DNA from: Candidatus Woesearchaeota archaeon
GTDB taxonomy: Archaea; Nanobdellota; Nanobdellia; Woesearchaeales; WJIZ01
Assembly: GCA_018221205.1 (NCBI GenBank)
Contig: JAAOYF010000046.1
Span: forward strand, 1,999 to 65,998
DNA length: 64,000 nucleotides
Direction: 5' to 3'
Made by a program: the position numbers and the translations under genes. Positions 1 through 64,000 of the stretch are shown here, in pieces. The notes below the pieces were generated by a model. It worked only from the letters and a program-made list of their open reading frames with translations, was not told the DNA's origin and did no database searches. How positions within the stretch are numbered: position 1 is the first letter of the stretch; every line of letters starts with the position of its first letter.

Positions 1-2
1 GA

Positions 3-1184
3 AAAGCAAAAGGATTCAATACTCTGCTTATCAATACCATAGAGCACTATTTCAATGGCCCAGCAAACTATGCTGGTGAAATCCCTTTTAATGACCCTAA
101 TGATTGGTCAACCATCAATGAAGCCTATTGGCAACATGCAGATTTCATCATTCAAGAAGCACTCGATAGAGACTTCTTATTGTTACTTACACCATCATAT
201 GTAGGATATAATTGTGGAAGTGAAGGATGGTGTGCAGAGATGAAAGCGCAAACCAATGCACAAATGTATGCCTATGGAGAATTCATCGCAAATCGATATA
301 AGGATTATCCGAATATCTTATGGGTTGCAGGAGGAGATGTAGGCTATGCCCCGATTATGGGGACAGCATATGAGAGGATGGACAATGTCATCTTAGGGAT
401 GGGGTCTATCGATAGCACCATACTCGTCACAGCTCACACCTCACGCAACCGTGAAGCAGCAGTGGATTATAATGAACCGTGGTTAGATGTTACTAACACA
501 TACACGGATTGTGATACTATAGAACGATTGACCAAATCAGATTATGATCGAACGACTGTACGGCCCTATTTTCATATAGAAGGATGGTATGAGGGCGAGC
601 ATAGTACGCCTCCTTCTTGCCTTGTTGGACAAGCTCTCTATCCTCTACTCGGCGGAGCAATAGGACATATGTTTGGCAACAACCCTATCTGGCCATTTAA
701 TAGTGGATGGGATGGAAGCAGCGGCATCGAAAGTCCTGGATCGTACATGATGGGGCATGTTGCTGATTTAATGAATTCTCGACAATGGGGAAGTTTTGTC
801 CCTGATTATAGCCACAGCATTGTCACGTCGGGAAATTTTGATATTAACGGCGATTATGTGGCTGCAGCGAGCAATGGAGAAACCGTCATGGTGTATACGC
901 CTAGCACTGCTTCCTTCACTGTCGATATGTCTCAGATCTCTGGGAGCACTGCTCAAGCATGGTGGTATGATCCCTGGACTGGGTCTGTTACTGATCTTGG
1001 AACTTTTTCAACTTCAGGCACGCAATCCTTTTCAGCACCACAAGGATCATTTGTCCTTGTTCTAGATGATGCAAGCAAAGGATTTGGTGCTCCTGGTTCA
1101 ATCCCTGATCGCGGCGCGATTACAGTAGATGCAGCACACCCTGAATGGTTTGTCTATGAAGATGGCAGTCCATTGTTCATCTGA
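3..1184 (+). CDS. DUF4038/GH140-like TIM-barrel glycoside-hydrolase-like protein, 5'-truncated by the window start; C-terminal beta-sandwich (putative collagenase-type binding domain)
   Basis: Frame 0 is open from nt 3 (KAKGFNTLLINTIEHYF...) to the TGA at 1182-1184, and the ORF-track M at 180 is internal. GFN/IWVAGGD-type TIM-barrel motifs are followed by a beta-rich C-terminus (FTVDMSQISGSTAQAWWYDPWTGSV). Confidence 0.5.
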   Translation, partial: KAKGFNTLLINTIEHYFNGPANYAGEIPFNDPNDWSTINEAYWQHADFIIQEALDRDFLLLLTPSYVGYNCGSEGWCAEMKAQTNAQMYAYGEFIANRYKDYPNILWVAGGDVGYAPIMGTAYERMDNVILGMGSIDSTILVTAHTSRNREAAVDYNEPWLDVTNTYTDCDTIERLTKSDYDRTTVRPYFHIEGWYEGEHSTPPSCLVGQALYPLLGGAIGHMFGNNPIWPFNSGWDGSSGIESPGSYMMGHVADLMNSRQWGSFVPDYSHSIVTSGNFDINGDYVAAASNGETVMVYTPSTASFTVDMSQISGSTAQAWWYDPWTGSVTDLGTFSTSGTQSFSAPQGSFVLVLDDASKGFGAPGSIPDRGAITVDAAHPEWFVYEDGSPLFI

Positions 1185-1304
1185 GGTGCAGGAGAGCCAG
1201 AAGATTTCTTATATCGGGGAACAAGAAATGCAGATGGCACCAGAACAGGAGATCAAATAGCTTTAATCAACAAAATTGCATCTACAGGTGCGAATAGCAT
1301 TTAC

Positions 1305-2297
1305 ATGCAAATGGTAAGGAGCCACGGAGGAGATGGCCCAGCAGACCATAATCCCTTCATCAATTCAGATCCAACTCAAGGACAGGATCAGGATATCTTG
1401 GATCAGTGGGAGATCTGGTTTGATGAGATGGATAAAAATGATATTGTTATTTACTTATTTTTCTATGACGACGATATGAATTCATGCAGTAGTGGGTTAG
1501 GATGGTGTATGCAAAATGGAGAATTGCATCCTACTGAAAAAGTGTTCATAGAGGAGATTGTCAACAGATATGAACACCACAAAAATATTATATGGATCAC
1601 GATGGAAGAATATCAAGAGGATAATAATGGGGATGATATTGCGCGCCATAGCAAATTAGCAGAAACAATCAGAAATGCTGATGACAATAACCATCCTATC
1701 GCTGTGCATCAATTATCTGGATTAACTTTTGATTTTCCAGATGACCCCAATGTTGATCAGTTTTCCATTCAATGGAAAAAAAGTACTCCCCAAGAGAATC
1801 ATAATGATATGGTAACTGCATGGAATAATGCTGCAGGAAGATTTAACCTTAATCTTGCTGAACCTATAAATACCTGGGGTACAGGAAAGGTTTCAAGAGA
1901 TAAATTATGGGCGATTGCAACTGGTGGTGCGTATGTCATGCCCATAGCTTGGGATATCGCTTCTACATCTGTTGCAGACTTGACTGATTGTGGTGTTTTG
2001 AAAGGATTCTTTGAATCTACAGATTTATTGAATCTTGCGCCGCATGATGAACTGGCTTTTGGCGGAACACAATGGGTATTGGCTAATCCTGGGAATTCCT
2101 ATATTGCATACACTAGTTCTTTGATTGGAGATATGGGCATTAGCGGAATGACTGCTGGAACATATGATTTCACCTGGCTGGATATCCCTTCTGGAGTAAA
2201 AGTTGAGCAGACTGGTGTCAGTGTAAGTGCTGGTGATCAGAGCCGGGTCAAGCCTTTTGGGATAGGGAATGAGTTGGCTGTGTATATCAGACGATAA
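1305..2297 (+). CDS. Second DUF4038/GH140-like glycosidase-like paralog. Its N-terminal segment (HPEWFVYEDGSPLFI*GAGEPEDFLYRG) lies in frame on both sides of the TGA at 1182-1184, so the gene is probably interrupted or was fused to the upstream ORF
   Basis: ORF-track 330 aa. FVYEDGSPLF-x-GAGEPEDF resembles the conserved N-terminus of DUF4038 domains (DG-PFF-LGDTAWEL). A TIM-barrel-like core runs NIIWITMEEYQ...HPIAVHQ. There is no in-frame start codon between 1185 and 1305. Confidence 0.45.
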   Translation: MQMVRSHGGDGPADHNPFINSDPTQGQDQDILDQWEIWFDEMDKNDIVIYLFFYDDDMNSCSSGLGWCMQNGELHPTEKVFIEEIVNRYEHHKNIIWITMEEYQEDNNGDDIARHSKLAETIRNADDNNHPIAVHQLSGLTFDFPDDPNVDQFSIQWKKSTPQENHNDMVTAWNNAAGRFNLNLAEPINTWGTGKVSRDKLWAIATGGAYVMPIAWDIASTSVADLTDCGVLKGFFESTDLLNLAPHDELAFGGTQWVLANPGNSYIAYTSSLIGDMGISGMTAGTYDFTWLDIPSGVKVEQTGVSVSAGDQSRVKPFGIGNELAVYIRR

Positions 2298-2302
2298 TTC
2301 TG
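2237..2302 (+). repeat. Left copy of a ~65-nt imperfect direct repeat, covering the 3' end of the glycosidase-like gene (KPFGIGNELAVYIRR*)
   Basis: gatcagagccgggtcaagccttttgggatagggaatgagttggctgtgtatatcagacgataattctg recurs at 3726-3795 with a few substitutions. Confidence 0.7.
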
Positions 2303-2387
2303 ACGACAGATTTTTCAATAGGGGTTATTATTATAAATCCTTTGAGAAATAGGAAGATTTAAATATAAGATATATTTACATTAATCT

Positions 2388-3008
2388 ATGAGAACTATAG
2401 TTTTACTTGATTTATTAAAAGGTATACATACAATTAAATCTATTATGGATATATTAAATATAAATAAAGAGGGGGCAATCTATTACGTTCATCGATTGCG
2501 AAAGAAGGGATATGTGAAGACTACGTATTTGAGAAACAAGACAAGAGTGTATCATATCTCCCCCGAAATCCGCCTTGGAGGGACAACGTATGAAGAAGCG
2601 CTAAATGCCCATTCACCGATAAAAGTAGCAACTACGACAGACTATCGTATTTTCGGAAAAAAACTCATGTCAGAGGATGTCCTCATTTATACTATACAAT
2701 CCCAAAGCGTGAGAAAAATTACAGCCGCATTGGCTTTATTCCGCAAGATTTCTGATTGGTCCTATCTCTATAGGTTAGCAAAATGCCATTCCCTTGAAAG
2801 GGAGGTTGGCGCCTTGTATGATGTATCAAGAATGATTATGCGAACAAGAAGAATGCCTAAACGATTCAGGAATCATGCATTACCAAAGAGATATAGTCGT
2901 TTCTCCGATATTGTTCCGAAATTACGATCCAAACATTTTAGAAACATTGAAGAAACCTGGAAAGTACACCTTCCATTCAATAAACAAGATCTTGAGGCAT
3001 ATACATGA
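2388..3008 (+). CDS. Winged-HTH protein, AbiEi-like antitoxin/regulator candidate
   Basis: ORF-track 206 aa with an N-terminal wHTH-like segment (IMDILNINKEGAIYYVHRLRKKGYV). Its stop overlaps the start of the downstream nucleotidyltransferase ORF (ATGA at 3005-3008). Confidence 0.4.
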   Translation: MRTIVLLDLLKGIHTIKSIMDILNINKEGAIYYVHRLRKKGYVKTTYLRNKTRVYHISPEIRLGGTTYEEALNAHSPIKVATTTDYRIFGKKLMSEDVLIYTIQSQSVRKITAALALFRKISDWSYLYRLAKCHSLEREVGALYDVSRMIMRTRRMPKRFRNHALPKRYSRFSDIVPKLRSKHFRNIEETWKVHLPFNKQDLEAYT

Positions 3009-3658
3009 TAACTGTCGAGGAACAGCAAGTACTGCTCATAAGCATAGCGAAAAGACTATCAAAACCCCTTATTGCTTATGCTATCGGAGGAACAGCAATG
3101 ATGTTTTTGGGCATAAAGGATACTACAAAGGACATTGATCTTGTGTTTGATCATAGGGCTGAACGGGAGATGTTTAAGAAAGCCATTTCTGAGTTGGGTT
3201 ATGAGAAAATTGATTCAAGAGCTGCCTATGGGGAGAAGAAGAACATTCCTGAGATGTTTTATCGAGACGATGAACGTTTTGATCTTTTTTTGAATGAAGT
3301 CATTTCATTCGTATTCTCAGATGAGATGAAAAAACGTGCGACAAAAACAATGCAGTTCTCTGATAATCTTATCATTAAGGTTGCAGATGTTCACGATCTT
3401 ATTCTTATGAAATGCTCTACTGACAGGGTGAAAGATCAGGATGATGCCCGAGCAATCATTGAACGATCTCCGATTGATTTTAAGATTTGTGTTCAGGAAG
3501 CGAAAGAACAAATTCAATTAGGCAAAGAGAAAGCAGCATTTGAGCTCGGTTGCTTTCTGGAGGATCTTAAGAATGAGCTTAATGTACCTGTGCCCCAAAG
3601 CGCTTTGGATGGTCTTTTCAGCATTGTTAAATCACAAGCTGCGAAGAAGATGAAATAA
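3005..3658 (+). CDS. Minimal nucleotidyltransferase, AbiEii/DUF6036-like toxin candidate
   Basis: AYAIGGTAMMFLGIKDTTKDIDLVF is the GGTA...R.S.DIDL nucleotidyltransferase signature of AbiEii-type proteins. The gene is translationally coupled to the upstream wHTH ORF. Confidence 0.5.
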   Translation: MITVEEQQVLLISIAKRLSKPLIAYAIGGTAMMFLGIKDTTKDIDLVFDHRAEREMFKKAISELGYEKIDSRAAYGEKKNIPEMFYRDDERFDLFLNEVISFVFSDEMKKRATKTMQFSDNLIIKVADVHDLILMKCSTDRVKDQDDARAIIERSPIDFKICVQEAKEQIQLGKEKAAFELGCFLEDLKNELNVPVPQSALDGLFSIVKSQAAKKMK

Positions 3659-3725
3659 GCCAAAGGTTCTACTATCTGGAACGTGGCACCAGCCATCTTA
3701 GAATGAGATATTATGGTTGAACGGT

Positions 3726-3795
3726 GCTTAGCGTTGGGTAAAGCCTGCAGGTATCGGGAATGAGTTGGCTGTGTATATCAGAAAATAATTTTGGA
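3726..3795 (+). repeat. Right copy of the direct repeat, a relic duplicate of the glycosidase gene 3' end (reads KPAGIGNELAVYIRK* in frame)
   Basis: ggtaaagcctgcaggtatcgggaatgagttggctgtgtatatcagaaaataattttgg matches 2237-2302 including the stop-codon context. The two copies bracket the AbiE-like pair. Confidence 0.7.
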
Positions 3796-3863
3796 AAGAT
3801 TTATATATACAATGTAGTTTATTATTAAAATGTATTGTATACTTAATAATCTGGGTGAGTAGA

Positions 3864-4139
3864 ATGGAAGTGGCTATAACAAAAATATCTCGAAATGGAC
3901 AAGTAGTCATCCCTTCTGAAGTCAGGAAGGATGCGGGAATAAAACCATCAACAAAATTCATTGTCTTTAATCAGGATGGAAATATCTTATTGAAGCAGCT
4001 TAGGAAGGAATCTTTAGGCAAAGATATGGAATTGATAGAGAAAGTAATGAGGAGCGAGGAGCAGATTAAGAAAGGCAAAGTCGTGAAGGCTAAAACCACT
4101 ATGAGTGATGCGGATATCGATGATCTTTTAATGACCTAA
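3864..4139 (+). CDS. AbrB/SpoVT (MazE-like) family antitoxin
   Basis: MEVAITKISRNGQVVIPSEVRKDAGIKPSTKFIV matches the swapped-hairpin AbrB consensus (ISSKGQVVIPKEIR..LGI). It sits immediately upstream of a RelE-like ORF. The ORF track starts 3 codons earlier, at 3855. Confidence 0.65.
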   Translation: MEVAITKISRNGQVVIPSEVRKDAGIKPSTKFIVFNQDGNILLKQLRKESLGKDMELIEKVMRSEEQIKKGKVVKAKTTMSDADIDDLLMT

Positions 4140-4140
4140 A

Positions 4141-4386
4141 ATGGAGATTATTTTTTCTGATGAATTCAAGAAAGATTTCAAGAAGATCAAAGATAAACAA
4201 ACCAGATTAAGATTAATCAAACATATCAAGAAATTAGCTTCTTTGCCTGAATCTGGAAAACCATTGAAATATGAGTTGAAGAATCATAGGGGTATAAAGA
4301 TTCCTCCATTTAGAATTATCTATCGCTTAGAGAAAGAGAGGATAGTAATCAATTGTTTTGATCATAGGAAGGATGTTTATAAGTAG
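4141..4386 (+). CDS. relE: RelE/ParE family toxin
   Basis: 81 aa ending PPFRIIYRLEKERIVINCFDHRKDVYK, which is the RelE/StbE signature (R.IY.i.de...V.Vl.IgHRkdvY). Its start is 2 nt after the stop of the AbrB-like ORF. Confidence 0.7.
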   Translation: MEIIFSDEFKKDFKKIKDKQTRLRLIKHIKKLASLPESGKPLKYELKNHRGIKIPPFRIIYRLEKERIVINCFDHRKDVYK

Positions 4387-4467
4387 CACTTTTTGAAACG
4401 TAATATTTATATAACAGTTGTGATATTTTTATTACATATGTTCCAAAAAAGTAACAGGTATAAGATT

Positions 4468-4971
4468 ATGCGGGTTTTCTTTGAAGATCCCTTAAGAAAA
4501 GATTTTCAGCTGAGAGAGATTAGTAGAAAAGTGAATATTGCTCCGACCTCTGTCAAGCGATACCTCCATGAACTTGAGAAAAGTCAACTTATTATCAGGG
4601 AAAAGCATAAGATACATGGCTATCCTATCTATCATGCTCATAGGGATAGCGAAGAATTTACCTTTCTTAAAAGAATAGATACGATGATAGCTCTCAAGGA
4701 GATAGGACTTATTCATTATCTTAGTGAGAAGTGTATGCCAGACGCCATCGTTCTCTTTGGCTCTGCTGCTTTGGGAGAGGACACTAGTGAAAGTGATATT
4801 GATTTATTTGTATTATCTCAAGAGGAGAAATTAGACCTTCGTCTTTATGAGAAAAGATTGAACCGGAAAATCCACGTTTTTTTTAGCGAAAGCCTTAATA
4901 GCCTGAGCAAGGAGCTCAAGAATAACATCCTTAATGGTATTGTACTTAAAGGATATGTCAAGGTTTTTTAG
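4468..4971 (+). CDS. Nucleotidyltransferase (MNT, Pol-beta superfamily) with an N-terminal HTH
   Basis: AIVLFGSAALGEDTSESDIDLFVL is the GS-x9-13-D-x-D nucleotidyltransferase motif. The N-terminal FQLREISRKVNIAPTSVKRYLHELEK is HTH-like. The ORF-track start at 4393 reads through an AT-rich promoter-like stretch, so the ATG at 4468 (MRVFFEDP) is preferred. Confidence 0.7.
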   Translation: MRVFFEDPLRKDFQLREISRKVNIAPTSVKRYLHELEKSQLIIREKHKIHGYPIYHAHRDSEEFTFLKRIDTMIALKEIGLIHYLSEKCMPDAIVLFGSAALGEDTSESDIDLFVLSQEEKLDLRLYEKRLNRKIHVFFSESLNSLSKELKNNILNGIVLKGYVKVF

Positions 4972-4972
4972 A

Positions 4973-5377
4973 ATGGAATTAGTAAGGATAACTCCCGACA
5001 GAGAAAAAGCTCGTGCAATCATGAAAATGGTTAGCTCTACTCTTTCCATGATTGCACAATTGGATATTTCTCAGTTTCCTTCCCATGCCACTAAAGAATA
5101 TTATGACGTGATCAGAGAACTTATCAGCGTCATTATACTTCTCGATGGATATAAGGCCAGGGGAGAAGGAGCGCACAAAAAACAAATTGAGTATCTTGAT
5201 CAGCATTACAAAGAAATCGATAAGTCTGAGATTGTCTTCACTGATGAGCTTCGCGTCATTAGAAACAGGATATCTTATGAGGGGTTCTTTGTTAAAGAAG
5301 GATATATTAAAAGAAATAAGAAGGTTATTACCAACTTTATTATGAAATTGAAGAGTATCATTCAGAAAAAACTATAG
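4973..5377 (+). CDS. HEPN-domain protein, partner of the preceding MNT
   Basis: All-helical 135-aa protein (MELVRITPDREKARAIMKMVSS...GEGAHKKQIEYL...RVIRNRISYEG) immediately downstream of an MNT, which is the classic archaeal MNT/HEPN arrangement. No strict Rx4-6H motif was found, so the assignment is tentative. The ORF-track start at 4934 would overlap the MNT gene. Confidence 0.45.
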   Translation: MELVRITPDREKARAIMKMVSSTLSMIAQLDISQFPSHATKEYYDVIRELISVIILLDGYKARGEGAHKKQIEYLDQHYKEIDKSEIVFTDELRVIRNRISYEGFFVKEGYIKRNKKVITNFIMKLKSIIQKKL

Positions 5378-5428
5378 ATGCAGCTATCTCTTACATTATA
5401 GGTAATTTCCTTGTTATTTCTTCTCTTT

Positions 5429-5613
5429 ATACTTACAAAATAGAATAGGGTTCTTGATAATACTTACAAATAGGAAAATTTCCAAAACATTTATATAGAG
5501 AGATTGCTAAAAGTACTTACAAAATAGGTTACTTAGTATAGTAATTCGTAGCTTACTTACAAATTAGGTAAAAAATGGAGAAGATTCATACTCAGATACT
5601 TACATATAGGGGG
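5429..5613 (+). promoter_or_regulatory. Array of 5 direct repeats of the motif (A)TACTTACA-N2-5-TAGG upstream of the cassette-1 regulator gene; a sixth degenerate copy, CTTACATTATAGG, lies upstream at 5391-5403
   Basis: Copies at about 5429-5449, 5461-5474, 5514-5536, 5554-5574 and 5597-5613. The same motif recurs upstream of the cassette-2 and cassette-3 regulator genes. Confidence 0.6.
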
Positions 5614-5658
5614 GAGTTAGAATAAGTAGAGGCACTATAGTTGGCTAAACGTAAGGGG

Positions 5659-6237
5659 ATGACAGAGAAAACTCCTGTCTTTGCTAATGAGAGTTCTGTT
5701 TTGCAATTAGTCAACTCTGAATCTGATTCTATTACTGAGTCTCTTGCGTTGATTGAGGAGATATCTAAGAAGCATGGAGTAGATATAGGGCATATCACTG
5801 AGATTCTTGAGCACAAGGACAAATACATTGTTCTTCCTGTAGGTTTGTTCAGGAGTAAACTTGGTCCTTTAGAAGCAGTTGTCGGGTATATGAAAGAAGT
5901 TTTGGACCTTAATCTTTCTCAGATTGCACGTTTATTGAACAGAGATGAGACCACCATATGGACAACCTATCAAAATTCTTGGAAAAAAGGGAAGATCATT
6001 GTTGATCTAGAGCTGAAGGATGTTGATTTTGGTGCTTTGAAGATCAAGAAAGAGAACTTTGTTGTTCCCTTATCTGTTTTTGCCAATAGAGAATTGTCTA
6101 TTCTTGAGGCTTTATGTGTGTACTTACGTGAGAATCATGGTCTGAATTATACTATGTTAGGGAAATTGCTAGAGAGAAATGAACGGACTATCTGGACGGT
6201 AGTCAGCAGAGCAAAGAAAAAGTGGACAGAGAGATAG
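5659..6237 (+). CDS. Cassette-1 regulator, a small protein with two tandem sigma-70 region-4 / HTH_10 (Bat-type)-like HTH units
   Basis: Two repeats match L..LE..V.yl.e..gLsy..iA.LL.RdeRTiWT...RAkKK (LGPLEAVVGYMKEVLDLNLSQIARLLNRDETTIWTTYQNSWKKGK and LSILEALCVYLRENHGLNYTMLGKLLERNERTIWTVVSRAKKKW). An AAGGGG motif sits 4 nt upstream of the ATG at 5659, and the ORF track uses a TTG at 5641. Paralogs lie at 36056 and 46478. Confidence 0.6.
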   Translation: MTEKTPVFANESSVLQLVNSESDSITESLALIEEISKKHGVDIGHITEILEHKDKYIVLPVGLFRSKLGPLEAVVGYMKEVLDLNLSQIARLLNRDETTIWTTYQNSWKKGKIIVDLELKDVDFGALKIKKENFVVPLSVFANRELSILEALCVYLRENHGLNYTMLGKLLERNERTIWTVVSRAKKKWTER

Positions 6238-9200
6238 TCAAGCGGATAGTGCAAGAGAGCAAAGAGATGCATGAATGCTCTCGCTCTAAAGTCAAGCTTA
6301 GCTCTAATCTTTTTGCCAATTATGCGAAGAAGAAGAAAGGAAAGATCTCTGAGGAGGAATATGTCGGCTACCTGAAGAAAAAGCATAACGGCCGCACACT
6401 GGATGAATGGATCACTGAAGCGCATAAGCATGGTGAAGAGACGAACAAAGTGTTCCATCAAGATTTCAATTCTTTGGTGAGTTCTTTATCCAGTCCTCGC
6501 TTCACTATGGCTGCGATTATCTTATTGGCCATCTTCTTCCTGCAGTTCTTCACTCCAGGCATCATTGGCTTTGTTACGTTAGAAGAGGCTAATGTGACGA
6601 TTGAGCAAGAGTTTACAGCAAATGCAACGTTTGTTCTTGACGTAAAGAATATCCGCTATCTTGGCTTGCAAGGATATGCAAGCAATGACTTTTCGGGAAG
6701 GGTTTATTTAGATGATGGTGTGCAGAGATATGTTCTTTTAGATTACCTGAGCAAAGAGCTTAGACAAACAGTTCCTGATGCTACAATTGATTTTGAACTG
6801 GTTAAAATAGATATCTCTGATGAAGTGAAGGGCATCGAAGTCCAGGCTGATTTTGATGATGATTCTTTGGCTTGTACAATTTATACCATCGAGAGTGATT
6901 CTGCGACCAATCTTTGTTATGGGTATTCAGGATGCTGCGCATTCATGAATGTTCCTCAGACTGAAGAGCAATGGGATGAGCCTTTGTATGTAAACAAAGG
7001 GAAGTTCGGTGCTGGAGACAGGAATCTGGTGAAAGCACAAGTCGTTTGGGCAAATTATAGTTTAGATCCAGAGAATGCTTATTTTGATCTTGAATATAGT
7101 GATATTATCGGAGTTCCAGTCAATGTCTATTCACAGCTTAGGTTTGTTGATGAATGTGGAGGTGCCTGTTTAATTCAATCTGCTAATCAAGACCATACTT
7201 TAGTTGTTGAAGTGCATTCAGGAAGTTTGTATCTGTCAAATTACAGCTTCAAAGTTGTCGATAAACCGAATAGTCCGCCAGTCTTTACTCCGGTTCCGAA
7301 TATTACTATCAGCCCTCCACGGCCTTTCATCCTGGATTTGAGAGAGTATCTCTCTGATACTGATGGGGATACCTTAAAATTGAGTTATTTCGATTCTCCT
7401 GGATTGATTATTGATTTTGTTGGTATGAATGCTGTCATCCGGGTTGATGATAACTTTACTGGTAGGACTTTTACTTTTTTCACTGCGAATGATTCTGAGT
7501 TGATCGCTATCTCGAATATCATTGAGATTAGTTTAAGTAAGAATGCGACTGTCATTGAGACTCCTAAAAAGGATATCTTTGTTTCTGGACAAGTTGAGAT
7601 CGGCAAGCCTGTTACCTGGAGCCGGAGAGTAGATGTTGCGGATATTTTTGGAGAGTTCAGAGTGAATATCTCTGGGGAAGCGTATAATGTCACGGTCAAG
7701 AAAGTGTTCAATGAGACTTTTGAAGAAGTCTCAGGGGCCAATTTAGAGGTTGTAGAGGATACATTACGTCGAAATATCGCCCGCTTTAAGGAGGATGTTG
7801 CTGATAGGAGGGTTGCTAAGGCATTTGAGAGGCAGCGAGGTATTTTTAGGGATGAACCTATTGATGATGTTGAACTTGTCGTTATGGACCTTTCTCCTGA
7901 GATTGAGATCAGTTTTGAGACTGATGGTCCAGAAGTTGTTGAGGAGATCATCAGTGAGAGTGTGAAGAGAGTTACCATCAGTTCAACTGTGCATTATACT
8001 GATATTCTTTCTTATGCTGATATCAAAGACAGCCCTCAAAGCAGGATTAAGCTCTATTGGTTGGTTAATGGAAGCAGGCAGATTGTTTCTGATGTTACGT
8101 ATGAGGACAGGAACAATAATTCCCTTATTGACAGGATTTATTGGACTGTCCCTTCTCTCAGTTCTCAGACGTATGAGATCATCTTGATCACAAAAGCAGA
8201 TCATCTGGATGCGAATAGGAGCTTTATTGCAGATATCTATGAGTATGTCAAGGAAAAAGATGGTAATTGGAGTTACGGAATCAATGATTCCCAATATGTA
8301 AGAGTGACTTTTGAGCAGGCCTTGGATAATTCCAAGGATATTACTTTATATGCTCGAAGTTTAGGCAGTTCTTCTGTTGAAGTCTATACAGAGAATAATG
8401 ATACTTTGATCACTTCCTTTACTGATATCTCCTCTGAAGACTGGTATAAAGTCTTTTTGACTGAATTAGAAGGAAGCCATGATGTGTTTGACCTTAGAGT
8501 TGTAGGGGATAGTGTTGAGTTCGATTATATTGTCGATCCGGTCGGGCAGGAGAATGTTTCACAGTGGAACAAGACATTCGATGGAACCGGTGGTAGTGAT
8601 ATGGCCAATTCTATCGCTATAGATTCTAACGATAACATCTATGTTGTCGGTGATGGGACTAATATTGTCAGTAGTACGAGCGAGGGTGATTGGTGGATCA
8701 AAAAATTCAACTCCTCAGGCAGCGAAGATACTACTAACTGGAACAAAAGTATTGATGGCGTAACTGGAAAAGATAGTCCCACATTTGTTGCCCTTGATTC
8801 ACAAGACAATGTCTATGTTGTTGGCTATGGTACTAATCTCTCTTCCAGCTCTTCTAATTGGGACTGGTGGATCAAAAAATTCAACTCCTCAGGTAGCGAA
8901 GATACCACCAATTGGAACAAGACGTTTGACGGAGCAGGAAAGGCTGACCAAGCCAGGATAGTTGTCATAGATTCTAATGATAATATGTATGTAGGTGGAA
9001 GTGGATTTAATATTACTGAATCAAATCAAAAAGATTGGTGGATCAAGAAATTCAATTCTTCAGGCAGCGAGGATACTACAAATTGGAACAAATCATTTGA
9101 AAGTTCTGCAGCAACTGATTATCTTCAATCTCTTGCGATAGATAGCAATAACAATCTCTATGCTGGGGGACAGTTTTCACTCGATTTGCTTATCAAAAAA

Positions 9201-12200
9201 TTCAACTCCTCAGGCAGCGAAGATGCTGTCAATTGGAACAAATCTATTGTGGCAGCTACAGGTTCAGCTTTTTACGGTCTGTTCACTGATTCCAACGACA
9301 ATGTCTATGCAGGAATGTCTTCAAATGTCGTCGGTGTCCAGAGCGAGGATGATTGGTGGATCAAGAAATTCAATTCTTCAGGCAGCGAAGATGTTGTTAA
9401 TTGGAACAAAAGCTTTGATGAGGGAACTGCTTGGGCATATGATTATCTTAACTTCATTGCTGTCGACGCAAATGATAATGTTTTCGCTGTTGGGGATATC
9501 GACACTGGCGCAGCAGGCTATAATGATTGGTGGATCAAAAAATTCAACTCCTCAGGCAGCGAAGATGCTGTCAATTGGAACAAGACTTTCAATGCGGGCA
9601 CGAATAAATATGACAGCGCAACAGGTGTTGCCTTTGACAGCTTGAACAATGTCTATGTTTCGGGCTATGGGCAGAATGTTATCAGCGGCACTTCCAGCTA
9701 TGATTGGTGGATCAAGAAGTTTGAAGGTCATCCCATACTTGATACTTCTGCTCCAACTATACTCTTTGTGAACAAGACTGAAGCGAATGGATCCACTATC
9801 ACTGTAAATTATGCTGAGATCAATGTAAGCATCACAGAACTCAATCTGGATGCATTTACCTGGAATTGGAACGGGACGAATTATACGATGTATGATGATA
9901 GCCTGGTGTTGATGCTCAATTTTGACAATGTCTCGGCTCTTGGTGAGAGCAATACATATGTTATTGATGCGAGCAAGCAAAACAATAATGGGCTAGTGTA
10001 TGGAAATGCCTATCCAAATTCTAGTGGAAAATACAGGGGATCATTCGAATTCGGAGGCAGCAGCTCAGATTTTATCAATTTCAGCTCAAATTCAAGCCTT
10101 GATGACCTCAATAACGGAGGATTGACCTTTTCCGCATGGTTATACTTCAGGTCCAGCGGAGGGTTAGACGTCATTTTCAGTAAAGATGCATGGACCAGCG
10201 GATTGATGACGTTTTATATTTCTGATGGAGGAGCCCGAACGCTCCGGTTTATCAAAGATTCTCCGGATCCAGACGTTCGCGCTGACTGGAGCGGAATTAT
10301 CGATCTCGATGAATGGGACCATTATGTGCTTACCTGGAACGGCAGCAACATATCAAGCTCGATTTCGCTCTACAAAAATGGAGCAGAGATTGCGCCATCA
10401 TCAGAGCAAAACGGAAGTGTTCAAACCTGGTCAGATGCAGAGACAGACTTTCTTCTGGGAAGACAGTTCGACGGATTTATGGACGATATCATGCTCTTCA
10501 ATACATCCCTCTCTGCTTCTAAGGCGAAGCAGCTCTATTACTCTAGCCTACAGAAATACGATGCAAACAAATGGGGTTTCTATTCCAATCAAAGCAGTTT
10601 AGCAGATGGCACTTATACTTATCAAGCATATGTGAATGATAGCTTCGGCAAGGCAAATGCTACTGAGTTAAGGACACTCTATGTCGAGGCAGAAGCTCCC
10701 TCAATCAAATTTGTCAATCTTACTGTCGCCAATGGGACTGTGCACATCAAACCACATATCGAGGCGAATGTCTCTATCATCGCAGACGATTTCAGTGATT
10801 TTATCTGGAACTGGAACGGGACCAATTATACGTTCTATGATGATTCATTATCCTTGATGCTCAATTTCGATAATGTTTCTGCTTTAGGAGAGAATGACAG
10901 CCTGGTTGTCGATACCTCTCCTTATGGTAAAAATGGCACTGCCTACGGCAATGCAACACCAAATGTTACTGGCAGGTTCGGAAGAGCATTTTCTTTTGAT
11001 GGTGATGGAGACTATGTTTCTATGGGAACATCGAGTGTCTATAATTTCACTAATGCATCCAATATCACGATTTTGGTATGGGTTTACGCTTATTCTTTGC
11101 CAAGCTATGGGGAGATCATCAACAAGGGCAATACAGAACCAGGCTCTACCAGACAGAATTATGCTATTCAGAGCCAGGATCAGAATATCTCTTTTTTCTA
11201 TCGAGATAGTGCTAATACTGCTTGGGTGGAATATGTGACAGATGCTAGTGTGCTCTCGACAGGATCTTGGCATCATATCGCCATCACTTACAAATTCGGC
11301 ACAGGAAGCTCTGCTAAGATATACGTCAATGGAGCTGAGACATCTGCAACCTGGAGTGGAGGAACAGGCAATGAGGATCCTATGCAAAATGATGAAGAGC
11401 TCTGGATTGGTGCAGTTGATAATGGTGGTGATGACGTGATAGATGAGGAGTGGACTGGGAGAATAGATGGGGTGCGTATGTATAACCGAAGCCTATCATC
11501 GTCAGAAGTCCAACAACATTATTTCTCTAATCTTCGGAAGTATGACACTGATAAATGGAGTTTCTATTCCAATCAGACCAACCTCACCTTAGGCACCTAT
11601 ACGTTCCAGGCATATGCGAATGATACGTATGATAATCCCAATGCGACTGAATTAAGGACGGTTGAGTATAGGGTGAATCCTTATTATGGGAAATTCAGCC
11701 TTCCTCCGACAACCCACTTTAATGTCTCTGCTGATCTTTCGAATATATGTAATGCCACTTTAGCCATCAATGCTATTGGCATGATTGAGTGGAATAATTG
11801 TGTTGATGCGCGGATTGCTAATTTTGATACGTATGTCAATCTTAGTTTCAACAAAGTAAGTGTTGATCCAGTTAATTTAGACTCAAGCTTCAATAGTTCT
11901 GCTAATATTACTCTCTTTTACGTTAATCTTACTAATCCTATCATCCAAAAAGATGGTGCCTATTGTCCTAGCTGTATCATCTTAAACAATGATGGAAATA
12001 ATATCACGTTCAATGCGAGTTCTTTCTCTTCTTATTCTGCTACTGAGAGAACTAATCTTTCAATCTGGGACCTTTCTGATTCACAGACAAGCTATGCTAA
12101 TTTCACCCAGTTCTATGCGAATTATACGAATGCATCAGGTACGATAATTACTACTGGCTATTGTGAGTTCAGACATAATAAGACAGGAAGATGGGCTGCT

Positions 12201-15200
12201 CTAGGGAATATGAGCCTTGGTCCTGGATTGTATAACTGGACTGGTGATTGCGGTTATACTGCAGGAAGGAGCTGCATGCCAGTAGGAAATTATTCTTTTA
12301 ATGTCTCTTGCTTTGATCCTTCTGGTAGTAATGATAACTTAAGTTCGGTTGATAACATTGTTGTTACTGATTATAGCACTTCTTTGGCTATTGAAAATGG
12401 GTCAAGCAGCTATAGCACTGCCCGGAGTGCATATTTCTATGCGAATTATACGACGAGCCATCAGTTCAGCCAAGGGTATGGTGCAGAGATCGGCAGAGTC
12501 ATGCTTAATGTGTCTGGCTTGACACAAGTTAGTACGGTGGATTTCTTCGACTGCCAGAACACTGGAAAAAGGGATTGCATGGTCATCTCTTATCCTTTCG
12601 GCAATGTGACTGTCTTCTATGCAAATGGGAGCCAATACTGGTCCTATCTCGTCACTGGCGGGCAGACTGATGGTGTCGGCAATGGCATTGCTATCGGAGA
12701 TTTGGATAGTGATGGGTATTTCAACGATATCGCTGCTCCCACTACTGATGGTCCGAATTTTATTGTCCTCAATGAGACCGGAGATCTTGTGTTCCAGAGC
12801 AGTTTCGGGGAAATAGCGCAAAATGCTCAGGTCATCGGCATCGGCGATCTGGATGGCGATGGTATAGATAATGATATAGTAGTAAATGCTGGGTCGGAAG
12901 AATTCGATGGCTTTGCAGCATTCAATACCTCTGATGGAAAAACGTGGAACAATAAGTGGAATTACACCGAAGGAGGTGGTTCTAGTTCTGCTGGTCGAAC
13001 GATCCTTATGTATGATTTTGCTGGCACAGCCCATGATGAGGTTGTCGCTAATTGGTTCTTGGGCAGTTGCTGTGAAGCAGATAATAAAGTGGTCTACGGC
13101 AATAATGGATCACTTTTCTTCAATCTTTCAGGTTTTCAAGTCCAAGCAACGAGTCTATTGACCATTGATGTCGATCACGATGGTAAGATGGAATTACTTC
13201 AGTCGGGCTACAATGAATTCAATGTCTGGCTAGCGAACAGTACTGAACTCTGGGATAAGTCTTTCTCAGGCTATTCGTATGATGCGCAGGTTGTTGATCA
13301 GGATAGTGAGGGGTGGGATGATGATATTATCCTTCCTCGTCGTGTGTACCAGCAGTCGGCACTGTTTTTTGAAGCGTATGATAATAGCAGCAATCTTGTC
13401 TGGAGCGTCCAGCTCTCTGATACTACTGATGATCTCTACTCTATAGCTGTTTCTGATATTGATGGGGACGGTATTGAAGAGATTCTTATGGGATCCAATC
13501 AAGGATGGCTCTATATGTTCAATCTCTCTGGTAATATGAGCTGGAGCGAAAATGCTAGCTTGGGCACTATCGGTTCTAAGAATGATCCTTCGCCTGGCAT
13601 TGATCCAGGAGACATCACTGGAGATGGACTGCCTGACTTCTTGGTCGGCTTTGGTGATGGTATCTTCAAAGTGTATCAGGATGTCGGCTGCACTATCGAG
13701 TATAATGACAGCACTGCAGACATGACCTGGAATGAGACGCTCAATAAATGGCAGGCGAGCCGCGTGTTTAGCTCTACTGGTACTTGGGAGTATAATATAA
13801 CATGCTCCAAAGGAGGATATACTAACCAGATTATCTCTTCCACAATTTCCATCAGGGATGAAGCTGCAATAATTAATGAAAACAATACACAGCCTTTGAT
13901 TCCAAACTACAACCAGAATGTAAGCATTTATGCAAATGTAACAGATGCCACCGACGATATCAGCTGGGTAAACTTCACATTGCAAAATCCATCAGGAACA
14001 AATGTAATCAGTTATGAAAACGGAACACAGACAGGAGATATCTGGAATTCAAGTTCTTATATTGTTGATGAAATTGGTACGTGGCTATGGTGGATTAATG
14101 CTTCTTCGTCAGACGGCACCAAAGCAAACAGCTCAGGCTCCTTTACTATCCCTGATGTAAATTTGACTTTTTATTCAAACGAAACCAATACAACTGCTTT
14201 CAGCTTCTTAAACGGCACCTTTACCAATATAAGCTATTCCACCAGTAATAAAGCCATTAGCTTGATTCCTGGCAGAAACAAAGGGAATTACCTCTCTGAT
14301 GTCTTCAACGCCTCTACAAATGCAACATGGGTAAATATTAGCTGGGTTAGCAACAATTTGGAAATTAATCCTAAGGAGCCCCTGGTCAAGGATATGGTGC
14401 TTCTCATGCATTTGAACAATGATTCAGGATTTGGGGAAAACAATAGTTATGTTAAGGACTTTTCTTCATATGGAAATGATGGAACGTGTTCAAATTGTCC
14501 TAAATTTGTCGGCACAGGCTATTTCCAAAAAGCTGCACAGTTTAATGATTCATCATCTAATCAGCTGAACATTCAGAATGACGACAGCATTAGCTTTGCC
14601 AGTGGAGAGACCATTGCAATCTCTTTTTGGGTGAATAAAACAAAGGAACAGGCAAATCAGGCAGTATTGGCTAAAGTAGGCAACAACAACAACGATTATT
14701 TCAATTACTATATTGGAGTAAAAAGTTCTACAGGGGCTTTCAGATTTCAGTACCATAATACTAGCGGAGATATTAATTCATGGAACGGTTCCTCGGGAGC
14801 CATGGCAATGTCATTAAATAAATGGGTTCATTTTGTCATGGTATATACTTATGGTGATGGTCCATCATTTCAGTTATTTAGAAATGGCATTAATGTAACC
14901 TCTCAGGGAGGATGGACATACGGAGACGGCTCAGGGGCGCCAAGTACCAATACAAACACACTCAAAATCGGCAGGGCAGGAAATTGGTGGGGGCACATGA
15001 ACCATGCCAAAATCGATGAACTAGTCATGTGGAACAGAACATTATCAAAAGAGGAAATCTATCAACTTTATTACCGTGGAGCACAAAGACTAAACCTCTC
15101 AATTAGAAGCTGCGACGACTCTGCCTGTTCAGGAGAATCATGGACAGCTATTGATGATTATTCTTCGCAATCAATTGGAATTGCAGACAACTACTATTTC

Positions 15201-18200
15201 CAGTACAATGCAAGCTTCAACACAACAAACATAACTTATTCTCCAAAACTCTATAATATCACAATCAACTATTATTCAGACCAGATACAGCCGGGAATCA
15301 CATTAATCTACCCGCAAAACGACAGCTCATTGAATACCAGCTCAATAAACTTCAACTGGACAACAGCAGACAATTACCATTCAACATTAACCTGCAACCT
15401 AACAATAAACAGTGCTGTAAATATTTCTAATATTATTGCCGGCACATCAACTTATACAAATTATACTGTCAATGGCTTTGCAGAAGGCACATATCTCTGG
15501 AATGTAACCTGCATAGACGGCTCCAGAAACTCAAACACCTCTTTGACTTACAATTTCACATATACTCCTCCTCCGGACTACTTCCCGGGCTACTGGAACA
15601 ATGCTACAAATTCACCGGACAAAATTCATCAGAATGTTTACTTCTGGTTTAACTGGAGCGACGATAATGGATTAAGCCACTACATCTTCTCATGGAACGG
15701 CACCAACGGAACATGGATGAACGATACATCTGTAGTATTTACAGGACTAGTTAATCAATCAAACACAAGCAAATTAATCAACCTATCTGGAGGAAATACA
15801 ATAGGCTGGAGATATTATGCAAATGACACAAGCAATCAATTTAATTTCACTCCAATATACACTTTTATAGTAAGCAATACAACAAACCTTACTATAACAG
15901 ATTTATCAGACACGCAGACAGTCTATGCAAATTTCACGCAGTTCTACGCTAATTATAGCCATGATGACATATCTATCTCTTCAAATGCCTATTGCGAATT
16001 CAGGCATAATAAGACAGGGGTCTGGAAAACGTTAGGCAACATGAGTTATGATTCTGGCAGTGGATTGTATAACTGGACAGGCGACTGCGGCTATTTGGCT
16101 GGACATTCTTGCATGCCAGTAGGAAATTATTCTTTTAATGTAAGCTGTTTTGATTTATCTGGGGGTTATGATAACCTGAGCAAAGTAGATAGTGTTGTTG
16201 TCACTGATTATCCAACTTCACTAATTCTTGAAAATGGCTCTGATAGTTATAATCTCCTTTCAGTAGCATACTTCTATGCGAATTATACAAGGGATAATGG
16301 TTTTGGAGTGAATGCCCCCCCGGGACAGGAGATAGGGAGGGTGTTCTGGCGCAGCAATGATTATGAGAAAAATGCGGGTGGTGGGGTTATTGCTGCTCTT
16401 GACCTTGATGAGGATGGAAAAAAGAATGATATTGCTGCTGCTATGAGCAGGACATTTGCTAAAGATGGACTCCTTGTTGCCTTCTACTCAAACACTACAG
16501 AGGCATGGAACTATACAAGCGGCATAAACATTGATGACTTGAAAACAACAGACCTTGACGGGGATGGGTATGCGACCAACCTCTTGTTCAATACTTATCT
16601 TGACAATTTCTTTGTGTTCAATAGTACAGGCATGCAGTATTGGAATGCTTCATTAGAGGAATCTGTATCAATCTCTAGTGTAGGGGATGTTGACGGAGAC
16701 GGAAACAATGATATCCTTGTCTGGCGGCGCAATAATCATAGTGCATATAATAAATCTGGTGATTTGATATGGATAAAGAATCATACTGCCGGAACAGTAG
16801 CAAGGGAAATCGCTTTCGGCGACCTTGATAACGACGGCAAATCAGACGAGTTTGCAGTAGCATGGGGCATTGCATCTATGATAGTCTTTAATGAATCAGG
16901 GGATGAAGTATGGAAAAAAAACACAGGAGGAAGTGGATTCAGTGTTGCATGGGGGGATTTTGACGGGGACGGCTATAAGGATGATATCGCACGGGGAGAT
17001 AATTATGGTGCACTCAGGTTCTATAATGCGAGCGGCGATGCAATTGATGTTGTCACAGGCAACAGGCCTTATGAATTAATTGTAGTTGATTATGACTCAG
17101 ATGCCATTGATGATATTATCGCAGGCGTGCAGTACGGCAATGTCACTCTCTACAATGGCACGCTCGATGCACAATGGGTGTTCGATACTGCACAAGATGT
17201 CTATCATGTGCTTGCCGAGGATGTAGACGGCGACGGCATTCAGGAAGTCATTGTAGGTGATGCAACTGGTATAGTTCATTTGCTTTCTTTTAATGGAAGC
17301 CATCGCTGGAGCCAAGGCACAATAGAGAGCGGAATGGGAACAAGTGATGAAGCAATGGCTGTTCTGGATTTCAACAATGACGGATTGCTTGATATAGGGA
17401 CTGTGTCATACTATGGATTCATCAATGTCTATCAGGATGTCTCCTGTGTTATGGCATTCAACGACTCCTCAAAATACAACATGACTTGGAATAATTCATT
17501 GAATAAATGGCAGGCGAACAGGACATTTAGCTCTTCTGCGACGTATGACTACAATATAACATGCTCCAAAGGAGGATATACACAGCAACTCGGCACTTCT
17601 CAAATCAAGATAGGCTCGATACCTGTCATTAATAAGAATTATACCATTCCTACGATGCCTTTCTATGGACAAAATGTCACTATACAAGCGAATGTAACTG
17701 ATGATAATAATAATATCCGCTCAGTCAACTTCAGTTTAGTCGGTCCTTCAGGAATATGGTATATCAACTATACAAACGGGACTAACTTCAACAATGATAT
17801 GTGGAATTCTTCTTTATTTGAGCTGGGTGAGTCCGGGACATGGAGCTGGTACATCAATGTCACTGATGATGATGGATATATCACCTCGAGTTATGGCAGT
17901 TTTGTTGTTTCGGAGAACCCACCGAATGTAACTTTGCTTTATCCATTGAATATCAATGTTAGCCATACTCGTATTATAGGCTTTGTCTATAATGTTTCCA
18001 GCCCGATAGATATTTCTTCATGTTCATTATATATCCATAATATCCTGAATGATACTGACAGTTCTGTAACTGAAAACATCAACCAGACTTTTATCAAAAC
18101 CCTTAATAATGGAATATATAACTGGACTGTCGGATGTATTGACAATACAGATCAAGCTGTGAATGCAACCTTTGGATTCTTTAATATCAGTGCAGATGTC

Positions 18201-21200
18201 CTTGTGAGTGAGAATTTAAATCCCTCAAGCATCTTTGAAAATACGCCAACTAATATCTCTGTTTCCGGACATATCAACCTGTCCAATGGGGAGAATGTGA
18301 GCAATGCGAACATCCTCATCTATTTCAATAGCTCGCTTATCAGCGTTGCGACAGGCCAGACCTATACAGATTGGATGAATTACAGTTATCATTACCGCAC
18401 ACTGATTAATGTTTCACAGGCAGCATCGGCAGACCTCAATAATACTCTCTATCTGCTGAACATCTCAACAGACAGATTTATTGCCGCCGGCCGGATGAAC
18501 TCTAACTGCAGTGATGTGAGATTCACGGATGTCAACGGCGCAAACCTCAGCTTTGTACTGGTGTATGGAACATGCAATACCACAAATACACATTTCTTTG
18601 TATGGTCCAACTTAACAGGAAATGCAAATACTTCTCTGTATATGTATTATAATAATCCAGGGGCTTCTTATGCCTCATTGAGTAATCCTGACCCTACTCT
18701 AAAAGCATGGTATCTTTTTGATAATGAGTCTACTTATGGGGAGAATAACACTCATATCTTTGATTTCAGTGGGTATGGTAATAATGCTAGTTGTTCAAGT
18801 ACTTGTCCTGGATATAATTCATCTGCACAATTTGGAGGTACGTTCAATTTTGCAGGCTTTGATACTTATTTTAATGCTTCTCATAGTGAAGCATTAGATA
18901 TCAATGGATCTGCTCTTACCATTACCGCTTGGCTCTACCTCCGACAGACTGGAGCGGATGATGCCATTATCGCTAAAGCTTGGGAAACTGGCGTAAGTGC
19001 TGGTTCAATCTATCAATATGCTGTTGAATGGGATTCTAGTCCAAATGGGATTGATTTCTTTATCGGCAGGCCGGGTGGTGCAGGCCTAACAGAAGTAACT
19101 ACGACAAGTGCACCTTGGGCGGATAAATGGTTGCATTTTGCAGGAACCTATAATGGAACTCATATGGCAATTTATGTAAACGGCATCTTGAATGCAACAA
19201 CTGCTTATACAGAAGGAATTGTGAATCGGACGACACCCTTGATTATTGGAGGAGATTATCAAGGAGAACAGAATTTTGATGGTATGATTGATGATTTGCG
19301 ATTATATAACAGAACATTAAGTGCTGATGAAATATATTCCTTTTTTGCTGATAAAACTCTTTATTATGTATCTAATAATAGTTATACAGCAACTGATTCT
19401 GATGGAAATTACAATTATACTTTTGCTGTTAACGCAGGAGCCGGTAGCTATCCTGTCACGGTGAATCTTACGTATCGGGGAATGATTGGGAACAATACAC
19501 AATATCTTACTGTCAGTGAGAATAGTATCAATCTGACAGAATCCTTGAATCCAAGCAGCATTGATGCTGATACGATGACGAATGTCTTTATCTCTGGCCA
19601 AGTTAACTGGACAAACAGGACTGCTGTCACCAACACCCCAATTGAGATCTGGTTCAATGGTTCTGCTTATTTCTATAATGAATCTGGATTATTGGGCAAT
19701 GAAAGTACATGGTGGGATACTGATTGGAAATATCGTGTGAAGATTGCGTATGAACTGAATGTTACTTCTAGTCTGACCGATACGATCATTCTTGTCAATG
19801 CTTCTACTGCCAGCTACATCTCCTCGGGAAAAATGAATTCAGATTGCAGCGATGCACGATTTGCAGATAGTCTTGGAAGAAAGCTACCTGCTACGGTTGA
19901 AACGTCTACGTGCAATTCTGCTGGAACAATCTTCTGGGCATGGGCAAATTTGAGTGCGAGTACAAACACAACGATGTATATGTACTTTGGCAATAGTGGG
20001 GCTTCATTAGATACAAGCTATACAGTGCCTGATTCTGATCTTCTTGTTTATTATCACTTTGATAATTCATCTGCTTATGGCGAGAATGATAGCATAGTGT
20101 ATGATTTTTCCAGGAATGGAAGAAACGGAACGTATTATGGCAATGCATTCAGTAATTCTACTGGTTATTATGGGGGGATGCTTCAAATGGATGGTGTAGG
20201 AGATTATGTCAATACTACTGATATCTCTTGGGCGCAGACTGACAGCTTCACGATGATGTTATGGTTCTATAAATATTCTGCAACTAATGGCGTATTGATC
20301 GGTAAACATCACACTGCCAGTCCATTTGAGTTTTCTTTCTATACTGGGACAAATAGTGTCGACTTTGCTGCATGGAGCAGTCCCGGTGACACTAGCCTCG
20401 CTTTCAATGGCCAGGTGAACATCTTTGCTAATACTTGGTATCACGTCGCAGTTACGTACAATGGTTCTGTAGGTAAGATGTATGTCAACGGCATGAATAG
20501 AAGCAACGACACTTCTGATAAAACAATCGGAGATGGCACCCTGAACTTGCAGGTCGGATCAGGGTATCATCCTACCACTGCCGGAGTTGCTTACTTGAAT
20601 GGCTCAGTTGACGAAGTCCGAATCTATAACAGAAGTCTTTCTCATGATGAAATCAAAGCAATTTATAATGCCACTAAAGGCTATTTCCTTGGCAACCAAA
20701 GTTTGACTGTAACTGATAGTCTTGGTAAATATAATTATACTCTTGCTGTCAATAAATTTGCAGGAACCTACCCTGTTAAAGTGAATATGACTTCTAATGG
20801 AAAGGTTGGCAACAATACCCAATATTTGACAGCGTCATATGTAACTACTGTAACGCTGAATAGTCCAGAGAACGATTATGTTGCGCAAGATAGTATTACG
20901 TTTAATTGTTCAGCTGTCAATCTTGGAGGATTGAACAATATCACGCTGTATTGGAACTATTCTGGCAATTTTGTGAGCAATGGGACAGTCAACATAAGCA
21001 GTACTGCGAATGGGACGACCTTTACTAGGCAGTTGCCTAATCCTCGGGAGAATGTCTTATGGAACTGCCTTGCCTATGGGACGCAATCGAACTCGTTTGC
21101 TTCTGCTAACAGAACATTCAATGCCCGTACCATAACTGTTACTGAAACATTATCGCCAAGTTCGTTCAATGAACTTACCTCTACTGATGTCTCTATAACG

Positions 21201-24200
21201 GGAAACATGAACTGGAGCAACAATACTCCTGTCAATAATATGCCTATAGAGATATGGTTCAATGGAAGCAGGTATTGGTACAATGAGTCTGGTGTCTTAG
21301 GAAATGAAAGTGAGTGGCTCAATGACAGCTGGAAGTATAGGTTGAAGGTGAACATCGATTCAGTCACTACTACTGATCTTAATGATACCCTTGTGCTGGT
21401 TAATGTAACTACTCTTGATTATATTGCTCAAGGAAAGATGCAGGATGACTGTTCTGATGCACGATTCGGAGATTCTTATGGCAATGAACTTGGATTCAGT
21501 GTGGAAACGTCTACCTGCAACACTTCTCTGACTCATTTCTGGGTATGGACCAATCTGACTGGCAGTGTGAATACGTCGATCTATCTTTATTTCGGGAATG
21601 TAGATGCTGGCTTTGATCTGGATTATACTAATCCTGATGATAGGCTGCTCATCTACTATCATTTTGATAATTCTTCGGCTTATGGCGAAAATGATGCTCT
21701 TGTGTATGATTTCAGCAGGCATGGAAATAATGGTACTATAGGTAGAGGAGATGAATTCATCAATACAAGTGGCAGATTCGGAGGGGCAATGCAGCTTGAT
21801 GGGGATCTTGATTATGTCAATACAACAGACCTCTCGTGGAAGACGAATGAGAGCTTCAGCATGCTGGCATGGTTTAAGGCTTTTGATAATACTGCGGGTG
21901 TGATCTTTGGAAAGCCAACGTTTGAATATTCACTCTATACTGAAGCCGATGGATCAATCATCTTTATCTATTGGAAATCATCTGGCTTAGAAGCGATAAC
22001 TTTAGCTGAATATAATGCAGGGATTGTTCCTTATCGATGGTATATGGCAGCAGTGACGTATAATGGATCTGAAGGAAGGCTTTATATCAATGGAACTTTG
22101 AGACAGACTGATAATGCTGTTACAGGAACACTTGAGAATAAGGCCAATAACTTGCTTATCGGCTCTGGTTATCATGGTGCCCTCGGCTCTACTGGAAACT
22201 TCATTGGATTGATCGATGAGGTTCGTGTCTATAATCGAAGCCTTTCTGAGGATGAAGTCATGGCGATCTATAATGCTACTCGTCGCTATTATCTCGGTAA
22301 CCAAAGCCTGACCATGACCGATTCAATCGGCAATTATGATTATACTCTTACTGTTAATATGCCAGCTGGTACTTATCCTGTCAAAGTGAATGTCAGTTCT
22401 GGTAGTGTTGTAGGGAATAATACAAAATATCTTACTCTTACTTCTATCCCTACTAATTTGAGCATCTCAGATCTGTCTGACAGCCAGACTGTGTATGTTA
22501 ATTATACGACTTTCAGTGCTAATTATTCGTATAATTCTGCAGCCATTATTGATGGTTATTGTGAATTCAGGCATAATGCAACTGTTAGTTGGAGTTCTGG
22601 ACGGAATATGACATATAGTCCTGTTACTAAGAAATATGAAATTATTGCAGATGGCAAATATGATTCAATGATGGAAAGCCAGGAGAGGTGGATACTAACG
22701 CCCAATCATACTGTGAATCTTCTAGCCGGAGATTATTCGTACAATATCAGCTGTTTCAGCGATTATGATAATATCAGCAAAGTAGATGCCCTTTCCATCA
22801 GCGATTATTCGACAACTATGATCCTTAACAAGAGCTCATCTAATGTTACAGTGAATGCTCAAGTTAGTATCTATGCTAATTATTCTGGGCCATGGAATGA
22901 GATAGGCAGGCAGATATGGAACTTCAGCATCGGAACCAACGCCCTTGCAATAGAGGCTGCAGATATTGATAATGACGGTCTGATGGAGGTTGTTGTCGGG
23001 GGAAATACAGGAAAAATTACCCTTTACAATCACACAGGTGGACAAGTACTTCCACTTACTGGCATAGGTGATGGTTCAGTAAGTGATATTGAGATTATGG
23101 ATTTAGATGGAGACGGAATCAAAGAGATTATATATGGCACTAATGCAAATATCACTATTGTCAATGCAAGTTTTGATATACTTGCTAATGCGTACATAGG
23201 AGGTACAGTCAACACTATAGAGATAGGAAATTTTATTAACTCTAGTTTTATAGGCATAGCTGTTGGAACACAATCTGGAACTGATGAATTGAGGATATTT
23301 AATTATTCTAATGGGGATATCACGAGTCTTTGGAACTTTAATTATGATGATGCTATCTATTACGCTGTAATCGATCTTGCGGATATCAATAATGATGGTA
23401 TCATGGAAATCATCGCAGGATCCACAGGAAGCAATCTTACAGCATTCCTCGGAAATGGAACAGTTCTCTGGAATATAGATACTGGGAATTCGGTTAATTC
23501 TGTCGAGGCAGCAGATATCAACAATGACGGCAAAGTGGAGATTGTTGTGGGCAAGCATGATGAAACTGTTTTGATCTATAATTCAAGTGGCGATCAGATC
23601 GATATCGTCACTAACGCAGGGAATAATTATCCCTATGATCTGGAAATCAATGATCTTGACAATGATGGCAAGATAGAAATTATTTATGGAGATAGTGCAG
23701 GTGTGCTAAATATATTCAATTCCACTCTTGATTCTCAAGATTCTTATTCTAACGGTATCGGAATCAATGAAATAATCATCGCTGATATCAATCATGACGG
23801 AGTAAAAGAAATCATTACAGGCCACAGTGTAGGGACCAATGAAACAAGAGTGTTCAATTATACCAATGGAACTTTGTCAACACTATGGACATATGATTTT
23901 GGTAATACAATATATCAACACGACATAGCAGTTGCTGATATCAACAATGATGGTATCTATGATATGGTGGTTGGTTCTTGGAATACCATTGTTAGGGCAT
24001 TCCAGGATGTACAATGTAATATTGATTTTGGTTCTGGATATATTCCTATGGAATGGGATCCAAATGAAAACAGATGGGAATATAATCGATCATTTGTTAG
24101 CTCAGGCACTAAGCATTATAATGTCAGCTGTTCAAAGAATGCGTATGAAGCGCAAACTTTCCGCAGTAATGTCAGCGTAGCACAGACTGCTGAGTATAAT

Positions 24201-27200
24201 CTCACTACTGTCACTACTGCTAATATCTTCAGTAATGAAACACTTTCTGTGGACATTAATGTCACGAATGATGGGGAACTTGGTGGCCAGATCAATGTCA
24301 CGTGTTATCTCGATAATGCTTTCTTTGATTCATATCTTACTACTATCACAACAGGCAGCTATAATTACTCTACCTGTACAAAATCCATCACGAATGAAGG
24401 AGGAACTAATCATAGTATCAGGGTTGCAATTGACCCTCTTGATCAAATTGTTGAATTTGTTGAAACTAATAATAATCAAACACTGAGTATTAATATCACC
24501 CAATTGACAGGATTTAATATTTCTTCAACAACTCCATACGTCGATAAACAAGTAACATTCTTCTTTAATTATACTCGAGATAATGATAATAGCAATCTAG
24601 GTCCTGCTCTAGCTGCACGATGGACTGCAAGCACTGGAACAGGCAACCTACTGTTTTCTGTCGCTATTGGAGACCCTAATAATGATAGTCTGATGGAAGT
24701 TGTTGTTGGAGATGCAGATAGAGATGTGTTCCTCTATAATTTTTCTGGATCGCAAATTGATTCAACAAGTTTTGGCTCTACGAATGATGTTAAAGGAATT
24801 GCTATCGAAGATTTAGACAATGATGGAAAAGACGAAATCATTTATGGGGATGACGGCTCAGGTCCATTGCTAAGGGTCATTAATGAGACTCTTGATGTAC
24901 TTGCAACAACATCAGGCCCCCAGGTTTGGAATATACAAATAGGGGATATCAACAATGACAGTATCAAGGAGATCATAGCGAGCGGTTCAGGAACTAACGA
25001 TACTAATGTTTATAACTACACTGGCAGCAGTCTAACTCATCTATGGGGGTGGGAATACGGTGGCATAGTACTTTATCATGCTGTAGACCTTAAGGATATT
25101 ACTGATGATGGAGTTCTAGATATCATTGTCGGCTCTCTAGGAAGCAACCTTACTGCATTCTATGGCAATGGGACCATAATATGGAATGTAGATACTGGGT
25201 TGGGAATCTATTCTGTTGAAGCAGGAGACATTGATGGAGATGATGATATTGAAATAGTGATCGGAGATGATGCTGGAGACGTTACTGTCTATAACTCCAC
25301 TGGAGGAGTAGAAGTTTCTACTACTTCTCTTGATGCTGGCGATGTTCAAGATATCGAAATCTCTGATTTGGACAATGATGGAACCAATGAGATCATTGTC
25401 TCCAGCCTATCAGAACTCTATATTCTGAATTCCAGCCTGGATACTTTAACATCAGTTCCCACTTCTTCAATTTTTTATAGTATCCACATCGCAGATGTCA
25501 CAGGAGATAGTCTGAAAGATATCATCGTTGGCATGTCTTCAACGACCAATGAGACAAGAGCATACACCTATTACCAAGGTTCACTAACAAATATCTGGAA
25601 CTATGATTTTGGTGGTGAAGTTCCGTATAAAGGAATTGCCTTAGCTGACGTTGATAATGACAGCTTATCAGATATTGCTGCGGCATCTAAAGGTGCTGGC
25701 ACCAATGTCATCCTCACCAAACTTGAGAACTGCGATATCTGGTTCAATGATACTAATGTATGGAAGCCTATGGGCTATAACTTTACTACACTTGAATATA
25801 ATTTCAACAGGACGTTCAGCCAATCAACGACTTATGCTTATAATATCTCATGCACGAGGAATTCGACAGCTCCCCTGTTATTCTTCGAAGCTCAGACATA
25901 TAGTTCTACTTTTGATGTCTTGGAGACTCCTATCAATCTATCAATCTCTGATCTTTCAGACAGCCAGACAACTTATGCAAACTTCACTCAGTTCTATGCT
26001 AACTATAGCTATGATGGCCTGCCTATCTCTTCGAATGCATACTGTGAATTTAGGCATAATAAGACAGGAATATGGAAATCATTAGGGAATATGACTTATA
26101 ATGGTGGAAGCAAGCTGTATAACTGGACTGGTGATTGCGGATATTTAGCAGGACATAGTTGTATGCCTGTGGGTAATTATTCATTTAATGTAAGCTGCTT
26201 TGATTTAAGCGGTAGCTATGATAATCTCTCTGCTGTTGATAGTGTTGTTGTTACGGATTATGCAACTACATTAGCTCTTGAGAATGGATCTGATTCATAT
26301 TCGACAACTGATGTTGCGTATTTCTATGCGAATTTTACAACGAGCCATCAGTTTAGTCAAGGATATGGTGCAGAGATCGGCAGAGTCATGTACAATAGGA
26401 CCACCTTGTCCAATGTGGGCACTGTTGATTTCTTCGATTGCCAGAATAAAGGCATCAATGATTGTATGGTCACCACATATCCAAATGGAAATATCACTGT
26501 CTACTATGCCGATGGGTCTCGCTATTGGTCATATCTCTATGCTGGATCACAGACTGATGGAGTTGGTAGTAATATCGCTATCGGTGATTTAGATGGTGAT
26601 GGCTATTTCAATGACATCGCTGCGCCAACAACAGATGGCCCCAATATCTTCGTCCTCAATGAGACTGGAGCGCTCGTCTTCGAGAGCAGCTTTGGCGAAA
26701 CAACTTATTTGGATGCTGTGGTCGGCATCGGCGATCTCGATGGAGACGGACTCAAGAACGATATTGTCAACAACCATGGAGGCGGTCAGTTCGACGGTTT
26801 TTCAGCATTTAATACTTCTGATGGGAAGACGTGGAACAGTAAATGGAATTATTCGGAGGGTGGCGCGTCGAGCAGCGTTGCAAGGACCATCTTGCTCTAC
26901 GATTTTGCTGGTACTGGGCATGATGAGGTCGTGGCTAACTGGTTCCTTGGCAGCTGCTGCGAACCAGATAACAAAGTGGTCTACGGCAATAACGGATCAC
27001 TCTTCTTCAATCTCTCAGGTGATCAAGTCCACGGAGCTAGTCTGCTGACCATAGACGTCAATCATGACGGAGTGATGGAACTCATCCAGGTCGGCTACAA
27101 TGACCTACGAGTCTTCAGGGCCAATAGCACACAGCTCTGGTCTGCATCCTTTTCAGGTCATTCCTTTGATGCCCAGATTGTTGATTATGATATTGATGGG

Positions 27201-30200
27201 TGGACTGATGATATCATCACGTCGAGGAGACCCTATAATCAAGATCCCTTGTACTTAGAGATGTATGATAACTCAAGCAACAATGTCTGGAGCGTGCTTC
27301 TTTCAGATACTCGAGATGATATCTATTCTCTTTCAGCTGCTGATATCGATGGAGATGGCGTTGACGAAATCTTTGCAGGATCTAATCAAGGGTGGCTCTA
27401 TATGTTCAATGTCTCAGGCAATATGAGCTGGAGCCAAAACGTGAGTCTTGGCTCTATCGGCACTGATAATGGCCAGATGCCAGGCATCGATGTCCATGAT
27501 ATCACCGGAGATGGATTGCTTGACTTCCTTGTCGGCTTCGATGACGGTGCTTTCAAAGTATATCAGGATGGCGGCTGCAGTATAGAGTATAATGATAGTA
27601 CAGTTGATATGACGTGGAACGAGACGTTGAATACATGGCAGACAAGTAGGACCTTTGCAGGCTCAGGAACATGGAATTATAATATCAGCTGTTCTAAAGG
27701 CGGCTATACTACTCAGACTGTTGTTTCGAACATTGAGGTGGGTGCTAAACCAGTCTTCAATATCAATTATACTATTCCAATCCCACCAGTATTCTTACAA
27801 GAAGTCACTATCCATGCGAATGTGACTGATCCCGACAATAACCTCCATTCTGTCAACTTTACTTTGCAGAGTCCTTCTGGATTCAATTATATCAACAATG
27901 TCAATGGTACGAATTTCAACAATGACCTCTGGAATTCCAGTGGTTTTACGTTGAATGAATCAGGAACATGGATCTGGACGATCAATGCGACAGATACAGA
28001 CGGCTTTACTGCAGCAAGCATGGGCAGTTTCCATGTCGCTGATTATAATGTAACGTTCTTTATTAATGAGACTCAGACACTTGGCTTTGGATTCATCAAT
28101 GGCTCTACGTATAATGTTACTTATAACCAGACGTTCTATGGTTATACATTGGATTCTGGCACCGGCCATTTCAGTTCTTTCATCTTCAATGCTTCTCCGA
28201 ATGCAAGCTGGGTGAATATCTCTTGGGTGAGCAATAATCTTGAGATTAATCCTGAAGAGCCATTGGCTGAAGATCTTGTCTTGTTGTTGCATTTCAATAA
28301 TGATTCGAGATATGGTGAGAATAGTACTTATGTGAGGGATTTCTCACCTTATGGATGGAATGCAACTTGTACCTCTGTATGTCCAGATAACCAAACTAAT
28401 GCTGGTAAATTCCAAGGAGCGTGGAACTATGCAGCTGATACAGGATTCTTCATAACAGATCCAGGAACTTCCTCATTGGACTTCGCAAACAGCTCTATAA
28501 TCACTATCTCTGCTTGGTTCAACTTCTCGGGTAATGATAATGTCTTAGTTACTAAAGGAGATGCTTCATCGATAAATGCAAACTATAAGATCGATATCGA
28601 CACTTCTGGTACAGATGTTGACTTCACTTATATTGATGAGAACTCACAGACACATTCTTGGCTAGGTGCATCTGGTTCTATGGTACAATTCAACATATAC
28701 CACCTTGTGTTCTCTTACACGTTTGGCGACAATGAATCAGTCAAAGTCTATGTAAATGGGGTGAATTATACAGGAAGCTGGACAACCGGGAATGGTTCAT
28801 CATCGCCTAGTACCATGAATGATCCGTTGACTATAGGTTATGCGGACTTTACTTCCGGCTACTTTAATGGATGGATTGATGAATTGGCTATCTGGAACCG
28901 ATCCTTGTCAGAAATAGAAATCCATGATCTTTATTATCGTGGAACACAGCGACTAAATATTTCTGCACGAAGCTGTGATGATTCAAGTTGTTCAGGAGAA
29001 AGCTGGACTGAGATAACTGATTACACTCCGCAAGACTTTAGTTTAGCGGATAATCCTTATTTCCAATATAATGTCAGTTTCTCAACGACTAATATAAGTT
29101 ACAAGCCTAAATTGTACAATGTTACTATTGGTTATTATCAAGATCTGACTCAACCTTCTGTCATCTTGAATTATCCAACGAATGGATTAGGAATATCGAG
29201 CTCAAGTGTCAATTTCAACTGGACCGCAACAGATAATGTGCATACTAATTTATTATGCAATCTCACTATCAATGGAAAGGTGAATGTTACTGCCAATGCA
29301 ACTTCGGGAGTGCATGAGAATTATCAAGTGAATAATCTTGCTGATGGCAGTTATGATTGGAATGTAACGTGTAAAGATGGATCGCAGAATGCGAATACTT
29401 CTCTTACGTATAGTTTTACTATAGATACGACTGCTACTTCTATCAGCTTTGCTGATCCTACTCCGTTGAATGCTACTTTTGTCAATGAGGATTATGCTAT
29501 TATTAATGTGTCTATCACTGAGGCTGATTTAGATAAACTTGTCTTCAATTGGAACGGGACTAACTTTACAATCTATAATGATTCTTTAGTCTTGATGTAT
29601 AATCTTGATAATGTCTCTGCTTTAGGTGAGAATGATACTCATGTTGTTGATATGAGCGGACACGGTTATAATGGCACTTCTTTGGTTAACAACAGCGACG
29701 GCAGTTTCAGGGGCCCAAATGCAACAGGAAGATATGGATCTGCATATGAATTTGATGGAATAGATGATTATATCAATCTTGGAGCGGTTGATGTATTTGA
29801 AGATTTGAGCCAGTTGAGTACCTGCTTATGGTTTAAAACAGCACATACAGGGACAAGCAGAGATATTTTCACACAGCAAGTTGACACCGTCTGGATTCAA
29901 ACTGGCCTTTCAGGGACAGTATTTGCTACAAGGGTAGCTACTTCCTCCTGGGTCAATGGTAATAAGATAGTCAATGATGGATTATGGCATCATGGATGTA
30001 TTACTTATAACGGATCAGATGTATTTCTGTATGTCGATGGAGCCCAGGATGCCAATGTATCGGACGCGAATTCAGCTACTGTAACCACTGGAGATTCTGT
30101 TTATGTCGGTGGTACTGCCACATACTTCAATGGCACTATAGATGAAATCATCGTATGGAACACGACTCTCGGAAGTGCAGAAATCAATCAACTCTATTTT

Positions 30201-33200
30201 ACCAATCTTCGGAAATATGATTCTAACAAATGGATTCTCTATATCAATCAATCTTATAATTCTTCCTTAGGACTTGATGAAGGAAGTTATACTTATCAAG
30301 CCTTTGCTTCAGATAGTACTGGCAATGGTGCGAATACTGATCAACGAGATCTAGAAGTTGATCTGACGAATCCAGGCATAGAGTTTGTGTTCCCGACAGC
30401 AGCTAATAATTCAGTGATCAACCAGAGTGCAATCTATATCAATCTCTCGACGAGTGATGATAATGAACATTATAGTTTTGTTGATATGGACAGTTCTTTA
30501 GTTGGTTGGTGGCGGTTTGATAATATTTCAGGAGGGCAAGTCATAGATGAATCAGGGTATGGTGGACATGGAACGATTGTGGATGCGATACCATCTGTAT
30601 CTGGGAGATATGGAGAGTCGATGAAGTTTGATGATGACCTTGATTATGTCAATATGACATACAATGAGGCATGGAATGTGAAGAACGATGAACTTACCAT
30701 CAGTTTCTGGCTACAATGGGATGGAACAGGAGTTGATGGAAGAGCAGTCTCTAAGACCGAGATTAACGGTACAGAATCTTATGGACTATATCCGATAAAT
30801 TCTGTAGGTTCTGAAGTACGATTTAGAATCAGAACAGGTGGCACTACTACTGGACTGATGTGTGACTATAATGCTGTTGCAGATAGTGGTTGGCATCATT
30901 GGATCGGTAGATATAATGGTACACATATGGCAGTCTTTATCGATACACAAAATTGTGGTACTCCAATAGCAAAGACAGGAACTCTCGATTATGGAACTTC
31001 AGCTAATGCTACCCTCTTATTCGGTGCTAATAAAAATCTTTATGGGGGAGGAGTTAGAAATCTTACTAGTGCAACTCTTGATGAAGTCATGATCTTTAAT
31101 CGAAGTCTCTCTTATGAAGAAATTCAATCTCTCTATAATGCTACCCTCTATCAATTCCAGAAAAACTTTACTGATTTATCGGATGGGGAACATACTTTTA
31201 CAGGATATGTTGTGGATAGGGCAGGAAATAGAAATGAAACTGAACAGAGGAATTATACTGTTCTAGGTGTGAATTATAATCTTACTTATTATAAGAATGA
31301 GACTGCAACAACTGTTAAAGGATTCAGAGATGCTACTTTAGTTAATGTAAGCTATAGTCTTGGAGATAAGGCTGTTACGTTGGATAATGGTGTTGGTTAT
31401 TATCTATCGAATGTCTTCAATGCGTCTTCGAATGTGAGTTGGGTGAATGTCTCCTTAGAAAATAATCTTGGCGAGCTAGACATTAACGCGCCTTACACGA
31501 GTACTTATGGTTTGATTGGGTTATGGCACTTTAACAATGATAGCAGGTATGAAAATGATTCATTTATCTATGATTTCAGCGGAACAGGTACTAATGGAAC
31601 GTGTACTAATTGCCCAACACTCACTTCAGATGCGAAATATGGCAATGCCTATGACTTTGATGGGGCTGATGATTTATGGACCATGTCCTCTCCAAGCCAT
31701 GTTGATGATCTTGATCAAAAAGGGGGCATGTCAGCATGCTGGTGGATGAATATTGAAGAGGATGCTTCACAAGCAGGTGTGCTGGGCAAGACACTTGCTG
31801 CTTCGAATGGGTATTGGACAGTTCAAATTGCAAGTGCCAGCAACAATCGATTGCTTTTTGAGAAAGATCTTCCGGGAGATAATACAGCCAAAAGCTGGGA
31901 TCAAGCTTATTCCATTGGTATATGGGAACATTTCTGTCTGACTTGGAACGGGGGAGCTCATCGTTTCAATGCCACTGAAGGAATACATCTCTATCGCAAC
32001 GGAACATTACTTCCATATCTAGCAGCAACCAATGGCTCTGGAACAGATAGATCTGATGCAAGCTTAGACTTCGAAATCGGAAGAAGCCAGTTTGTTCTGA
32101 ATGGGACGATTGATGAAGTGATGCTTTTCAACCGAAGCATATCTGCAAACGAAGTGCAGGAAATTTATGAGGGCGGCTTGCGTAAACTCAATCTTTCTAT
32201 CAGAAGCTGTGATGATTCTGCTTGTTCAGGAGAATCTTGGACCCAAGTTGATAATTATTCATTCCAATCACTTGGTGGAGTGAATAATACCTACTTCCAG
32301 TATAATGTTTCCTTCACTACTACTAATATGAGCTTTAAGCCACGGTTATATAATGCCACTGTGCATTATTATTCTGATCGAGGGCCTCCAAGTATAGACT
32401 TGCATGAACCTACTCCTGCTGCCTCTTTCTCCATCAATGATATTGAGTTCAACTGGACTGCTACTGATAATGTGCATGCTACGCTTACTTGTGACATTAT
32501 CATCAATGGTACAGTAAATGTCTCTGGTATCAGCTCAACATCGGGAATGTATACTAATTATTCTATCTATAATTTCGCTGATGGTTATTATCATTGGAAT
32601 GTCAGTTGCGCCGAGATCAGTCTTAATTCGAATACTTCTTTGACCAGAAACTTCACTGTCGATACATCTGGCAATCCGCCAGCATGGGATAATGTCACTT
32701 CAGATGTTCCAGGCAAAATAAATGAACAGAAATACTTCTTTGCCAACTGGACGGATGATATTGGATTAAGTGTGTATGTCTTTTCTTGGAACGGGACGAC
32801 TGGAACATGGGCTAATGATAGCTCAGTTGCAATGACTACAACGAGAAATGAAAGCAATATCACTAAAATCATCAATCTCACGAGAGGAAATGTCATCGGT
32901 TGGAGGATCTATGCACAAGATGTCGGCGGACAGTGGAACTGGACAAATCTTAATACCTTTACTGTTGAAAATACTCCTCCAACTGCTGTCAATCTCAGCT
33001 TGCCTGTCAATATGTCTACTATCTATGACAGAAGGCCATTCTTCAACTGGAGTCCAACACATGATGCTGATAATGACTCTATCACTTACACCATTGTGAT
33101 AGATGAGTGGGATGATTGCTCAGGAAACGGGCTGGAATGCATAACTTCTACCATCACCGACACAACCTCTGCAACGAATTATACACCATCACCATATCTT

Positions 33201-33725
33201 GGACTGGATACATTCTATAATTGGACTGTAAGAGCATATGACGGCTATAATTATTCTTCATGGGCAGGGCAGTTCAACTTCACTATCGCCAGCCTGATCA
33301 GCTTGACCTTAAGCTGTACAGGCTGCAATAATGTTGTTGAGTTCGGCACTGTCTATCATGGTCTTCCATATAACACAACGACCAACAGCCCATCTCCTTT
33401 GATCCTTGAGAATGACGGCAATGTGCTTGCTGATATCAGCATAAACGCCTCTACTGGATTATGGACACAACAAACCCTCAATACCATCTACTTCCAATTC
33501 AAAGCCGGCAATAGTTCTGAAACCAACTCATTCAACTGGACCAATAGCACGACAGCCTGGGCCAATATGAAGGCTAATTTCACTGATGTCATAGGCCAAC
33601 TGAACTTCACCAATGCTTCTGATAGGGCTGAGATTGAACTATTGGTAAGAGTGCCAAGTGATGAGCCTGCGGGCAATAAAGAATCTGATCTGACCATAGA
33701 GGCGAGATACTTTGCGAATGACTAA
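6222..33725 (+). CDS. Giant-1, a 9167-aa surface protein with an N-terminal signal anchor. From N to C it carries a conserved domain shared with giant-3, SBBP propeller repeats, about 10 LamG_3 domains, three DUF2341-LamG pairs, FG-GAP/VCBS propellers, CARDB and many Ig/FN3-like domains. It has no C-terminal anchor
   Basis: A 27.5-kb ORF with no internal stops. The start is a GTG at 6222 that overlaps the upstream regulator by 16 nt, and an alternative ATG lies at 6267. There is a hydrophobic helix at aa ~96-118. Extracellular-type repeats are saturated with N-x-S/T sequons, and domain motifs are readable by eye (see sub-features). Confidence 0.85.
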   Translation: MDREIVKRIVQESKEMHECSRSKVKLSSNLFANYAKKKKGKISEEEYVGYLKKKHNGRTLDEWITEAHKHGEETNKVFHQDFNSLVSSLSSPRFTMAAIILLAIFFLQFFTPGIIGFVTLEEANVTIEQEFTANATFVLDVKNIRYLGLQGYASNDFSGRVYLDDGVQRYVLLDYLSKELRQTVPDATIDFELVKIDISDEVKGIEVQADFDDDSLACTIYTIESDSATNLCYGYSGCCAFMNVPQTEEQWDEPLYVNKGKFGAGDRNLVKAQVVWANYSLDPENAYFDLEYSDIIGVPVNVYSQLRFVDECGGACLIQSANQDHTLVVEVHSGSLYLSNYSFKVVDKPNSPPVFTPVPNITISPPRPFILDLREYLSDTDGDTLKLSYFDSPGLIIDFVGMNAVIRVDDNFTGRTFTFFTANDSELIAISNIIEISLSKNATVIETPKKDIFVSGQVEIGKPVTWSRRVDVADIFGEFRVNISGEAYNVTVKKVFNETFEEVSGANLEVVEDTLRRNIARFKEDVADRRVAKAFERQRGIFRDEPIDDVELVVMDLSPEIEISFETDGPEVVEEIISESVKRVTISSTVHYTDILSYADIKDSPQSRIKLYWLVNGSRQIVSDVTYEDRNNNSLIDRIYWTVPSLSSQTYEIILITKADHLDANRSFIADIYEYVKEKDGNWSYGINDSQYVRVTFEQALDNSKDITLYARSLGSSSVEVYTENNDTLITSFTDISSEDWYKVFLTELEGSHDVFDLRVVGDSVEFDYIVDPVGQENVSQWNKTFDGTGGSDMANSIAIDSNDNIYVVGDGTNIVSSTSEGDWWIKKFNSSGSEDTTNWNKSIDGVTGKDSPTFVALDSQDNVYVVGYGTNLSSSSSNWDWWIKKFNSSGSEDTTNWNKTFDGAGKADQARIVVIDSNDNMYVGGSGFNITESNQKDWWIKKFNSSGSEDTTNWNKSFESSAATDYLQSLAIDSNNNLYAGGQFSLDLLIKKFNSSGSEDAVNWNKSIVAATGSAFYGLFTDSNDNVYAGMSSNVVGVQSEDDWWIKKFNSSGSEDVVNWNKSFDEGTAWAYDYLNFIAVDANDNVFAVGDIDTGAAGYNDWWIKKFNSSGSEDAVNWNKTFNAGTNKYDSATGVAFDSLNNVYVSGYGQNVISGTSSYDWWIKKFEGHPILDTSAPTILFVNKTEANGSTITVNYAEINVSITELNLDAFTWNWNGTNYTMYDDSLVLMLNFDNVSALGESNTYVIDASKQNNNGLVYGNAYPNSSGKYRGSFEFGGSSSDFINFSSNSSLDDLNNGGLTFSAWLYFRSSGGLDVIFSKDAWTSGLMTFYISDGGARTLRFIKDSPDPDVRADWSGIIDLDEWDHYVLTWNGSNISSSISLYKNGAEIAPSSEQNGSVQTWSDAETDFLLGRQFDGFMDDIMLFNTSLSASKAKQLYYSSLQKYDANKWGFYSNQSSLADGTYTYQAYVNDSFGKANATELRTLYVEAEAPSIKFVNLTVANGTVHIKPHIEANVSIIADDFSDFIWNWNGTNYTFYDDSLSLMLNFDNVSALGENDSLVVDTSPYGKNGTAYGNATPNVTGRFGRAFSFDGDGDYVSMGTSSVYNFTNASNITILVWVYAYSLPSYGEIINKGNTEPGSTRQNYAIQSQDQNISFFYRDSANTAWVEYVTDASVLSTGSWHHIAITYKFGTGSSAKIYVNGAETSATWSGGTGNEDPMQNDEELWIGAVDNGGDDVIDEEWTGRIDGVRMYNRSLSSSEVQQHYFSNLRKYDTDKWSFYSNQTNLTLGTYTFQAYANDTYDNPNATELRTVEYRVNPYYGKFSLPPTTHFNVSADLSNICNATLAINAIGMIEWNNCVDARIANFDTYVNLSFNKVSVDPVNLDSSFNSSANITLFYVNLTNPIIQKDGAYCPSCIILNNDGNNITFNASSFSSYSATERTNLSIWDLSDSQTSYANFTQFYANYTNASGTIITTGYCEFRHNKTGRWAALGNMSLGPGLYNWTGDCGYTAGRSCMPVGNYSFNVSCFDPSGSNDNLSSVDNIVVTDYSTSLAIENGSSSYSTARSAYFYANYTTSHQFSQGYGAEIGRVMLNVSGLTQVSTVDFFDCQNTGKRDCMVISYPFGNVTVFYANGSQYWSYLVTGGQTDGVGNGIAIGDLDSDGYFNDIAAPTTDGPNFIVLNETGDLVFQSSFGEIAQNAQVIGIGDLDGDGIDNDIVVNAGSEEFDGFAAFNTSDGKTWNNKWNYTEGGGSSSAGRTILMYDFAGTAHDEVVANWFLGSCCEADNKVVYGNNGSLFFNLSGFQVQATSLLTIDVDHDGKMELLQSGYNEFNVWLANSTELWDKSFSGYSYDAQVVDQDSEGWDDDIILPRRVYQQSALFFEAYDNSSNLVWSVQLSDTTDDLYSIAVSDIDGDGIEEILMGSNQGWLYMFNLSGNMSWSENASLGTIGSKNDPSPGIDPGDITGDGLPDFLVGFGDGIFKVYQDVGCTIEYNDSTADMTWNETLNKWQASRVFSSTGTWEYNITCSKGGYTNQIISSTISIRDEAAIINENNTQPLIPNYNQNVSIYANVTDATDDISWVNFTLQNPSGTNVISYENGTQTGDIWNSSSYIVDEIGTWLWWINASSSDGTKANSSGSFTIPDVNLTFYSNETNTTAFSFLNGTFTNISYSTSNKAISLIPGRNKGNYLSDVFNASTNATWVNISWVSNNLEINPKEPLVKDMVLLMHLNNDSGFGENNSYVKDFSSYGNDGTCSNCPKFVGTGYFQKAAQFNDSSSNQLNIQNDDSISFASGETIAISFWVNKTKEQANQAVLAKVGNNNNDYFNYYIGVKSSTGAFRFQYHNTSGDINSWNGSSGAMAMSLNKWVHFVMVYTYGDGPSFQLFRNGINVTSQGGWTYGDGSGAPSTNTNTLKIGRAGNWWGHMNHAKIDELVMWNRTLSKEEIYQLYYRGAQRLNLSIRSCDDSACSGESWTAIDDYSSQSIGIADNYYFQYNASFNTTNITYSPKLYNITINYYSDQIQPGITLIYPQNDSSLNTSSINFNWTTADNYHSTLTCNLTINSAVNISNIIAGTSTYTNYTVNGFAEGTYLWNVTCIDGSRNSNTSLTYNFTYTPPPDYFPGYWNNATNSPDKIHQNVYFWFNWSDDNGLSHYIFSWNGTNGTWMNDTSVVFTGLVNQSNTSKLINLSGGNTIGWRYYANDTSNQFNFTPIYTFIVSNTTNLTITDLSDTQTVYANFTQFYANYSHDDISISSNAYCEFRHNKTGVWKTLGNMSYDSGSGLYNWTGDCGYLAGHSCMPVGNYSFNVSCFDLSGGYDNLSKVDSVVVTDYPTSLILENGSDSYNLLSVAYFYANYTRDNGFGVNAPPGQEIGRVFWRSNDYEKNAGGGVIAALDLDEDGKKNDIAAAMSRTFAKDGLLVAFYSNTTEAWNYTSGINIDDLKTTDLDGDGYATNLLFNTYLDNFFVFNSTGMQYWNASLEESVSISSVGDVDGDGNNDILVWRRNNHSAYNKSGDLIWIKNHTAGTVAREIAFGDLDNDGKSDEFAVAWGIASMIVFNESGDEVWKKNTGGSGFSVAWGDFDGDGYKDDIARGDNYGALRFYNASGDAIDVVTGNRPYELIVVDYDSDAIDDIIAGVQYGNVTLYNGTLDAQWVFDTAQDVYHVLAEDVDGDGIQEVIVGDATGIVHLLSFNGSHRWSQGTIESGMGTSDEAMAVLDFNNDGLLDIGTVSYYGFINVYQDVSCVMAFNDSSKYNMTWNNSLNKWQANRTFSSSATYDYNITCSKGGYTQQLGTSQIKIGSIPVINKNYTIPTMPFYGQNVTIQANVTDDNNNIRSVNFSLVGPSGIWYINYTNGTNFNNDMWNSSLFELGESGTWSWYINVTDDDGYITSSYGSFVVSENPPNVTLLYPLNINVSHTRIIGFVYNVSSPIDISSCSLYIHNILNDTDSSVTENINQTFIKTLNNGIYNWTVGCIDNTDQAVNATFGFFNISADVLVSENLNPSSIFENTPTNISVSGHINLSNGENVSNANILIYFNSSLISVATGQTYTDWMNYSYHYRTLINVSQAASADLNNTLYLLNISTDRFIAAGRMNSNCSDVRFTDVNGANLSFVLVYGTCNTTNTHFFVWSNLTGNANTSLYMYYNNPGASYASLSNPDPTLKAWYLFDNESTYGENNTHIFDFSGYGNNASCSSTCPGYNSSAQFGGTFNFAGFDTYFNASHSEALDINGSALTITAWLYLRQTGADDAIIAKAWETGVSAGSIYQYAVEWDSSPNGIDFFIGRPGGAGLTEVTTTSAPWADKWLHFAGTYNGTHMAIYVNGILNATTAYTEGIVNRTTPLIIGGDYQGEQNFDGMIDDLRLYNRTLSADEIYSFFADKTLYYVSNNSYTATDSDGNYNYTFAVNAGAGSYPVTVNLTYRGMIGNNTQYLTVSENSINLTESLNPSSIDADTMTNVFISGQVNWTNRTAVTNTPIEIWFNGSAYFYNESGLLGNESTWWDTDWKYRVKIAYELNVTSSLTDTIILVNASTASYISSGKMNSDCSDARFADSLGRKLPATVETSTCNSAGTIFWAWANLSASTNTTMYMYFGNSGASLDTSYTVPDSDLLVYYHFDNSSAYGENDSIVYDFSRNGRNGTYYGNAFSNSTGYYGGMLQMDGVGDYVNTTDISWAQTDSFTMMLWFYKYSATNGVLIGKHHTASPFEFSFYTGTNSVDFAAWSSPGDTSLAFNGQVNIFANTWYHVAVTYNGSVGKMYVNGMNRSNDTSDKTIGDGTLNLQVGSGYHPTTAGVAYLNGSVDEVRIYNRSLSHDEIKAIYNATKGYFLGNQSLTVTDSLGKYNYTLAVNKFAGTYPVKVNMTSNGKVGNNTQYLTASYVTTVTLNSPENDYVAQDSITFNCSAVNLGGLNNITLYWNYSGNFVSNGTVNISSTANGTTFTRQLPNPRENVLWNCLAYGTQSNSFASANRTFNARTITVTETLSPSSFNELTSTDVSITGNMNWSNNTPVNNMPIEIWFNGSRYWYNESGVLGNESEWLNDSWKYRLKVNIDSVTTTDLNDTLVLVNVTTLDYIAQGKMQDDCSDARFGDSYGNELGFSVETSTCNTSLTHFWVWTNLTGSVNTSIYLYFGNVDAGFDLDYTNPDDRLLIYYHFDNSSAYGENDALVYDFSRHGNNGTIGRGDEFINTSGRFGGAMQLDGDLDYVNTTDLSWKTNESFSMLAWFKAFDNTAGVIFGKPTFEYSLYTEADGSIIFIYWKSSGLEAITLAEYNAGIVPYRWYMAAVTYNGSEGRLYINGTLRQTDNAVTGTLENKANNLLIGSGYHGALGSTGNFIGLIDEVRVYNRSLSEDEVMAIYNATRRYYLGNQSLTMTDSIGNYDYTLTVNMPAGTYPVKVNVSSGSVVGNNTKYLTLTSIPTNLSISDLSDSQTVYVNYTTFSANYSYNSAAIIDGYCEFRHNATVSWSSGRNMTYSPVTKKYEIIADGKYDSMMESQERWILTPNHTVNLLAGDYSYNISCFSDYDNISKVDALSISDYSTTMILNKSSSNVTVNAQVSIYANYSGPWNEIGRQIWNFSIGTNALAIEAADIDNDGLMEVVVGGNTGKITLYNHTGGQVLPLTGIGDGSVSDIEIMDLDGDGIKEIIYGTNANITIVNASFDILANAYIGGTVNTIEIGNFINSSFIGIAVGTQSGTDELRIFNYSNGDITSLWNFNYDDAIYYAVIDLADINNDGIMEIIAGSTGSNLTAFLGNGTVLWNIDTGNSVNSVEAADINNDGKVEIVVGKHDETVLIYNSSGDQIDIVTNAGNNYPYDLEINDLDNDGKIEIIYGDSAGVLNIFNSTLDSQDSYSNGIGINEIIIADINHDGVKEIITGHSVGTNETRVFNYTNGTLSTLWTYDFGNTIYQHDIAVADINNDGIYDMVVGSWNTIVRAFQDVQCNIDFGSGYIPMEWDPNENRWEYNRSFVSSGTKHYNVSCSKNAYEAQTFRSNVSVAQTAEYNLTTVTTANIFSNETLSVDINVTNDGELGGQINVTCYLDNAFFDSYLTTITTGSYNYSTCTKSITNEGGTNHSIRVAIDPLDQIVEFVETNNNQTLSINITQLTGFNISSTTPYVDKQVTFFFNYTRDNDNSNLGPALAARWTASTGTGNLLFSVAIGDPNNDSLMEVVVGDADRDVFLYNFSGSQIDSTSFGSTNDVKGIAIEDLDNDGKDEIIYGDDGSGPLLRVINETLDVLATTSGPQVWNIQIGDINNDSIKEIIASGSGTNDTNVYNYTGSSLTHLWGWEYGGIVLYHAVDLKDITDDGVLDIIVGSLGSNLTAFYGNGTIIWNVDTGLGIYSVEAGDIDGDDDIEIVIGDDAGDVTVYNSTGGVEVSTTSLDAGDVQDIEISDLDNDGTNEIIVSSLSELYILNSSLDTLTSVPTSSIFYSIHIADVTGDSLKDIIVGMSSTTNETRAYTYYQGSLTNIWNYDFGGEVPYKGIALADVDNDSLSDIAAASKGAGTNVILTKLENCDIWFNDTNVWKPMGYNFTTLEYNFNRTFSQSTTYAYNISCTRNSTAPLLFFEAQTYSSTFDVLETPINLSISDLSDSQTTYANFTQFYANYSYDGLPISSNAYCEFRHNKTGIWKSLGNMTYNGGSKLYNWTGDCGYLAGHSCMPVGNYSFNVSCFDLSGSYDNLSAVDSVVVTDYATTLALENGSDSYSTTDVAYFYANFTTSHQFSQGYGAEIGRVMYNRTTLSNVGTVDFFDCQNKGINDCMVTTYPNGNITVYYADGSRYWSYLYAGSQTDGVGSNIAIGDLDGDGYFNDIAAPTTDGPNIFVLNETGALVFESSFGETTYLDAVVGIGDLDGDGLKNDIVNNHGGGQFDGFSAFNTSDGKTWNSKWNYSEGGASSSVARTILLYDFAGTGHDEVVANWFLGSCCEPDNKVVYGNNGSLFFNLSGDQVHGASLLTIDVNHDGVMELIQVGYNDLRVFRANSTQLWSASFSGHSFDAQIVDYDIDGWTDDIITSRRPYNQDPLYLEMYDNSSNNVWSVLLSDTRDDIYSLSAADIDGDGVDEIFAGSNQGWLYMFNVSGNMSWSQNVSLGSIGTDNGQMPGIDVHDITGDGLLDFLVGFDDGAFKVYQDGGCSIEYNDSTVDMTWNETLNTWQTSRTFAGSGTWNYNISCSKGGYTTQTVVSNIEVGAKPVFNINYTIPIPPVFLQEVTIHANVTDPDNNLHSVNFTLQSPSGFNYINNVNGTNFNNDLWNSSGFTLNESGTWIWTINATDTDGFTAASMGSFHVADYNVTFFINETQTLGFGFINGSTYNVTYNQTFYGYTLDSGTGHFSSFIFNASPNASWVNISWVSNNLEINPEEPLAEDLVLLLHFNNDSRYGENSTYVRDFSPYGWNATCTSVCPDNQTNAGKFQGAWNYAADTGFFITDPGTSSLDFANSSIITISAWFNFSGNDNVLVTKGDASSINANYKIDIDTSGTDVDFTYIDENSQTHSWLGASGSMVQFNIYHLVFSYTFGDNESVKVYVNGVNYTGSWTTGNGSSSPSTMNDPLTIGYADFTSGYFNGWIDELAIWNRSLSEIEIHDLYYRGTQRLNISARSCDDSSCSGESWTEITDYTPQDFSLADNPYFQYNVSFSTTNISYKPKLYNVTIGYYQDLTQPSVILNYPTNGLGISSSSVNFNWTATDNVHTNLLCNLTINGKVNVTANATSGVHENYQVNNLADGSYDWNVTCKDGSQNANTSLTYSFTIDTTATSISFADPTPLNATFVNEDYAIINVSITEADLDKLVFNWNGTNFTIYNDSLVLMYNLDNVSALGENDTHVVDMSGHGYNGTSLVNNSDGSFRGPNATGRYGSAYEFDGIDDYINLGAVDVFEDLSQLSTCLWFKTAHTGTSRDIFTQQVDTVWIQTGLSGTVFATRVATSSWVNGNKIVNDGLWHHGCITYNGSDVFLYVDGAQDANVSDANSATVTTGDSVYVGGTATYFNGTIDEIIVWNTTLGSAEINQLYFTNLRKYDSNKWILYINQSYNSSLGLDEGSYTYQAFASDSTGNGANTDQRDLEVDLTNPGIEFVFPTAANNSVINQSAIYINLSTSDDNEHYSFVDMDSSLVGWWRFDNISGGQVIDESGYGGHGTIVDAIPSVSGRYGESMKFDDDLDYVNMTYNEAWNVKNDELTISFWLQWDGTGVDGRAVSKTEINGTESYGLYPINSVGSEVRFRIRTGGTTTGLMCDYNAVADSGWHHWIGRYNGTHMAVFIDTQNCGTPIAKTGTLDYGTSANATLLFGANKNLYGGGVRNLTSATLDEVMIFNRSLSYEEIQSLYNATLYQFQKNFTDLSDGEHTFTGYVVDRAGNRNETEQRNYTVLGVNYNLTYYKNETATTVKGFRDATLVNVSYSLGDKAVTLDNGVGYYLSNVFNASSNVSWVNVSLENNLGELDINAPYTSTYGLIGLWHFNNDSRYENDSFIYDFSGTGTNGTCTNCPTLTSDAKYGNAYDFDGADDLWTMSSPSHVDDLDQKGGMSACWWMNIEEDASQAGVLGKTLAASNGYWTVQIASASNNRLLFEKDLPGDNTAKSWDQAYSIGIWEHFCLTWNGGAHRFNATEGIHLYRNGTLLPYLAATNGSGTDRSDASLDFEIGRSQFVLNGTIDEVMLFNRSISANEVQEIYEGGLRKLNLSIRSCDDSACSGESWTQVDNYSFQSLGGVNNTYFQYNVSFTTTNMSFKPRLYNATVHYYSDRGPPSIDLHEPTPAASFSINDIEFNWTATDNVHATLTCDIIINGTVNVSGISSTSGMYTNYSIYNFADGYYHWNVSCAEISLNSNTSLTRNFTVDTSGNPPAWDNVTSDVPGKINEQKYFFANWTDDIGLSVYVFSWNGTTGTWANDSSVAMTTTRNESNITKIINLTRGNVIGWRIYAQDVGGQWNWTNLNTFTVENTPPTAVNLSLPVNMSTIYDRRPFFNWSPTHDADNDSITYTIVIDEWDDCSGNGLECITSTITDTTSATNYTPSPYLGLDTFYNWTVRAYDGYNYSSWAGQFNFTIASLISLTLSCTGCNNVVEFGTVYHGLPYNTTTNSPSPLILENDGNVLADISINASTGLWTQQTLNTIYFQFKAGNSSETNSFNWTNSTTAWANMKANFTDVIGQLNFTNASDRAEIELLVRVPSDEPAGNKESDLTIEARYFAND
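6507..6575 (+). other. Giant-1 N-terminal TM/signal-anchor helix (MAAIILLAIFFLQFFTPGIIGFV), followed by the conserved post-TM motif
   Basis: A ~22-residue hydrophobic stretch preceded by a Lys-rich, sequon-free, presumably cytoplasmic, ~95 aa. Giant-3 (LLGAMFLQPDITGLFTF) and the 46948 ORF (LFLNSDITGQITF) share the post-TM motif. Confidence 0.6.
6780..8200 (+). other. N-terminal domain block of giant-1, homologous to giant-3 residues encoded at ~50700-52280
   Basis: Collinear matches include CCAFMNVPQTEEQWDEPLYVNKGKFG...YSLDPENAYFD vs CCALLETLPENDEWDEPLFLSYGKHG...YNLDPENAYSE, NSPPVFTPVPNI..DGDTLKLSY vs NAPPLVRALPNI..ENDSLSYAI, and EIEISFETDGPEVVEEI...LIDRIYWTVPSLSSQTYEI vs EIEIEYYTEAPELIEEE...LIDKIEWIVPHLSNQTYEV. 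Confidence 0.7.
8560..9740 (+). repeat. Seven to eight tandem SBBP-type beta-propeller repeats (DWWIKKFNSSGSED..NWNK...DSNDNVYV.G), near-identical at the DNA level with a period of ~170-180 nt
   Basis: tggtggatcaa(a/g)aaattcaa(c/t)tc(c/t)tcaggcagcga(a/g)gat recurs at ~8689, 8866, 9040, 9190, 9350, 9526 and 9705. The protein motif matches the SBBP repeat pattern (D.F..K....G...W....G.....D.g..i..D..GN.YVtG). Confidence 0.65.
9890..11530 (+). other. Two LamG_3 (concanavalin A-like lectin) domains
   Basis: DDSLVLMLNFDNVSALGE...GNAYPNSSGKYRGSFEFGG...LTFSAWLY...DDIMLFNTSLSASKAKQLY and DDSLSLMLNFDNVSALGEN...GRFGRAFSFDGDGDYV...ITILVWVY...GVRMYNRSLSSSEVQQHY carry the LamG_3 hallmarks (LhfDe..G...DsSgngn.gt..Ga....Gk.G.A..FDG..dyv........s.t.s.Wv....dev.iynRaLs..EI..ly). 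Confidence 0.75.
12060..15560 (+). repeat. Copy A of a ~3.5-kb intragenic module: DLSDSQT..CEFRHNKTG..CMPVGNYSFNVSCFD module, FG-GAP propeller, GC(T/S)IEYNDS module, Ig-like, LamG, then SCDDSACSGESW plus an FN3-like domain
   Basis: Collinear with 25940-29430 at about 70-80% amino-acid identity (for example SQGYGAEIGRVMLNVSG...GIAIGDLDSDGYFNDIAAPTTDGPNFIVLNETGDLVFQSSFGE vs ...GIAIGDLDGDGYFNDIAAPTTDGPNIFVLNETGALVFESSFGE). Partial copies lie at 15899-17900, 22459-22900 and 31270-32660. Confidence 0.7.
18355..22275 (+). other. Three consecutive DUF2341 + LamG_3 domain pairs
   Basis: DUF2341-like segments occur at ~18355, ~19700 and ~21307 (W.DTDWKYRVKI...L.D......AS..YIS.GKM..DCSDARF.DS.G..L...VETSTCN......W.W.NLS...NT..YMYFGN). 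Each is followed by a LamG_3 domain (LLVYYHFDNSSAYGEND...DEVRIYNRSLSHDEIKAIY). Confidence 0.6.
22930..25700 (+). other. Two FG-GAP/VCBS-type beta-propellers flanking a CARDB domain (24190-24500)
   Basis: Repeated IDNDGxMEVVVG / DINNDGKVEIVVG / DLDNDGKIEIIYG blades. The CARDB-like segment is AEYNLTTVTTANIFSNETLSVDINVTNDGELGGQINVTCYLDNAFFDS...SIRVAIDPLDQIVEFVETNNNQTLSINI. Confidence 0.6.
25940..29430 (+). repeat. Copy B of the ~3.5-kb intragenic module (see 12060-15560)
   Basis: Same domain order and long stretches of near-identical residues, for example CEFRHNKTGIWKSLGNMTYNGGSKLYNWTGDCGYLAGHSCMPVGNYSFNVSCFDLSG. Confidence 0.7.
29580..32170 (+). other. Three further LamG_3 domains (~29580-30215, ~30500-31145, ~31510-32170)
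   Basis: DSLVLMYNLDNVSALGENDTHVVDMSGHGYNGT...IVWNTTLGSAEINQLY, WWRFDNISGGQVIDESGYGGHGT...VMIFNRSLSYEEIQSLY and GLWHFNNDSRYENDSFIYDFSGTGTNGT...VMLFNRSISANEVQEIY. Confidence 0.65.
32690..33722 (+). other. C-terminal FN3/Ig-like domains of giant-1, with no C-terminal TM segment
   Basis: Beta-sandwich-like repeats (PPTAVNLSLPVNMSTIYDRRPFFNWSPTHDADNDSITYTIVID...YNWTVRAYDGYNYSSW). The protein ends RYFAND with no hydrophobic tail. Confidence 0.5.
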
Positions 33726-33728
33726 ATA

Positions 33729-34142
33729 TCATAAAGAACGGAGCAAGCTTTGCACTATCTCTTTTGTAGAGAGAACTCTTACTAATGATTGTGCTTTCAT
33801 ATCTTTATCATTTGACCAGATAATCGAATTCTTAGCTAGAGCAAGGGCCAGATACGGAGAATCTTTCGGATCTGAGATTATGGCAAGTGCTTTCTTGAGG
33901 AAAGATTTGTACTCAGATAATCTCGCGAATTCAATCTGTTCAGATATCTCCATAAATCTTAACTGGAAGCCATGTTCAGATAATCTAGATTTCAGCAGGC
34001 ATTCTTCTTTATATTTGTTGAATTCAGAGAGAGCAAACTCGGGCGCAGAATATGTTGCCGATAGCACCGAGAAGACATATGACGTCACCGAAGATGGTTT
34101 CATAAGGGAAAAAAGAATATTGTTATCCAAAACGATTTTCAT
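33729..34142 (-). CDS. PIN-domain (VapC-like) ribonuclease toxin
   Basis: MKIVLDNNILFSLM...SDPKDSPYLALALAKNSIIWSNDKD gives the PIN acidic-residue pattern (D5, mid D, C-terminal D.D). It is convergent with and abuts the giant-1 stop, and it is the last gene of a 3-gene minus-strand operon. Confidence 0.7.
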   Translation of the reverse strand: MKIVLDNNILFSLMKPSSVTSYVFSVLSATYSAPEFALSEFNKYKEECLLKSRLSEHGFQLRFMEISEQIEFARLSEYKSFLKKALAIISDPKDSPYLALALAKNSIIWSNDKDMKAQSLVRVLSTKEIVQSLLRSL

Positions 34143-34145
34143 TGT

Positions 34146-34406
34146 TTATCCAAACAGTTCTTTCTTCTCTTTAGGAGAGGGTTTTGACTGCAATCGTTTG
34201 AATCTTCCTTTCTTGGATTTTCTCCCTAATTCTACAGCCCACTTCGTGAATTCTTTCTCTTCTTTGGAATCGAGCCTTTTCAATAATTGCTCTGCTGTTG
34301 CTCTTTTCAACACAGAACTTCTTGCTACTTCAGACCAATTTATCCATGATAATGTTTCCATCCTTGATTTCAATTTATCATCAATAGCGAATGTTATGCT
34401 TGCCAT
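34146..34406 (-). CDS. Ribbon-helix-helix (CopG/VapB-like) antitoxin-type protein
   Basis: MASITFAIDDKLKSRMETLSWINWSEVARSSVLKR fits the RHH beta-strand plus helix-A pattern. The C-terminal half is Lys-rich. Its start sits 1 nt after the stop of the upstream small RHH ORF. Confidence 0.5.
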   Translation of the reverse strand: MASITFAIDDKLKSRMETLSWINWSEVARSSVLKRATAEQLLKRLDSKEEKEFTKWAVELGRKSKKGRFKRLQSKPSPKEKKELFG

Positions 34407-34565
34407 TTATATCACTCCTTTACGTTTTAATTCCTCAAACTTCTCGATTTCAGTTACTTTGCGTACTATCTCTTCTCGGACAACAGCAGCCCAGTTTACA
34501 GCAGGAAACTGCTTCCTTACTTTATGCATCAATTCATCCGGTATATGTACAGTCATTCGTGGCAT
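34407..34565 (-). CDS. Small (52 aa) RHH-type putative antitoxin, absent from the ORF track because it is shorter than 60 aa
   Basis: Reverse-complement translation from ATG 34565-34563 gives MPRMTVHIPDELMHKVRKQFPAVNWAAVVREEIVRKVTEIEKFEELKRKGVI*, with a TAA at 34409-34407. MTVHIPDEL...AVNWAAVVREEI is RHH-like. It is tightly coupled to the two downstream ORFs. Confidence 0.5.
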   Translation of the reverse strand: MPRMTVHIPDELMHKVRKQFPAVNWAAVVREEIVRKVTEIEKFEELKRKGVI

Positions 34566-34663
34566 TTTATATGACCTCCCTTGTTTATATCGGAATAATT
34601 CCGATTCTGTTCATACAAGTAATTACTTTAGTACAAGTAATTACTTGAGTATATATAAATCTT

Positions 34664-35875
34664 GTGGTGAAGCATATGCGGCATAAGTTCATAGCATGGC
34701 TGTTGATGATTTTCATAGTCTCAAGTATGGCCTTTGCTATAGGAGTTTCTCCTGTCAGGAAAGTCATTGACTTTGAGCCCAATAAAGAAGTTGAATTGGA
34801 CCTTTTGATCAGGAATGATGCTGGATTCGATATCAAAGCATTAGTGTATGCACGAGGAGAATTAGCCGAGTATATCGGCATCAAAGACTCTCTTATGACT
34901 GTAACGAAGGAAGAGTCGCAGAAGAAAGCACGATATGTCATGAAGATGCCTGCTGCTTTTGAAAAACCAGGAGTGCATAAGACAGATCTTGTTGTTGTGG
35001 AGTATCCGAGTTCATTCGGCCAGGAAGGCGAGACTGCTGTTACTGCAACTGCCTCTGTGGTCACTGAGCTATGGGTCAGAGTGCCATTCCCAGGGAAATA
35101 TGCTGAAGCTGACCTCACGATCGACTCAAAAGAGGACAAGGTAGACTTCTACATCAATGTGCTGAACTTCGGCAAGGACGATATCAAAGAAGCAAAAGCT
35201 ACTATCAAGATATTAGGAGCGACGTATGAAGAGATCGCTGCTGTCGAAACACAAACAATCAGTATCAAAGCGCAGGATCAGGCACAATTGATCACTAGCT
35301 GGATCCCTAATGTCAATCCTGGAAGATATCATGCGATCGCTGAGATCGAGTATGACGGCAAGAAGATCATCTTAGAGAAGAACTTTGAGGTCGGGAAGCT
35401 GTATATCGAGATCAAGCGGATAGATGTCAAGGATTTCAATTTGGGAGATGTCGCTGTATTCGATATCCTCTTGTTGAGCCATTGGAACGAGATGATCCCT
35501 GATGTGTATGGCGAGATGACAGTCCTTGATGCAGACGGAACTGAATATACTAAATTCAAGACAGCCTCTGTTGATGTCGCTGCACAAGAAGAAGCCACTT
35601 TGAAAGCGTTCTGGGACACTGAAGGTATCACTGTCGGCACGTATACCTTACGGTTATTGATCCATTATGCTCAACGCGTTACAGAGAAATTGATTGATAC
35701 AGAAGTGAACATCGATTCTATCACCACTGAACTAGGTCCGACAGCCCAGGTTGTGGCTGAGGAAGGTATTGATCGAGATACTGTCCTCACTGTCCTGGTC
35801 ATCATCTTAGTTATCATCAATATTGTGTGGTTTGTGTACTTCATGAAATCAAAGAAGAAAGGTAAGAAAAAATGA
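34664..35875 (+). CDS. Secreted/membrane Ig-like beta-sandwich protein with a signal peptide and a C-terminal TM helix plus Lys-rich tail; paralogs at 43863 and 46948
   Basis: N-terminal IAWLLMIFIVSSMAFAIGVSP and C-terminal VLTVLVIILVIINIVWFVYFMKSKKKGKKK. Collinear similarity to 43863-45041 (RYHAIAEIEYDGKK...NWNEMIPDVYGEMTVLDADG vs IYRAEAEIDYGGKN...NWNEEIKNVYAELKVKQGEQ). Confidence 0.65.
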   Translation: MVKHMRHKFIAWLLMIFIVSSMAFAIGVSPVRKVIDFEPNKEVELDLLIRNDAGFDIKALVYARGELAEYIGIKDSLMTVTKEESQKKARYVMKMPAAFEKPGVHKTDLVVVEYPSSFGQEGETAVTATASVVTELWVRVPFPGKYAEADLTIDSKEDKVDFYINVLNFGKDDIKEAKATIKILGATYEEIAAVETQTISIKAQDQAQLITSWIPNVNPGRYHAIAEIEYDGKKIILEKNFEVGKLYIEIKRIDVKDFNLGDVAVFDILLLSHWNEMIPDVYGEMTVLDADGTEYTKFKTASVDVAAQEEATLKAFWDTEGITVGTYTLRLLIHYAQRVTEKLIDTEVNIDSITTELGPTAQVVAEEGIDRDTVLTVLVIILVIINIVWFVYFMKSKKKGKKK

Positions 35876-35884
35876 CAAATATAG

Positions 35885-36055
35885 ATACTTACATATCAGG
35901 AGAGATTTTTGCCCGTTCCCTACGGTCACTTAAAAATCTCGTAAAATGCACTCTAGTGAGACATCGCTATCGCGAGTCTCACGGACTAGATACTTACATA
36001 TTAGGTAGTCGAGGTGAGATTGTAAGAGTATCAGATAACTTACAAATTAGATAAT
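35885..36055 (+). promoter_or_regulatory. Three copies of the ATACTTACA-N-TAGG motif upstream of the cassette-2 regulator
   Basis: ATACTTACATATCAGG at 35885-35900, ATACTTACATATTAGGTAG at 35989-36008 and ATAACTTACAAATTAGATAAT at 36034-36055, the last abutting the ATG at 36056. Confidence 0.55.
35902..35949 (+). repeat. Conserved 48-nt palindromic intergenic element, copy 1 (GAGATTTTT-gcccgttccctacggtcactt-AAAAATCTC-GTAAAATGC), followed by a second hairpin at 35955-35981
   Basis: A near-identical block lies at 46310-46358. It has a perfect 9-nt inverted repeat (GAGATTTTT/AAAAATCTC) with inner CCGT/ACGG pairing. The downstream GTGAGAC-N13-GTCTCAC is another inverted repeat. Confidence 0.6.
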
Positions 36056-36610
36056 ATGTTAAAAGACTTGAAAGAGCAGAAAGAGAAGAGGCTTGGTAAA
36101 GTGTATCTGCAGGAAAAGTCCTCTTTAGTGAAGCTAGACAGCCTGTTCTCTGAACTCTCTCAAAAGTATGGCATGGATTATCAAAATGTCGCTCAATTAT
36201 TGAGAAGATTCCAGAGCTATCTCACTATCCCTGCTTCATTGTTCAAGACACGAGTGAGTCCTTTGGAAGCAGTTGTATTATTCTTACACCTTAAGTATAA
36301 GTGTACACAGACACAGATGGCTGAAATCCTTCATAGAGACCATACGACTATCTGGACTACGCTAGATAATGCCTGGAAGAAGACAACCAAAGCACAATTT
36401 CTGCAAAGCATTGAGGAAAGCGAGATATTGATCCCTGTCCACCTGTTATCAAATAGAAGATTGAGCATCTTAGAGGTTGTTGCCTCTTATATCAAAGATA
36501 AATATAGTCTGAAATATCGGGAGATTGCTACTTTATTAGATCGGGATGATCGGACTGTCTGGACTGTTATCGATAGAGCCAGAAAAAAGCTTATAAAGAA
36601 TAGACGATGA
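36056..36610 (+). CDS. Cassette-2 regulator with tandem sigma-70 r4 / HTH_10-like HTH units (paralog of 5659 and 46478)
   Basis: VSPLEAVVLFLHLKYKCTQTQMAEILHRDHTTIWTTLDNAWKK and LSILEVVASYIKDKYSLKYREIATLLDRDDRTVWTVIDRARKKL. There is an ATGA overlap with giant-2. Confidence 0.65.
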   Translation: MLKDLKEQKEKRLGKVYLQEKSSLVKLDSLFSELSQKYGMDYQNVAQLLRRFQSYLTIPASLFKTRVSPLEAVVLFLHLKYKCTQTQMAEILHRDHTTIWTTLDNAWKKTTKAQFLQSIEESEILIPVHLLSNRRLSILEVVASYIKDKYSLKYREIATLLDRDDRTVWTVIDRARKKLIKNRR

Positions 36611-39600
36611 GAATAAAGAATATGAAAAAATTTATGTATTCTCTAGTATTTTTGATATTAATCGGCTTTGTTTCTGCAACTCCTGTCGATGATGTCCGGA
36701 ATATGCCGGCTAATTCATGGATGGAAGTCCAGAATACGCTTCTTGATGATTTGCCTCTTCCTGTGCCTGAGCGCAGTCCACCAGGTGTGACCAATAGGCA
36801 AGCAGTCATAGATGCATGGAATAGCGGCGTCCTTACAGGCAATTATCTGCTGATCTGGGGAGGCGGGCATGGTGATTATAATGGTGACGAAGTATATGGA
36901 TTCAATCTACAGACAGGATCATTAGAACAGCTGAGCATACCTTCTTCTGATCCAATAATTGACGGAACAAACCCCAATAATGAGATGCAATATCCTGATG
37001 GGGGTCCTGTAGCTATGCATTCTTATGATAATATAGCCCATGATGGTAATGGTAATATGATACTGCTGCCTCAATCAGCAGGATGGAGAGGAGCTTTTGA
37101 AACTGATATTGTAATGAGATGGAATGTTGCTAAGAAAGGACAAGCCGGAAGTTCTTGGGATAGACTAGCAGATTCATCAAGTTATACAAGTTTTAATGAT
37201 AGGGCTCAAGACGCAGTAAGTGGTTTTGATGGTGACCATACCATATGGACCCATACTTCAGTGAGTGCAGGAAGATTAAGAAAATTCGATCTTTATGATA
37301 ACTCATGGACTGTCTATCGTAATGATGGAGCATGGCAAGGTGGTGATTCCGCGATAGGAACCATAGATACATTAAGAAACTTATTTGTTGTACATACAAC
37401 GGTAGGAATGTTTATTCAGGACTTATCAAGACCCAATGATCCTTTTATCAGACCCACTTCTGTCGGAGATACTAATCTATATCAAAATTATGGCATCGGT
37501 TTTGAATACAATCCTGATGATGGATTGATATATGCTTGGCGTGGAACAAATAATGTCTATCAATTAAGCATTTCTCAGGATTTACAAACAGTAACATGGA
37601 CTGAAGTTATAGGATCAGGTGATACGGCCCCAATTACCGGAACTAAAGATCCTAATGGGGATGATCGTTATATCGGCGGACGATTTAGGTATTGGCCTCA
37701 AGAAAAAGTTTTTGTATTATGGAATAACGCTTATGAAAATATTTATGTTTATAACCCACCCAGTATTATTGAAAAAGACCCAATAGATGCAATTATTAAT
37801 AATGCAGAACCTAATAGTTGGGTTAGACTTACTAATACTAAACTAAGTGATTATAATCCAGAAGATGATCCTAATACAAATCCTAATTTTCCAGATCTTG
37901 CTTCATGGCATGCTGTAAGTGGACAGAGAGGAATTTATGCTTATAGTGGAGCAACTTTTGCTCCTGATTATAATTACTTATTGGTTTTTGGAGGAGGACA
38001 TAATGATTATGCAGGTAATGAACTTTATGCTTTTGATGTTCTTAATATGAAATGGGAAAGACTTACAGATCCAGCAAATGCTTTGTATGATGCTATGCCT
38101 AGTTGCACTTATTATGATCCTTATGGACAAAGAAATATAACCTCTTCTTACAGACTTTTTGAATCATGCGGATATTATTCTAATGAAGCATTTGATGTTA
38201 CTTCAGTGCCTGATGAAGACAGAAATTTTAGGGAAACATGTCCTACAACACTGATTAGAGATAAATGTTTTGAAGAACCTTATGCTAGTTTACTTGATTT
38301 AGAAAATAATCCTCAACCTAGATCCCGTCATAGTAATGATTATCTGGTTTATTTACCTCAAATAAAAAGTTTTTGTTCTATAGGTGGAGGGGCTTTTTAT
38401 CAATATGCACATGGAGCTCCTTATATTGATTGTTATAGTTTAGAAACTAAAAAGTGGACTGCCAGAGCTTTTACTGATGTTCCTTATGGAAGTCATAATG
38501 CAGCTGTAGATTCAGAAGGAAATATTTGGACTCATGGAATAGGAACTAATGGAAGATTAGCAAAACTTGATACTTCAACTAATACTTGGACTCCACACAC
38601 AATTCACCCTTGGGGTTGGTGGAATTATGGAACTACTTTAAGAATTGACACTAATAATAATAATGCTTATTCTTTAGGGAGTGATCCTAGAAATAGTGGT
38701 AAAGCAATATTAGTAAAATGGGATCTTGATAATCCTAATAATCCTTTAGAAGAATTAGATTACACTTCACCTCCAGAAATGCCATTATTCAGTGCAGATA
38801 GTTTTGAATTTCATCCTGCTTCAGGAAAATTCTTCGCTTATGTAAATGGAAAAGATGTATATGTATTAGATGTAAATACTTTAGAATTCACAAAATATAT
38901 TGGCAGTGGAGAAGAACCAGCTATTGAAACAGATTATTATGGGAATAAATTCCCTGTATATGGAAGGTTTAGATATGTTCCTTCAAAAAACATTTTTGTA
39001 TTAGCAGGAGCAGTAACTGATGATGTATTTATTTATATTCCTCCAATAAATTTTGATCCACCACCATTACAATGCAATGATAATGATGTTAGACAGTGTG
39101 GAGTGACTGATATAGGACCTTGCCAGTATGGGACACAGACGTGTTCAAATGAGCAATGGGGGAGCTGTACTGGAGCAATCAATCCTGTTGCAGAGGTCTG
39201 TGATGATGGAGTGGATAATGATTGTGATACTGATACTGATAGTGCTGATTCTGATTGTCAAGTCTGCGAATGCTCTGATGCCCTTTGCGAGGCTGGAGAT
39301 ACTGGAATGGTTTGTGATGGATGTAATTATGTAGCTGCACCTCCTGAACTTTGTGATGATCAGCTTGATAATAACTGCGACGGCCAGACAGATGAAGGCT
39401 GCATTGCAGGCTGTTTTGCTGAGGATGTCGATCAGAATGGAAATGTAGGTATAGCTGATCTGCAGCAGATTGCACTTGCTTTTGGCACTTCTCCACCCTC
39501 AAATGTTCGAGCGGATATCAATGGAGATAATAAAGTCGGATTGCTTGATATCAGAGACGTTGTCATGAAATTCGGGCAAACAAGTAGCTGTGCACCTATT

Positions 39601-42600
39601 GATAATGATCAAGATGGTTATGCGAGCGATGTTGATTGCAATGATGACGATGATACAGTCTATCCTGGAGCACCTGAAATATGTAATGACGGCATTGACC
39701 AAGATTGTGATGGATCAGATGATATCTGCCCTGATCCAGGAGATCTCAATGCGCTGCTTGTTGTTGATGAGACTCTTCCTTGTATTCAAAGAGGTAATCG
39801 GGACTCAGAAGGACTTTGCATCGGAGGCACTGAAGCAGGCATCTCCAGGAGTGGAGAATTGGTGAGTTTCGGCGTGCCGTTGTATGATGAAGAAGGGATC
39901 ACTTCAGCAGACCAGCTCGGTCTTTTAGGAACATCCGCTTATCAAATCCATGAGCTTGAACGGTATGATTCTGGAAATCTTATGTGGGTATTAGTAAGTA
40001 CACTTGCTGATGTTCCTGCAGGTGGACAGACCAGTTTTACGTTGACAGGCGGCAGCGGCAAAGCAGGTGGAGCAGATCTTGCTATCGAGGGTGTCTCTAC
40101 TATCACCATCAATACGGGGACAGCACAATTTGTCCTCAATAAAGATCATTTCAATGTTCTTGATAGTGTTACAGTCAATGGGCAGAATCTTGTTTCTTCT
40201 GGACATGACAAAGGATTGGTCTTGGTAGATGGTACAGGCAAAGAATGGTGGGCGTATGATTCTGCAACAGAATTTACTATTATGGAGAATGGTCCTGTGA
40301 AGGCATTGATCAAGGCGAAAGGAAGATTTACTGATAATCAAGGAACACTTGGACCATTTGGCTGGACTTTATACATGACGTTCATCAAAGATTCCGGACA
40401 GGTGAAGATGAGTGCAGAATTGAGGAATGCCTATGAGGATGTCTGGGCCAATCAGCAGTTCCAATCATTTGAGATTATCCTACCGACGACTCTATCGGGC
40501 GCTTTAACCTACACCTTCCCGACGAATAGCGAGACCTATACGGGTACGGTGAACGGCAAAGCATACTTGTATCAGGGATTGTGCAATCTACACGCTGGAG
40601 GGGATGCTTGGCAGGTTCCGGGACACTATGCAGACAGTTCTGTCAATGAATCAACTGATCGTGGCACTAAAGTAGTCAATGGTGGAACCATCATCAAGGA
40701 CGTAACGGATGATCCTGAAGTCAGAACTGACTGCGTCACTGGTTGGGGCAGTTTTGAAGGGCAGAATGGAGGTATCACTGCTTCCTATCTTCATATGTAT
40801 GCTTATTTTCCTAGTGCATTTGAGTTTGCAGATGATGGGACTTTGACCATAGGCTTATTCTCATCGAGGATGATTGATAAGGATTATAATGTCTTTGATT
40901 GGGGTGTGCATGCTAATCGAGATATCCTTCTGGATTTCCATACTTCTCCTCAAGACAATGATGCTATTTGGGCAGCACTCAACAGGCCTCTCTTCGGAAG
41001 AGCACTCTGGGATCGATATAGTCTAAGCAGTGCTATCCTGGGTAAGAAGGGCTTTGCAAGCTCCCAGGAGCAAAAGGAAATCTTCGATGAGTATGGTTGG
41101 ACATTTTATGGAGATCCTGGATGGTATCGCGAGAATGATGATCTTTCAATCCTCAGATGGTATAGCCATAGCAAAGGAGGAGGAGACAATCAGAGAGATT
41201 CATCTTTTGCTGACTTTCTCGATTACTGGCGAACAGGTCATGGAGGCTATCTCTTGAATGGGTTGCAAAATTCTTTATTTAGATCTGATGAATACATGAG
41301 GCCTACCGATGGTTTTGATCCTCGATATAAATTCGAACCAGATCCTCAAAGCTGGCTGTACGATGATTATGATACTTCTGCAGGCAGGGCGATGAATGGG
41401 GGATATTATAATAAGATGGAGCGCGATAGTGAACATGGCCTGCGTTTCCAGAGCCTTGCTCTTGCGTATTATCTTACTGGCGACGAACGTTATTGGGAAG
41501 GATTGCTTGATGGCTTTGAAGGTTATTTCTCCTCTTCAGAATGGACTGATCATGGCATGAGCATCTGGAGCAGAAGCGGAGCATCTGCTGCGTATATCGG
41601 AGCATTAGCCCATGAGATCACTGGTGATAGCGCTTATCTTGACAGGCAAGTTAATCAGAGGATGAACGCTTTCTTGGGCAATGTCAATCAATATCCTGAG
41701 CTGCCTCGATGGGGATTCAGCAAACAACGAGGAAGCATGATTGCCAGTGGAGGAGATTATCCCCTTATCGAGAATCCTATTGAAGGATCGATGGAAGGAG
41801 ACATAGCTATTGATGATGGAACAGCACATCTTAAAGTAGAATGGTTCTCAAATACACCAGATACCTATTATAGTAGTTCATGGTTTGATTTTACTGTTAC
41901 GCTTAGTAATATCTCAGGTAATGCTACTGCTAATTTGACCTATCGTATTGAACGACCAGGGTTGGTCTTTGAAACTATTGATGATCCTCATGCACCTGGG
42001 GCAGATAGCTATGAAGTAAGGATCTATACTGATTCTGAACTAGATTTAGGGTCTTACACGTTTTCGGTCTTGAAAGAGGATATAGTAATCCTCAGCACAA
42101 CTCTTGATCTTGATGTGAAGCAGTATTCTCATGGGTTGTTCATCCATACCTATCATCCACCAGCTTTCCTAGAGGTGGTGAACAGGGTGCCTAAAGATTA
42201 TATCTTCATGCATGAGAAATACTATCCTGGACAGAGCCTTACACTTGAAGATGTGCGTGATACTGCTATTGGTATGGCCTACTATAACATCTTTGATGGT
42301 ATGGTATACCCTGAAGATGCTGACTTTGATCCGGGAGTGGCAAGAGGCCTTCCGTATGCCCGTAACACCAGATGGGTCTACGATTTCGCCGCTGCTCCAC
42401 TGCTTGCGTATACATATACTGGTGATACAGAATTCCTTGTCAGAGGGGCCAGGCTTGCTGTTGCATTAGCTAATGGTGATGGGGCACAGACATGGAGGAC
42501 GCATGCGAATCCTGACTTGCTCCAGCTTCTGTACTTAGTGAAACATCCTAATGAGGTAGTTGTTGGAGAAGTCGATCTTACTGTTCAGCAGAATGGAGGT

Positions 42601-42864
42601 AGTTATACTATGAGTTGGACCGCTCCAGCAGGTGCGAAGGAGTATCAACTCAAATATTATGATAGGCCATTGGTCGATAACCTTTATTATGATGCTGCAA
42701 CTGATAGTTATCAATATGACCCCAGCCAGTATTGGGCGTTCTGGGGAGCGTATAATACTGATCAGGAACCAATCCCAGCTGTAGCAGGCACTAGCCAACA
42801 AATCACTCTTTCAAATCTCGAATGTGGAAGCAGTTGCCATTTCATGATGAGATATTACGGATAA
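36607..42864 (+). CDS. Giant-2, a 2085-aa secreted protein with a signal peptide, two Kelch/galactose-oxidase-like beta-propellers, Cys-rich CxDxDxDG motifs flanking a dockerin module, a ~900-aa domain of unknown function and a C-terminal FN3-like domain
   Basis: MKKFMYSLVFLILIGFVSA signal peptide. GGGHGDYNGDEVYGFNLQTG and GGGHNDYAGNELYAFDVLNMKWERL are Kelch-like blades. CDDGVDNDCDTDTDSADSDC and CNDGIDQDCDGSDDICP are Cys-rich motifs. The dockerin runs 39421-39580. The true start may be the ATG at 36625. Confidence 0.85.
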   Translation: MRIKNMKKFMYSLVFLILIGFVSATPVDDVRNMPANSWMEVQNTLLDDLPLPVPERSPPGVTNRQAVIDAWNSGVLTGNYLLIWGGGHGDYNGDEVYGFNLQTGSLEQLSIPSSDPIIDGTNPNNEMQYPDGGPVAMHSYDNIAHDGNGNMILLPQSAGWRGAFETDIVMRWNVAKKGQAGSSWDRLADSSSYTSFNDRAQDAVSGFDGDHTIWTHTSVSAGRLRKFDLYDNSWTVYRNDGAWQGGDSAIGTIDTLRNLFVVHTTVGMFIQDLSRPNDPFIRPTSVGDTNLYQNYGIGFEYNPDDGLIYAWRGTNNVYQLSISQDLQTVTWTEVIGSGDTAPITGTKDPNGDDRYIGGRFRYWPQEKVFVLWNNAYENIYVYNPPSIIEKDPIDAIINNAEPNSWVRLTNTKLSDYNPEDDPNTNPNFPDLASWHAVSGQRGIYAYSGATFAPDYNYLLVFGGGHNDYAGNELYAFDVLNMKWERLTDPANALYDAMPSCTYYDPYGQRNITSSYRLFESCGYYSNEAFDVTSVPDEDRNFRETCPTTLIRDKCFEEPYASLLDLENNPQPRSRHSNDYLVYLPQIKSFCSIGGGAFYQYAHGAPYIDCYSLETKKWTARAFTDVPYGSHNAAVDSEGNIWTHGIGTNGRLAKLDTSTNTWTPHTIHPWGWWNYGTTLRIDTNNNNAYSLGSDPRNSGKAILVKWDLDNPNNPLEELDYTSPPEMPLFSADSFEFHPASGKFFAYVNGKDVYVLDVNTLEFTKYIGSGEEPAIETDYYGNKFPVYGRFRYVPSKNIFVLAGAVTDDVFIYIPPINFDPPPLQCNDNDVRQCGVTDIGPCQYGTQTCSNEQWGSCTGAINPVAEVCDDGVDNDCDTDTDSADSDCQVCECSDALCEAGDTGMVCDGCNYVAAPPELCDDQLDNNCDGQTDEGCIAGCFAEDVDQNGNVGIADLQQIALAFGTSPPSNVRADINGDNKVGLLDIRDVVMKFGQTSSCAPIDNDQDGYASDVDCNDDDDTVYPGAPEICNDGIDQDCDGSDDICPDPGDLNALLVVDETLPCIQRGNRDSEGLCIGGTEAGISRSGELVSFGVPLYDEEGITSADQLGLLGTSAYQIHELERYDSGNLMWVLVSTLADVPAGGQTSFTLTGGSGKAGGADLAIEGVSTITINTGTAQFVLNKDHFNVLDSVTVNGQNLVSSGHDKGLVLVDGTGKEWWAYDSATEFTIMENGPVKALIKAKGRFTDNQGTLGPFGWTLYMTFIKDSGQVKMSAELRNAYEDVWANQQFQSFEIILPTTLSGALTYTFPTNSETYTGTVNGKAYLYQGLCNLHAGGDAWQVPGHYADSSVNESTDRGTKVVNGGTIIKDVTDDPEVRTDCVTGWGSFEGQNGGITASYLHMYAYFPSAFEFADDGTLTIGLFSSRMIDKDYNVFDWGVHANRDILLDFHTSPQDNDAIWAALNRPLFGRALWDRYSLSSAILGKKGFASSQEQKEIFDEYGWTFYGDPGWYRENDDLSILRWYSHSKGGGDNQRDSSFADFLDYWRTGHGGYLLNGLQNSLFRSDEYMRPTDGFDPRYKFEPDPQSWLYDDYDTSAGRAMNGGYYNKMERDSEHGLRFQSLALAYYLTGDERYWEGLLDGFEGYFSSSEWTDHGMSIWSRSGASAAYIGALAHEITGDSAYLDRQVNQRMNAFLGNVNQYPELPRWGFSKQRGSMIASGGDYPLIENPIEGSMEGDIAIDDGTAHLKVEWFSNTPDTYYSSSWFDFTVTLSNISGNATANLTYRIERPGLVFETIDDPHAPGADSYEVRIYTDSELDLGSYTFSVLKEDIVILSTTLDLDVKQYSHGLFIHTYHPPAFLEVVNRVPKDYIFMHEKYYPGQSLTLEDVRDTAIGMAYYNIFDGMVYPEDADFDPGVARGLPYARNTRWVYDFAAAPLLAYTYTGDTEFLVRGARLAVALANGDGAQTWRTHANPDLLQLLYLVKHPNEVVVGEVDLTVQQNGGSYTMSWTAPAGAKEYQLKYYDRPLVDNLYYDAATDSYQYDPSQYWAFWGAYNTDQEPIPAVAGTSQQITLSNLECGSSCHFMMRYYG
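39421..39580 (+). other. Dockerin type-I-like module with two F-hand Ca-binding repeats
   Basis: DVDQNGNVGIADLQQIALAFG and DINGDNKVGLLDIRDVVMKFG each fit the 12-residue loop D1-x-[DN]3-x-[DN]5-G-x-V8-x-x-x-D12 followed by a helix. The repeats start 30 residues apart, as in canonical dockerins. Confidence 0.65.
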
Positions 42865-42970
42865 ATTCAATAAGAAATTTATCCCATTATAATACCATTC
42901 ATGAGTTATGAAATCGAAATCTTTATAAATGAAGCATACTGGAATTAAAATAATAAAAAAGGGATAAACT

Positions 42971-43192
42971 ATGGACGAAAATGTATCGAGGAAAGCAGTT
43001 CTTGTTCTTGTTATCATTGCAGTTGTGGTAAGCATATTCAGCACAACTCTCGTATTAAATGCAGTCTATGATTATCAACCACCTGCACAACAGGATTATG
43101 GCGCACCACTCGGTAGAGTAGTGCTTTCTGTGCCTGGTGATCCATCAGGCACGGGCAAGGTCGTGCTATCAGTTCCGGAGGAGGAAAAATGA
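42971..43192 (+). CDS. Small membrane-anchored protein (N-terminal TM)
   Basis: MDENVSRKAVLVLVIIAVVVSIFSTTLVLNA then GRVVLSVPGDPSGTGKVVLSVPEE. It shares the R-x-L-[ST]-V-P-G motif with the next ORF. Confidence 0.4.
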   Translation: MDENVSRKAVLVLVIIAVVVSIFSTTLVLNAVYDYQPPAQQDYGAPLGRVVLSVPGDPSGTGKVVLSVPEEEK

Positions 43193-43854
43193 GAGAACTT
43201 TCAAATTCAAGTTTAGCATTAATGGTTGTACTGGCAATTGTCATCTCAGCGTTCGGCACCTTCATGAGCATGAGCAAGCTCAGTGAGATAGGGGGAGCTG
43301 TCGGTTTGACAGGATTCGCGACAACCGATACAGGAAGAGCTAACCTGACTGTTCCAGGGGGAGCATTCATCGTTGTCTTTGATGATGAGATAGACCTTCA
43401 TGTAATCCAGATCAATAAGACCAATGCCAGCGGCTATGGTGTCAATTGGGTCGATGATTGGTGGAGAATACAGAATGATGGCGGAGTGAACTTCAGCGTC
43501 GAAGTCTATATCGATGTCGCAAGCGGTCAACTTTCAGGATCAGGTACTTATTCAGGACAGAGAGGATGGGGCCCATTCAATTCGACAACAAGTGTCGCTA
43601 CAGGATGTGTGGATCCAACCGAGGTTTTACATACTTGTTTCCGAGTCAAATGTAACAGCACAGACTCTGGTGATCAATGCAATAATACCTATTATTCAAT
43701 CTATAATAAATCAGGACAGGCTGTTTTGCTCAATGATCTGAGCTATATCGATGGGAGCGACATCGCCAGCTTCGGTATCAATGCGACTGTCCCTCCTGGC
43801 GAACCTGCAGGGACAAAAATCCAGTTTGTCACGTTCGAAGCAGCAGAATCATAA
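43189..43854 (+). CDS. Membrane-anchored secreted protein of unknown function (N-terminal TM)
   Basis: MRELSNSSLALMVVLAIVISAFGTF then GRANLTVPGGAFIVVFDD. Beta-rich with N-x-S/T sequons. Its start overlaps the stop of the previous ORF. Confidence 0.45.
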   Translation: MRELSNSSLALMVVLAIVISAFGTFMSMSKLSEIGGAVGLTGFATTDTGRANLTVPGGAFIVVFDDEIDLHVIQINKTNASGYGVNWVDDWWRIQNDGGVNFSVEVYIDVASGQLSGSGTYSGQRGWGPFNSTTSVATGCVDPTEVLHTCFRVKCNSTDSGDQCNNTYYSIYNKSGQAVLLNDLSYIDGSDIASFGINATVPPGEPAGTKIQFVTFEAAES

Positions 43855-43862
43855 AATGAAAA

Positions 43863-45041
43863 ATGAGGTATATCTTTTTTCTTCTTGCTTTAGTTCTTTT
43901 ATCTAGCCTTGTTTCTGCATCGTCTGCTATGGGAGTGGCTCCTTCTAGCCATAATCTTATCTATACTGGAGCGAAAATCATTGAAGGATCGTATTTTGTC
44001 TATCCTGACGAAGAAAAGAATGTCAGATCTTATGGTGTAGGGGATCTGAAAGAATATCTTACACTTAATGATGGGGAGACTGAAATCAGACAGCGCATAA
44101 GTGAACCTACTGAAATCAAGTATAGGTTGGAATTACCTGAGAACCTGAAGCCTAAAGACTACCGCTTAAAGATTGTCAATAGCCAATTCTTGTCTGATGA
44201 AGACAAGTTGGTAGGGGGGTTTGCCACTGCTTTTGCTGCGATGTCATTCGTAATCAATGTGAGGGTGCCCAATGAAGGTAAGTTCCTGGAAACAGGGATG
44301 TCGATCAAACCCGAAAAGATAACTGTAGGAGATAGCATTCTCTTTTCCGTATGGATGCTTAACTTCGGCACTGAGGATCTGACAGACCTGCAGACTGAGA
44401 TACGGGTGAGAGACCCTCAAGGGGTGCTCCTTGCACGACTGCCTACTTGGGACATAGCCCTGCTTGAGCCTGCGCAACGTACAGGCGTGAATGTACTATG
44501 GAAGTCTGAGGGCCATGGTTCGGGTATTTACCGCGCTGAAGCAGAGATCGATTATGGAGGAAAGAATCCTGCACTCACAACGACAGGATTTCGCATCGGA
44601 GACATCTTCATCGAAATTCTCAATATCACTTCTGAATTGAACAGCACCATCGCCAAGATTGATGTGCATGTCAGGAGCAACTGGAATGAAGAGATCAAGA
44701 ATGTCTATGCAGAGCTTAAAGTGAAGCAAGGCGAACAGATCTTTGATACGATACGGACAAGTTCAGTCAATCTGCCGGCGTGGGGAGAAGATGTCCTGAC
44801 AGGATTCTGGGAGCGCGGACAATTGAAATCAGGAGATTACCTTTTGGAGATATTCGTCTATTATTATGATAAATATACGCAAGAGACAAAATCAGTAACG
44901 CTTGATGCTCTTGGGCAACCACTCACCAAGGAGCAGAACAACAACTTCACCATCATCATCATAGTCTTCCTTGCCCTTATCCTGATCCTCAACATTCTTT
45001 GGTTCTTCCACAGCACAAGAAAAAAACACAAGAAACGATGA
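43863..45041 (+). CDS. Ig-like beta-sandwich surface protein with a signal peptide and a C-terminal TM helix plus basic tail (paralog of 34664)
   Basis: N-terminal MRYIFFLLALVLLSSLVSASSA and C-terminal FTIIIIVFLALILILNILWFFHSTRKKHKKR. Confidence 0.65.
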   Translation: MRYIFFLLALVLLSSLVSASSAMGVAPSSHNLIYTGAKIIEGSYFVYPDEEKNVRSYGVGDLKEYLTLNDGETEIRQRISEPTEIKYRLELPENLKPKDYRLKIVNSQFLSDEDKLVGGFATAFAAMSFVINVRVPNEGKFLETGMSIKPEKITVGDSILFSVWMLNFGTEDLTDLQTEIRVRDPQGVLLARLPTWDIALLEPAQRTGVNVLWKSEGHGSGIYRAEAEIDYGGKNPALTTTGFRIGDIFIEILNITSELNSTIAKIDVHVRSNWNEEIKNVYAELKVKQGEQIFDTIRTSSVNLPAWGEDVLTGFWERGQLKSGDYLLEIFVYYYDKYTQETKSVTLDALGQPLTKEQNNNFTIIIIVFLALILILNILWFFHSTRKKHKKR

Positions 45042-45451
45042 AAAAAAGGAATTTTTATGTGTTTATTGTGGTGATCATTGTTCTGGTAACTTTGACTACT
45101 CTCTTCTTCATGGAGAGCAACAGGATTATCCAAGTCACTAGATTCCCTATGGATGTGACCTTGACCCATAATGATATCATGGGCATCAATGCTGATCCAG
45201 GGGCATTCCATTTTGGATCTTTCAAACCCGGCCAGCATGCTGGGCGGAAACTTGAGATAAAAGATATCCACGAAGAGGTTACTGTAATCATCTCAACCAA
45301 GGGAGAGATGGGGAAATGGCTGACTTATGACAATAATTTTCCGATGCGAGAAGGGGATAGCAAAAACATTTCCCTTACACTTATCACTCCTTCACATGCA
45401 TCTCTAGGTAATTATTCGGGAGAAGTCATCATTGTATTGAGAAAGAGGTAA
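45038..45451 (+). CDS. Small membrane protein with an N-terminal TM helix and a beta-rich domain
   Basis: ATGA overlap with the upstream stop (45038-45041). MKKRNFYVFIVVIIVLVTLTTLFF then a beta-rich domain (GEVIIVL). The ORF-track start at 44999 would overlap the upstream gene. Confidence 0.45.
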   Translation: MKKRNFYVFIVVIIVLVTLTTLFFMESNRIIQVTRFPMDVTLTHNDIMGINADPGAFHFGSFKPGQHAGRKLEIKDIHEEVTVIISTKGEMGKWLTYDNNFPMREGDSKNISLTLITPSHASLGNYSGEVIIVLRKR

Positions 45452-45483
45452 TTTTATATATTTCTTCACCATCAGAGGAGATA

Positions 45484-46308
45484 ATGAAAAAGAGGTATTT
45501 GTTCATTTTTGCAGTATTATTAGTCATCATAGCATGTGAGGAGCAGGAAGAGTACTCCCTTTGCCCAGATGGCATCACTCAAGTCCTTGATCTCAATGAA
45601 TGTCCTTTGCCAAAGCCCCAATGCGGCAGCTGCGATGATGGAAATGAATGTACGAGGGATATCTGCAATGAAGGAACGAATTACAGCTGTACGTATGATC
45701 TCATCAAACCCTGTGTAGGCAATGGGATCTGCGAGTCTGGAGAGTATCCAGGGGGAATAGACTGCCCAAACAACTGTGAAGATACAGATTCATGCACTCT
45801 GGACAGCTTTGATTTCGCACAGCAGAAATGTATCCATAATTCCATCACCCCTTGCTGCGGGAATGATAAATGTGAAGCCGGTGAAACGTTTGTGTATTGC
45901 CCTGTCGACTGTGAACAGAGGCTTTCTCTTAAAATAACCAATTTTGACCGAAGACAATATGTTTCAGGAGCGTTTATCGATCTGACAGGTACAGACCGCA
46001 CCTATCTTATTGTCACCTTCAAGATCCACAATATCAATATTGATGAAGAAGAAGAGCTTAACTTTGATGTAAAAAATGGCTTTTTGTACGATCCTTTCAA
46101 GATGAGGATAGAAGACGAAAACCAGAGATATTATGATGTCGAGTATGACTCAAATCTTTTGCCAGGGTACTTAGATTATATCATCATCCAAAGGGGCGGG
46201 ACAAAGGGCGCTTCTTTGATGTTTACCATACCTCTTTCTGCACAGCATGTCAGGATGATCGCGTATGATAGATTTGGAAGCAGACTGGACACTGCTGATC
46301 TTTATTAA
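45484..46308 (+). CDS. Secreted Cys-rich protein with a C-terminal DUF4352-like beta-sandwich
   Basis: Signal/lipobox-like MKKRYLFIFAVLLVIIAC. A ~110-aa region holds about 20 Cys (CGSCDDGNECTRDICNEGTNYSCTYD...CCGNDKCEAGETFVYCPVDCE). The C-terminal TYLIVTFKIHN...GASLMFTIPLSAQHVRMIAYD resembles DUF4352. Confidence 0.5.
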   Translation: MKKRYLFIFAVLLVIIACEEQEEYSLCPDGITQVLDLNECPLPKPQCGSCDDGNECTRDICNEGTNYSCTYDLIKPCVGNGICESGEYPGGIDCPNNCEDTDSCTLDSFDFAQQKCIHNSITPCCGNDKCEAGETFVYCPVDCEQRLSLKITNFDRRQYVSGAFIDLTGTDRTYLIVTFKIHNINIDEEEELNFDVKNGFLYDPFKMRIEDENQRYYDVEYDSNLLPGYLDYIIIQRGGTKGASLMFTIPLSAQHVRMIAYDRFGSRLDTADLY

Positions 46309-46309
46309 G

Positions 46310-46358
46310 GAGATTTTTGCCCGCTCACTTCGTTCACTCTAAAAATCTCGTAAAATGC
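46310..46358 (+). repeat. Conserved palindromic intergenic element, copy 2 (GAGATTTTT-gcccgctcacttcgttcactct-AAAAATCTC-GTAAAATGC), followed by a GGAGC-tac-GCTCC hairpin
   Basis: Starts 2 nt after the stop of the 45484 ORF. Aligns with 35902-35949 over ~48 nt, and the 9-nt inverted repeat is perfectly conserved. Confidence 0.6.
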
Positions 46359-46411
46359 GGGGGACATTCGGAGCTACGCTCCTCAATTCCCCTACCGCTG
46401 TTTCTGGTATT

Positions 46412-46484
46412 GTTTACTCATATATATTTACTTTAGGGTAATATTTATAAATAGATATACTTATATGTATATACTAGATGCCTA
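46412..46484 (+). promoter_or_regulatory. Degenerate TACTTA...TAGG motif copies upstream of, and overlapping, the cassette-3 regulator start
   Basis: TTTACTCATATATATTTACTTTAGGGTAATA and ATACTTATATGTATATACTAGATGCCTAGG, the latter spanning the ATG at 46478. Confidence 0.45.
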
Positions 46485-46951
46485 GGAATCTGAGAAAAGA
46501 CAAGCGTTTTCTGCAAATTAGAGAGCTTTTAGAGCAGCTTGAGAAGGATTATGGGATAAGTAAAAAGGAGATTCTTGAGATTTCTGAAGACATCCTGATT
46601 CCGGTCTCGCTTTATTCTTCTGGATTGAGCTCTCTGGAGATCATTGTCAAATATCTGAAGGAGGGCAAGCAGTTTTCTCTTTCAACAATCGCGAAGCTTA
46701 CTGGTAGAAGCAAGCAAGGAGTATGGCAGTCTCTTTCACATGCCCGTAAGAAGCATCCTAAAGCATTCGTTTCTGATGCATCGCCTTATGATTTTCCTGT
46801 TTCCATAATCTCAGACAAGAAACACTCTGTTCTTGAGTCTATTGTCGTGCACCTCAAGGAAGCACATAGCTTGAGCTATGCACAGATTGCTAGACTGTTG
46901 AACAGGGATCAACGAACAGTGTGGACTGTATACAACAAAGTGAAGAAATGA
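46478..46951 (+). CDS. Cassette-3 regulator with tandem sigma-70 r4 / HTH_10-like HTH units
   Basis: LSSLEIIVKYLKEGKQFSLSTIAKLTGRSKQGVWQSLSHARKK and HSVLESIVVHLKEAHSLSYAQIARLLNRDQRTVWTVYNKVKK. Confidence 0.65.
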   Translation: MPRNLRKDKRFLQIRELLEQLEKDYGISKKEILEISEDILIPVSLYSSGLSSLEIIVKYLKEGKQFSLSTIAKLTGRSKQGVWQSLSHARKKHPKAFVSDASPYDFPVSIISDKKHSVLESIVVHLKEAHSLSYAQIARLLNRDQRTVWTVYNKVKK

Positions 46952-48075
46952 GCTCAACTGAAAGATTGCGGACGGAGAAAGAGCAGCTGCAAGAGAGCAT
47001 CATGAAGTGTGAACAATATCTCACTCAACTGGATCAGCGGCTCAATACCCTCACCAAGCAACTCGAGAATAAAGAGATAGATGAGCTTAGCTATACCATG
47101 CTCACCTCTACTTCACTAGGTGGACGGTCGTTCGGGCACTATATCTATCACTATGAAGACCTTATCAAGGGCTATCAGGAAAGGATAGCTAAGATAGATA
47201 AGAAGGTCAAGCATAAAAATACGACAGTCATCAGTGTTGCGGCTATCTTTGTTGCTATCATGCTCTCGAGCCTCTTCCTTAATTCAGATATCACTGGCCA
47301 GATCACTTTCAGCGTCATCGAGGCGCTTTCAGATCCTATCGAAAGGGAGTTCAATGAGAGTGTGAGAGTACCCTTAGATAATACGCAGGCCCTGAATACG
47401 TTCACCATGACCGGAAAGTATAATGGAACAGGGTTCTTGCGTATCTATCTTGATTCTCCGCGACAGTCTTACTTAGTGTACGGTACAGATGATCCTTCAA
47501 CATTCAAGGATGAATGCGGACAGGCCTGTTATCTGCAGCCCGAGGACAACTATACGCTGAGGATACAGCTTTCAGGACAAGGAAGCGTAAAAATTGAGAA
47601 AGTTACGTATCTCTTCTCTGAATTGAGAGAATTCACTCTCGAGCCAGAGGTGGCGATCCATAATCTGACAGACAATAGGTTCATCAAGGGCAGCTTTGAC
47701 CTTGTATCAAAGAGGGGAAGAGACTTCAGTGTTGCGCTCTATGGTGAGGGGCAGTTAGCAGATTATCTCACCCTCTACACTTCTTATGCAGACTTCAGGT
47801 CAAGTCCAGAACAGAAGATATCCTATGATCTTGATCTGCCGCTGCAGATGGCACCAGGTACGTATACCAGCAAGATTATCGTCAAATACCTGCCAAAAGA
47901 CAAGTTCTCTGGCAAGACTCCTGAAGAGGTGCATGATATTGTCGTCAATATAAGGGGGAGGGAAGAAGCAGCAGAGGAAGGCTCCTACCTCTCCATACTC
48001 TTCACTATCCTTATCGCTCTTTTCGGTATCAATCTGATCTATTTCCTCTATCGGAAGCTCTTTCTTAAAAAATAG
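46948..48075 (+). CDS. Ig-like membrane protein with a cytoplasmic coiled-coil N-terminus, an N-terminal TM with post-TM DITG motif, and a C-terminal TM plus basic tail (paralog of 34664 and 43863)
   Basis: ATGA overlap with the regulator stop (46948-46951), and the ORF track starts at 46921. VISVAAIFVAIMLSSLFLNSDITGQITF, GQLADYLTLYTSYADF (cf. GELAEYIGIKDSLMTV in the 34664 ORF) and C-terminal SILFTILIALFGINLIYFLYRKLFLKK. Confidence 0.6.
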   Translation: MSSTERLRTEKEQLQESIMKCEQYLTQLDQRLNTLTKQLENKEIDELSYTMLTSTSLGGRSFGHYIYHYEDLIKGYQERIAKIDKKVKHKNTTVISVAAIFVAIMLSSLFLNSDITGQITFSVIEALSDPIEREFNESVRVPLDNTQALNTFTMTGKYNGTGFLRIYLDSPRQSYLVYGTDDPSTFKDECGQACYLQPEDNYTLRIQLSGQGSVKIEKVTYLFSELREFTLEPEVAIHNLTDNRFIKGSFDLVSKRGRDFSVALYGEGQLADYLTLYTSYADFRSSPEQKISYDLDLPLQMAPGTYTSKIIVKYLPKDKFSGKTPEEVHDIVVNIRGREEAAEEGSYLSILFTILIALFGINLIYFLYRKLFLKK

Positions 48076-48094
48076 TAATATTTTTAAAGGAAAG

Positions 48095-48132
48095 GTATCA
48101 AAATGATATATAAAGTATATCAAAATGATATA
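48095..48132 (+). promoter_or_regulatory. Direct repeat (TATCAAAATGATATA x2) in the promoter region of the RHH gene
   Basis: gtatcaaaatgatata at 48095-48110 and gtatatcaaaatgatata at 48115-48132, ending 14 nt upstream of the ATG at 48146. Confidence 0.4.
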
Positions 48133-48145
48133 CTAGTATGCATAG

Positions 48146-48328
48146 ATGAAGAAAAGCGACTTGCTCCACATCCGTGTGGGCAAAGAGATGAAGAAGCAGA
48201 TACAGAAGCTGATAGAGATAGGGCTGTTTTCTACTGAAGCTGAAATCGCACGCGAAGGCATACGAAGCATTCTCCTGAAATATCTGAAAGAGGCTGGTCT
48301 CGAAAAGAAGAATGATAAAAAGAAATAG
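48146..48328 (+). CDS. CopG-family ribbon-helix-helix DNA-binding protein
   Basis: MKKSDLLHIRVGKEMKKQIQKLIEIGLFSTEAEIAREGIRSILLKY matches the CopG pattern (beta-strand; ..ekid.lve.G.f.sRSEaIReAir..l). Confidence 0.55.
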   Translation: MKKSDLLHIRVGKEMKKQIQKLIEIGLFSTEAEIAREGIRSILLKYLKEAGLEKKNDKKK

Positions 48329-51300
48329 GGCTAAGAAGTTCGTCGAAGAAGCTTTAGATAGAGGCCACTCTCTCAAAGATATCAAACTAGTGATGGATAA
48401 GAGAGGATACTCGCGGCAGGAAATCAAACAGGTTGTGCAAGAGTATGAGCATCCGTGGAAAATATCAAACAATACTCTTGCAGTCTTTGTCATTGTGCTA
48501 GCGCTCGGCTCTCTTCTGGGGAATTATTATCTTCTACAATCAATGGAAGCTCCTGAGCCAGAGGTAACAGCTATGGTCAGCATAGCCCGCGCCACTTTCT
48601 GCGTGAATGCGGGACCTACCATCAATACATCAGACTGCAATGCTACTGCCTCAGTCAATACTCCTTATGACTGTGAAATAAATGCCACTGATACAGATAT
48701 CGGAACAGCGTATAATTTTACTGACAATACAACCCTTTTTGATATCAATTCAACAACAGGAGAGATCAATTTCACCCCCACAATCGGAGATATCGGCAGT
48801 TATCACATCAATTTCAGTGTTTTTGACGGCAGCGGCTGCAGCAATGAGTATATATCGAGCATATTCAACCTGACCATCTCGTTGGATTGCGGCAGCAAAC
48901 AAGCCCCTCAATTCACTGACCTTGGAACAACATATAATTTCTCAAGAAAGGAGAATCTCTCGCTCTATATCAACGCAAGTGATCCTGATAATGATAGCAT
49001 CACTATCAATGCCGAATTAGTGAGTTCCAACGCTTACACACCGTTCAATGTCTCGGAAATCCTCAATGGCAACTGGATCAATTTCACTCCCACCATAGCA
49101 CATGTCGGCTGGCACCTGTTCAATATCTCGGTAACAGATAACAGCAGCTGCCAGAATGACACGAGCTGGCAGCTTGTCAATGTCACTGTCTGGGCCAATA
49201 ATTCCGCTCCTCAATATATCGGCTCATCAGGAGATCTAGATTATACGCTGAATGAAGATACCACTGTCAATAATGTCTATAATCTAGACGACTATTTCAA
49301 CGATTCAGATGGAGACTGCCTGAAATATGAGATATCCTATTCAGTAGCCAACCCAATCCTCAATATCGTTGTCAACAACAATGATGATCCACGCGACCTG
49401 AGCAGCTGCCCTTCAGACCATCTGGTGACGCTTATACCTTCTCCAAATCAATTCGGCACTGTGATAGCATTCATCATCGCCAATGACACGTTAAATGTCT
49501 CTGAAATTGTCACGGTCACCTTCACTATCCTCAATGTGGCTGAAGTGATCAGCTTACCTACTCCTAGCAGCGGAGGCGGTGGAGGAGGACCGACGCTGAA
49601 CTTATGTAACGAGCGATGGACCTGTACACCATGGAACCAGAGCGAATGCGTCAATGGATTCATGACCAGGGAATGTGATGATCTCAATGACTGCCACACC
49701 ACGAAGTTCCAGCCGAATGAGACAAAGATATGCCAATATATCGACCACTGCAGTGATGGTGTGAAGAATTTTGATGAGGATGGAGTGGACTGCGGCGGGT
49801 CATGTCAGGCAAGCTGCTCGACCTGTTTCGATGCAGTCATGAACTGCCATAAATTAGTGAATGGAACACAGATCTGTGAAGAAGGTGTGGACTGTGGCGG
49901 ACTTTGTCAGGCCTGTTCATTAGCAGATCTAGTGGGCAAGATCGATCTGGAAAAGGAGCCTTTGAGCCCGACCCAGCAGACCTTCAGATGGCTCATGTTT
50001 TGGATCCTCCTTTTCATCGTATTGGCAATTCTCACCTATTGGACTATCAAGAAGATGCAGCCGCCGAAAAAGAAGAGCGAGCAAGAAGAGGTCAAGAAAT
50101 TCAGCGCACTCTGGTGGCTGAGACTGATACAGCGCCATAGACAGGATGTACGGACGACCCAGCTTGAGCTTATGGCAAGACCGAGCAAACTCACCCTGTT
50201 CTGGGAGAAGGCTACCTTCTTCTGGCCGCGGAAGGCACCGGATTACATCCCAAACCTTGATCAGAAAATCAAAACTCTGCGGAAGAAGGTGAGCAAGAAT
50301 GATAATGAGCATGTCGCCAAGAAGCTTGGAGAGTACATGAAGCTCTGGCTTGCCCATGACTTCAACATAGAATATTCAGCAACTTATGAAGAATTGAGCC
50401 AGGAGATGAGAGAACGGAAGAAGAAAGAGCTTATCCATGGCAAGATTGAACCGTTCTTCGATGATCTGGTGAAAGCAGAGTTCAGCGGACGGCAGATAGC
50501 TGACAAGAAGATGAGAAGTCTTATCACCACCGCCTTGTCTATCATGACCTTCAGGCCCAAGCCGAGGAGGCAGACCCCTGTTGTCGCGAGCATCGTGGTC
50601 ATCCTTGCTTTATTGGGAGCTATGTTCCTGCAGCCTGATATCACTGGATTATTCACGTTTACCCAAGAGCAAAGCATCGATGTCTTTATGCAATTCAATG
50701 CATCTGGCACGCTGCCATTGGATATTATCGGTGCTGACAGCATCAGCATAGACGGCTGGATATCGCAGGATGCAGAGATATATATCTACGCCGGAGACAG
50801 CATTGTCCTGGACAGCTCGTTGCTGAAAAAAGGAAAGACACCGACCAGAACCGATGTCAAGATCCCCTTTACAGAAGGAATAAAGCAGATAGATGCGAAG
50901 ATCGATTATGGGGACAGTGCATGGGATCCTGACAATGACGGCGTGGAACCTATTGAAAATGCTGTCGATGTCAGTGTCAAAGGAAGCCTGTTCAACGGAA
51001 TCGATGATAAGGGCAAGCTCTGTACCTTATGGGAGATCGAGAATGATGCAAAAAGCTTCATCTGCAACGGCAATGTTGACTGCTGCGCACTTCTTGAGAC
51101 CCTTCCTGAAAACGATGAGTGGGACGAGCCTTTATTCTTGAGTTATGGCAAACACGGCGCGAAAGAGGAAAACATTGTCTGGGCAAGGATATATTATATA
51201 AATTACAACCTTGATCCAGAAAATGCCTATTCAGAGATTGTCGAGTCTGAACAGGAATCTATCAGCGTCTACTTCGAGCCCTCAACTATAGGCTTCGAGA

Positions 51301-54300
51301 AAGAATGCGTCGAAAGCTGCTCTTTCACCTTTGATCGGAAAGAGTTGAAGATAGAACTCATGAAAGGAGAGCTATTCATCGAAAAAGTCCATTATGGCAA
51401 GCGTATAAATGCACCTCCCCTGGTAAGGGCACTTCCGAATATCAGCTCTGACATCAACAAGGAGATCATCATCAATCTCAAGGATTACATAGAAGATGCT
51501 GAGAACGATTCTTTGAGCTATGCGATAACAGGCCTCAGAGATTTCATCATCGCCTATGAAGGAGATCTTCTGCGTATCACTCCTCCTGAGGATTATGAAG
51601 GACAATCTACAGTATTCATCATCGCCAATGACTCTACTTCTATCGGTGTCTCTAATCTCTTTGATATCACTGTAAGGAAGATCTTGGAGGAAACTGTCCA
51701 AGAGAAAGCTGAAGTCGGCAAGCCGGTGAAATGGATCAAGAAAGTGCATGCTTACAACAAGTCAATCATCAAGCTTGATCACGTCCCCATGAACGTCACT
51801 GTACAAGGCATTGAAGGCCTCTCAAAGAGGACACTGCACAAGATCACTGTCAAAGACCAAGATCGATTCATCCCGCTCCAAAATTATCTGCGAGCACCTC
51901 AAGTTGTCGGTGTGGCAGCTGCTGAGGATGACCTCCTCCCTGCTGAACTCATGATAGATGAAGATATCCAAGAAATCGAGATAGAGTATTATACAGAAGC
52001 GCCTGAATTGATCGAAGAAGAAGTGACGACATCACTCAAGAAAGTGGTCATCAGTTCTCCTGTCCATTATGAGAACATCACTGCCTTTACTGCTATCGAT
52101 GACAAGCCTCGTTCTGCCATCCATCTCTTCAGGACAACTGACGGCATACGGGAGAAAGTCAGTTTCGAGGCATTTGATGAGAATGCCAACGGTCTGATCG
52201 ATAAGATAGAATGGATTGTCCCGCACCTGAGCAACCAGACTTATGAAGTGGAGATCTCGGTATTGAATGTGCAGAGCTATCCTACTGTCGGAGGGATATG
52301 GGAGGTACGATTCAACACCACAGGCAAGGCAAACCTGACGATAAGCGCGATCAATAACACACTCTACGGAAGCTCGTTGCCGAATGATCTCCTCCCTGAT
52401 GAGCTGCAATGCGGCTTCACTGATCTGAACTATACATGGGAGGGCAATGATGTCACCTACAATGATTATGAATGCAACCAGACAGGATATTGGAAGGTCA
52501 TTGTTCTGACTGAAGGGGTCCATAACCAGCAGTTCACTTTCGGTGATGCTGTCGCGTATGCAAACAATCTCGCAAGCGTGAACGGCACAGGCGGGAATCT
52601 GACTGTCTGGGACGACTCCGACTTAGGAGAGGTCTTTGCTACAGACAATGTCACGTTCTCTGTCAACTATACCAACGGATTCCAGATATCAAATGGCACA
52701 TGCGAAGTCGAGTTCAATCTCACCGGCAGCTATCAGAACAAGACGAATATGACCTATAATGGGGTAGCGTCTCCCTGGACCTACAACAGAAGTATCCCTT
52801 ACAAAGGCACGAGCTATTTCCATGTCATCTGCCAGAATGCGACCATGCCGACACTCAATGTGACAGACAGTGTCTACATCAACAATACCTCACCTACCTT
52901 CAATAAATCCGCAGGCAAGCTTCCTTCTCTCGTTTGTGTCGAGGATACACCCTGCGAATACAATATGAGCAAATATGTCATCGATCCAGACCTTAATGAT
53001 GATTTCACTTTTGACTACGGTGCTTTATCGATACGAAACCTTACCGAGCATCCGGACTGCAGCAATTGCTGGGTATTCAATTTCGATCATGGTAAGTTTA
53101 TCGTCAATGTCACCACCTCTGACCATGCTAATCAGACGCCTTGGAGCCCTGTCGTGAGTGTCCTTGATTCTGATGGGGGCTCTGATTCTGCTACTGTTGA
53201 TATCTCAATGAGTGAGGTGAATGATTATCCAGTCTTCACTAATCCATCTGGGATAAGCCTCACTGATGCGACTGCAGAATCTGTCTATAATTATGATGTC
53301 GATGCGACAGATGAAGAAGATATCACGACAACAGATTATAATTTCACCATACTCAGCTGCCAGCAGGTGTATCTTTCAGACTGCTCTGCACTGAACGTCA
53401 GCATCAACAGGACAACAGGCATTATCTCAGGAACGCCCGGAACGTTTGATCCCGGTAACTATACACTTAATCTGAGCACCACTGATAATGATACTGCTAT
53501 AACCTGGAAGCTAGTCAATCTGTCTGTCATCGATGTCAATAACGCGCCTGTCTTTGATCTTGTCTGCGCCGGCTCCCGGTCTGCCCTTGAAGACAGCGCA
53601 TTCAATTGCACGATCAATGCATCTGACGCTGATGCCGATCCTTTGACCTTCGGTTCCAATTACAGTTGGTTCACTCTTGATAGCACTGGAGCGAGAAGCG
53701 TCTTAGCGAACTTCACCCCGACCAATGCAGAAGTCGGCAATTATACCATCAAGCTGAATGTGACTGACGGATTGCTGACAACAAGCACGTTCATCAATTT
53801 CTCGGTGAACAATACAAATGATGTCCCTTATATGCTTAACATCACCAATCAGCTGGCTGTTGTCAACATCGACTTCAGGAGGAATGTAAGCGGGCATGAC
53901 GATGACCTGTATCAGCCCTATAATATCTTCAACGCAGTCGGGGATACGTTGAGCTTCACCATCAACCTCAGTTTTATGAGCATCACGAAAATCAACGCTA
54001 CTTCGGCGACGATGAATTTCACTCCAGCATCAGGCCAGGAAGGGAACTACTCTGTCCTGGTCAATGTCTCAGACAACGCAGGAACGTATGGCATCACCAC
54101 ATTCAATCTGACCATCAGGAACAACACTGCCCCTATCATCAAATGGATCTGTGACAATGACAGGATCATCCAGGAGGAGGAAGTATTCAAATGCTGGGTG
54201 AATGCCACTGATATCGATGGAGACAATTTCACGTTCTCGACGAACGGCACGTGGTTCAATATCAATGCAACATCTGGAAATGTCAGTATGATCCTCAATG

Positions 54301-57300
54301 ACAGCGATGTGGGCAATTACACCATCAGGTTCACGGCGACAGATTCCTGGGGAAGCTCAAGCCTCAACGACACCAATTTCACTGTCAATAACACACCTGA
54401 ATTCCCCTATATGTTCATCCCAAACATCAATGCGACACAGAACGAGACCTTGCTGTATAATCTCAGCGCAAATGTGACAGATGAGGACCAGAATACGATC
54501 TTCGGTGATATACTCCATTTCTATTCAAATGGAAGCTTCTCGGGGAACTTCTCTGTTAATGAATTGACTGGCTTGATGAATTTCACCCCTGACGGGTCAG
54601 ATGGAGGAATTTTCTATCTGAACATCACAGTAAATGACAGCGCGGGATTAATAAGCACACAGACGATCATCCTCACTGTCGAATTGATCAATTACCCACC
54701 TGAACTGGACACTATCTGCGACAACCTGACCAGCGCCAGGGAAGATGTATTCTTCAGCTGCACAGTCAATGCTACAGATGCCAACCCTAGCGATAATCTC
54801 ACTTTCAATGTGAGCATCATCGGAGGAGGCAGTTGGTTCAACATCAATGCATCAGGATATGTGAACTTCACCCCGATTAATGCGAATGTCGGCAACCATA
54901 CCCTCAACTTCACTGTCTATGATGGAGTGCTCTGGGATTATCGACTCATCAATTTCTCAGTGAACAACACAAATGACGCCCCTGTGTTTGATGCCAATCC
55001 GAATCTTAATGGGACAGAAGACATTCTTTTCAACTATACGCTGAATGTGAGCGATGACGATTTATCAGTGCCTGTAGGTGAGAACCTTTCCTATTTCTCG
55101 AACAGCACGTTCTTTACTGTCAATCAATCTACCGGACAGATTGTTTTCATACCGAACAGCAGCCAGGTCGGGAATTATTCTATCAAGTTCAATGTCTCAG
55201 ACCTGAACGGAAGCTTTGATACCCTTATCAGAAACTTCACCATCAGTTTCTATGATGACTTCCCTGTATTGCAATTCATACCCAATCTCATCGTCGAGGA
55301 ATTATCGCAGCTGTATCATGACGTCAACGCGACTGACGAGGAAGATGCTGAAAACCTGCTGAGATTCAGGACCAACGCCTCTGCTGCCCTTTTTGTCATC
55401 AATGTGCTTACTGGAGAGATCAATTTCACTGCGAATGCATCACAGGCAGGCATACATCATATCAACTTAACGGTCAACGATACTATAGGCAGAGAGACCT
55501 CTCAAGTGTTCAACCTGACGGTCACCTTATTCAATTTCGATCCCAATATCACTACAGTCTATCCTTATGGAACCCCTAAAGTGAGCTATACTGAATTCTC
55601 GTTCGCCAACAGATCAGATTTTCCGACCAATATCACCTCGATCAACCTTGCGGAAAATAATACCTATCTCTTCAATGTCTCTATCCAAGACGGCAATGGC
55701 GATAACATCAACTACAGTTGGTATAAGAATGGGACGCTTGTCTACAGTTCGAACGAAACATCGAGCTTCAACTATTCAGTGGGCCTGACAGATGAGGGAT
55801 TGCGGAACATCACCGTGATCATCTCAGACGGTCGTGGAGGCACTGACAGATTCAGCTGGAATGCGACAGTGAACAATTCAAACAGAAAGCCCTTATTCGG
55901 TGTGAAGGAATATGATGAAGAATCAGAGTTTTCCGGAACAGAGAATGACACCAATGTCACATCTGGAGGCATCATCCTTGCTGTCAACGGCAGCGTATTC
56001 GCCAATGCCGGCGATTATGTCTCCCTATCTATCGATATGGGTGCATTGGTGAGCAGTTTCTATAATCCTATCGGCTATACGACGATTGAGTGGGTCGCAA
56101 CCACCCCCGCAGACACGAGTGTCACAGCACAGACACGGACTTCTGACAATGGTGTGAGCTGGGGCAACTGGAGTTCCCCTTACAGCTCGGGATCGAGGAT
56201 CACCTCAACGAACACGACTTATATCCAGTATAAGCTGAATTACCAGACGAACAATACTGCTTCAACTCCAAATGTCACGACTGTACGCATCAGACATATC
56301 ATCCCTGATCTGCTCGCTGACCAGGGAGATACCAATCCAAACTGGATTGACCTTGATGATTATTTCATTGATATCGATACTGAAGATACACTACAATTCA
56401 CAGTGACGGGCTACACCAATATCCAATTTTCTATCAGCAGCAGTACCCATGTCGTCGGTATCACCATCCCCAACACGGCGACAGGCGAAGAGGTCATCTA
56501 TTTCACTGTAAATGACTCGTATGATACTGAAGTGAGCAATAATATCACGATAACCATCAATGAAACACCCCAGCAATCTGCTGTTGAAATCGTGACTGTC
56601 ACCACCACTAAGAGCAAGACCGTCATTAAATTCAGGCCTCGGGATGTTGAAGTGTATGAACCACTGCAGATCCTTGTGCCTCAGCATCTGACGAGTTTTG
56701 ATGATGAGACCATGGTGGCTCCGATCAAGCTTTCGAATATGGGGGAATCACTGCTGACCGGCATAACTTTATCTGCCGGTACCAATGCTGAAGGAGTGGA
56801 ATTATGGTTCAGCCGGAATACCTTCGACAGTCTCAGTCCAGGAACAGAATTTGAAACTGACCTTTTCATGAGATGGACAGGCCTTATTGCAGAATTTGAC
56901 GTCATCGTCAATGCAACCTCGATTGACCCTGTCTTCACTGATTCTGCCATTGTCTCGGTAACAGGCATCAAGCGTGTCGAGAGCAACCGCAGTATCGTCG
57001 AGGACCATATCTCTTTTGTTCGCGATCTCCTTGCGAATAATCCACGCTGTCTGGAGTTGAATGAGCTGGTTGAAGAATCAGAGAAGGCATTAGCGGCAGG
57101 CGACCTGACGAAAGCACGGAACCTCTGGAACTTTGTGATCAATGGTTGCCGAACCTTATTGGAATCTGTGCAGGACGTTGAACAATCCACACCCATTCAG
57201 CAGAGAGAAGGAGATTTGTTCAAGATCGTCTCAGGAGTACTGCTCTTGCTGCTGTTCATCACTGCAATCATCATCCTGGCACTTGCAAGAAGAAAGAAAT

Positions 57301-57308
57301 CAATGTAA
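48312..57308 (+). CDS. Giant-3, a 2998-aa polytopic surface protein built as two modules, [TM1, cadherin-like Ig domains, Cys-rich, TM2] and [sequon-free loop, TM3 + DITG motif, giant-1-like N-domain, ~9 cadherin-like (He_PIG/CADG-type) repeats, C-terminal domain, TM4 + RRKK]
   Basis: Continuous 9-kb ORF. Hydrophobic helices at nt ~48481-48531, 49989-50045, 50581-50631 and 57226-57288. Repeats bounded by N-[DNT]-[AY]-P-[VEIY]-[FM] run 53170-55800. The 50700-52280 block is homologous to giant-1 6780-8200. Protein ends ...ILALARRKKSM. Confidence 0.85.
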   Translation: MIKRNRAKKFVEEALDRGHSLKDIKLVMDKRGYSRQEIKQVVQEYEHPWKISNNTLAVFVIVLALGSLLGNYYLLQSMEAPEPEVTAMVSIARATFCVNAGPTINTSDCNATASVNTPYDCEINATDTDIGTAYNFTDNTTLFDINSTTGEINFTPTIGDIGSYHINFSVFDGSGCSNEYISSIFNLTISLDCGSKQAPQFTDLGTTYNFSRKENLSLYINASDPDNDSITINAELVSSNAYTPFNVSEILNGNWINFTPTIAHVGWHLFNISVTDNSSCQNDTSWQLVNVTVWANNSAPQYIGSSGDLDYTLNEDTTVNNVYNLDDYFNDSDGDCLKYEISYSVANPILNIVVNNNDDPRDLSSCPSDHLVTLIPSPNQFGTVIAFIIANDTLNVSEIVTVTFTILNVAEVISLPTPSSGGGGGGPTLNLCNERWTCTPWNQSECVNGFMTRECDDLNDCHTTKFQPNETKICQYIDHCSDGVKNFDEDGVDCGGSCQASCSTCFDAVMNCHKLVNGTQICEEGVDCGGLCQACSLADLVGKIDLEKEPLSPTQQTFRWLMFWILLFIVLAILTYWTIKKMQPPKKKSEQEEVKKFSALWWLRLIQRHRQDVRTTQLELMARPSKLTLFWEKATFFWPRKAPDYIPNLDQKIKTLRKKVSKNDNEHVAKKLGEYMKLWLAHDFNIEYSATYEELSQEMRERKKKELIHGKIEPFFDDLVKAEFSGRQIADKKMRSLITTALSIMTFRPKPRRQTPVVASIVVILALLGAMFLQPDITGLFTFTQEQSIDVFMQFNASGTLPLDIIGADSISIDGWISQDAEIYIYAGDSIVLDSSLLKKGKTPTRTDVKIPFTEGIKQIDAKIDYGDSAWDPDNDGVEPIENAVDVSVKGSLFNGIDDKGKLCTLWEIENDAKSFICNGNVDCCALLETLPENDEWDEPLFLSYGKHGAKEENIVWARIYYINYNLDPENAYSEIVESEQESISVYFEPSTIGFEKECVESCSFTFDRKELKIELMKGELFIEKVHYGKRINAPPLVRALPNISSDINKEIIINLKDYIEDAENDSLSYAITGLRDFIIAYEGDLLRITPPEDYEGQSTVFIIANDSTSIGVSNLFDITVRKILEETVQEKAEVGKPVKWIKKVHAYNKSIIKLDHVPMNVTVQGIEGLSKRTLHKITVKDQDRFIPLQNYLRAPQVVGVAAAEDDLLPAELMIDEDIQEIEIEYYTEAPELIEEEVTTSLKKVVISSPVHYENITAFTAIDDKPRSAIHLFRTTDGIREKVSFEAFDENANGLIDKIEWIVPHLSNQTYEVEISVLNVQSYPTVGGIWEVRFNTTGKANLTISAINNTLYGSSLPNDLLPDELQCGFTDLNYTWEGNDVTYNDYECNQTGYWKVIVLTEGVHNQQFTFGDAVAYANNLASVNGTGGNLTVWDDSDLGEVFATDNVTFSVNYTNGFQISNGTCEVEFNLTGSYQNKTNMTYNGVASPWTYNRSIPYKGTSYFHVICQNATMPTLNVTDSVYINNTSPTFNKSAGKLPSLVCVEDTPCEYNMSKYVIDPDLNDDFTFDYGALSIRNLTEHPDCSNCWVFNFDHGKFIVNVTTSDHANQTPWSPVVSVLDSDGGSDSATVDISMSEVNDYPVFTNPSGISLTDATAESVYNYDVDATDEEDITTTDYNFTILSCQQVYLSDCSALNVSINRTTGIISGTPGTFDPGNYTLNLSTTDNDTAITWKLVNLSVIDVNNAPVFDLVCAGSRSALEDSAFNCTINASDADADPLTFGSNYSWFTLDSTGARSVLANFTPTNAEVGNYTIKLNVTDGLLTTSTFINFSVNNTNDVPYMLNITNQLAVVNIDFRRNVSGHDDDLYQPYNIFNAVGDTLSFTINLSFMSITKINATSATMNFTPASGQEGNYSVLVNVSDNAGTYGITTFNLTIRNNTAPIIKWICDNDRIIQEEEVFKCWVNATDIDGDNFTFSTNGTWFNINATSGNVSMILNDSDVGNYTIRFTATDSWGSSSLNDTNFTVNNTPEFPYMFIPNINATQNETLLYNLSANVTDEDQNTIFGDILHFYSNGSFSGNFSVNELTGLMNFTPDGSDGGIFYLNITVNDSAGLISTQTIILTVELINYPPELDTICDNLTSAREDVFFSCTVNATDANPSDNLTFNVSIIGGGSWFNINASGYVNFTPINANVGNHTLNFTVYDGVLWDYRLINFSVNNTNDAPVFDANPNLNGTEDILFNYTLNVSDDDLSVPVGENLSYFSNSTFFTVNQSTGQIVFIPNSSQVGNYSIKFNVSDLNGSFDTLIRNFTISFYDDFPVLQFIPNLIVEELSQLYHDVNATDEEDAENLLRFRTNASAALFVINVLTGEINFTANASQAGIHHINLTVNDTIGRETSQVFNLTVTLFNFDPNITTVYPYGTPKVSYTEFSFANRSDFPTNITSINLAENNTYLFNVSIQDGNGDNINYSWYKNGTLVYSSNETSSFNYSVGLTDEGLRNITVIISDGRGGTDRFSWNATVNNSNRKPLFGVKEYDEESEFSGTENDTNVTSGGIILAVNGSVFANAGDYVSLSIDMGALVSSFYNPIGYTTIEWVATTPADTSVTAQTRTSDNGVSWGNWSSPYSSGSRITSTNTTYIQYKLNYQTNNTASTPNVTTVRIRHIIPDLLADQGDTNPNWIDLDDYFIDIDTEDTLQFTVTGYTNIQFSISSSTHVVGITIPNTATGEEVIYFTVNDSYDTEVSNNITITINETPQQSAVEIVTVTTTKSKTVIKFRPRDVEVYEPLQILVPQHLTSFDDETMVAPIKLSNMGESLLTGITLSAGTNAEGVELWFSRNTFDSLSPGTEFETDLFMRWTGLIAEFDVIVNATSIDPVFTDSAIVSVTGIKRVESNRSIVEDHISFVRDLLANNPRCLELNELVEESEKALAAGDLTKARNLWNFVINGCRTLLESVQDVEQSTPIQQREGDLFKIVSGVLLLLLFITAIIILALARRKKSM

Positions 57309-57908
57309 TGTCTTCATGACATCATTTATCTTTTCCCGATGAAAACCTAGGGCATGCAATTCTGTCCGTAGTTGGGAACGGCTTATGCCCAGTTCGTGGC
57401 TCACCAGAGCATATCGCTGCATATAATCAAATTCCTTGTCCTGCATATGATCAATGAGATCCAGGACTTCTTCTTTAGTCTCTTTTTCGACGGCCTCTTT
57501 ACCTTCTTTCACCTTTTGCTTCTTATGCAGTTGGTTCTTCTTTTCTTTCTCTGCTTTTTCTGCTTTATTCATTAAAGTGCCTAAGAAAGATCTGTCCTCG
57601 ACATGCGTGGCTATCAAATCCCTAATGATGGTCCTGATCTCTTCATGCATGATGTCCATCTCCACTTTAGAAGACTTTTTTTGGCTGTATTCAAGATCCT
57701 GGAAGCGTTGGCAGAGCATCTGGACAGCAGACTTGACTTCTGGAACGAGCTTTCTCTTCTTGATCACCGTTTTCAGCTCTTCAAACGTATATTGATAGCG
57801 GATGCCCATCACATCCCTCAGAATCTCTCTCAGCAGCGCTGCTAAACTGTCAATAGAATGGGCTTGAGCCAGCTTTCTCAGGTACTTTTCCCTATGTAAT
57901 CCTGCCAT
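57300..57908 (-). CDS. Hypothetical helical protein convergent on the giant-3 stop
   Basis: ORF-track 202 aa, Lys/Glu-rich with a coiled-coil-like middle. No motif recognised. Confidence 0.4.
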   Translation of the reverse strand: MAGLHREKYLRKLAQAHSIDSLAALLREILRDVMGIRYQYTFEELKTVIKKRKLVPEVKSAVQMLCQRFQDLEYSQKKSSKVEMDIMHEEIRTIIRDLIATHVEDRSFLGTLMNKAEKAEKEKKNQLHKKQKVKEGKEAVEKETKEEVLDLIDHMQDKEFDYMQRYALVSHELGISRSQLRTELHALGFHREKINDVMKTLH

Positions 57909-58004
57909 AGATGAAAAAGGCTTTTGAATCTATATAAAAGTTTGTCTTCACTCTTTTATAGTGGGACAATAAAGTATATATAGGATAAAATAAGAAAGGG
58001 TAAT

Positions 58005-59291
58005 ATGCCTAGGCTGAAGACTAAAAAAAGGGGTAAAGCTGATAGAATCGACCGGCTGAGAGCAAAGCTGGAGAGGGATCAGTCTCGACTCAATCGACGA
58101 GGCCCCAAACATATGGCTGATGTCGAAGAACAGATTAAACAGATTTCTAAACAAGGATCTAAACAAACTGAACCAGAACCAGAACATGAGCCAAGATCAA
58201 CAGCTGCGACAGTACGGGCGGATGAAACACAAGATGCAGTAGATAGGATCGTCAATTCTGTCAAGGACCAGGCACAGGAGCCGACAGACCAACTGCAGAA
58301 ATTTTTGCTGAGCAAGACGTATGCCAACAGGTTAAAGGCATATGTCAAGGTCTTTGCAGATGTCAGAAAAGAGATCGCTAAACTTGTCGTCGGGCAGGAT
58401 GAGATAGTAACTGCACTTCTTCGTGCGTTGGTCTCTGACGGCCACGTCTTGATAGAGGGCGTCCCGGGAATCGCAAAAACAACCTTGATCAGGGCCCTCT
58501 CTAAAACTCTTGACTGCTCTTTTGCGCGAATCCAGTTCACTCCCGATCTTCTGCCGAGCGATATCATCGGCATCAGCACCTATCAGGAAGGAAGAGGATT
58601 CTATACTTTAAAAGGACCTATCTTCAATAATTTTATCCTGGCAGATGAGATCAACAGGGCGCCGCCTAAAGTACAGAGTGCGCTGCTCGAGAGCATGGCA
58701 GAGAAACAGGCCACTATCGCCAAGGAGACCTTTCCTGTTCCGCTACCCTTTTTCACCATGGCAACACAGAATCCCTTAGAGAGCATGGGGACCTATACCT
58801 TGCCAGAAGCACAGATCGACAGATTCCTGTTCAAGCTCTATATGGGCTATCCTAATATTGAAGATGAGCAGCTGATTCTCCGCTCGAACATCAATGAGCA
58901 GCTCTTTGATACGTATGAGATAAAGCCCATACTCAATCCAGAGACCCTTCTCGATATCCAGGCCGATTCAAAGAAGATATATGTCGCAAAGAAAGTGGAG
59001 AAGTATATCGTGCGCATCGTCGATGCGACACGAAATCCGAAGAAGTACGGCGTTTCACTGGGCAAATATATCGACTATGGAGGCTCACCTCGAGCATCTA
59101 TCGGCATCTTCAAAGCTGCCAGATCTGATGCGATGATCCATGGGCAGAATTTTGTCACTCCACACCATGTCAAGGCAGTCACGAAGGATGTCTTGAGGCA
59201 TCGACTGCTGATGAGTTATGAAGGGCAGGCAGAGAATATCAAATCAGAAGATATCATCGATGAAATCCTGAAAAAGGTTCCTGTTCCATGA
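58005..59291 (+). CDS. MoxR-family AAA+ ATPase
   Basis: VGQDEIVTALLRALVSDGHVLIEGVPGIAKTTLIRALSK (Walker A) and FILADEINRAPPKVQSALLESMAE (Walker B/sensor) are typical of MoxR. Confidence 0.9.
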   Translation: MPRLKTKKRGKADRIDRLRAKLERDQSRLNRRGPKHMADVEEQIKQISKQGSKQTEPEPEHEPRSTAATVRADETQDAVDRIVNSVKDQAQEPTDQLQKFLLSKTYANRLKAYVKVFADVRKEIAKLVVGQDEIVTALLRALVSDGHVLIEGVPGIAKTTLIRALSKTLDCSFARIQFTPDLLPSDIIGISTYQEGRGFYTLKGPIFNNFILADEINRAPPKVQSALLESMAEKQATIAKETFPVPLPFFTMATQNPLESMGTYTLPEAQIDRFLFKLYMGYPNIEDEQLILRSNINEQLFDTYEIKPILNPETLLDIQADSKKIYVAKKVEKYIVRIVDATRNPKKYGVSLGKYIDYGGSPRASIGIFKAARSDAMIHGQNFVTPHHVKAVTKDVLRHRLLMSYEGQAENIKSEDIIDEILKKVPVP

Positions 59292-60181
59292 AAGAGATTA
59301 AGTTAGACATTCTTCCCCTCATCAAGAAGCTTGAAACGTTTTTGAAGAAAGGATTCTCTCATGATTTGATGGCAGGCAACTATCTTTCTGTGTATAAAGG
59401 GAAAGGCATGGAATTCGTCGGATTTCGAGAATATTCTCCGAGCGATGATGCTATGCTCATAGACTGGAAAGCTTCTTTGCGAGCGCATAAACCGATGGTA
59501 AGGGTACTGCAAGAGGAAAGAAATCTGACTGTGTTTTTTCTCATGGACGTTTCAGACAGCATGCTGACTGGCTCACACAGCAAATTGAAATGCGAGTATG
59601 CCGCTGAGATGATCGCTACACTCAGCTACGCCATCCAACAGGTAGGCGACAATGTAGGCATTGCGATGTTCAACGATAAGGTAGTAGATTTCATCCCTCC
59701 TTCTCCTGGAAGGCATCAGTTCTATCAGATTGTGAGAAGCCTGAAGAATCCAGAACACTATGGCGGCAAATTCGACATATCCTATGCACTGGAGTACTTG
59801 GTTACGTTGGGTTTCCTGGAAAAGGATTCTATCGTGTTCCTTATCAGCGATTTCATCGGCATGAAACCAGGATGGGACCATACCTTGAAGTTAGCAGGCC
59901 TGAAGTATGACCTGACGGCAATCGTTGTGCGCGATCCGGTAGATCTACGCATGCCTTCCATACCTGGAGAATTCGAATTACGAGATCCCCTGTCAGGGAA
60001 TCAATTGCTCATCAATCCTGTCGAAGCCAAAGAAGGGTATGAGCGCGAGGTAAAGAAACAGTTGGCAGTACTGCAGAGTGAGCTTAAAAAGACTGCCTCG
60101 AATTATCTCTTATTAGAGACAGACCAGGAGTTTGTCAACGACATCATCACGTTTTTCAGGAGGAGACTCAGAACACATTAG
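59288..60181 (+). CDS. DUF58-domain protein, MoxR operon partner
   Basis: GMEFVGFREYSPSDDAMLIDWKASLRA is the DUF58 hallmark. It overlaps the MoxR stop by 4 nt. Confidence 0.8.
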   Translation: MKEIKLDILPLIKKLETFLKKGFSHDLMAGNYLSVYKGKGMEFVGFREYSPSDDAMLIDWKASLRAHKPMVRVLQEERNLTVFFLMDVSDSMLTGSHSKLKCEYAAEMIATLSYAIQQVGDNVGIAMFNDKVVDFIPPSPGRHQFYQIVRSLKNPEHYGGKFDISYALEYLVTLGFLEKDSIVFLISDFIGMKPGWDHTLKLAGLKYDLTAIVVRDPVDLRMPSIPGEFELRDPLSGNQLLINPVEAKEGYEREVKKQLAVLQSELKKTASNYLLLETDQEFVNDIITFFRRRLRTH

Positions 60182-60182
60182 C

Positions 60183-61118
60183 ATGGTAGAAGTAACTTTT
60201 GTGAACGCCCAGTACCTTTGGCTACTTTTCATCATCCCTTTCCTCATCCTTACCCATTTCTATGGATTGAGATTCTCGAGGAAGAAAGCGATGCGCTTCG
60301 CCAACCTTGAAGCTTTAGCACGAGTGAGCGGCGGCCGAAAACTTTCGATGAACCTTCCCCTGCTTTTCCTGCGTTTCTTCACTCTGCTGTTCCTTATTTT
60401 TGCGTTATCACAGCCCATCTTCTGGTATATCGGAGAGGGAAGCGATTTCAATTTTCTTATCGCAATCGACAGTTCAGGGAGCATGTTGGCGGATGATTTC
60501 CCTCCCAATAGGCTAGAGGCAGCCAAGACCGCAGCCAAGGAGTTCATCAACACTGTCCCCAAAGATGCGAAGGTCGGCCTGATGAGTTTTTCGGGAACAC
60601 AATTCATCAAACAGGTGATGACTGAAGATTTTGAGGCAGTTGAGCTTGCTATTGACGGAGTGAACGTCGAATACAGCTCGGGAACCGCAGTCGGCGACGC
60701 TATCATAGCCGGAAGCAATATGATTATCAGCGAGGAGAAAGGAAGGGTCATCGTGCTGCTGACAGACGGACAGAGCAATGCAGGTACGGTTCTTGAGAAG
60801 GCCATCAATTATGCCAACGATAATTTTATCACGGTGTATACCATCGGCATGGCGACTGCTGAAGGGGGCAGATTCCAGGGCATCGAGGCGTTGTCTACCA
60901 TCGATGATAGCTCTTTGGAAATGATAGCGAAAAATACAGGCGGCGCATTTTATCGTGCTGTCAACACGAATGAACTGATTGAGGCTTACCGAGAGATTGC
61001 GCAGACATCGAAGAAGAAAGTCCCTATCAGGTTGGCCATCTGGTTCACCATCCTTGCCTTCCTTGCCCTTACAAGTGAATGGGTCATCGTAAATACAAAA
61101 TTCCGTTCAGTGCCATAA
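60183..61118 (+). CDS. von Willebrand factor A (BatA-like) membrane protein
   Basis: Two N-terminal TM helices, then FLIAIDSSGSMLADDFPPNRLEAAKTAAKEFI (VWA MIDAS DxSxS motif), then a C-terminal TM. The ORF-track start at 60132 overlaps DUF58, so the ATG at 60183 (MVEVTF) is preferred. Confidence 0.8.
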   Translation: MVEVTFVNAQYLWLLFIIPFLILTHFYGLRFSRKKAMRFANLEALARVSGGRKLSMNLPLLFLRFFTLLFLIFALSQPIFWYIGEGSDFNFLIAIDSSGSMLADDFPPNRLEAAKTAAKEFINTVPKDAKVGLMSFSGTQFIKQVMTEDFEAVELAIDGVNVEYSSGTAVGDAIIAGSNMIISEEKGRVIVLLTDGQSNAGTVLEKAINYANDNFITVYTIGMATAEGGRFQGIEALSTIDDSSLEMIAKNTGGAFYRAVNTNELIEAYREIAQTSKKKVPIRLAIWFTILAFLALTSEWVIVNTKFRSVP

Positions 61119-61151
61119 CGACTGGTTACATGTCGGAAATCAAGAATTTCC

Positions 61152-61178
61152 GAGCACATTCAGCATAGCTGAATGCTC
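61152..61178 (+). other. Strong hairpin (GAGCaCATTCAGC-ata-GCTGAATG-GCTC), a terminator-like or regulatory stem-loop after the VWA gene
   Basis: An 8-bp perfect stem (CATTCAGC/GCTGAATG) with a 3-nt loop, extended by GAGC/GCTC with one bulged base. No downstream T-tract. Confidence 0.35.
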
Positions 61179-61242
61179 AGTCGATATCTATGATAACCAC
61201 GATTCAAAATGTTTTTAAAACGAGACATAATCTAGTGTGTAG

Positions 61243-61479
61243 GTGATACTCATGGCTAAAACAAACAAAGATGAACAAATCGGATTTCACAAAGGTGCAT
61301 TGAGCACGCTTGCCAAAGAGCGAGAGGAAATGCTGCGTATTCTTCAGATTGTTGAGCAGCTTATGCAGATGCATGTCAAAGGCCTCAAAGACTTAGGGGT
61401 AGATCTGGAAGCTGCTGCGAAAGCCAGCAAAGGCAAGAATAAGAAAAAAGCCAAGCCTATCGAAGATATGCTGCGATAA
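61243..61479 (+). CDS. Small hypothetical protein (78 aa; Lys-rich C-terminus)
   Basis: ORF track only; helical with no recognisable motif. It overlaps the 3' end of the minus-strand VKOR-like gene by 23 nt. Confidence 0.3.
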   Translation: MILMAKTNKDEQIGFHKGALSTLAKEREEMLRILQIVEQLMQMHVKGLKDLGVDLEAAAKASKGKNKKKAKPIEDMLR

Positions 61480-61822
61480 AGAGCAGGATATTGATTACAT
61501 AGGTAAGAGAGCAGATAACACAGAAATTCTTCTGTCTTATATATGAGATATAGGCAAGATAGAGAGAGATAGCAACTCCTAGCGCAGTGAGATAAAGGAG
61601 ATATTCTTGGAAGAGGAAGAGCGAGGAGTAGAACGCTATCCCATAGATCGGATTAGGAATATTGAAATGCTTCCCATACTTGCTTGAGAACGCTTTTGTG
61701 CAGGAGATGTTTTCTGATATGTCACATATGGGTCTGAATGGTTTTTTTGCGTATCTTCTTTCTACGTAGAGGGAATAGAGTGAAAGGATCAGTCCGATCA
61801 ATGCCAGTATCTTCTCAATCAT
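61457..61822 (-). CDS. VKOR/DsbB-like integral membrane thiol-disulfide oxidoreductase
   Basis: 121 aa with about 4 TM helices, a loop Cys pair (CDISENISC) and a CxxC (CVIC) at the start of the last helix, which is the layout of vitamin K epoxide reductase-family proteins. Confidence 0.45.
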   Translation of the reverse strand: MIEKILALIGLILSLYSLYVERRYAKKPFRPICDISENISCTKAFSSKYGKHFNIPNPIYGIAFYSSLFLFQEYLLYLTALGVAISLYLAYISYIRQKNFCVICSLTYVINILLFIAAYLR

Positions 61823-62733
61823 GACATCACCTTGATGATCTCTTCAGTTGTCCTGCACTGAGAGAGTTTCAGGCGCAATTTAGCCGCATCTTTAATGCCT
61901 CTTGTGAAATTCATCGCGTGATTCTTCAATTGAGAATAAGAGATTTTATATTTTTCTGCTAAAAGAGCATATTCCCTGAATAAGTCCATCCCAGATCTCT
62001 TTTCGTATTCTCCTTTCTTAAGAAAATCATCAATCTGCTGGAAAATAAAGGGGTTGCCCATCGCTCCTCTGGCTACCATGATGTAATCAACACGACTTAA
62101 CTCGAGTCTTTCCTTGAAATCTTCTGGAGAAAAGACATCCCCGTTGCCGATTACAGGAATATTGACAGATTCTTTTACTTTTTTTATGATATTCCAATCA
62201 CTTTTTCCAGTATACCCTTGTTTTTGTGTCCGACCGTGGATGGCAATCGCTGCTGCACCAGCATCTTCTGCTTTTTTTGCTATCTCGACAGCGTTTATGG
62301 ATCTTTCATCTATCCCAGACCTTATTTTTAGCGTTACGGGGCTGTTGACTGCTGATGAAAGCTTAGAGATGAAGTCTGCGATGCCTTCTGGCTTTTTCAA
62401 TAGCTCTGAGCCAGCCCCTGTCTTGATGACTTTCCAGGCAGGGCAGCCGCAGTTGACGTCGATGATGTCGAATCTATCCTCGATCATCTTTGCTGCTTCA
62501 ACGACTTCTTTGATTGAACTGCCGAACAATTGGACTGCTACCGGTCTTTCAGAAGGATCTGTCTGGAGCATCTCAAGGGTTTTTTCATTCTCTCTTGTTA
62601 TCGCAATAGAATTGACAAATTCAGTATAGGTCAGAGCAGCGCCGTATCTTTTCGCTAAAGCTCGAAAAGCGACATCAGTTACGCCTGCCATCGGGCTTAA
62701 GAGCGCTTTTCCTTTCAACTTTGGGAAATCCAT
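61819..62733 (-). CDS. dus: tRNA-dihydrouridine synthase (Dus)
   Basis: LSPMAGVTDVAFRALAKRYGAALTYTEFV...VAVQLFG...IDVNCGCPAWKVIKTGAGSELLKKPE...VTLKIRSG. The ORF-track N-terminus at 62907 adds 58 low-complexity residues, so the ATG at 62733 (MDFPKLKGK) is preferred. Confidence 0.85.
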   Translation of the reverse strand: MDFPKLKGKALLSPMAGVTDVAFRALAKRYGAALTYTEFVNSIAITRENEKTLEMLQTDPSERPVAVQLFGSSIKEVVEAAKMIEDRFDIIDVNCGCPAWKVIKTGAGSELLKKPEGIADFISKLSSAVNSPVTLKIRSGIDERSINAVEIAKKAEDAGAAAIAIHGRTQKQGYTGKSDWNIIKKVKESVNIPVIGNGDVFSPEDFKERLELSRVDYIMVARGAMGNPFIFQQIDDFLKKGEYEKRSGMDLFREYALLAEKYKISYSQLKNHAMNFTRGIKDAAKLRLKLSQCRTTEEIIKVMS

Positions 62734-62806
62734 ATCGATAGTGAGTAGATTGTGACTTAAAAACCTTGCCAAAAGAATTTTATAATGCAAGTTTTTCTTT
62801 GATGCT

Positions 62807-63205
62807 ATGAAGTTTTTTTGCAAAGGACATGAGAATCTTCTCGGAACGCATAAAAATACGATTGAATTCACGAAAGATAAGCATTTGACTATGGACGGTG
62901 ACTGCATTGTCGGTGTGGAAGCTGATTTTGACTATGGAAAACTGATGAATTTCATCAAAAATAAGGAAAAGATCCATGTCAGACTTTCGGTTGGAGAGAT
63001 ATCTGATGAATTCTCTTTTGTTGTTAGTCATGATTTCGATGATAAGCATGAAATTGTCATCAGACGGAGCTATTTTAACAGCAAAAGGACATTGGGTTTC
63101 CGTACTACTAAAGCTGCGATAGACATCAAGAGGGACTTAATCGATACATTAAAGAATCCTGAATCAACATTAACGGTGGAGTTCAATGAAGACATTAAGC
63201 AATAA
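62807..63205 (+). CDS. Conserved hypothetical small protein (possibly a DUF371-type archaeal protein) upstream of the PUA protein
   Basis: ORF-track 132 aa, overlapping the next gene by 20 nt. No confident motif. Confidence 0.35.
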   Translation: MKFFCKGHENLLGTHKNTIEFTKDKHLTMDGDCIVGVEADFDYGKLMNFIKNKEKIHVRLSVGEISDEFSFVVSHDFDDKHEIVIRRSYFNSKRTLGFRTTKAAIDIKRDLIDTLKNPESTLTVEFNEDIKQ

Positions 63206-63629
63206 AGAGATCCGGCAGCTCAATCTGACCATCGAGCACTTCGGTTATGAGATCCCTAAGAAAAGCAAAGTTATTGAAGACGACAAATTGACTAAAGTAG
63301 ATGGCGAGACGCTTTTTTTCTTTAAAGATAAGGTATTGCTGCCTAGCCTTAAGTTATTGGTCAAAGAGACATTGACAATCAAGCATGTTGTTGTTGATAT
63401 GGGGGCTGTGAAATTTGTCGTCAATGGCGCAGACATCATGCGGCCAGGCATCACCCATATCGATGAAGGAATCGAAAAAGACGATTTTGTTGTCATAGTC
63501 GATGAGAACAACAAGAAACCTTTGGCTGTCGGGCAGGCATTGCTAGATGCTGAGGATATGACGAAAGCAGAGAAAGGGAAGGTTGTCAAGAGCATACATC
63601 ATGTCGGCGATGAGGTCTGGAATGCGTAA
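63186..63629 (+). CDS. Stand-alone PUA-domain RNA-binding protein (archaeal type)
   Basis: MGAVKFVVNGADIMRPGITHIDEGIEKDDFVVIVDENNKKPLAVGQALLDAEDMTKAEKGKVVKSIHHVGDEVWN matches the PUA fold signature (GA.lm.PGv.....i..gD.V.v.de.g..lAvG.al.s.eem....kGk.vk..hhvgD.lW). Confidence 0.7.
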   Translation: MKTLSNKEIRQLNLTIEHFGYEIPKKSKVIEDDKLTKVDGETLFFFKDKVLLPSLKLLVKETLTIKHVVVDMGAVKFVVNGADIMRPGITHIDEGIEKDDFVVIVDENNKKPLAVGQALLDAEDMTKAEKGKVVKSIHHVGDEVWNA

Positions 63630-63661
63630 ACTATTTATATCAATGTATGTAGAGTTCTTTT

Positions 63662-63841
63662 ATGGCCACCGAAACCCAGGTGATGAAGAAATTTCAGAAA
63701 TTTTCTAAGGCACTTGATGAATATCTTCATTCTACTCTTACCTTAGCACATCTCATGCATCCGAAAAAAGCTCATACTATCCATAAACACATCAAGGCCG
63801 TAGCGCAACAGCATGATAAGATAGTGGAGAAAATAAAATGA
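63662..63841 (+). CDS. Small hypothetical protein (59 aa; His/Lys-rich)
   Basis: ATG at 63662 (MATETQVMKKFQKFSKALDEYLHSTLTLAHLMHPKKAHTIHKHIKAVAQQHDKIVEKIK*). The stop overlaps the next ATG (ATGA at 63838-63841). Absent from the ORF track because it is shorter than 60 aa. Confidence 0.3.
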   Translation: MATETQVMKKFQKFSKALDEYLHSTLTLAHLMHPKKAHTIHKHIKAVAQQHDKIVEKIK

Positions 63842-64000
63842 TTCGTAAGATTAGCAGTAAACTCTTTAAGATTATGTTAGAAAAGAGGAAAAACAAAAGA
63901 GCGGCCGCAAAAGGACTCTTTCTCACCACTACTTCAGTCAAGGAATTTGAAGAAATTGCAAGAGACCTTGTCGCTCGTCAAAAACGCATCATCGGCAACC
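63838..64000 (+). CDS. Small ORF truncated by the window end (MIRKISSKLFKIMLEKRKNKRAAAKGLFLTTTSVKEFEEIARDLVARQKRIIGN...)
   Basis: Open frame to the window edge, translationally coupled to the preceding small ORF. Function unknown. Confidence 0.25.
   Translation, partial: MIRKISSKLFKIMLEKRKNKRAAAKGLFLTTTSVKEFEEIARDLVARQKRIIGN

What the first reader, a model, noticed from the sequence alone, without database searches (positions are those of the whole stretch)
35902..35981. Conserved 48-nt palindromic intergenic element present twice, at the 5' boundary of cassettes 2 and 3
GAGATTTTTGCCCG(T/C)TC.CT.CG.TCACT.TAAAAATCTCGTAAAATGC occurs at 35902-35949 and 46310-46358. Both copies sit just after the stop codon of the preceding gene and upstream of the regulator gene. 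A perfect 9-nt inverted repeat (GAGATTTTT/AAAAATCTC) encloses a ~22-nt loop, and each copy is followed by a second, non-conserved hairpin (GTGAGAC-N13-GTCTCAC at 35955-35981; GGAGC-tac-GCTCC at ~46370-46382). Candidates are a structured small ncRNA, an insulating terminator, a recombination or att-like site marking the cassette boundary, or a MITE-like relic. Cassette 1 lacks it.
Basis: seen in the sequence. Interest (0 to 1): 0.6.

Follow-up and report, generated by a model that had tools for sequence, protein, structure and literature searches.

The report
Two-copy intergenic T-tract hairpin, probable terminator
A 48-base palindromic sequence really does occur twice between giant-gene clusters of an uncultured Woesearchaeota archaeon; it most likely acts as a duplicated transcription stop signal shielding the next regulator gene, and nothing found so far marks it as a new RNA or a mobile-element family.

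Summary
A 48/49-nt block lies at 35902-35949 and 46310-46358. The copies differ by 4 substitutions and 1 indel. Each has a perfect 9-nt inverted repeat and is followed by a stable GC-rich hairpin of unrelated sequence.

The window comes from a Candidatus Woesearchaeota MAG. No third copy turned up in the window, in 149 kb of related Woesearchaeota loci, or in the viral, GTDB-representative, JGI metagenome, plasmid and phage collections. Rfam has no match. The rest of the source MAG could not be searched.

The three regulator/giant-gene units are ancient and syntenic, so the block is not an att site. Orthologous spacers upstream of regulator 2 lack it. In the window it sits in a ~105-nt insertion flanked by a 19-nt direct repeat. 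Orthologous spacers upstream of regulator 3 carry analogous T5/A5 hairpins directly after the stop codon in two lineages.

My best reading, at about 0.4, is a lineage-specific, duplicated oligo-T hairpin that terminates or insulates transcription. One thing is unexplained: all four substitutions fall on every third base of the loop and are synonymous in one frame (EIFARSLRSL), yet no conserved ORF exists. Interest is low to moderate.

The parts
35882..35900 (+). Direct repeat DR1 (TAGATACTTACATATCAGG). It is an extra copy of the regulator-upstream ACTTACA motif and forms the left flank of the E1 insertion.
   Evidence: The alignment with orthologous spacers shows it is the supernumerary motif copy.
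35902..35949 (+). Element copy E1. 5' arm 35902-35910 (T5 tract at 35906-35910), loop 35911-35931, 3' arm 35932-35940, invariant tail GTAAAATGC 35941-35949.
35956..35982 (+). Second hairpin after E1 (GTGAGAC / GTCTCAC with inner TCGC / GCGA). Its sequence is not shared with E2.
35987..36005 (+). Direct repeat DR2 (TAGATACTTACATATTAGG), 18/19 identical to DR1. It corresponds to the first of the two motif copies found in orthologous spacers.
46310..46358 (+). Element copy E2. 5' arm 46310-46318 (T5 tract at 46314-46318), loop 46319-46340, 3' arm 46341-46349, tail 46350-46358. It starts 1 nt after the stop codon of gene 45484-46308.
46359..46393 (+). Second hairpin after E2 (GGGGGA...GGAGC-tac-GCTCC...TTCCCC).
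34664..35875 (+). Last gene of unit 1 (403 aa, weak CARDB match, C-terminal TM helix and Lys tail). E1 lies in its 3' flank.
36056..36610 (+). Regulator 2 (184 aa, two HTH domains, Sigma70_r4_2-like), downstream of E1.
45484..46308 (+). Last gene of unit 2 (274 aa). Its C-terminus and stop codon are conserved with orthologues. E2 lies in its 3' flank.
46478..46951 (+). Regulator 3 (157 aa, two HTH domains). Its conserved promoter block, with TATA-like TTTATAAATA at 46444-46453, lies downstream of E2, so E2 is not in its 5' UTR.

Best explanation
The 48-nt block is a lineage-specific intergenic module that ends the upstream co-directional transcription unit and shields the promoter/operator region of the next regulator gene from read-through.

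The proposed working parts are as follows.
- A T5 tract sits at the start of the block. Oligo-U is the archaeal termination signal and is recognised by aCPSF1.
- The tract is embedded in a 9(+1)-bp AT-rich palindrome, so the opposite strand also reads T5. This could stop transcription from either direction.
- A strong GC-rich hairpin follows. It could block read-through or protect the 3' end of the RNA.

Copy E2 occupies an ancestral position: related lineages have T-tract hairpins at the same place. Copy E1 was added later, by a duplicative or templated insertion into the operator-motif array upstream of regulator 2. That insertion would have uncoupled regulator 2 from the giant-gene operon in front of it.

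What is shown: the sequence anatomy, the position relative to stop codons and the TATA box, the absence or presence in orthologous spacers, and the stability of the hairpins.

What is inferred: termination itself, the direction of copying, and any selective benefit.
For: **Position.** Both copies lie 1-26 nt after the stop codon of the last gene of a unit. E2 lies upstream of the conserved TATA/motif block of regulator 3. The block therefore belongs to the upstream 3' flank, not to the regulator mRNA.

**T tract.** The T5 inside the element is the only T run of 5 or more in each spacer. T4-T5 runs follow several other stop codons in the window. T5+ runs occur at about 2.5 per kb in non-coding DNA against 1.0 per kb in coding DNA.

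**Literature.** Archaeal terminators are U4-U7 tracts that need no preceding hairpin and are bound by aCPSF1 (PMC8716108).

**Positional analogues.** The two closest regulator-3 lineages (L043-47 and L048-50) have TAA-TCTTTT(G/A)ATTTTTC...GAAAAAT directly after the orthologous stop codon, followed by a second GC-rich hairpin. All of these fold significantly better than shuffles, with z from -1.9 to -3.6. Other lineages have unrelated T-rich sequence at this position.

**Pattern of differences.** All five differences between E1 and E2 fall in the loop. The arms and tail are invariant. P is about 0.016 for all five landing in the loop by chance.

**Late arrival of E1.** Orthologous boundary-2 spacers lack it: L039-42, L053 and L063, plus L064, where the two genes overlap.
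Against: - There are no transcript data of any kind.
- The T tract is in the 5' arm of the hairpin rather than after a hairpin. This is not the bacterial intrinsic-terminator layout, and the terminator scan did not flag either site.
- A terminator needs only the T run. It does not explain why 48 nt, including the 9-nt tail, are kept at about 90% identity.
- It does not explain why the loop differences fall only on every third base.
- Relatives manage without any terminator at boundary 2. In L064 the two genes overlap. Insulation there is therefore not essential.
- With only two copies, recent duplication cannot be separated from selection.
Confidence: 0.4

Rival explanations
1. The block is a relic of a small duplicative or mobile insertion (MITE-like, or a templated insertion made during break repair) and has no function of its own. 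Under this reading its 90% identity simply reflects a fairly recent copying event.
For: - E1 plus its second hairpin is flanked by a 19-nt direct repeat that is 18/19 identical.
- Orthologous spacers have two motif copies and no element; the window has three motif copies plus the element.
- Motif arrays of this kind are prone to rearrangement. An 85-nt tandem-duplication polymorphism occurs in a related population.
- The short homology AGG..GAGATT occurs at both junctions and again after DR2.
- Logan contig L001 begins 3 nt before DR2. This is compatible with an assembly-graph branch caused by a presence/absence polymorphism.
Against: - Only two copies were found, and no third or degenerate copy appeared in 64 kb plus 149 kb of related DNA.
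- There are no terminal inverted repeats and no flanking repeat at E2.
- The window has no transposase or integrase.
- The sequence next to the 48-mer (hairpin 2) is unrelated between the copies, so a block larger than 48 nt was not simply copied.
- The differences are non-randomly placed: only in the loop and only in phase 3. That argues for constraint rather than neutral decay.
Confidence: 0.2
2. The block is a DNA-level protein-binding palindrome, such as an upstream operator or activating site. It would co-regulate regulator genes 2 and 3, with the two 9-bp arms bound by a dimeric factor and the spacer left largely free.
For: - The arms are perfectly conserved, while the spacer varies in sequence and by 1 nt in length.
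- Both copies lie 107-120 nt upstream of paralogous regulator genes.
- The neighbourhood is dense in another conserved DNA motif, ACTTACAWAW. It has 9 hits against 0.6 expected, and 8 of the 9 lie upstream of the regulators.
Against: - The element is absent upstream of regulator 1 and upstream of every orthologous regulator 2 examined.
- An arm-to-arm distance of about 30 bp with a 1-nt length change is unusual for a dimer site.
- The invariant 9-nt tail and the adjacent strong hairpins are left unexplained.
- The family-wide conserved motif is ACTTACA, not this palindrome.
Confidence: 0.15
3. The block is an independent small non-coding RNA gene or a stable processed 3'-UTR fragment. The RNA would consist of hairpin 1, the tail and hairpin 2, about 85-90 nt in total.
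For: - Both copies have the same two-hairpin layout. Folding energies are well below shuffles: z = -3.8 and -2.7 for the ~95-nt regions and -3.6 and -3.2 for hairpin 2 alone.
- L043 and L048 show the same layout at the orthologous place.
- A G-U closing pair favours the + strand RNA.
Against: - Rfam gives no match at gathering or relaxed thresholds.
- No homologue was found in any collection searched.
- There is no covariation in hairpin 1.
- Hairpin 2 shows no demonstrable homology between the copies, so its apparently compensatory pairs carry no weight.
- No recognisable archaeal promoter lies in front of either copy.
- The T5 tract inside the 5' arm would tend to terminate the RNA's own synthesis.
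Confidence: 0.12
4. The block is, or derives from, protein-coding sequence. It would be the last ten codons (E-I-F-A-R-S-L-R-S-L, then a stop) of a small ORF or of a lost or mobile gene, together with that gene's 3' flank.
For: - All four substitutions fall at element positions 15, 18, 21 and 24. All are synonymous in one + frame and in no other frame.
- P is about 0.008-0.016 for this happening by chance. This test was chosen after seeing the pattern.
- The loop consists of two tandem 9-mers, CGN-TCN-CTN. The four versions differ only at positions 3, 6 and 9.
- In E2 the frame ends in TAA exactly at the start of the 3' arm.
- In E1 a 60-codon ORF fills the spacer from an ATGA overlap to 1 nt before the start of regulator 2.
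Against: - The two putative ORFs share nothing outside the ten codons, and the 1-nt indel shifts them apart after the tenth codon.
- The nucleotide conservation continues 18 nt past the E2 stop codon.
- The 60-aa ORF has no homologue and is not called in any source.
- The peptide occurs nowhere else in six-frame translations of the window or the related loci.
- The overlapping frame is not conserved in the L048 orthologue (read from the sequence).
- The upstream genes end at conserved C-termini, so there is no frameshift extension.
Confidence: 0.08

Closest known systems
Archaeal oligo-U (U4-U7) transcription terminators acting with aCPSF1/FttA (PMC8716108 and the Term-seq studies cited there)
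   Same: A run of five T lies directly downstream of a stop codon at the end of a co-directional gene set. No bacterial-type hairpin-then-U layout is required. T tracts recur after other stop codons in this window and at the orthologous position in relatives.
   Different: Known archaeal terminators are not conserved 48-nt repeats. Here the T tract is one arm of a perfect palindrome and is followed by a conserved 9-nt tail. Termination was not measured.
Bacterial REP/BIME-type intergenic palindromic repeats (from my own knowledge)
   Same: It is a short imperfect-loop palindrome repeated in intergenic DNA at the 3' ends of co-directional genes. Such elements can stabilise upstream mRNA or attenuate read-through.
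   Different: REPs occur in tens to hundreds of copies and are linked to RAYT transposases. Only two copies are known here, no RAYT is present in the window, and the organism is a DPANN archaeon.
MITEs, and PATEs derived from IS200/IS605 (from my own knowledge)
   Same: It is a small non-coding insertion that is absent from orthologous sites. E1 is flanked by a direct repeat. It carries two hairpins and no ORF.
   Different: It has no terminal inverted repeats. The two hairpins are not alike, and only the first is shared between the copies. A 19-nt duplication is unusually long for a target-site duplication. E2 has no flanking repeat. Only two copies are known, and no cognate transposase was found.
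att sites of integrated elements and integron attC sites
   Same: Direct repeats of about 48 nt bracket a 10.4-kb gene set (unit 2). The repeats are imperfect palindromes at cassette 3' ends.
   Different: The bracketed genes occupy the same order and position in distant relatives that have no repeat. No integrase is present. The R''/R' core motifs of attC are absent.

Membership tests
Any Rfam RNA family | Score at or above the family's gathering threshold against its covariance model | tested here: not met
   There were 0 matches at gathering thresholds over the whole window. In E-value mode only chance-level hits appeared, at most 17 bits against thresholds of 40-70.
tRNA or tmRNA gene or fragment (a common att target) | Cloverleaf detected by ARAGORN | tested here: not met
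   No tRNA or tmRNA was found in the window.
Archaeal oligo-U terminator | A run of at least 4-5 T shortly downstream of the stop codon of the last gene of a transcription unit | tested here: met
   T5 lies at 35906-35910, 31 nt after the stop, and at 46314-46318, 6 nt after the stop. It is the only T run of 5 or more in each spacer.
Archaeal oligo-U terminator | Transcript 3' ends map to the U tract, and termination depends on the tract | not testable with these tools
   No RNA data were available.
Bacterial-type intrinsic terminator | A GC-rich hairpin immediately followed by a T run | tested here: not met
   The consensus scan reports no site at either copy. The T run is in the 5' arm, and neither second hairpin is followed by a T run.
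MITE | Terminal inverted repeats at both ends of the inserted unit | tested here: not met
   The ends of the 86-nt E1 insert (AGAGATTTTTG... and ...GTCTCACGGAC) are not inverted repeats. The 9-nt inverted repeat is internal to the 48-mer.
MITE | Target-site duplication flanking each copy | tested here: inconclusive
   E1 has a 19-nt direct repeat that is 18/19 identical. E2 has none. The repeat is itself a copy of a naturally reiterated promoter motif, and such arrays duplicate on their own.
MITE or REP-like repeat family | Many dispersed copies in the genome | tested here: inconclusive
   Two copies lie in the 64 kb of this window. No copies appeared in 149 kb of related loci or in the public collections scanned. 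The source MAG is not in the GTDB-representative or JGI metagenome collections scanned (the window's own copies were not returned), so the rest of this genome remains unsearched.
Integrated element att site or integron attC | The bracketed DNA is an insertion relative to related genomes, and a recombinase is nearby | tested here: not met
   Unit 2 genes are syntenic between the CARDB-like gene and regulator 3 in L039/L040/L048, L053 and L064. No integrase or transposase domain is present in the window.
Structured ncRNA (generic) | Compensatory base changes that support the helices across homologues | tested here: not met
   The hairpin-1 arms are identical in both copies. The inner stem CCGT/ACGG of E1 is broken in E2. 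The hairpin-2 sequences are not demonstrably homologous (P = 0.69).
Small protein-coding gene | An ORF conserved in frame, length and sequence between copies or relatives | tested here: not met
   Only 10 codons are shared, and an indel breaks the frame. No homologue exists and no source calls the gene. However, the substitutions are all synonymous in that frame.

The most novel reading that the evidence does not exclude
The block is a previously undescribed small mobile or duplicative 'portable terminator' of DPANN archaea. It would insert into the ACTTACA operator array of the 2xHTH regulator family, leaving a 19-bp target duplication. It would rewire operons by cutting a regulator loose from the giant surface-protein gene upstream. 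Its loop would additionally be under a triplet-periodic (coding-like) constraint, implying either a second function or an origin from the 3' end of a gene.
Probability: 0.1. Interest if true: 0.5.

Novelty: new member of a known kind. Interest (0 to 1): 0.25.

Why it matters
If the reading is right, this is a small worked example of how gene regulation is rearranged in a reduced DPANN genome. A short T-tract hairpin is copied into the spacer in front of a regulator gene. In relatives that regulator is co-transcribed with, or even overlaps, the giant surface-protein operon ahead of it. The wider value lies mostly in the context uncovered: a conserved three-unit locus of 2xHTH regulators and giant proteins across Woesearchaeota and Nanoarchaeota, with a strongly conserved ACTTACA promoter/operator motif. 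The element on its own, with two copies and no relatives, does not open a new question unless more copies are found in the rest of the genome.

Tried and rejected
**Public DNA scans.** I scanned for ATTTTTGCCCG-N10-25-AAAAATCTCG.
- GTDB representative genomes gave 11 hits and JGI metagenomes gave 26. All lie in unrelated bacteria or coding regions, and none has the extended pattern. I treat them as chance.
- Neither of those two scans returned the window itself, so the source MAG is not in either collection.
- Viral contigs gave 0 hits for two patterns. Plasmids and phages gave no match.

**Related loci.** blastn-short and covariance model R1 against the window and the related Woesearchaeota loci found no further copy.

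**Small-ORF idea.** The 60-aa ORF has no homologue and is not annotated anywhere. A peptide-motif search in six frames found nothing else.

**Frameshift extension of the upstream genes.** Rejected. It would need -1 in E1 but +1 in E2, and the gene C-termini are conserved with their orthologues.

**DGR template/variable repeat pair.** Rejected. The differences are not adenine-specific (T/C, C/A, A/T, G/T).

**Homology of the two second hairpins with compensatory changes.** It looked attractive by eye, but the local alignment score is at chance level (P = 0.69).

**att or integration site.** Rejected on synteny.

**AGATTTTT as an over-represented terminator word.** Not enriched: 6 hits against 5.6 expected.

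**Retrieving the rest of the 75-kb contig.** Two look-ups failed because the proteins are not on record, as did an earlier look-up of a third window protein.

Full report
**1. The observation**

The two blocks exist as described.
- E1 (35902-35949): GAGATTTTTGCCCGTTCCCTACGGTCACTTAAAAATCTCGTAAAATGC
- E2 (46310-46358): GAGATTTTTGCCCGCTCACTTCGTTCACTCTAAAAATCTCGTAAAATGC

They differ by four substitutions and one 1-nt indel.

The match is far beyond chance:
- The degenerate pattern has 0.00 expected matches in shuffles.
- blastn-short gives E about 8e-9.
- A covariance model built from the pair scores them at 73 and 76 bits, with nothing else in the window above 12.8 bits.

The arms GAGATTTTT and AAAAATCTC are a perfect 9-nt inverted repeat, and a G-U pair can extend them. 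The 48-mers fold at -12.5 and -7.3 kcal/mol.

Their z-scores are -3.6 and -3.2.

**2. Context**

The window is from a Candidatus Woesearchaeota MAG. The contig is 75,366 nt and the locus tags are GOV09_057xx.

Three co-directional units each begin with a small regulator carrying two HTH domains, at 5641-6237, 36056-36610 and 46478-46951. The regulators are about 33-35% identical to each other. Each unit contains a giant protein of 9167, 2085 or 2998 aa.

Each regulator has its own orthologues, at 50-63% identity, in other Woesearchaeota and Nanoarchaeota. The order of genes around both element copies is conserved in several of those genomes. The three-unit arrangement is therefore ancient. A 90%-identical 48-mer cannot be a leftover of the duplication that created the units.

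**3. Is it anywhere else?**

No. The searches were:
- Rfam: nothing. tRNA scan: nothing.
- Pattern scans of GTDB representative genomes and JGI metagenomes: only chance hits in unrelated bacteria.
- Viral contigs, plasmids and phages: nothing.
- blastn-short and the covariance model on the related loci (149 kb for the model): nothing.

There is an important caveat. The GTDB and JGI scans did not return the window itself, so the source MAG is not in those collections. The rest of this genome could not be searched.

**4. Orthologous spacers**

Boundary 2 runs from the CARDB-like gene to regulator 2. The results in relatives are:
- L039-42 have an 85-nt spacer with just two copies of a TACTTACA(A/T)(A/T)TTAGG motif.
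- L063 has the same two motif copies, in a spacer of about 170 nt.
- L053 has a 43-nt spacer.
- In L064 the two genes overlap by ATGA.

Aligned to these, the window carries a ~105-nt insertion. It consists of an extra motif copy, E1 and hairpin 2. The extra copy and the resident copy form a 19-nt direct repeat that is 18/19 identical (35882-35900 and 35987-36005). E1 is therefore a gain in this lineage.

This looks like a target duplication, but two things weaken that reading. The duplicated sequence is a naturally reiterated promoter motif. A related population also shows an 85-nt tandem-duplication polymorphism in the same kind of array.

Boundary 3 runs from the 274-aa gene to regulator 3. 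The two closest lineages (L043-47 and L048-50) have, directly after the orthologous stop codon, TCTTTT(G/A)ATTTTTC...GAAAAAT(A/G)AAAAGC. This folds as an AT-rich hairpin with T5 and A5 arms, and a second GC-rich hairpin follows. More distant lineages have other T-rich sequence or other hairpins there. A T-tract hairpin after this stop codon is therefore older than the exact 48-mer.

**5. What it probably does**

E2 lies upstream of the conserved promoter block of regulator 3. That block has a TATA-like TTTATAAATA at 46444-46453, about 30 nt before the ATG. The element therefore belongs to the 3' flank of the preceding unit and not to the regulator's mRNA.

Its T5 is the only T run of 5 or more in either spacer. 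T4-T5 runs follow several other stop codons in the window.

In archaea, oligo-U tracts of 4-7 residues are the termination signal. They need no upstream hairpin and are bound by aCPSF1 (PMC8716108). Because the T5 is one arm of a palindrome, the opposite strand also carries T5.

All five differences between the copies lie in the loop. The arms and tail are invariant (P about 0.016).

I therefore favour a terminator or insulator module, with confidence about 0.4. The bacterial hairpin-then-U layout is not met, and nothing was measured.

**6. What that does not explain**

A terminator does not need 48 conserved bases or the invariant tail GTAAAATGC.

The four substitutions fall at positions 15, 18, 21 and 24. 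The loop is two tandem 9-mers, CGN-TCN-CTN. The four versions of the 9-mer differ only at positions 3, 6 and 9.

In one + frame the block reads E-I-F-A-R-S-L-R-S-L, and every substitution is synonymous. By simulation P is about 0.008-0.016, though the test was chosen after seeing the pattern.

In E2 that frame stops at TAA at the start of the 3' arm. In E1 a 60-codon ORF fills the spacer exactly.

Against a coding explanation:
- The two ORFs share only those ten codons.
- Nucleotide identity runs 18 nt past the E2 stop.
- The ORF has no homologue and is not called anywhere.
- The peptide occurs nowhere else.
- The upstream genes end at conserved C-termini.

I record the triplet pattern as unexplained. 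It could be chance, or descent from the 3' end of a gene.

**7. Rivals**

- **Neutral relic of a duplicative, MITE-like or templated insertion (0.2).** It is supported by the direct repeat and the empty orthologous sites. It is weakened by the copy number of two, the lack of terminal inverted repeats, the absence of a repeat at E2, the absence of a transposase, and the non-random placement of differences.
- **DNA-binding palindrome (0.15).** It fits the conserved arms and variable spacer. It does not fit the element's absence from regulator 1 and from all orthologous regulator-2 promoters.
- **Small RNA (0.12).** The two-hairpin layout recurs. However, there is no covariation, no homologue and no promoter. 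The apparent compensatory changes in hairpin 2 rest on an alignment that is no better than chance (P = 0.69).
- **Coding (0.08).** See section 6.
- **att site.** Rejected on synteny.

**8. Verdict**

This is a real, lineage-specific, two-copy intergenic palindrome. It is most simply read as a duplicated oligo-T hairpin terminator or insulator, and one copy arrived by insertion into the regulator's operator array. It is a new example of a familiar kind of feature, not a new class. The decisive missing step is a search of the rest of the MAG and its reads.

Noticed in passing
window 5431-5607, 35887-35896, 35992-36001, 36038-36047; also L039 5930-6000, L043 2370-2425, L048 2150-2200, L063 7900-7975: The motif ACTTACAWAW (longer form TAYACTTACAWAWTAGG) has 9 exact hits in the window against 0.6 expected. 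Eight of them lie on the + strand in the three spacers upstream of the 2xHTH regulator genes. The same motif sits upstream of the orthologous regulators in distant Woesearchaeota and Nanoarchaeota. It is probably the operator or promoter element of this regulator family.
   Followed up: partly
L055-L059 and L061 compared with L060 and L062 (spacer between the 400-aa CARDB-like gene and the regulator): Contigs encoding an identical regulator protein differ by an exact 85-nt tandem duplication of the motif-bearing promoter region: a 240-nt spacer against a 155-nt spacer. These motif arrays therefore expand and contract within populations.
   Followed up: partly
window 48076-48146; L043 6340-6395: A second conserved motif, TATATCAAAATGATATA, occurs twice upstream of the 60-70-aa gene that precedes giant gene 3, both in the window and in a relative.
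   Followed up: no
window 35872-36054: A 60-codon ORF fills the boundary-2 spacer exactly. Its ATG overlaps the upstream TGA (ATGA), and its stop lies 1 nt before the ATG of regulator 2. Prodigal-type callers called a 29-aa ORF at the same place in L039 and L042 and a 43-aa ORF in L063. These ORFs appear to come from the DNA motif and not from a conserved protein.
   Followed up: yes
L064 871-874: In this Woesearchaeota relative, the stop of the CARDB-like gene overlaps the start of regulator 2 (ATGA). Regulator 2 is therefore in the same operon as the preceding giant-gene unit there, so the 'cassettes' are not independent units in all lineages.
   Followed up: no
L001 position 1 (= window 35984): The only other assembly carrying regulator 2 (Logan, run SRR15671255) is a 947-nt contig that begins 3 nt before the right-hand direct repeat DR2. 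This could reflect an assembly-graph branch caused by a presence/absence polymorphism of the E1 insertion, or it could be coincidence.
   Followed up: no
window 3658-4393: This 734-nt 'spacer' contains two short unlisted ORFs. From reading the sequence, they look like an AbrB/SpoVT-type antitoxin (MEVAITKISRNGQVVIPSEVRKDAG...) followed by a RelE/ParE-like toxin. They lie next to nucleotidyltransferase genes. No profile search was run on them.
   Followed up: no
L043 6240-6300: Another T-tract/A-tract hairpin (CCTGCAAAAGCTAATTTTTGCACAGATTCAAATTCTGTTTAAAAAATGCAGG) lies in the spacer ahead of the giant-gene-3 promoter of a relative. AT-rich T5/A5 palindromes may be a common intergenic device in this group.
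   Followed up: no

What the first reader, a model, noticed from the sequence alone, without database searches (positions are those of the whole stretch)
39060..39740. Canonical dockerin module embedded in Cys-rich repeats in giant-2, with no cohesin partner in the window
Two F-hand Ca-loop-plus-helix repeats (DVDQNGNVGIADLQQIALAFG and DINGDNKVGLLDIRDVVMKFG, 30 residues apart) form a dockerin. They are flanked by CxDxxDNDCDxxxD repeats (CDDGVDNDCDTDTDSADSDC, CDDQLDNNCDGQTDEGC and CNDGIDQDCDGSDDICP) that resemble putative metal-binding motifs. A dockerin implies a cohesin-bearing scaffold elsewhere, for example an S-layer or host-surface scaffoldin. Archaeal cohesin-dockerin systems are poorly characterised.
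Basis: partly seen in the sequence, partly recalled or inferred. Interest (0 to 1): 0.6.

Follow-up and report, generated by a model that had tools for sequence, protein, structure and literature searches.

The report
Non-cellulosomal dockerin in a Woesearchaeota secreted protein
A 60-residue calcium-binding "dockerin" plug, a module that normally snaps proteins onto a partner, really is present in a large secreted protein of a tiny symbiotic-type archaeon; such stray dockerins are already known in archaea and bacteria, and its partner is still unidentified.

Summary
All five quoted peptides are in ORF 36607-42864 (+), which encodes 2085 aa and is 100% identical to a "hypothetical protein" of a Candidatus Woesearchaeota MAG.

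The two F-hand repeats (aa 940-960 and 970-990) form one dockerin-type module, aa ~936-995.
- Pfam Dockerin_1 scores just below its cutoff (20.9 vs 22.9 bits).
- 467 proteins in a 1.8-billion-protein library match the segment at E<=1e-3. Of the 47 relatives aligned with it, 44-45 hit Dockerin_1.
- The family profile hits solved dockerins at E=1e-17, against about 1e-9 for calmodulin.
- An AF2 model (pLDDT 89.5) superposes on dockerin 2Y3N_B at 1.1 A, and the top 22 fold hits are all dockerins.

The flanking Cys-rich repeats pass Pfam PF11617 (MopE-type).

The host protein reads: signal peptide, two Kelch propellers, Cys-rich block, dockerin, MopE repeat, PcRGLX-like (exo-rhamnogalacturonan-lyase family) domain. 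It has no membrane anchor.

A paralogue on the same contig carries the same module in a different position. No cohesin is detectable in the window. Whether a cohesin partner exists elsewhere is untested.

Verdict: a real but ordinary non-cellulosomal dockerin, a new member of a known kind. "Canonical" is overstated.

The parts
36607..42864 (+). Host gene ('giant-2'), 2085 aa. It is 100% identical to NCBI hypothetical protein GOV09_05750 of a Candidatus Woesearchaeota archaeon MAG.
   Evidence: ORF list, translation, identity and source name.
36607..36678 (+). N-terminal hydrophobic segment, probably a signal peptide (aa ~1-24, ...LIGFVSA|TP). It is the only hydrophobic stretch, so the protein has no C-terminal membrane anchor.
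   Evidence: Kyte-Doolittle scan. Cleavage is inferred, not shown.
36694..39051 (+). Two Kelch-type beta-propeller regions, aa ~30-395 and ~400-815.
   Evidence: Pfam Kelch_6, Kelch_4 and KLHDC2-type hits at aa 446-502. The Kelch-containing homologues are the only distant relatives found with the full protein. Paralogue P0110 aligns to both halves.
39073..39414 (+). Cys-rich block, aa 823-936, holding two CxDxxDNDCD (MopE-type) motifs at aa 865-884 and 916-932.
   Evidence: Motif positions. Pfam PF11617 scores 46.7 and 51.2 bits against a cutoff of 27, in 3 stretches. The same block is conserved in paralogue P0110.
39412..39591 (+). Dockerin-type module, aa 936-995. Ca loop 1 is D940-D951, followed by helix 950-959 and the linker TSPPSNVRA. 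Ca loop 2 is D970-D981, followed by helix ~981-989. Cys936 (position -3) and Cys995 (five residues after the final FG) flank the module.
39424..39486 (+). F-hand repeat 1, DVDQNGNVGIADLQQIALAFG. Ligand positions 1/3/5/12 are D/D/N/D.
39514..39576 (+). F-hand repeat 2, DINGDNKVGLLDIRDVVMKFG. Ligand positions 1/3/5/12 are D/N/D/D.
39634..39732 (+). Third MopE-type repeat, aa 1010-1042 (DCNDDDDTVYPGAPEICNDGIDQDCDGSDDICP).
   Evidence: Best PF11617 stretch is aa 1010-1039, covering profile positions 1-29 of 30.
39757..42861 (+). C-terminal ~1035 aa homologous to the PcRGLX-like / 'exo-rhamnogalacturonan lyase family' proteins. It carries an inserted segment at aa ~1670-1875 that is absent from the bacterial homologue.
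   Evidence: the search for homologous proteins gives 4 hits at E 3e-81 to 9e-59, all with PF21345. BLASTP to P0159 gives 32% identity and E=3e-76, plus a C-terminal segment at E=3e-15. The direct Pfam hit is weak: PF21345 at 17.4 bits against 23.5.
36056..36610 (+). Small HTH protein (Sigma70_r4_2-like) whose stop overlaps the start of the host gene. It is one of three paralogues that each precede a giant gene.
   Evidence: Pfam, paralogy, coordinates.

Best explanation
Residues ~936-995 of the 2085-aa protein are a genuine dockerin-type module of the non-cellulosomal kind. It is a tandem duplication of a 12-residue EF-hand-like Ca2+ loop plus helix, and it folds into the three-helix dockerin fold only when two Ca2+ ions are bound.

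The module sits between disulfide-rich MopE-type repeats in the middle of a secreted protein with no anchor. The domain order is: signal peptide, two Kelch propellers, Cys-rich block, dockerin, MopE repeat, PcRGLX-like polysaccharide-lyase-family domain.

The most likely role is a Ca2+-dependent protein-protein docking plug. It would tether this extracellular protein, and at least one paralogue on the same contig, non-covalently to a partner protein on a cell surface. By analogy that partner is a cohesin or another beta-sandwich receptor.

Shown here: the sequence family, the Ca-ligand pattern, the predicted fold, the modular shuffling and the domain context. Inferred only: Ca2+ binding, docking, and the identity and location of the partner.
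For: 1. Homology. phmmer of the 70-aa segment against 1.84 billion representatives gives 467 proteins at E<=1e-3. Full-length two-repeat matches reach 40-53% identity and share the linker FGTSPPSDPRADVNGD.
2. Family identity. 45 of the 48 aligned sequences, the query included, hit Pfam Dockerin_1 at E<=1e-3, best 1e-13. NCBI names relatives in Thermoplasmatota and Aenigmarchaeota 'dockerin type I domain-containing protein'.
3. Solved structures. The query alone hits dockerins first in the PDB (2y3n_B, E=0.0065). The family profile hits 2y3n_B at E=1.1e-17 and type II dockerins at 1e-11 to 6e-10. Calmodulins reach only ~1e-9.
4. Fold. The AF2 model built on the alignment has pLDDT 89.5 and pTM 0.76, with helices at 19-28, 37-39 and 49-57. 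The top 22 Foldseek PDB hits are all dockerins. 2y3n_B gives TM 0.77/0.89 and rmsd 1.1 A over 60 columns, while calmodulin-type hits give TM ~0.23.
5. Ca ligands. Positions 1, 3, 5 and 12 are D or N in both loops. The unusual residues also occur in the family: Gly at position 9 in 20-22% of relatives, and Asn at position 6 in 16%.
6. Independent module. Paralogue GOV09_05670 (P0110) lies on the same contig and is 30% identical over 639 aligned columns. It places its dockerin (37% identical over the dockerin-containing stretch; 51% over the 70-aa query segment) before the Cys-rich block rather than after it.
7. Need for a tether. The host protein has one N-terminal hydrophobic segment and no C-terminal anchor. 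Neighbouring surface proteins have C-terminal TM anchors.
8. Enzyme-plus-dockerin layout. The C-terminal 1035 aa are homologous to the exo-rhamnogalacturonan-lyase family.
Against: - Pfam Dockerin_1 is below its gathering score: 20.9 bits for the isolated segment and 14.5 bits in context, against 22.9.
- No cohesin (PF00963) is detectable in any sizeable ORF of the window. No neighbour resembles a solved cohesin by sequence.
- Two other dockerin-bearing loci, one of them from an Aenigmarchaeota archaeon, show no cohesin within 10 kb either.
- The dockerin is internal, not terminal as in most cellulosomal enzymes.
- The AF2 model depends on an alignment of dockerin relatives and on a network trained on dockerin structures, so it is not fully independent evidence. 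The single-sequence model failed with pLDDT 36.7.
- No experiment supports Ca2+ binding or docking.
- The N-terminal hydrophobic segment could be an uncleaved signal anchor. That would remove the need for a tether.
Confidence: 0.6

Rival explanations
1. The module is a dockerin-fold domain that does not use a cohesin at all. Either it serves as a Ca2+-rigidified structural spacer between the disulfide-rich repeats, or it is an adhesin element that binds a non-cohesin ligand, such as a host-cell surface protein or a glycan. On this reading no scaffoldin exists in the organism.
For: - No cohesin Pfam hit anywhere in the 64-kb window.
- None within +-10 kb of dockerin genes in two other loci, one of them from an Aenigmarchaeota archaeon.
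- The module is embedded mid-protein between Cys-rich repeats.
- Dockerins in giant ORFs of ultra-small Omnitrophota have been proposed to act as adhesins (PMC10066038, read).
- From my recollection of Peer et al. 2009, which could not be opened here: many genomes carry dockerin-like modules without detectable cohesins.
Against: - Only 64 kb of the genome was examined.
- Every dockerin whose function has been solved binds a cohesin. All of the top 22 fold hits are dockerins, most of them solved in complex with a cohesin.
- The same module occurs in two paralogues on the contig, and three consecutive Aenigmarchaeota genes carry one. That pattern fits a shared receptor better than a mere spacer.
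Confidence: 0.3
2. The segment is a generic EF-hand pair, a calmodulin-like Ca2+ sensor or buffer, rather than a dockerin.
For: - Weak Pfam EF-hand_6, EF-hand_1 and EF-hand_7 hits on the segment, E 0.02-0.18.
- 7 to 16 of the 48 aligned sequences also hit EF-hand models.
- The family profile matches calmodulins at ~1e-9.
Against: - Dockerin_1 is the best Pfam hit.
- The family profile scores solved dockerins about 25 bits above calmodulin: 66.6 against 41 bits.
- The model's TM-score to calmodulin or troponin C is ~0.2, against 0.77-0.89 to a dockerin.
- Each loop is followed by a helix but not preceded by one, which is the F-hand pattern and not the EF-hand pattern.
Confidence: 0.05
3. It is a chance resemblance: two Asp/Asn-rich loops in an acidic, low-complexity Cys/Asp-rich region, with no folded module.
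For: - The surrounding sequence is very rich in D, N and C.
- Pfam is sub-threshold.
- The single-sequence AF2 run gave no confident fold.
Against: - The leave-one-out family profile scores 87.2 bits, against a maximum of 9.2 bits over 2000 shuffles.
- 467 database matches at E<=1e-3.
- Confident AF2 model with the alignment.
- Conserved paralogous copy on the same contig.
Confidence: 0.02

Closest known systems
Non-cellulosomal dockerin-like modules of Archaea and Bacteria (Pfam PF00404 Dockerin_1). They are surveyed by Peer et al. 2009, as cited in PMC10066038, and mentioned in PMC3821032.
   Same: - Tandem F-hand repeats with D/N at Ca positions 1, 3, 5 and 12, and a three-helix predicted fold.
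- Nearest relatives are annotated dockerin type I proteins of Thermoplasmatota and Aenigmarchaeota.
- The organism shows no sign of a cellulosome.
   Different: - This copy falls 2 bits below the Pfam gathering score, so it is unannotated in NCBI and in the precomputed Pfam listing.
- It lies mid-protein between MopE-type Cys repeats.
- It is bracketed by Cys at positions -3 and +5.
Bacteroides (Pseudobacteroides) cellulosolvens Cel48 dockerin, PDB 2Y3N chain B, solved in a type II cohesin-dockerin complex.
   Same: - Best sequence hit: E=0.0065 for the query alone and 1.1e-17 for the family profile.
- Best structural hit: TM 0.77/0.89, rmsd 1.1 A, 27% identity.
- Similar length, a similar linker, and hydrophobic residues at loop positions 10-11.
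   Different: - 2Y3N_B is the C-terminal module of a cellulosomal GH48 and has a known cohesin partner.
- The archaeal module is internal, no partner is known, and position 9 is Gly instead of Asn in both loops.
Clostridium thermocellum type I enzyme-borne dockerins, for example PDB 1OHZ and 2CCL.
   Same: Duplicated 22-residue segment architecture and a Ca-dependent fold class.
   Different: - The fold match is much weaker: E 2-9, TM ~0.5.
- The Ser-Thr recognition pair at loop positions 10-11 is replaced by Ile-Ala and Leu-Leu. The Ser-Thr pair itself is from my own knowledge of these structures.
MopE-type 'putative metal-binding motif' repeats (Pfam PF11617), abundant in Myxococcota secreted proteins.
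   Same: - The three flanking repeats score above the Pfam cutoff.
- A scan of genome representatives with the block mostly recovers such repeats in Myxococcota and other bacteria.
   Different: - Here they flank a dockerin in an archaeal protein.
- Among the 80 loci recovered, only one ORF (in L026) also carried a dockerin-like module, with no MopE-type motif beside it.
- Metal binding is unproven for these repeats.
PcRGLX-like / exo-rhamnogalacturonan lyase family (Pfam PF21345). This is the cargo domain.
   Same: The C-terminal 1035 aa align along most of their length with proteins of this family, at 32% identity and E=3e-81.
   Different: - The direct Pfam hit is sub-threshold.
- No NCBIfam hit and no PDB sequence hit.
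- A ~200-aa insertion is present.
- Catalytic residues and substrate were not assessed.

Membership tests
Dockerin (Pfam PF00404 Dockerin_1) | Score at or above the Pfam gathering threshold of 22.9 bits | tested here: not met
   14.5 bits (E=0.043) in the whole protein, 17.3 bits in a 242-aa excerpt, and 20.9 bits (E=4e-4) for the isolated 68-aa segment. Dockerin_1 is nevertheless the top-scoring family for the segment.
Dockerin (Pfam PF00404 Dockerin_1) | Significant homology to sequences that are themselves accepted dockerins | tested here: met
   467 hits at E<=1e-3 in 1.84 billion proteins. 45 of the 48 aligned sequences, the query included, hit Dockerin_1, best 1e-13. The family profile hits PDB dockerin 2y3n_B at E=1.1e-17. 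The leave-one-out profile scores the query 87.2 bits.
Dockerin (Pfam PF00404 Dockerin_1) | Two tandem ~22-residue segments, each a 12-residue Ca loop followed by a helix, joined by a short linker | tested here: met
   Loops at D940-D951 and D970-D981, 30 residues apart. In the model a helix follows each loop and a short helix sits in the linker.
Dockerin (Pfam PF00404 Dockerin_1) | Asp/Asn at Ca-coordinating loop positions 1, 3, 5 and 12 | tested here: met
   D-D-N-D in loop 1 and D-N-D-D in loop 2. Position 9 is Gly in both loops, as in 20-22% of family members.
Dockerin (Pfam PF00404 Dockerin_1) | Three-helix dockerin fold, distinct from a calmodulin-type EF-hand pair | tested here: met
   This rests on a predicted structure only. 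AF2 gives pLDDT 89.5. The top 22 Foldseek hits are dockerins, with rmsd 1.1 A to 2y3n_B. Calmodulin gives TM ~0.23.
Dockerin (Pfam PF00404 Dockerin_1) | Intramolecular clasp between the residues just before loop 1 and the C-terminal tail (PMC3821032) | tested here: inconclusive
   Cys936 at position -3 and Cys995 at +5 after the final FG are placed where a clasp is expected. Paired flanking Cys occur in 56 of 156 related modules, against 5 N-only and 15 C-only.
Dockerin (Pfam PF00404 Dockerin_1) | Ca2+-dependent folding and binding to a cohesin | not testable with these tools
   This needs recombinant protein (CD, ITC, ELISA) and a candidate cohesin.
Cohesin-dockerin assembly (cellulosome-like system) | A cohesin-bearing partner (PF00963) encoded by the same organism | tested here: not met
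   Tested for the window only. No PF00963 hit at E<=0.1 in the ORFs scanned. No PDB cohesin similarity in the neighbouring surface proteins. It is not among the GTDB representatives searched, and the exact-protein look-ups failed.
Cohesin-dockerin assembly (cellulosome-like system) | Several different proteins carrying the same type of dockerin | tested here: met
   Two proteins on the same 75-kb contig carry it: this one and GOV09_05670 (P0110). Only one dockerin lies inside the window itself.
Cohesin-dockerin assembly (cellulosome-like system) | Dockerin fused to a carbohydrate-active catalytic module | tested here: inconclusive
   The C-terminal domain is homologous to the exo-rhamnogalacturonan-lyase family. 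The Pfam hit is sub-threshold, there is no solved relative by sequence, and activity is unknown.
MopE-type Cys-rich repeat (Pfam PF11617) | Score at or above the Pfam gathering threshold of 27 bits | tested here: met
   46.7 bits for the whole protein and 51.2 bits for the excerpt, in 3 stretches. The best stretch is aa 1010-1039, covering profile positions 1-29 of 30.
EF-hand pair (calmodulin-like) | Helix-loop-helix pair fold and EF-hand Pfam models above threshold | tested here: not met
   EF-hand_1, EF-hand_6 and EF-hand_7 score 12.6-15.1 bits against cutoffs of 25-30. TM to calmodulin or troponin C is ~0.2.

The most novel reading that the evidence does not exclude
This DPANN archaeon, and perhaps DPANN archaea more widely, could run a small cohesin-dockerin-like docking system. 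Cited for this: two paralogues on this contig, and three consecutive dockerin-bearing genes in an Aenigmarchaeota locus.

In such a system, anchorless secreted enzymes and adhesins with disulfide-clasped dockerins would plug into a divergent beta-sandwich receptor that Pfam does not recognise. One candidate is the membrane-anchored CARDB-like proteins encoded beside each giant gene. Another is a receptor on the host cell surface. Either would give a modular, Ca2+-dependent mechanism for cell-surface display or for attachment of the symbiont to its host.
Probability: 0.12. Interest if true: 0.6.

Novelty: new member of a known kind. Interest (0 to 1): 0.25.

Why it matters
The result adds a correct domain annotation to a protein that public databases list as hypothetical. 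It also shows that a Woesearchaeota genome equips at least two large secreted Kelch-propeller proteins with the same dockerin plug. One of them carries a polysaccharide-lyase-family domain.

If a partner were found, it would show how an ultra-small archaeon with no anchor on these proteins keeps them at a cell surface, either its own or its host's. As it stands, this is one more non-cellulosomal dockerin without a known partner. That class was recognised more than a decade ago and is routinely annotated in related MAGs.

Tried and rejected
- Word-indexed homologue search with the 70-aa segment found nothing, because no candidate shared three 5-mers. The first attempt failed on a parameter limit. 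One capped search was lost.
- Single-sequence AF2 of aa 915-1046 gave pLDDT 36.7 and was unusable.
- Exact-protein look-ups for the host protein and for paralogue P0110 found no contig on record. The part of the contig outside the window and the rest of the MAG could therefore not be read.
- NCBIfam gave no hit for the whole protein.
- PDB sequence searches with the C-terminal 1044 aa and with a 5-sequence profile of it found no solved relative.
- A PDB sequence search with six concatenated neighbouring proteins found no cohesin or anything else.
- With the 226-aa block it returned mainly MopE repeats of Myxococcota, not the source MAG. Only one of those 80 loci had a dockerin-like module, so 'MopE-dockerin-MopE' is not a recurrent architecture there.
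- Peer et al. 2009 (PMC3035643) is not held and could not be read.
- I considered harvesting cohesin sequences to build my own HMM. I rejected this as no more sensitive than the Pfam model already run.
- The EF-hand (calmodulin-like) reading and the chance-motif reading were both considered and rejected.

Full report
**1. What is at the coordinates**

The interval 39060-39740 lies inside a single long ORF, 36607-42864 on the + strand, encoding 2085 aa.
- F-hand 1, DVDQNGNVGIADLQQIALAFG: aa 940-960, nt 39424-39486.
- F-hand 2, DINGDNKVGLLDIRDVVMKFG: aa 970-990, nt 39514-39576, starting exactly 30 residues later.
- CxDxxDNDCD-type motifs: aa 865-884, 916-932 and 1026-1042.

The protein is 100% identical to NCBI 'hypothetical protein GOV09_05750 [Candidatus Woesearchaeota archaeon]' on a 75,366-nt contig. 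The archaeal (DPANN) attribution is therefore right. The precomputed Pfam listing for that record holds only a Kelch family and PF11617, with no dockerin.

**2. Is it a dockerin?**

*Direct Pfam test.* Dockerin_1 (PF00404) is the best family for the isolated 68-aa segment. It scores 20.9 bits (E=4e-4) against a gathering score of 22.9. In the full protein it scores 14.5 bits. The curated threshold is narrowly missed, so 'canonical' is too strong.

*Homology.* phmmer of the 70-aa segment against 1.84 billion representative proteins gives 467 proteins at E<=1e-3 and 15 at E<=1e-10. Many are full-length, two-repeat matches at 40-53% identity. They share even the inter-repeat linker (FGTSPPSDPRADVNGD).

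I aligned the query with 47 such domains (A1).
- 45 of the 48 sequences hit Dockerin_1 at E<=1e-3, best 1e-13.
- The A1 profile hits solved dockerins first: 2y3n_B at E=1.1e-17, type II dockerins 2b59_B, 3kcp_A and 4wi0_B at 1e-11 to 5e-11. Calmodulins come only at ~1e-9.
- The query alone also ranks dockerins first in the PDB (2y3n_B, E=0.0065).
- A profile built without the query scores it 87.2 bits. The best of 2000 shuffles of the segment scores 9.2 bits.

*Fold.* AF2 without an alignment failed, with pLDDT 36.7. With A1 it gave pLDDT 89.5 and pTM 0.76. The core is at 95-98, a helix follows each loop, and a short helix sits in the linker.

Foldseek against the PDB returns dockerins as the top 22 hits. 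2y3n_B gives TM 0.77/0.89 and rmsd 1.1 A over 60 columns. Calmodulin and troponin C reach TM ~0.2.

The model is not independent of the dockerin family alignment or of AF2's training set.

*Ligands.* Loop positions 1/3/5/12 are D/D/N/D and D/N/D/D. The atypical residues are minority states that do occur in 155 related modules: Gly at position 9 in both loops (20-22% of relatives) and Asn at position 6 of loop 2 (16%). Positions 10-11 are Ile-Ala and Leu-Leu, which are hydrophobic. From my own knowledge, C. thermocellum type I dockerins have Ser-Thr there.

Conclusion: this is a real dockerin-type module, divergent enough to slip under the Pfam threshold.

**3. The flanks**

The Cys-rich repeats are the Pfam 'putative metal-binding motif' Cu-binding_MopE (PF11617). 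They score 46.7 bits against a cutoff of 27, in three stretches, the best at aa 1010-1039. A scan of genome representatives with the 226-aa block recovers mostly such repeats in Myxococcota and other bacteria. Only one of those 80 loci also holds a dockerin-like module.

**4. The host protein**
- One N-terminal hydrophobic segment (aa 9-27), probably a signal peptide, and no other hydrophobic stretch.
- Kelch-type propeller sequence from aa ~30 to ~815.
- The Cys-rich block, the dockerin, and a third MopE repeat.
- About 1035 C-terminal residues that align with proteins carrying PF21345 (PcRGLX_2nd). One of them is named 'exo-rhamnogalacturonan lyase family protein'. The match is 32% identity with E=3e-81.

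The direct Pfam hit to PF21345 is sub-threshold. No solved relative is found by sequence. Activity is therefore inferred only at the family level.

The layout, a secreted enzyme-family domain plus a dockerin and no anchor, is what a tethering module would be needed for. Neighbouring surface proteins instead have C-terminal TM anchors.

**5. A second copy on the same contig**

One of the database hits, P0110, is 'GOV09_05670, partial' from the same 75,366-nt contig. It is not in the window. It is a paralogue of the second propeller and the Cys-rich block, at 30% identity over 639 aligned columns and E=4e-77.

Its dockerin is 37% identical over the dockerin-containing stretch and 51% over the 70-aa query segment. 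It sits before the Cys-rich block rather than after it. This shows the dockerin behaves as an independent, shuffled module. It also shows that at least two proteins of this organism carry it.

In an Aenigmarchaeota contig (L002), three consecutive genes carry related dockerins.

**6. Cohesin**

No PF00963 hit at E<=0.1 was found in any ORF scanned. The scan covered both other giants (9167 aa and 2998 aa) and the sizeable + strand ORFs. The neighbouring surface proteins show no similarity to any solved cohesin. Two other dockerin loci, one of them archaeal, show no cohesin within 10 kb.

The rest of the MAG could not be reached. So 'no cohesin in the window' is confirmed at HMM sensitivity, and 'a cohesin must exist elsewhere' remains untested.

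**7. Mechanism and rivals**

The best-supported reading (confidence ~0.6) is a Ca2+-dependent docking plug. It would hold this anchorless extracellular protein and its paralogue on a protein partner at a cell surface.

The main rival (~0.3) is a cohesin-independent role, as a Ca-stiffened spacer or as an adhesin toward a non-cohesin ligand. This fits the absence of detectable cohesins and the suggestion that dockerins in giant ORFs of ultra-small bacteria act as adhesins (PMC10066038).

A calmodulin-like EF-hand pair and a chance motif are rejected.

**8. Comparison with the known, and novelty**

Novel dockerin modules from cellulosomal and non-cellulosomal Bacteria and Archaea are described in the literature (PMC3821032). 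Peer et al. [quoted passage not shown] Relatives in DPANN and Thermoplasmatota MAGs are already auto-annotated as dockerin type I proteins.

This is therefore a new member of a known kind. The useful increment is the annotation itself, which is missed by threshold-based pipelines, together with the domain context and the paralogue.

One small structural point may merit follow-up. Cys936 (position -3) and Cys995 (+5 after the final FG) bracket the module where dockerins form a non-covalent 'intramolecular clasp' (PMC3821032). Paired flanking cysteines occur in 56 of 156 related modules, against 5 N-only and 15 C-only. This suggests a disulfide version of the clasp.

**9. Verdict**

Interest is low to moderate (0.25).

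Noticed in passing
window 5641-6237, 36056-36610, 46478-46951 (each just upstream of 6222-33725, 36607-42864, and 46921-48075 / 48312-57308): A cassette is repeated three times. A small HTH protein (Sigma70_r4_2-like) lies directly upstream of, and overlaps, a giant secreted-protein gene of 9167, 2085 or 2998 aa; in the third case a 384-aa gene lies in between. The three HTH proteins are paralogues at 30-35% identity. They may be dedicated regulators of the giant genes.
   Followed up: partly
window 34664-35875, 43863-45041, 46921-48075: Paralogous proteins flank the giant genes. The first two have a signal peptide, CARDB-like beta-sandwich sequence and a C-terminal TM helix with a basic tail, and share 26% identity (E=1e-27). 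The third has an internal and a C-terminal hydrophobic segment and no CARDB hit, and matches the second more weakly. They are anchored beta-sandwich surface proteins next to the dockerin gene, so they are untested candidates for a docking receptor. No cohesin signal was seen by Pfam for any of the three, nor by PDB sequence search for the first two.
   Followed up: partly
window 39412-39414 (Cys936) and 39589-39591 (Cys995): Cysteines bracket the dockerin at position -3 and at +5 after the final FG. Among 156 related full-length modules, 56 have Cys on both sides, 5 on the N side only and 15 on the C side only. This suggests a disulfide version of the dockerin 'intramolecular clasp' described in PMC3821032.
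   Followed up: partly
Same NCBI contig, outside the window: protein P0110 = GOV09_05670 (partial): A paralogue of giant-2 with the order Kelch propeller, dockerin, Cys-rich/MopE block. Here the dockerin comes before the Cys block, not after it.
   Followed up: yes
L002 10001-16898 (Aenigmarchaeota MAG GCA_030018415.1, contig JASEGC010000007.1): Three consecutive genes (1056, 95 and 960 aa) each carry related dockerin modules. The third is not flagged by the precomputed Pfam listing. No cohesin lies within the 17-kb locus.
   Followed up: partly
window 39757-42861: The C-terminal ~1035 aa of giant-2 belong to the PcRGLX-like / exo-rhamnogalacturonan-lyase family, at 32% identity and E=3e-81 to a Desulfoluna protein. 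A ~200-aa insertion is present relative to that protein. There is no solved relative by sequence.
   Followed up: partly
window 6222-33725: A 9167-aa ORF with about 11 Laminin_G_3 domains, many FG-GAP repeats, DUF2341, Big_13, CARDB and sialidase-N-like segments. It has one N-terminal hydrophobic segment. This is a giant putative adhesin, with no dockerin and no cohesin.
   Followed up: partly
window 48312-57308: A 2998-aa ORF with 8 Big_9 domains and weaker cadherin-like, PKD and He_PIG matches. It has several hydrophobic segments, including a C-terminal anchor.
   Followed up: no
window 180-1184 and 1305-2297: Two adjacent ORFs both match the apiosidase-like catalytic domain (PF13204). The first also matches Collagen_bind_2. 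They cover overlapping parts of the profile, so they could be tandem paralogues, one of them truncated.
   Followed up: no
window 58005-61118: A MoxR-type AAA ATPase, DUF58 and VWA/BatA gene trio. This is a conserved MoxR-VWA module unrelated to the finding.
   Followed up: no
window 33712-34686: A 324-aa ORF with a TTG start, Ser/Asn/Cys-rich low-complexity sequence and no Pfam hit. It overlaps the end of the 9167-aa gene and the next gene. It is probably not a real gene.
   Followed up: no

What the first reader, a model, noticed from the sequence alone, without database searches (positions are those of the whole stretch)
48312..57308. Giant-3 looks like a fusion of two membrane-anchored modules joined by a sequon-free cytoplasmic loop
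Module A (aa ~1-600) runs from TM1 through cadherin-like domains and an EGF/follistatin-like Cys-rich region to TM2 plus a KKK stretch. Residues encoded by 50046-50580 form a ~175-aa Lys/Arg-rich segment with no N-x-S/T sequon, whereas extracellular parts carry about one per 8 aa. TM3 and the same post-TM DITG motif then follow, with the same N-domain as giant-1, about nine cadherin-like repeats, and TM4 plus RRKKSM. The inferred topology is in-out-in-out-in with four TM helices, or two genes fused. The sequon-free loop resembles the cytoplasmic N-termini of giant-1 and of the 46948 ORF.
Basis: partly seen in the sequence, partly recalled or inferred. Interest (0 to 1): 0.6.

Follow-up and report, generated by a model that had tools for sequence, protein, structure and literature searches.

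The report
Fused four-helix giant archaeal surface protein
This 2998-residue gene of a DPANN-type archaeon is a real, conserved fusion of two membrane-anchored surface-protein genes that are separate in related archaea, and the stretch joining them is the leftover cytoplasmic tail of the first protein.

Summary
Window 48312-57308 (+) is one uninterrupted 2998-aa ORF. It has four strong hydrophobic segments at aa 56-74, 561-579, 755-773 and 2972-2990. Between TM2 and TM3 lies a 175-aa loop that is Lys/Arg-rich, Cys-free and sequon-free.

The fusion reading is supported and can be made sharper.
- Three collinear orthologs from independent assemblies (33-53% identity) keep the same four segments and the same loop, so this is not a missed stop.
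- Module A plus the loop is a widespread DPANN family of 640-900 aa. Its order is TM, Ig/cadherin-like repeats, 'DCGG' Cys-rich repeats, TM, then a cytoplasmic helical tail domain of about 100 aa. The loop is that tail domain, truncated.
- TM3, its PxITG motif and the N-domain form the N-terminus of more than 80 separate DPANN proteins, including giant-1.
- In one relative (L084) an A-type gene and a B-like gene are adjacent, with an ATGA stop/start overlap.
- The tail domain also occurs in a soluble neighbour (57300-57908, minus strand), which argues that it is cytoplasmic.
- A MoxR-DUF58-BatA operon is linked to these genes in six of seven loci.

The function, probably adhesion or cell envelope, is inferred. 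Whether the protein is cleaved after TM3 is open. This is a new variant of a known kind, of moderate interest.

The parts
48312..57308 (+). giant-3 CDS, 2998 aa, one uninterrupted ORF (stop at 57306-57308)
   Evidence: Collinear with orthologs: 42.9% identity over 3165 columns to P0066 and 43.0% over 2998 columns to P0067. Matches the L009 ortholog at 53% (C-terminal part) and 33% (N-terminal part).
48312..48461 (+). N-terminal cytoplasmic segment (aa 1-50) with a ~45-aa 'GYS'-type helical motif
   Evidence: 13 K+R and no sequon. A profile of this motif hits the N-termini of other DPANN N-domain giants: L016, L063, L051 and L047.
48477..48533 (+). TM1 (aa 56-74), signal anchor of module A
   Evidence: hydropathy 2.03. 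Conserved in orthologs.
48534..49601 (+). ectodomain A: Ig/cadherin-like (Big_9-type) repeats, aa 75-430
   Evidence: 6.5 sequons per 100 aa. Repeats similar to those of module B, E 2e-10. Homologs found.
49602..49946 (+). Cys-rich region, aa 431-545: 16 Cys and two 'DCGG' repeats
   Evidence: The module-A family carries 2-6 DCGG repeats. No Pfam match.
49992..50048 (+). TM2 (aa 561-579), stop-transfer anchor of module A
   Evidence: hydropathy 2.42. 5-10 K/R in the 15 aa after it in all four orthologs.
50049..50573 (+). loop, aa 580-754, inferred to be cytoplasmic
   Evidence: 0 sequons, 0 Cys, K+R 40 against D+E 23. The same pattern holds in three orthologs.
50235..50546 (+). tail domain inside the loop (aa 642-745): ~100-aa helical bundle with motifs F.IEY..TYEEL and EFSG
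   Evidence: Profile hits to the C-terminal tails of stand-alone proteins, 41-60 bits in the first round and 18 members after iteration. Exhaustive phmmer hit to P0068, E 1.7e-4. AF2 model with pLDDT 80 and five helices.
50574..50630 (+). TM3 (aa 755-773), the former N-terminal signal anchor of module B
   Evidence: hydropathy 2.51. Aligns with the N-terminal TM of P0001. 4-7 K/R in the 15 aa before it in all four orthologs.
50631..50648 (+). post-TM motif QPDITG (family consensus [KR]P.[IL]TG[FYLM])
   Evidence: The motif is present after the anchor in 52 of 83 N-domain ORFs.
50631..52511 (+). N-domain of module B (aa 774-1400), shared with giant-1
   Evidence: E 2.5e-53 to giant-1. E 3e-67 to P0001. 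206 relatives in GTDB species genomes. Low-confidence all-beta model.
52512..56591 (+). tandem Big_9 / tandem-95 / cadherin-like repeats (aa ~1401-2760)
   Evidence: About 8 sequons per 100 aa over aa 1301-2760.
56592..57224 (+). conserved C-terminal ectodomain (aa 2761-2971)
   Evidence: About 50% identity among orthologs. The same domain followed by a TM ends other DPANN surface proteins.
57225..57305 (+). TM4 (aa 2972-2990) and basic C-terminus LARRKKSM
   Evidence: hydropathy 3.06. Conserved in orthologs.
48146..48328 (+). 60-aa ORF, weakly ParD-antitoxin-like, overlapping the g3 start by 17 nt
   Evidence: 85% and 67% identical ORFs sit at the same place in L002 and L003. Weak ParD-type match.
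57300..57908 (-). 202-aa soluble protein with no TM, whose N-terminal half is a paralog of the loop tail domain
   Evidence: Profile hit 32 bits, E 1.4e-9. Its orthologs in L002, L003, L009 and L084 also hit the profile.
58005..61118 (+). MoxR AAA+ ATPase (58005-59291), DUF58/vWA (59288-60181), BatA/vWA (60132-61118)
   Evidence: Directly downstream in all four fused loci and nearby in L084 and L085.
46478..48075 (+). upstream conserved pair: sigma-70-region-4-like HTH protein (46478-46951) and a 384-aa two-TM protein with post-TM NSDITG (46921-48075)
   Evidence: Conserved in L002 and L003.

Best explanation
Giant-3 is a genuine single gene of a DPANN (Nanoarchaeia/Woesearchaeota-type) archaeon. 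It arose by in-frame fusion of two neighbouring surface-protein genes.

Parent A is a family of 640-900 aa. Its order is: N-terminal anchor, N-glycosylated Ig/cadherin-like repeats, DCGG Cys-rich repeats, a TM, and a cytoplasmic helical 'tail domain' of about 100 aa. Parent B is a protein that starts with a signal anchor carrying a PxITG motif. In giant-3 this anchor is followed by the N-domain, Big_9 repeats, a conserved C-terminal domain and a TM.

The fusion removed A's stop codon and the part of its tail beyond the helical domain. A's tail therefore became a cytoplasmic loop, and B's signal anchor became an internal start-transfer helix (TM3).

Inferred biogenesis:
- TM1 inserts with the N-terminus inside and ectodomain A is exported and glycosylated.
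- TM2 stops transfer and the loop stays in the cytoplasm.
- TM3 restarts export of the ~2200-aa ectodomain B.
- TM4 anchors it.
The result is two extracellular arcs, each tethered at both ends.

The likely role, inferred from domain types only, is cell-surface adhesion or envelope structure. The loop's helical domain would serve as a cytoplasmic docking site. Candidate partners are the soluble paralog encoded next door, the adjacent MoxR-vWA system, or both.

Shown here: gene continuity, homology of each part, conservation of the fusion, existence of unfused relatives, and the compositional asymmetry. Inferred: topology, glycosylation, function, and the partner of the loop.
For: Continuity and conservation of the fusion.
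- The ORF is uninterrupted and the alternative frames at the junction are full of stops.
- Three orthologs from independent sources are collinear across all four hydrophobic segments: a Logan assembly of run SRR29660418, GCA_030647105.1, and contig JANQND010000022.1.

The loop is A's tail.
- g3 aa 290-741 aligns collinearly with aa 405-820 of the stand-alone 910-aa protein P0068, through TM2 and into its tail (E 1e-42).
- Exhaustive phmmer with the loop alone, against 1.84 billion representatives, returns only the two fused giants and P0068.
- A profile of the domain hits the C-terminal tails of P0004-7 and others.
- Stand-alone homologs end 0-110 aa after the domain.

TM3 is B's N-terminus.
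- P0001 and giant-1 start with this TM, the PGIIG motif and the N-domain.
- Of 87 N-domain ORFs in 83 loci, only the fused orthologs have additional TMs plus a tail domain upstream.

Unfused state.
- In L084 the A-type gene P0004 is followed, with an ATGA overlap, by a B-like gene. That gene shares g3's repeats and C-terminal domain (E 6e-90 by blastp, profile E 8e-44).
- A soluble tail-domain gene follows it, and MoxR-DUF58-BatA lies nearby.
- L085 is similar.

Topology.
- In all four orthologs the loop has 0-1 sequons, 0 Cys and K+R at about twice D+E.
- The ectodomains have 4.8-5.9 sequons per 100 aa, about three times the number expected from composition. They have 24-27 and 24 Cys, and D+E well above K+R.
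- K/R cluster on the loop side of TM2 and TM3 and after TM4.
- Ten ORFs of the window taken as cytoplasmic controls have 3 sequons in 2717 aa.
- The same domain occurs in TM-less soluble proteins.
Against: No topology predictor or experiment was available, so the topology is inferred from composition and homology.

The N-domain, which must be extracellular, is also sequon-poor at 1.3 per 100 aa. Sequon absence alone therefore does not discriminate.

A complete stand-alone 'module B' was not found in the sample. Such a protein would combine the anchor, N-domain, repeats, C-terminal domain and TM. The L084 and L085 B-like genes lack the N- and C-terminal parts of the N-domain, so the exact parent of module B is not identified.

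The loop domain has no Pfam, NCBIfam or significant PDB match, so its function is unknown.

The conserved PxITG motif after TM3 fits the -3/-1 small-residue rule of signal peptidase. The mature protein may therefore be cut there.

Whether this organism N-glycosylates was not tested.
Confidence: 0.8

Rival explanations
1. Polyprotein-like precursor. The fused ORF is translated as one chain, but a signal-peptidase-type enzyme cuts after the conserved PxITG motif that follows TM3, and perhaps after 'PEVTA' that follows TM1. Module A would then be released as a fragment ending in TM2, the loop and TM3. Module B would be a separate type I protein anchored by TM4.
For: The motif after the anchor is unusually conserved: [KR]P.[IL]TG[FYLM] in 52 of 83 N-domain ORFs, and in all four fused orthologs after TM3. 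It has I/L at -3, G at -1 and a Pro about 5 residues upstream, which fits the general -3/-1 rule for type I signal peptidase (own knowledge). After TM1 many module-A relatives have [ILV]TG. g3 has VTA, which keeps a small residue at -1.
Against: Many family members, g3 and giant-1 included, carry a conserved cytoplasmic segment of 45-95 aa before the anchor. That is hard to explain if the anchor is cut off and discarded. No cleavage predictor or proteomic data were available. The motif could equally be the first beta-strand of the ectodomain. ITGY-like motifs also occur inside P0001, far from any TM.
Confidence: 0.25
2. Two genes wrongly joined. A sequencing or assembly error removed a stop codon or introduced compensating frameshifts between 49900 and 50700.
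For: The two parts are separate genes in most relatives. Met745 followed by 'TFRPKPRRQTP' and a TM looks like an ancestral start.
Against: Three orthologs from independent assemblies and samples have the same uninterrupted junction. The other two frames around the junction are full of stops and encode no continuation of the tail. Read data were not available to check coverage.
Confidence: 0.02
3. Overlapping expression. In addition to the full-length product, module B is made on its own from an internal start near Met745 (nt 50544), so the cell still has a 'B-only' protein.
For: Met745 sits 10 residues before TM3 and gives a typical short basic n-region followed by an anchor.
Against: The Met is not conserved at that position in the three orthologs. 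No Shine-Dalgarno-like or TATA-like sequence lies upstream of it, although SD use in this genome is irregular and so this is weak evidence.
Confidence: 0.07

Closest known systems
Stand-alone DPANN 'module A' proteins with cytoplasmic tail domain (P0004, P0005, P0006, P0007, P0068 and others; annotated only as hypothetical or Ig-like domain proteins of Woesearchaeota/Nanoarchaeota)
   Same: Same order of parts: N-terminal anchor, sequon-rich Ig/cadherin-like repeats, 2-6 DCGG Cys-rich repeats, TM, basic stop-transfer stretch, then the ~100-aa helical tail domain. Identity to g3 module A is 26-38%. They are often next to MoxR-DUF58-BatA.
   Different: They end 0-110 aa after the tail domain. 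g3 continues into a second anchor and a second ectodomain of ~2200 aa.
DPANN N-domain surface proteins (giant-1 of this window, P0001, and 206 matches in GTDB species genomes)
   Same: Signal anchor, [KR]P.[IL]TG motif, the same N-domain (28-46% identity), and long Ig-like repeat arrays.
   Different: In all of them the anchor is the first TM of the protein. Only g3 and its three orthologs have module A and a cytoplasmic loop in front of it.
Giant membrane-anchored surface proteins of Nanohaloarchaeota ('SPEARE' proteins; PMC10266531 and Hamm et al. 2019 as cited there)
   Same: Very large surface proteins in small-genome DPANN archaea, rich in Ig-like repeats and membrane-anchored. They are proposed to mediate host contact (PMC10266531).
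   Different: PMC10266531 describes those proteins as having a Sec signal peptide and a VirB4/TraG-like ATPase domain. The Pfam scan of g3 matched only Ig-like, cadherin-like and PKD repeat families. g3 also has four TMs and two ectodomains. No sequence comparison with SPEARE proteins was run here.
Bacterial tandem-95 / Big_9 repeat adhesins (NCBIfam NF012211, Pfam PF17963)
   Same: The repeat unit of both ectodomains matches these models above their cut-offs.
   Different: g3 is archaeal, sequon-rich and polytopic. The N-domain, C-terminal domain, DCGG repeats and tail domain are not covered by those models.
MoxR-DUF58-BatA/vWA ('Bat'-type) operons
   Same: The three neighbouring genes match AAA_3/bpMoxR, DUF58 and BatA+VWA strongly.
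   Different: g3 itself is not a member of any of these families. Only conserved gene neighbourhood links them. No functional link was tested.

Membership tests
Pfam Big_9 (PF17963) / NCBIfam tandem-95 repeat (NF012211) | Profile match above the curated cut-off | tested here: met
   Big_9: 90.7 bits against a cut-off of 23.6, in 8 stretches. tand_rpt_95: 93.3 bits against a cut-off of 90.
Cadherin-like domain (PF17892 Cadherin_5) | Profile match above the curated cut-off | tested here: met
   28.5 bits against a cut-off of 26.5, overlapping a Big_9 stretch. This is marginal, so 'cadherin-like' is a fold-level label only. Classical Cadherin PF00028 was not matched.
EGF / follistatin-type Cys-rich domains | Profile match of the Cys-rich region aa 422-560 | tested here: not met
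   No Pfam family at E<=10. The region consists of DCGG-type repeats shared with DPANN homologs.
DPANN module-A / tail-domain family (unnamed) | N-terminal TM, Ig-like repeats, DCGG repeats and a second TM, in that order | tested here: met
DPANN module-A / tail-domain family (unnamed) | ~100-aa helical tail domain directly after the second TM | tested here: met
   Collinear alignment into the tail of P0068. Profile hits. phmmer E 1.7e-4 against 1.84 billion proteins.
DPANN module-A / tail-domain family (unnamed) | The protein ends after the cytoplasmic tail | tested here: not met
   g3 continues for 2250 aa. This difference is what defines the fusion.
DPANN N-domain family (giant-1, P0001) | Hydrophobic anchor, PxI[TI]G motif and N-domain | tested here: met
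DPANN N-domain family (giant-1, P0001) | The anchor is the first TM of the protein | tested here: not met
   In g3 it is the third TM. In about 80 other loci it is the first.
SPEARE-type giant proteins of Nanohaloarchaeota | VirB4/TraG-like ATPase domain (as described in PMC10266531) | tested here: not met
   The Pfam scan of g3 at E<=0.1 lists only Ig-like, cadherin-like and PKD repeat families.
HEPN domain | Significant fold match and a conserved Rx4-6H motif | tested here: not met
   Best Foldseek hits are HEPN proteins, but at E 0.7-1.8 and TM 0.55-0.6. The 17-member alignment has no invariant column, and an R..H pattern is present in only some members.
DUF4381 / BatD-type helical motif (recalled from memory as a lead) | Pfam profile match | tested here: not met
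   No such family among the hits of any of the 17 tail-domain sequences at E<=10.
Archaeosortase substrates (PGF-CTERM) | PGF motif before the C-terminal TM; NCBIfam/TIGRFAM match | tested here: not met
   The C-terminus reads ...GDLFKIVSGVLLLLLFITAIIILALARRKKSM with no PGF. The NCBIfam scan gave no sorting-signal hit.
Polytopic in-out-in-out-in membrane protein | Experimentally or algorithmically determined topology | not testable with these tools
   Only hydropathy, flanking charges, and sequon and Cys distribution were computed.

The most novel reading that the evidence does not exclude
The fused ORF may be an archaeal 'polyprotein'. The conserved [KR]P.[IL]TG motif after TM3 would be a dedicated processing site. 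One translation product would then be cut at an internal signal sequence into two co-assembled surface proteins. The loop's tail domain, its soluble paralog (57300-57908) and the always-adjacent MoxR-DUF58-BatA(vWA) proteins would form a cytoplasmic assembly or quality-control module for giant DPANN surface proteins.
Probability: 0.15. Interest if true: 0.65.

Novelty: new variant of a known kind. Interest (0 to 1): 0.4.

Why it matters
DPANN archaea live attached to other cells and devote a large share of their tiny genomes to giant surface proteins whose architecture is mostly unannotated. This case does three things.
- It gives a clean, conserved example of how such giants are built by joining neighbouring surface genes. 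An N-terminal signal anchor is converted into an internal start-transfer helix, and a C-terminal tail into a cytoplasmic loop.
- It defines an unannotated cytoplasmic tail domain of about 100 aa. The domain is shared by many DPANN surface proteins and by a soluble neighbour.
- It shows that these genes are repeatedly linked to a MoxR-DUF58-vWA operon.

Together these give concrete candidates for how the inside of the cell is coupled to its surface adhesins. No new mechanism is demonstrated.

Tried and rejected
- Pfam scans of the loop, the Cys-rich region, the N-domain and the C-terminal domain gave no family at E<=10.
- Pfam scans of all 17 tail-domain sequences gave only scattered single-member hits, the best at E 0.003. 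No family was shared by more than one member and there was no DUF4381 hit.
- An NCBIfam scan found only repeat models.
- A PDB sequence search with the tail profile returned only designed or unrelated helical proteins.
- Foldseek of the tail model against PDB gave weak HEPN-like helical-bundle hits that are not significant.
- AF2 of the N-domain with a 5-sequence alignment gave pLDDT 54. A fold search of the poor model gave only generic Ig/cadherin/adhesin matches.
- The search for homologous proteins with the tail alignment returned nothing.
- A genome scan with the single junction sequence found nothing. Two metagenome scans, one with the junction alignment and one with the C-terminal-domain alignment, also found nothing.
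- g3 itself is not on record in the protein-position index.
- I tested whether the loop is related to the N-termini of giant-1 and of the 46921 ORF. There was no profile hit and no blastp hit, so this was rejected.
- I tested whether the C-terminus of the 57300 protein resembles g3's N-terminal motif. There was no profile hit at E<=1, so this was rejected.
- No tRNA gene is present in the window, so tRNAs give no help in placing it.
- The literature searches found only general descriptions of DPANN giant surface proteins. None describes this architecture.
Full report
**1. What is in the sequence**

Window 48312-57308 (+) is a single ORF of 2998 codons without a stop. A 19-residue Kyte-Doolittle scan finds exactly four strong hydrophobic segments: aa 56-74, 561-579, 755-773 and 2972-2990. 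The stretch between the second and third segments, aa 580-754 (nt 50049-50573), contains no N-x-S/T sequon and no Cys. It has 40 K+R against 23 D+E and only 2.3% Asn.

The two stretches that would be extracellular differ sharply from the loop.

| Stretch | Sequons | Expected from local composition | Cys |
|---|---|---|---|
| aa 70-560 | 26 | 9.4 | 24 |
| aa 774-2971 | 126 | 38 | 24 |

Both have a large excess of D+E over K+R. Basic residues cluster after TM2 (KKMQPPKKK), before TM3 (RPKPRRQ) and after TM4 (RRKKSM). The outer flanks have 0-1 K/R. Ten ORFs of the same window that I took as cytoplasmic controls carry 3 sequons in 2717 aa.

- Sequon density is about 1 per 17-19 aa overall and 1 per 12.5 aa in the repeat array, not 1 per 8.
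- The N-domain (aa 774-1300), which must be outside, has only 1.3 sequons per 100 aa. Absence of sequons is therefore not by itself proof of a cytoplasmic location.
- The Cys-rich region has no EGF or follistatin match.

**2. The parts**

Pfam recognises only the repeats: Big_9 in 8 stretches (E 1e-25), plus Cadherin_5, PKD and He_PIG. NCBIfam gives tandem-95 repeat at 93 bits.

Residues 775-1299 are homologous to residues 112-639 of giant-1 (window 6222-33725) at 28.6% identity, E 2.5e-53. In giant-1 this domain follows directly on the single N-terminal TM and a 'TPGIIG' motif.

A database search with aa 540-1300 found one protein, P0001 (820 aa). It begins MNAVRNKERYRLLPLLAVFILL...KPGIIGY and aligns with g3 from residue 748 onward. 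TM3, 'QPDITG' and the N-domain are therefore the normal N-terminus of a protein family.

**3. Module A and the loop**

A search with aa 1-579 returned 64 proteins, mostly 640-900 aa, from Woesearchaeota/Nanoarchaeota MAGs. Their sequences share one architecture:
- an N-terminal TM;
- sequon-rich Ig-like repeats;
- 2-6 copies of a C.DG..N..E.G.DCGG.C..C repeat;
- a second TM followed by a basic stretch;
- a cytoplasmic tail containing a conserved motif, ...F.I...FTYEEL......EYSG....

The g3 loop carries the same motif (NIEYSATYEELSQEM...KAEFSGRQ).

An exhaustive phmmer search of 1.84 billion representatives with the loop alone gave three hits. Two are giants, of 3174 aa (P0066) and 2955 aa (P0067). 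The third is a stand-alone 910-aa protein, P0068 (E 1.7e-4). g3 aa 290-741 aligns collinearly with P0068 aa 405-820, through TM2 and into the tail (E 1e-42).

A profile built from these four sequences hits the tails of P0004-P0007 at 41-60 bits. It also hits the soluble 202-aa protein encoded at 57300-57908 (-) at 32 bits, E 1.4e-9. After iteration, 18 sequences in my small set belong to the domain.

The domain is predicted as a five-helix bundle (pLDDT 80, pTM 0.72). It has no Pfam, NCBIfam or significant PDB relative. The profile does not hit the N-termini of giant-1 or of the 46921 ORF, so that resemblance is compositional only.

**4. Is the fusion real?**

P0066 comes from a Logan assembly of run SRR29660418 (locus L002). 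P0067 comes from GCA_030647105.1, a Nanoarchaeota MAG (locus L003). They align with g3 end to end in single HSPs, at 42.9% identity over 3165 columns and 43.0% over 2998 columns. A fourth ortholog lies on JANQND010000022.1, a Nanoarchaeia MAG (L009 7520-17245). It is 53% identical in the C-terminal 1800 aa and 33% in the N-terminal 1170 aa.

All three orthologs have the same four hydrophobic segments. Their loops have 1, 0 and 0 sequons, no Cys, and K+R at about twice D+E. Each has exactly 24 Cys in ectodomain B. The loci are syntenic.

In the window, the other two reading frames around the junction are full of stops. A missed stop or frameshift is therefore excluded as far as sequence comparison can exclude it.

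Met745 (nt 50544) followed by TFRPKPRRQTP and TM3 looks like the ancestral start of module B. It is not conserved in the orthologs, and no recognisable initiation signal precedes it.

**5. Are the modules separate elsewhere?**

Yes. A scan of one genome per GTDB species with an N-domain alignment gave 206 matches, of which 80 loci were kept. Together with the three loci fetched earlier, this gave 87 N-domain ORFs. Only the fused orthologs (L002, L003=L004, L009) have extra TMs and a tail domain upstream of the N-domain. In nearly all the others a single TM precedes the N-domain.

In L084 (GCA_043817075.1), the module-A protein P0004 (900 aa, with tail) is followed by a 1341-aa gene with an ATGA stop/start overlap. 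That gene starts with an anchor ('...STDPSIIG'). It shares g3's repeats and C-terminal domain (blastp E 6e-90, C-domain profile E 8e-44). It is followed on the opposite strand by a soluble tail-domain protein. MoxR-DUF58-BatA lies 3 kb upstream.

L085 has the same components, with the MoxR operon between the A-type and B-like genes.

The most economical history is that neighbouring, co-transcribed A and B genes were joined in the ancestor of the g3 clade. The join was a deletion that removed A's stop and the distal part of its tail. Stand-alone tails extend 0-110 aa beyond the domain.

One caveat applies. I did not find a stand-alone protein that combines the full N-domain with the C-terminal domain. 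Module B is therefore itself a mosaic, and its exact parent is unknown.

**6. How it most likely works**

Inferred: the chain inserts co-translationally.
- TM1 acts as an N-in signal anchor and ectodomain A is exported.
- TM2 is a stop-transfer helix and the tail domain stays inside.
- TM3 acts as an internal start-transfer helix.
- TM4 is the final anchor.

This gives two glycosylated extracellular arcs tethered at both ends.

Three lines of evidence support the cytoplasmic location of the loop: the charge distribution, the sequon and Cys pattern in four orthologs, and the occurrence of the same domain in TM-less proteins.

The ectodomains consist of adhesin-type beta-sandwich repeats. No enzyme domain was detected. 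The likely role is adhesion or envelope structure, as proposed for other giant DPANN surface proteins (PMC10266531).

The loop domain is probably a protein-protein docking module. Candidate partners are the soluble paralog next door and the MoxR/vWA proteins. These are adjacent in six of the seven loci examined. That link is neighbourhood evidence only.

**7. Open alternative**

The motif after the anchor is strongly conserved. It reads [KR]P.[IL]TG[FYLM] in 52 of 83 N-domain ORFs. It is retained after TM3 in all fused orthologs, and a similar [ILV]TG follows TM1 in module-A relatives. It fits the -3/-1 rule of type I signal peptidase (own knowledge).

If it is a cleavage site, the fused ORF would be a precursor cut into two proteins. 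Against this, many family members carry conserved cytoplasmic segments of 45-95 aa in front of the anchor. I could not test cleavage.

**8. Verdict**

The gene is a new architectural variant within known DPANN giant surface proteins. It belongs to a small clade with four members known so far. Two metagenome scans found no further member.

Interest is moderate. The fusion itself is an ordinary evolutionary event. The unannotated tail domain, its soluble paralog, the conserved MoxR-vWA linkage and the conserved post-anchor motif are concrete, testable leads.

Noticed in passing
window 57300-57908 (-): A 202-aa soluble protein with no TM and no sequon. Its first ~105 residues are a paralog of the g3 loop / tail domain (profile E 1.4e-9). 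Orthologs sit at the same position in L002, L003 and L009, and next to the unfused pair in L084.
   Followed up: partly
window 58005-61118 (+); L002, L003, L009, L084, L085: A MoxR AAA+ / DUF58 / BatA-vWA operon lies directly downstream of all four fused genes. It lies within a few kb of stand-alone module-A genes in two distant DPANN genomes, but not in L086. This suggests a functional link between this system and tail-domain surface proteins.
   Followed up: partly
window 48146-48328 (+): A 60-aa ORF with a weak ParD-antitoxin-type match (E 0.001), which suggests a ribbon-helix-helix fold, overlaps the g3 start by 17 nt. ORFs 85% and 67% identical occupy the same place in L002 (4034-4246) and L003 (9811-10020).
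   Followed up: partly
window 5641-6237, 36056-36610, 46478-46951 (+); L001 2018-2308: Small proteins with sigma-70 region-4-like HTH motifs sit just upstream of giant-1, giant-2, the 46921 ORF / giant-3 unit, and P0001 in another DPANN contig. They look like a recurring regulator / surface-gene pairing.
   Followed up: no
g3 aa 774-779 (window 50631-50648); 83 ORFs in loci L001-L083: The motif [KR]P.[IL]TG[FYLM] directly after the signal anchor is present in 52 of 83 N-domain proteins. A similar [ILV]TG follows the first TM of module-A proteins. It may be a processing or sorting signal of DPANN surface proteins.
   Followed up: partly
window 48312-48461; N-termini of ORFs in L016, L063, L051, L047: A ~45-aa cytoplasmic N-terminal motif (..k.yi...L..GYS...I...L...GY....i...i..Y) precedes the anchor in g3, two of its orthologs, P0002 and several unrelated N-domain giants. 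By analogy only, it is reminiscent of the extended signal-peptide regions of large bacterial adhesins.
   Followed up: partly
window 36607-42864 (+): Giant-2 (2085 aa, N-terminal signal-like TM, Kelch and MopE-type motifs) has only 5 sequons (0.2 per 100 aa). Giant-1 and giant-3 have about 5 per 100 aa. It may have a different origin or a different glycosylation status.
   Followed up: no
window 34664-35875 and 43863-45041 (+): Two paralogous ~400-aa proteins with an N-terminal signal, a weak sub-threshold CARDB match (in the 34664 ORF only) and a C-terminal TM with a K-rich end. They have homologs beside module-A genes in L084 and L085, so they may belong to the same conserved surface gene set.
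   Followed up: no
loci L006, L012-L014, L016 and others: Many GTDB records that carry these DPANN-type genes are titled 'uncultured Methanosarcinales archaeon'. The titles probably do not reflect the true lineage.
   Followed up: no
L079 16714-19593: A 960-aa protein combines part of the N-domain with a TM and a C-terminal tail domain (E 3e-16). The tail domain is therefore used as a cytoplasmic end-piece on more than one type of DPANN ectodomain.
   Followed up: no
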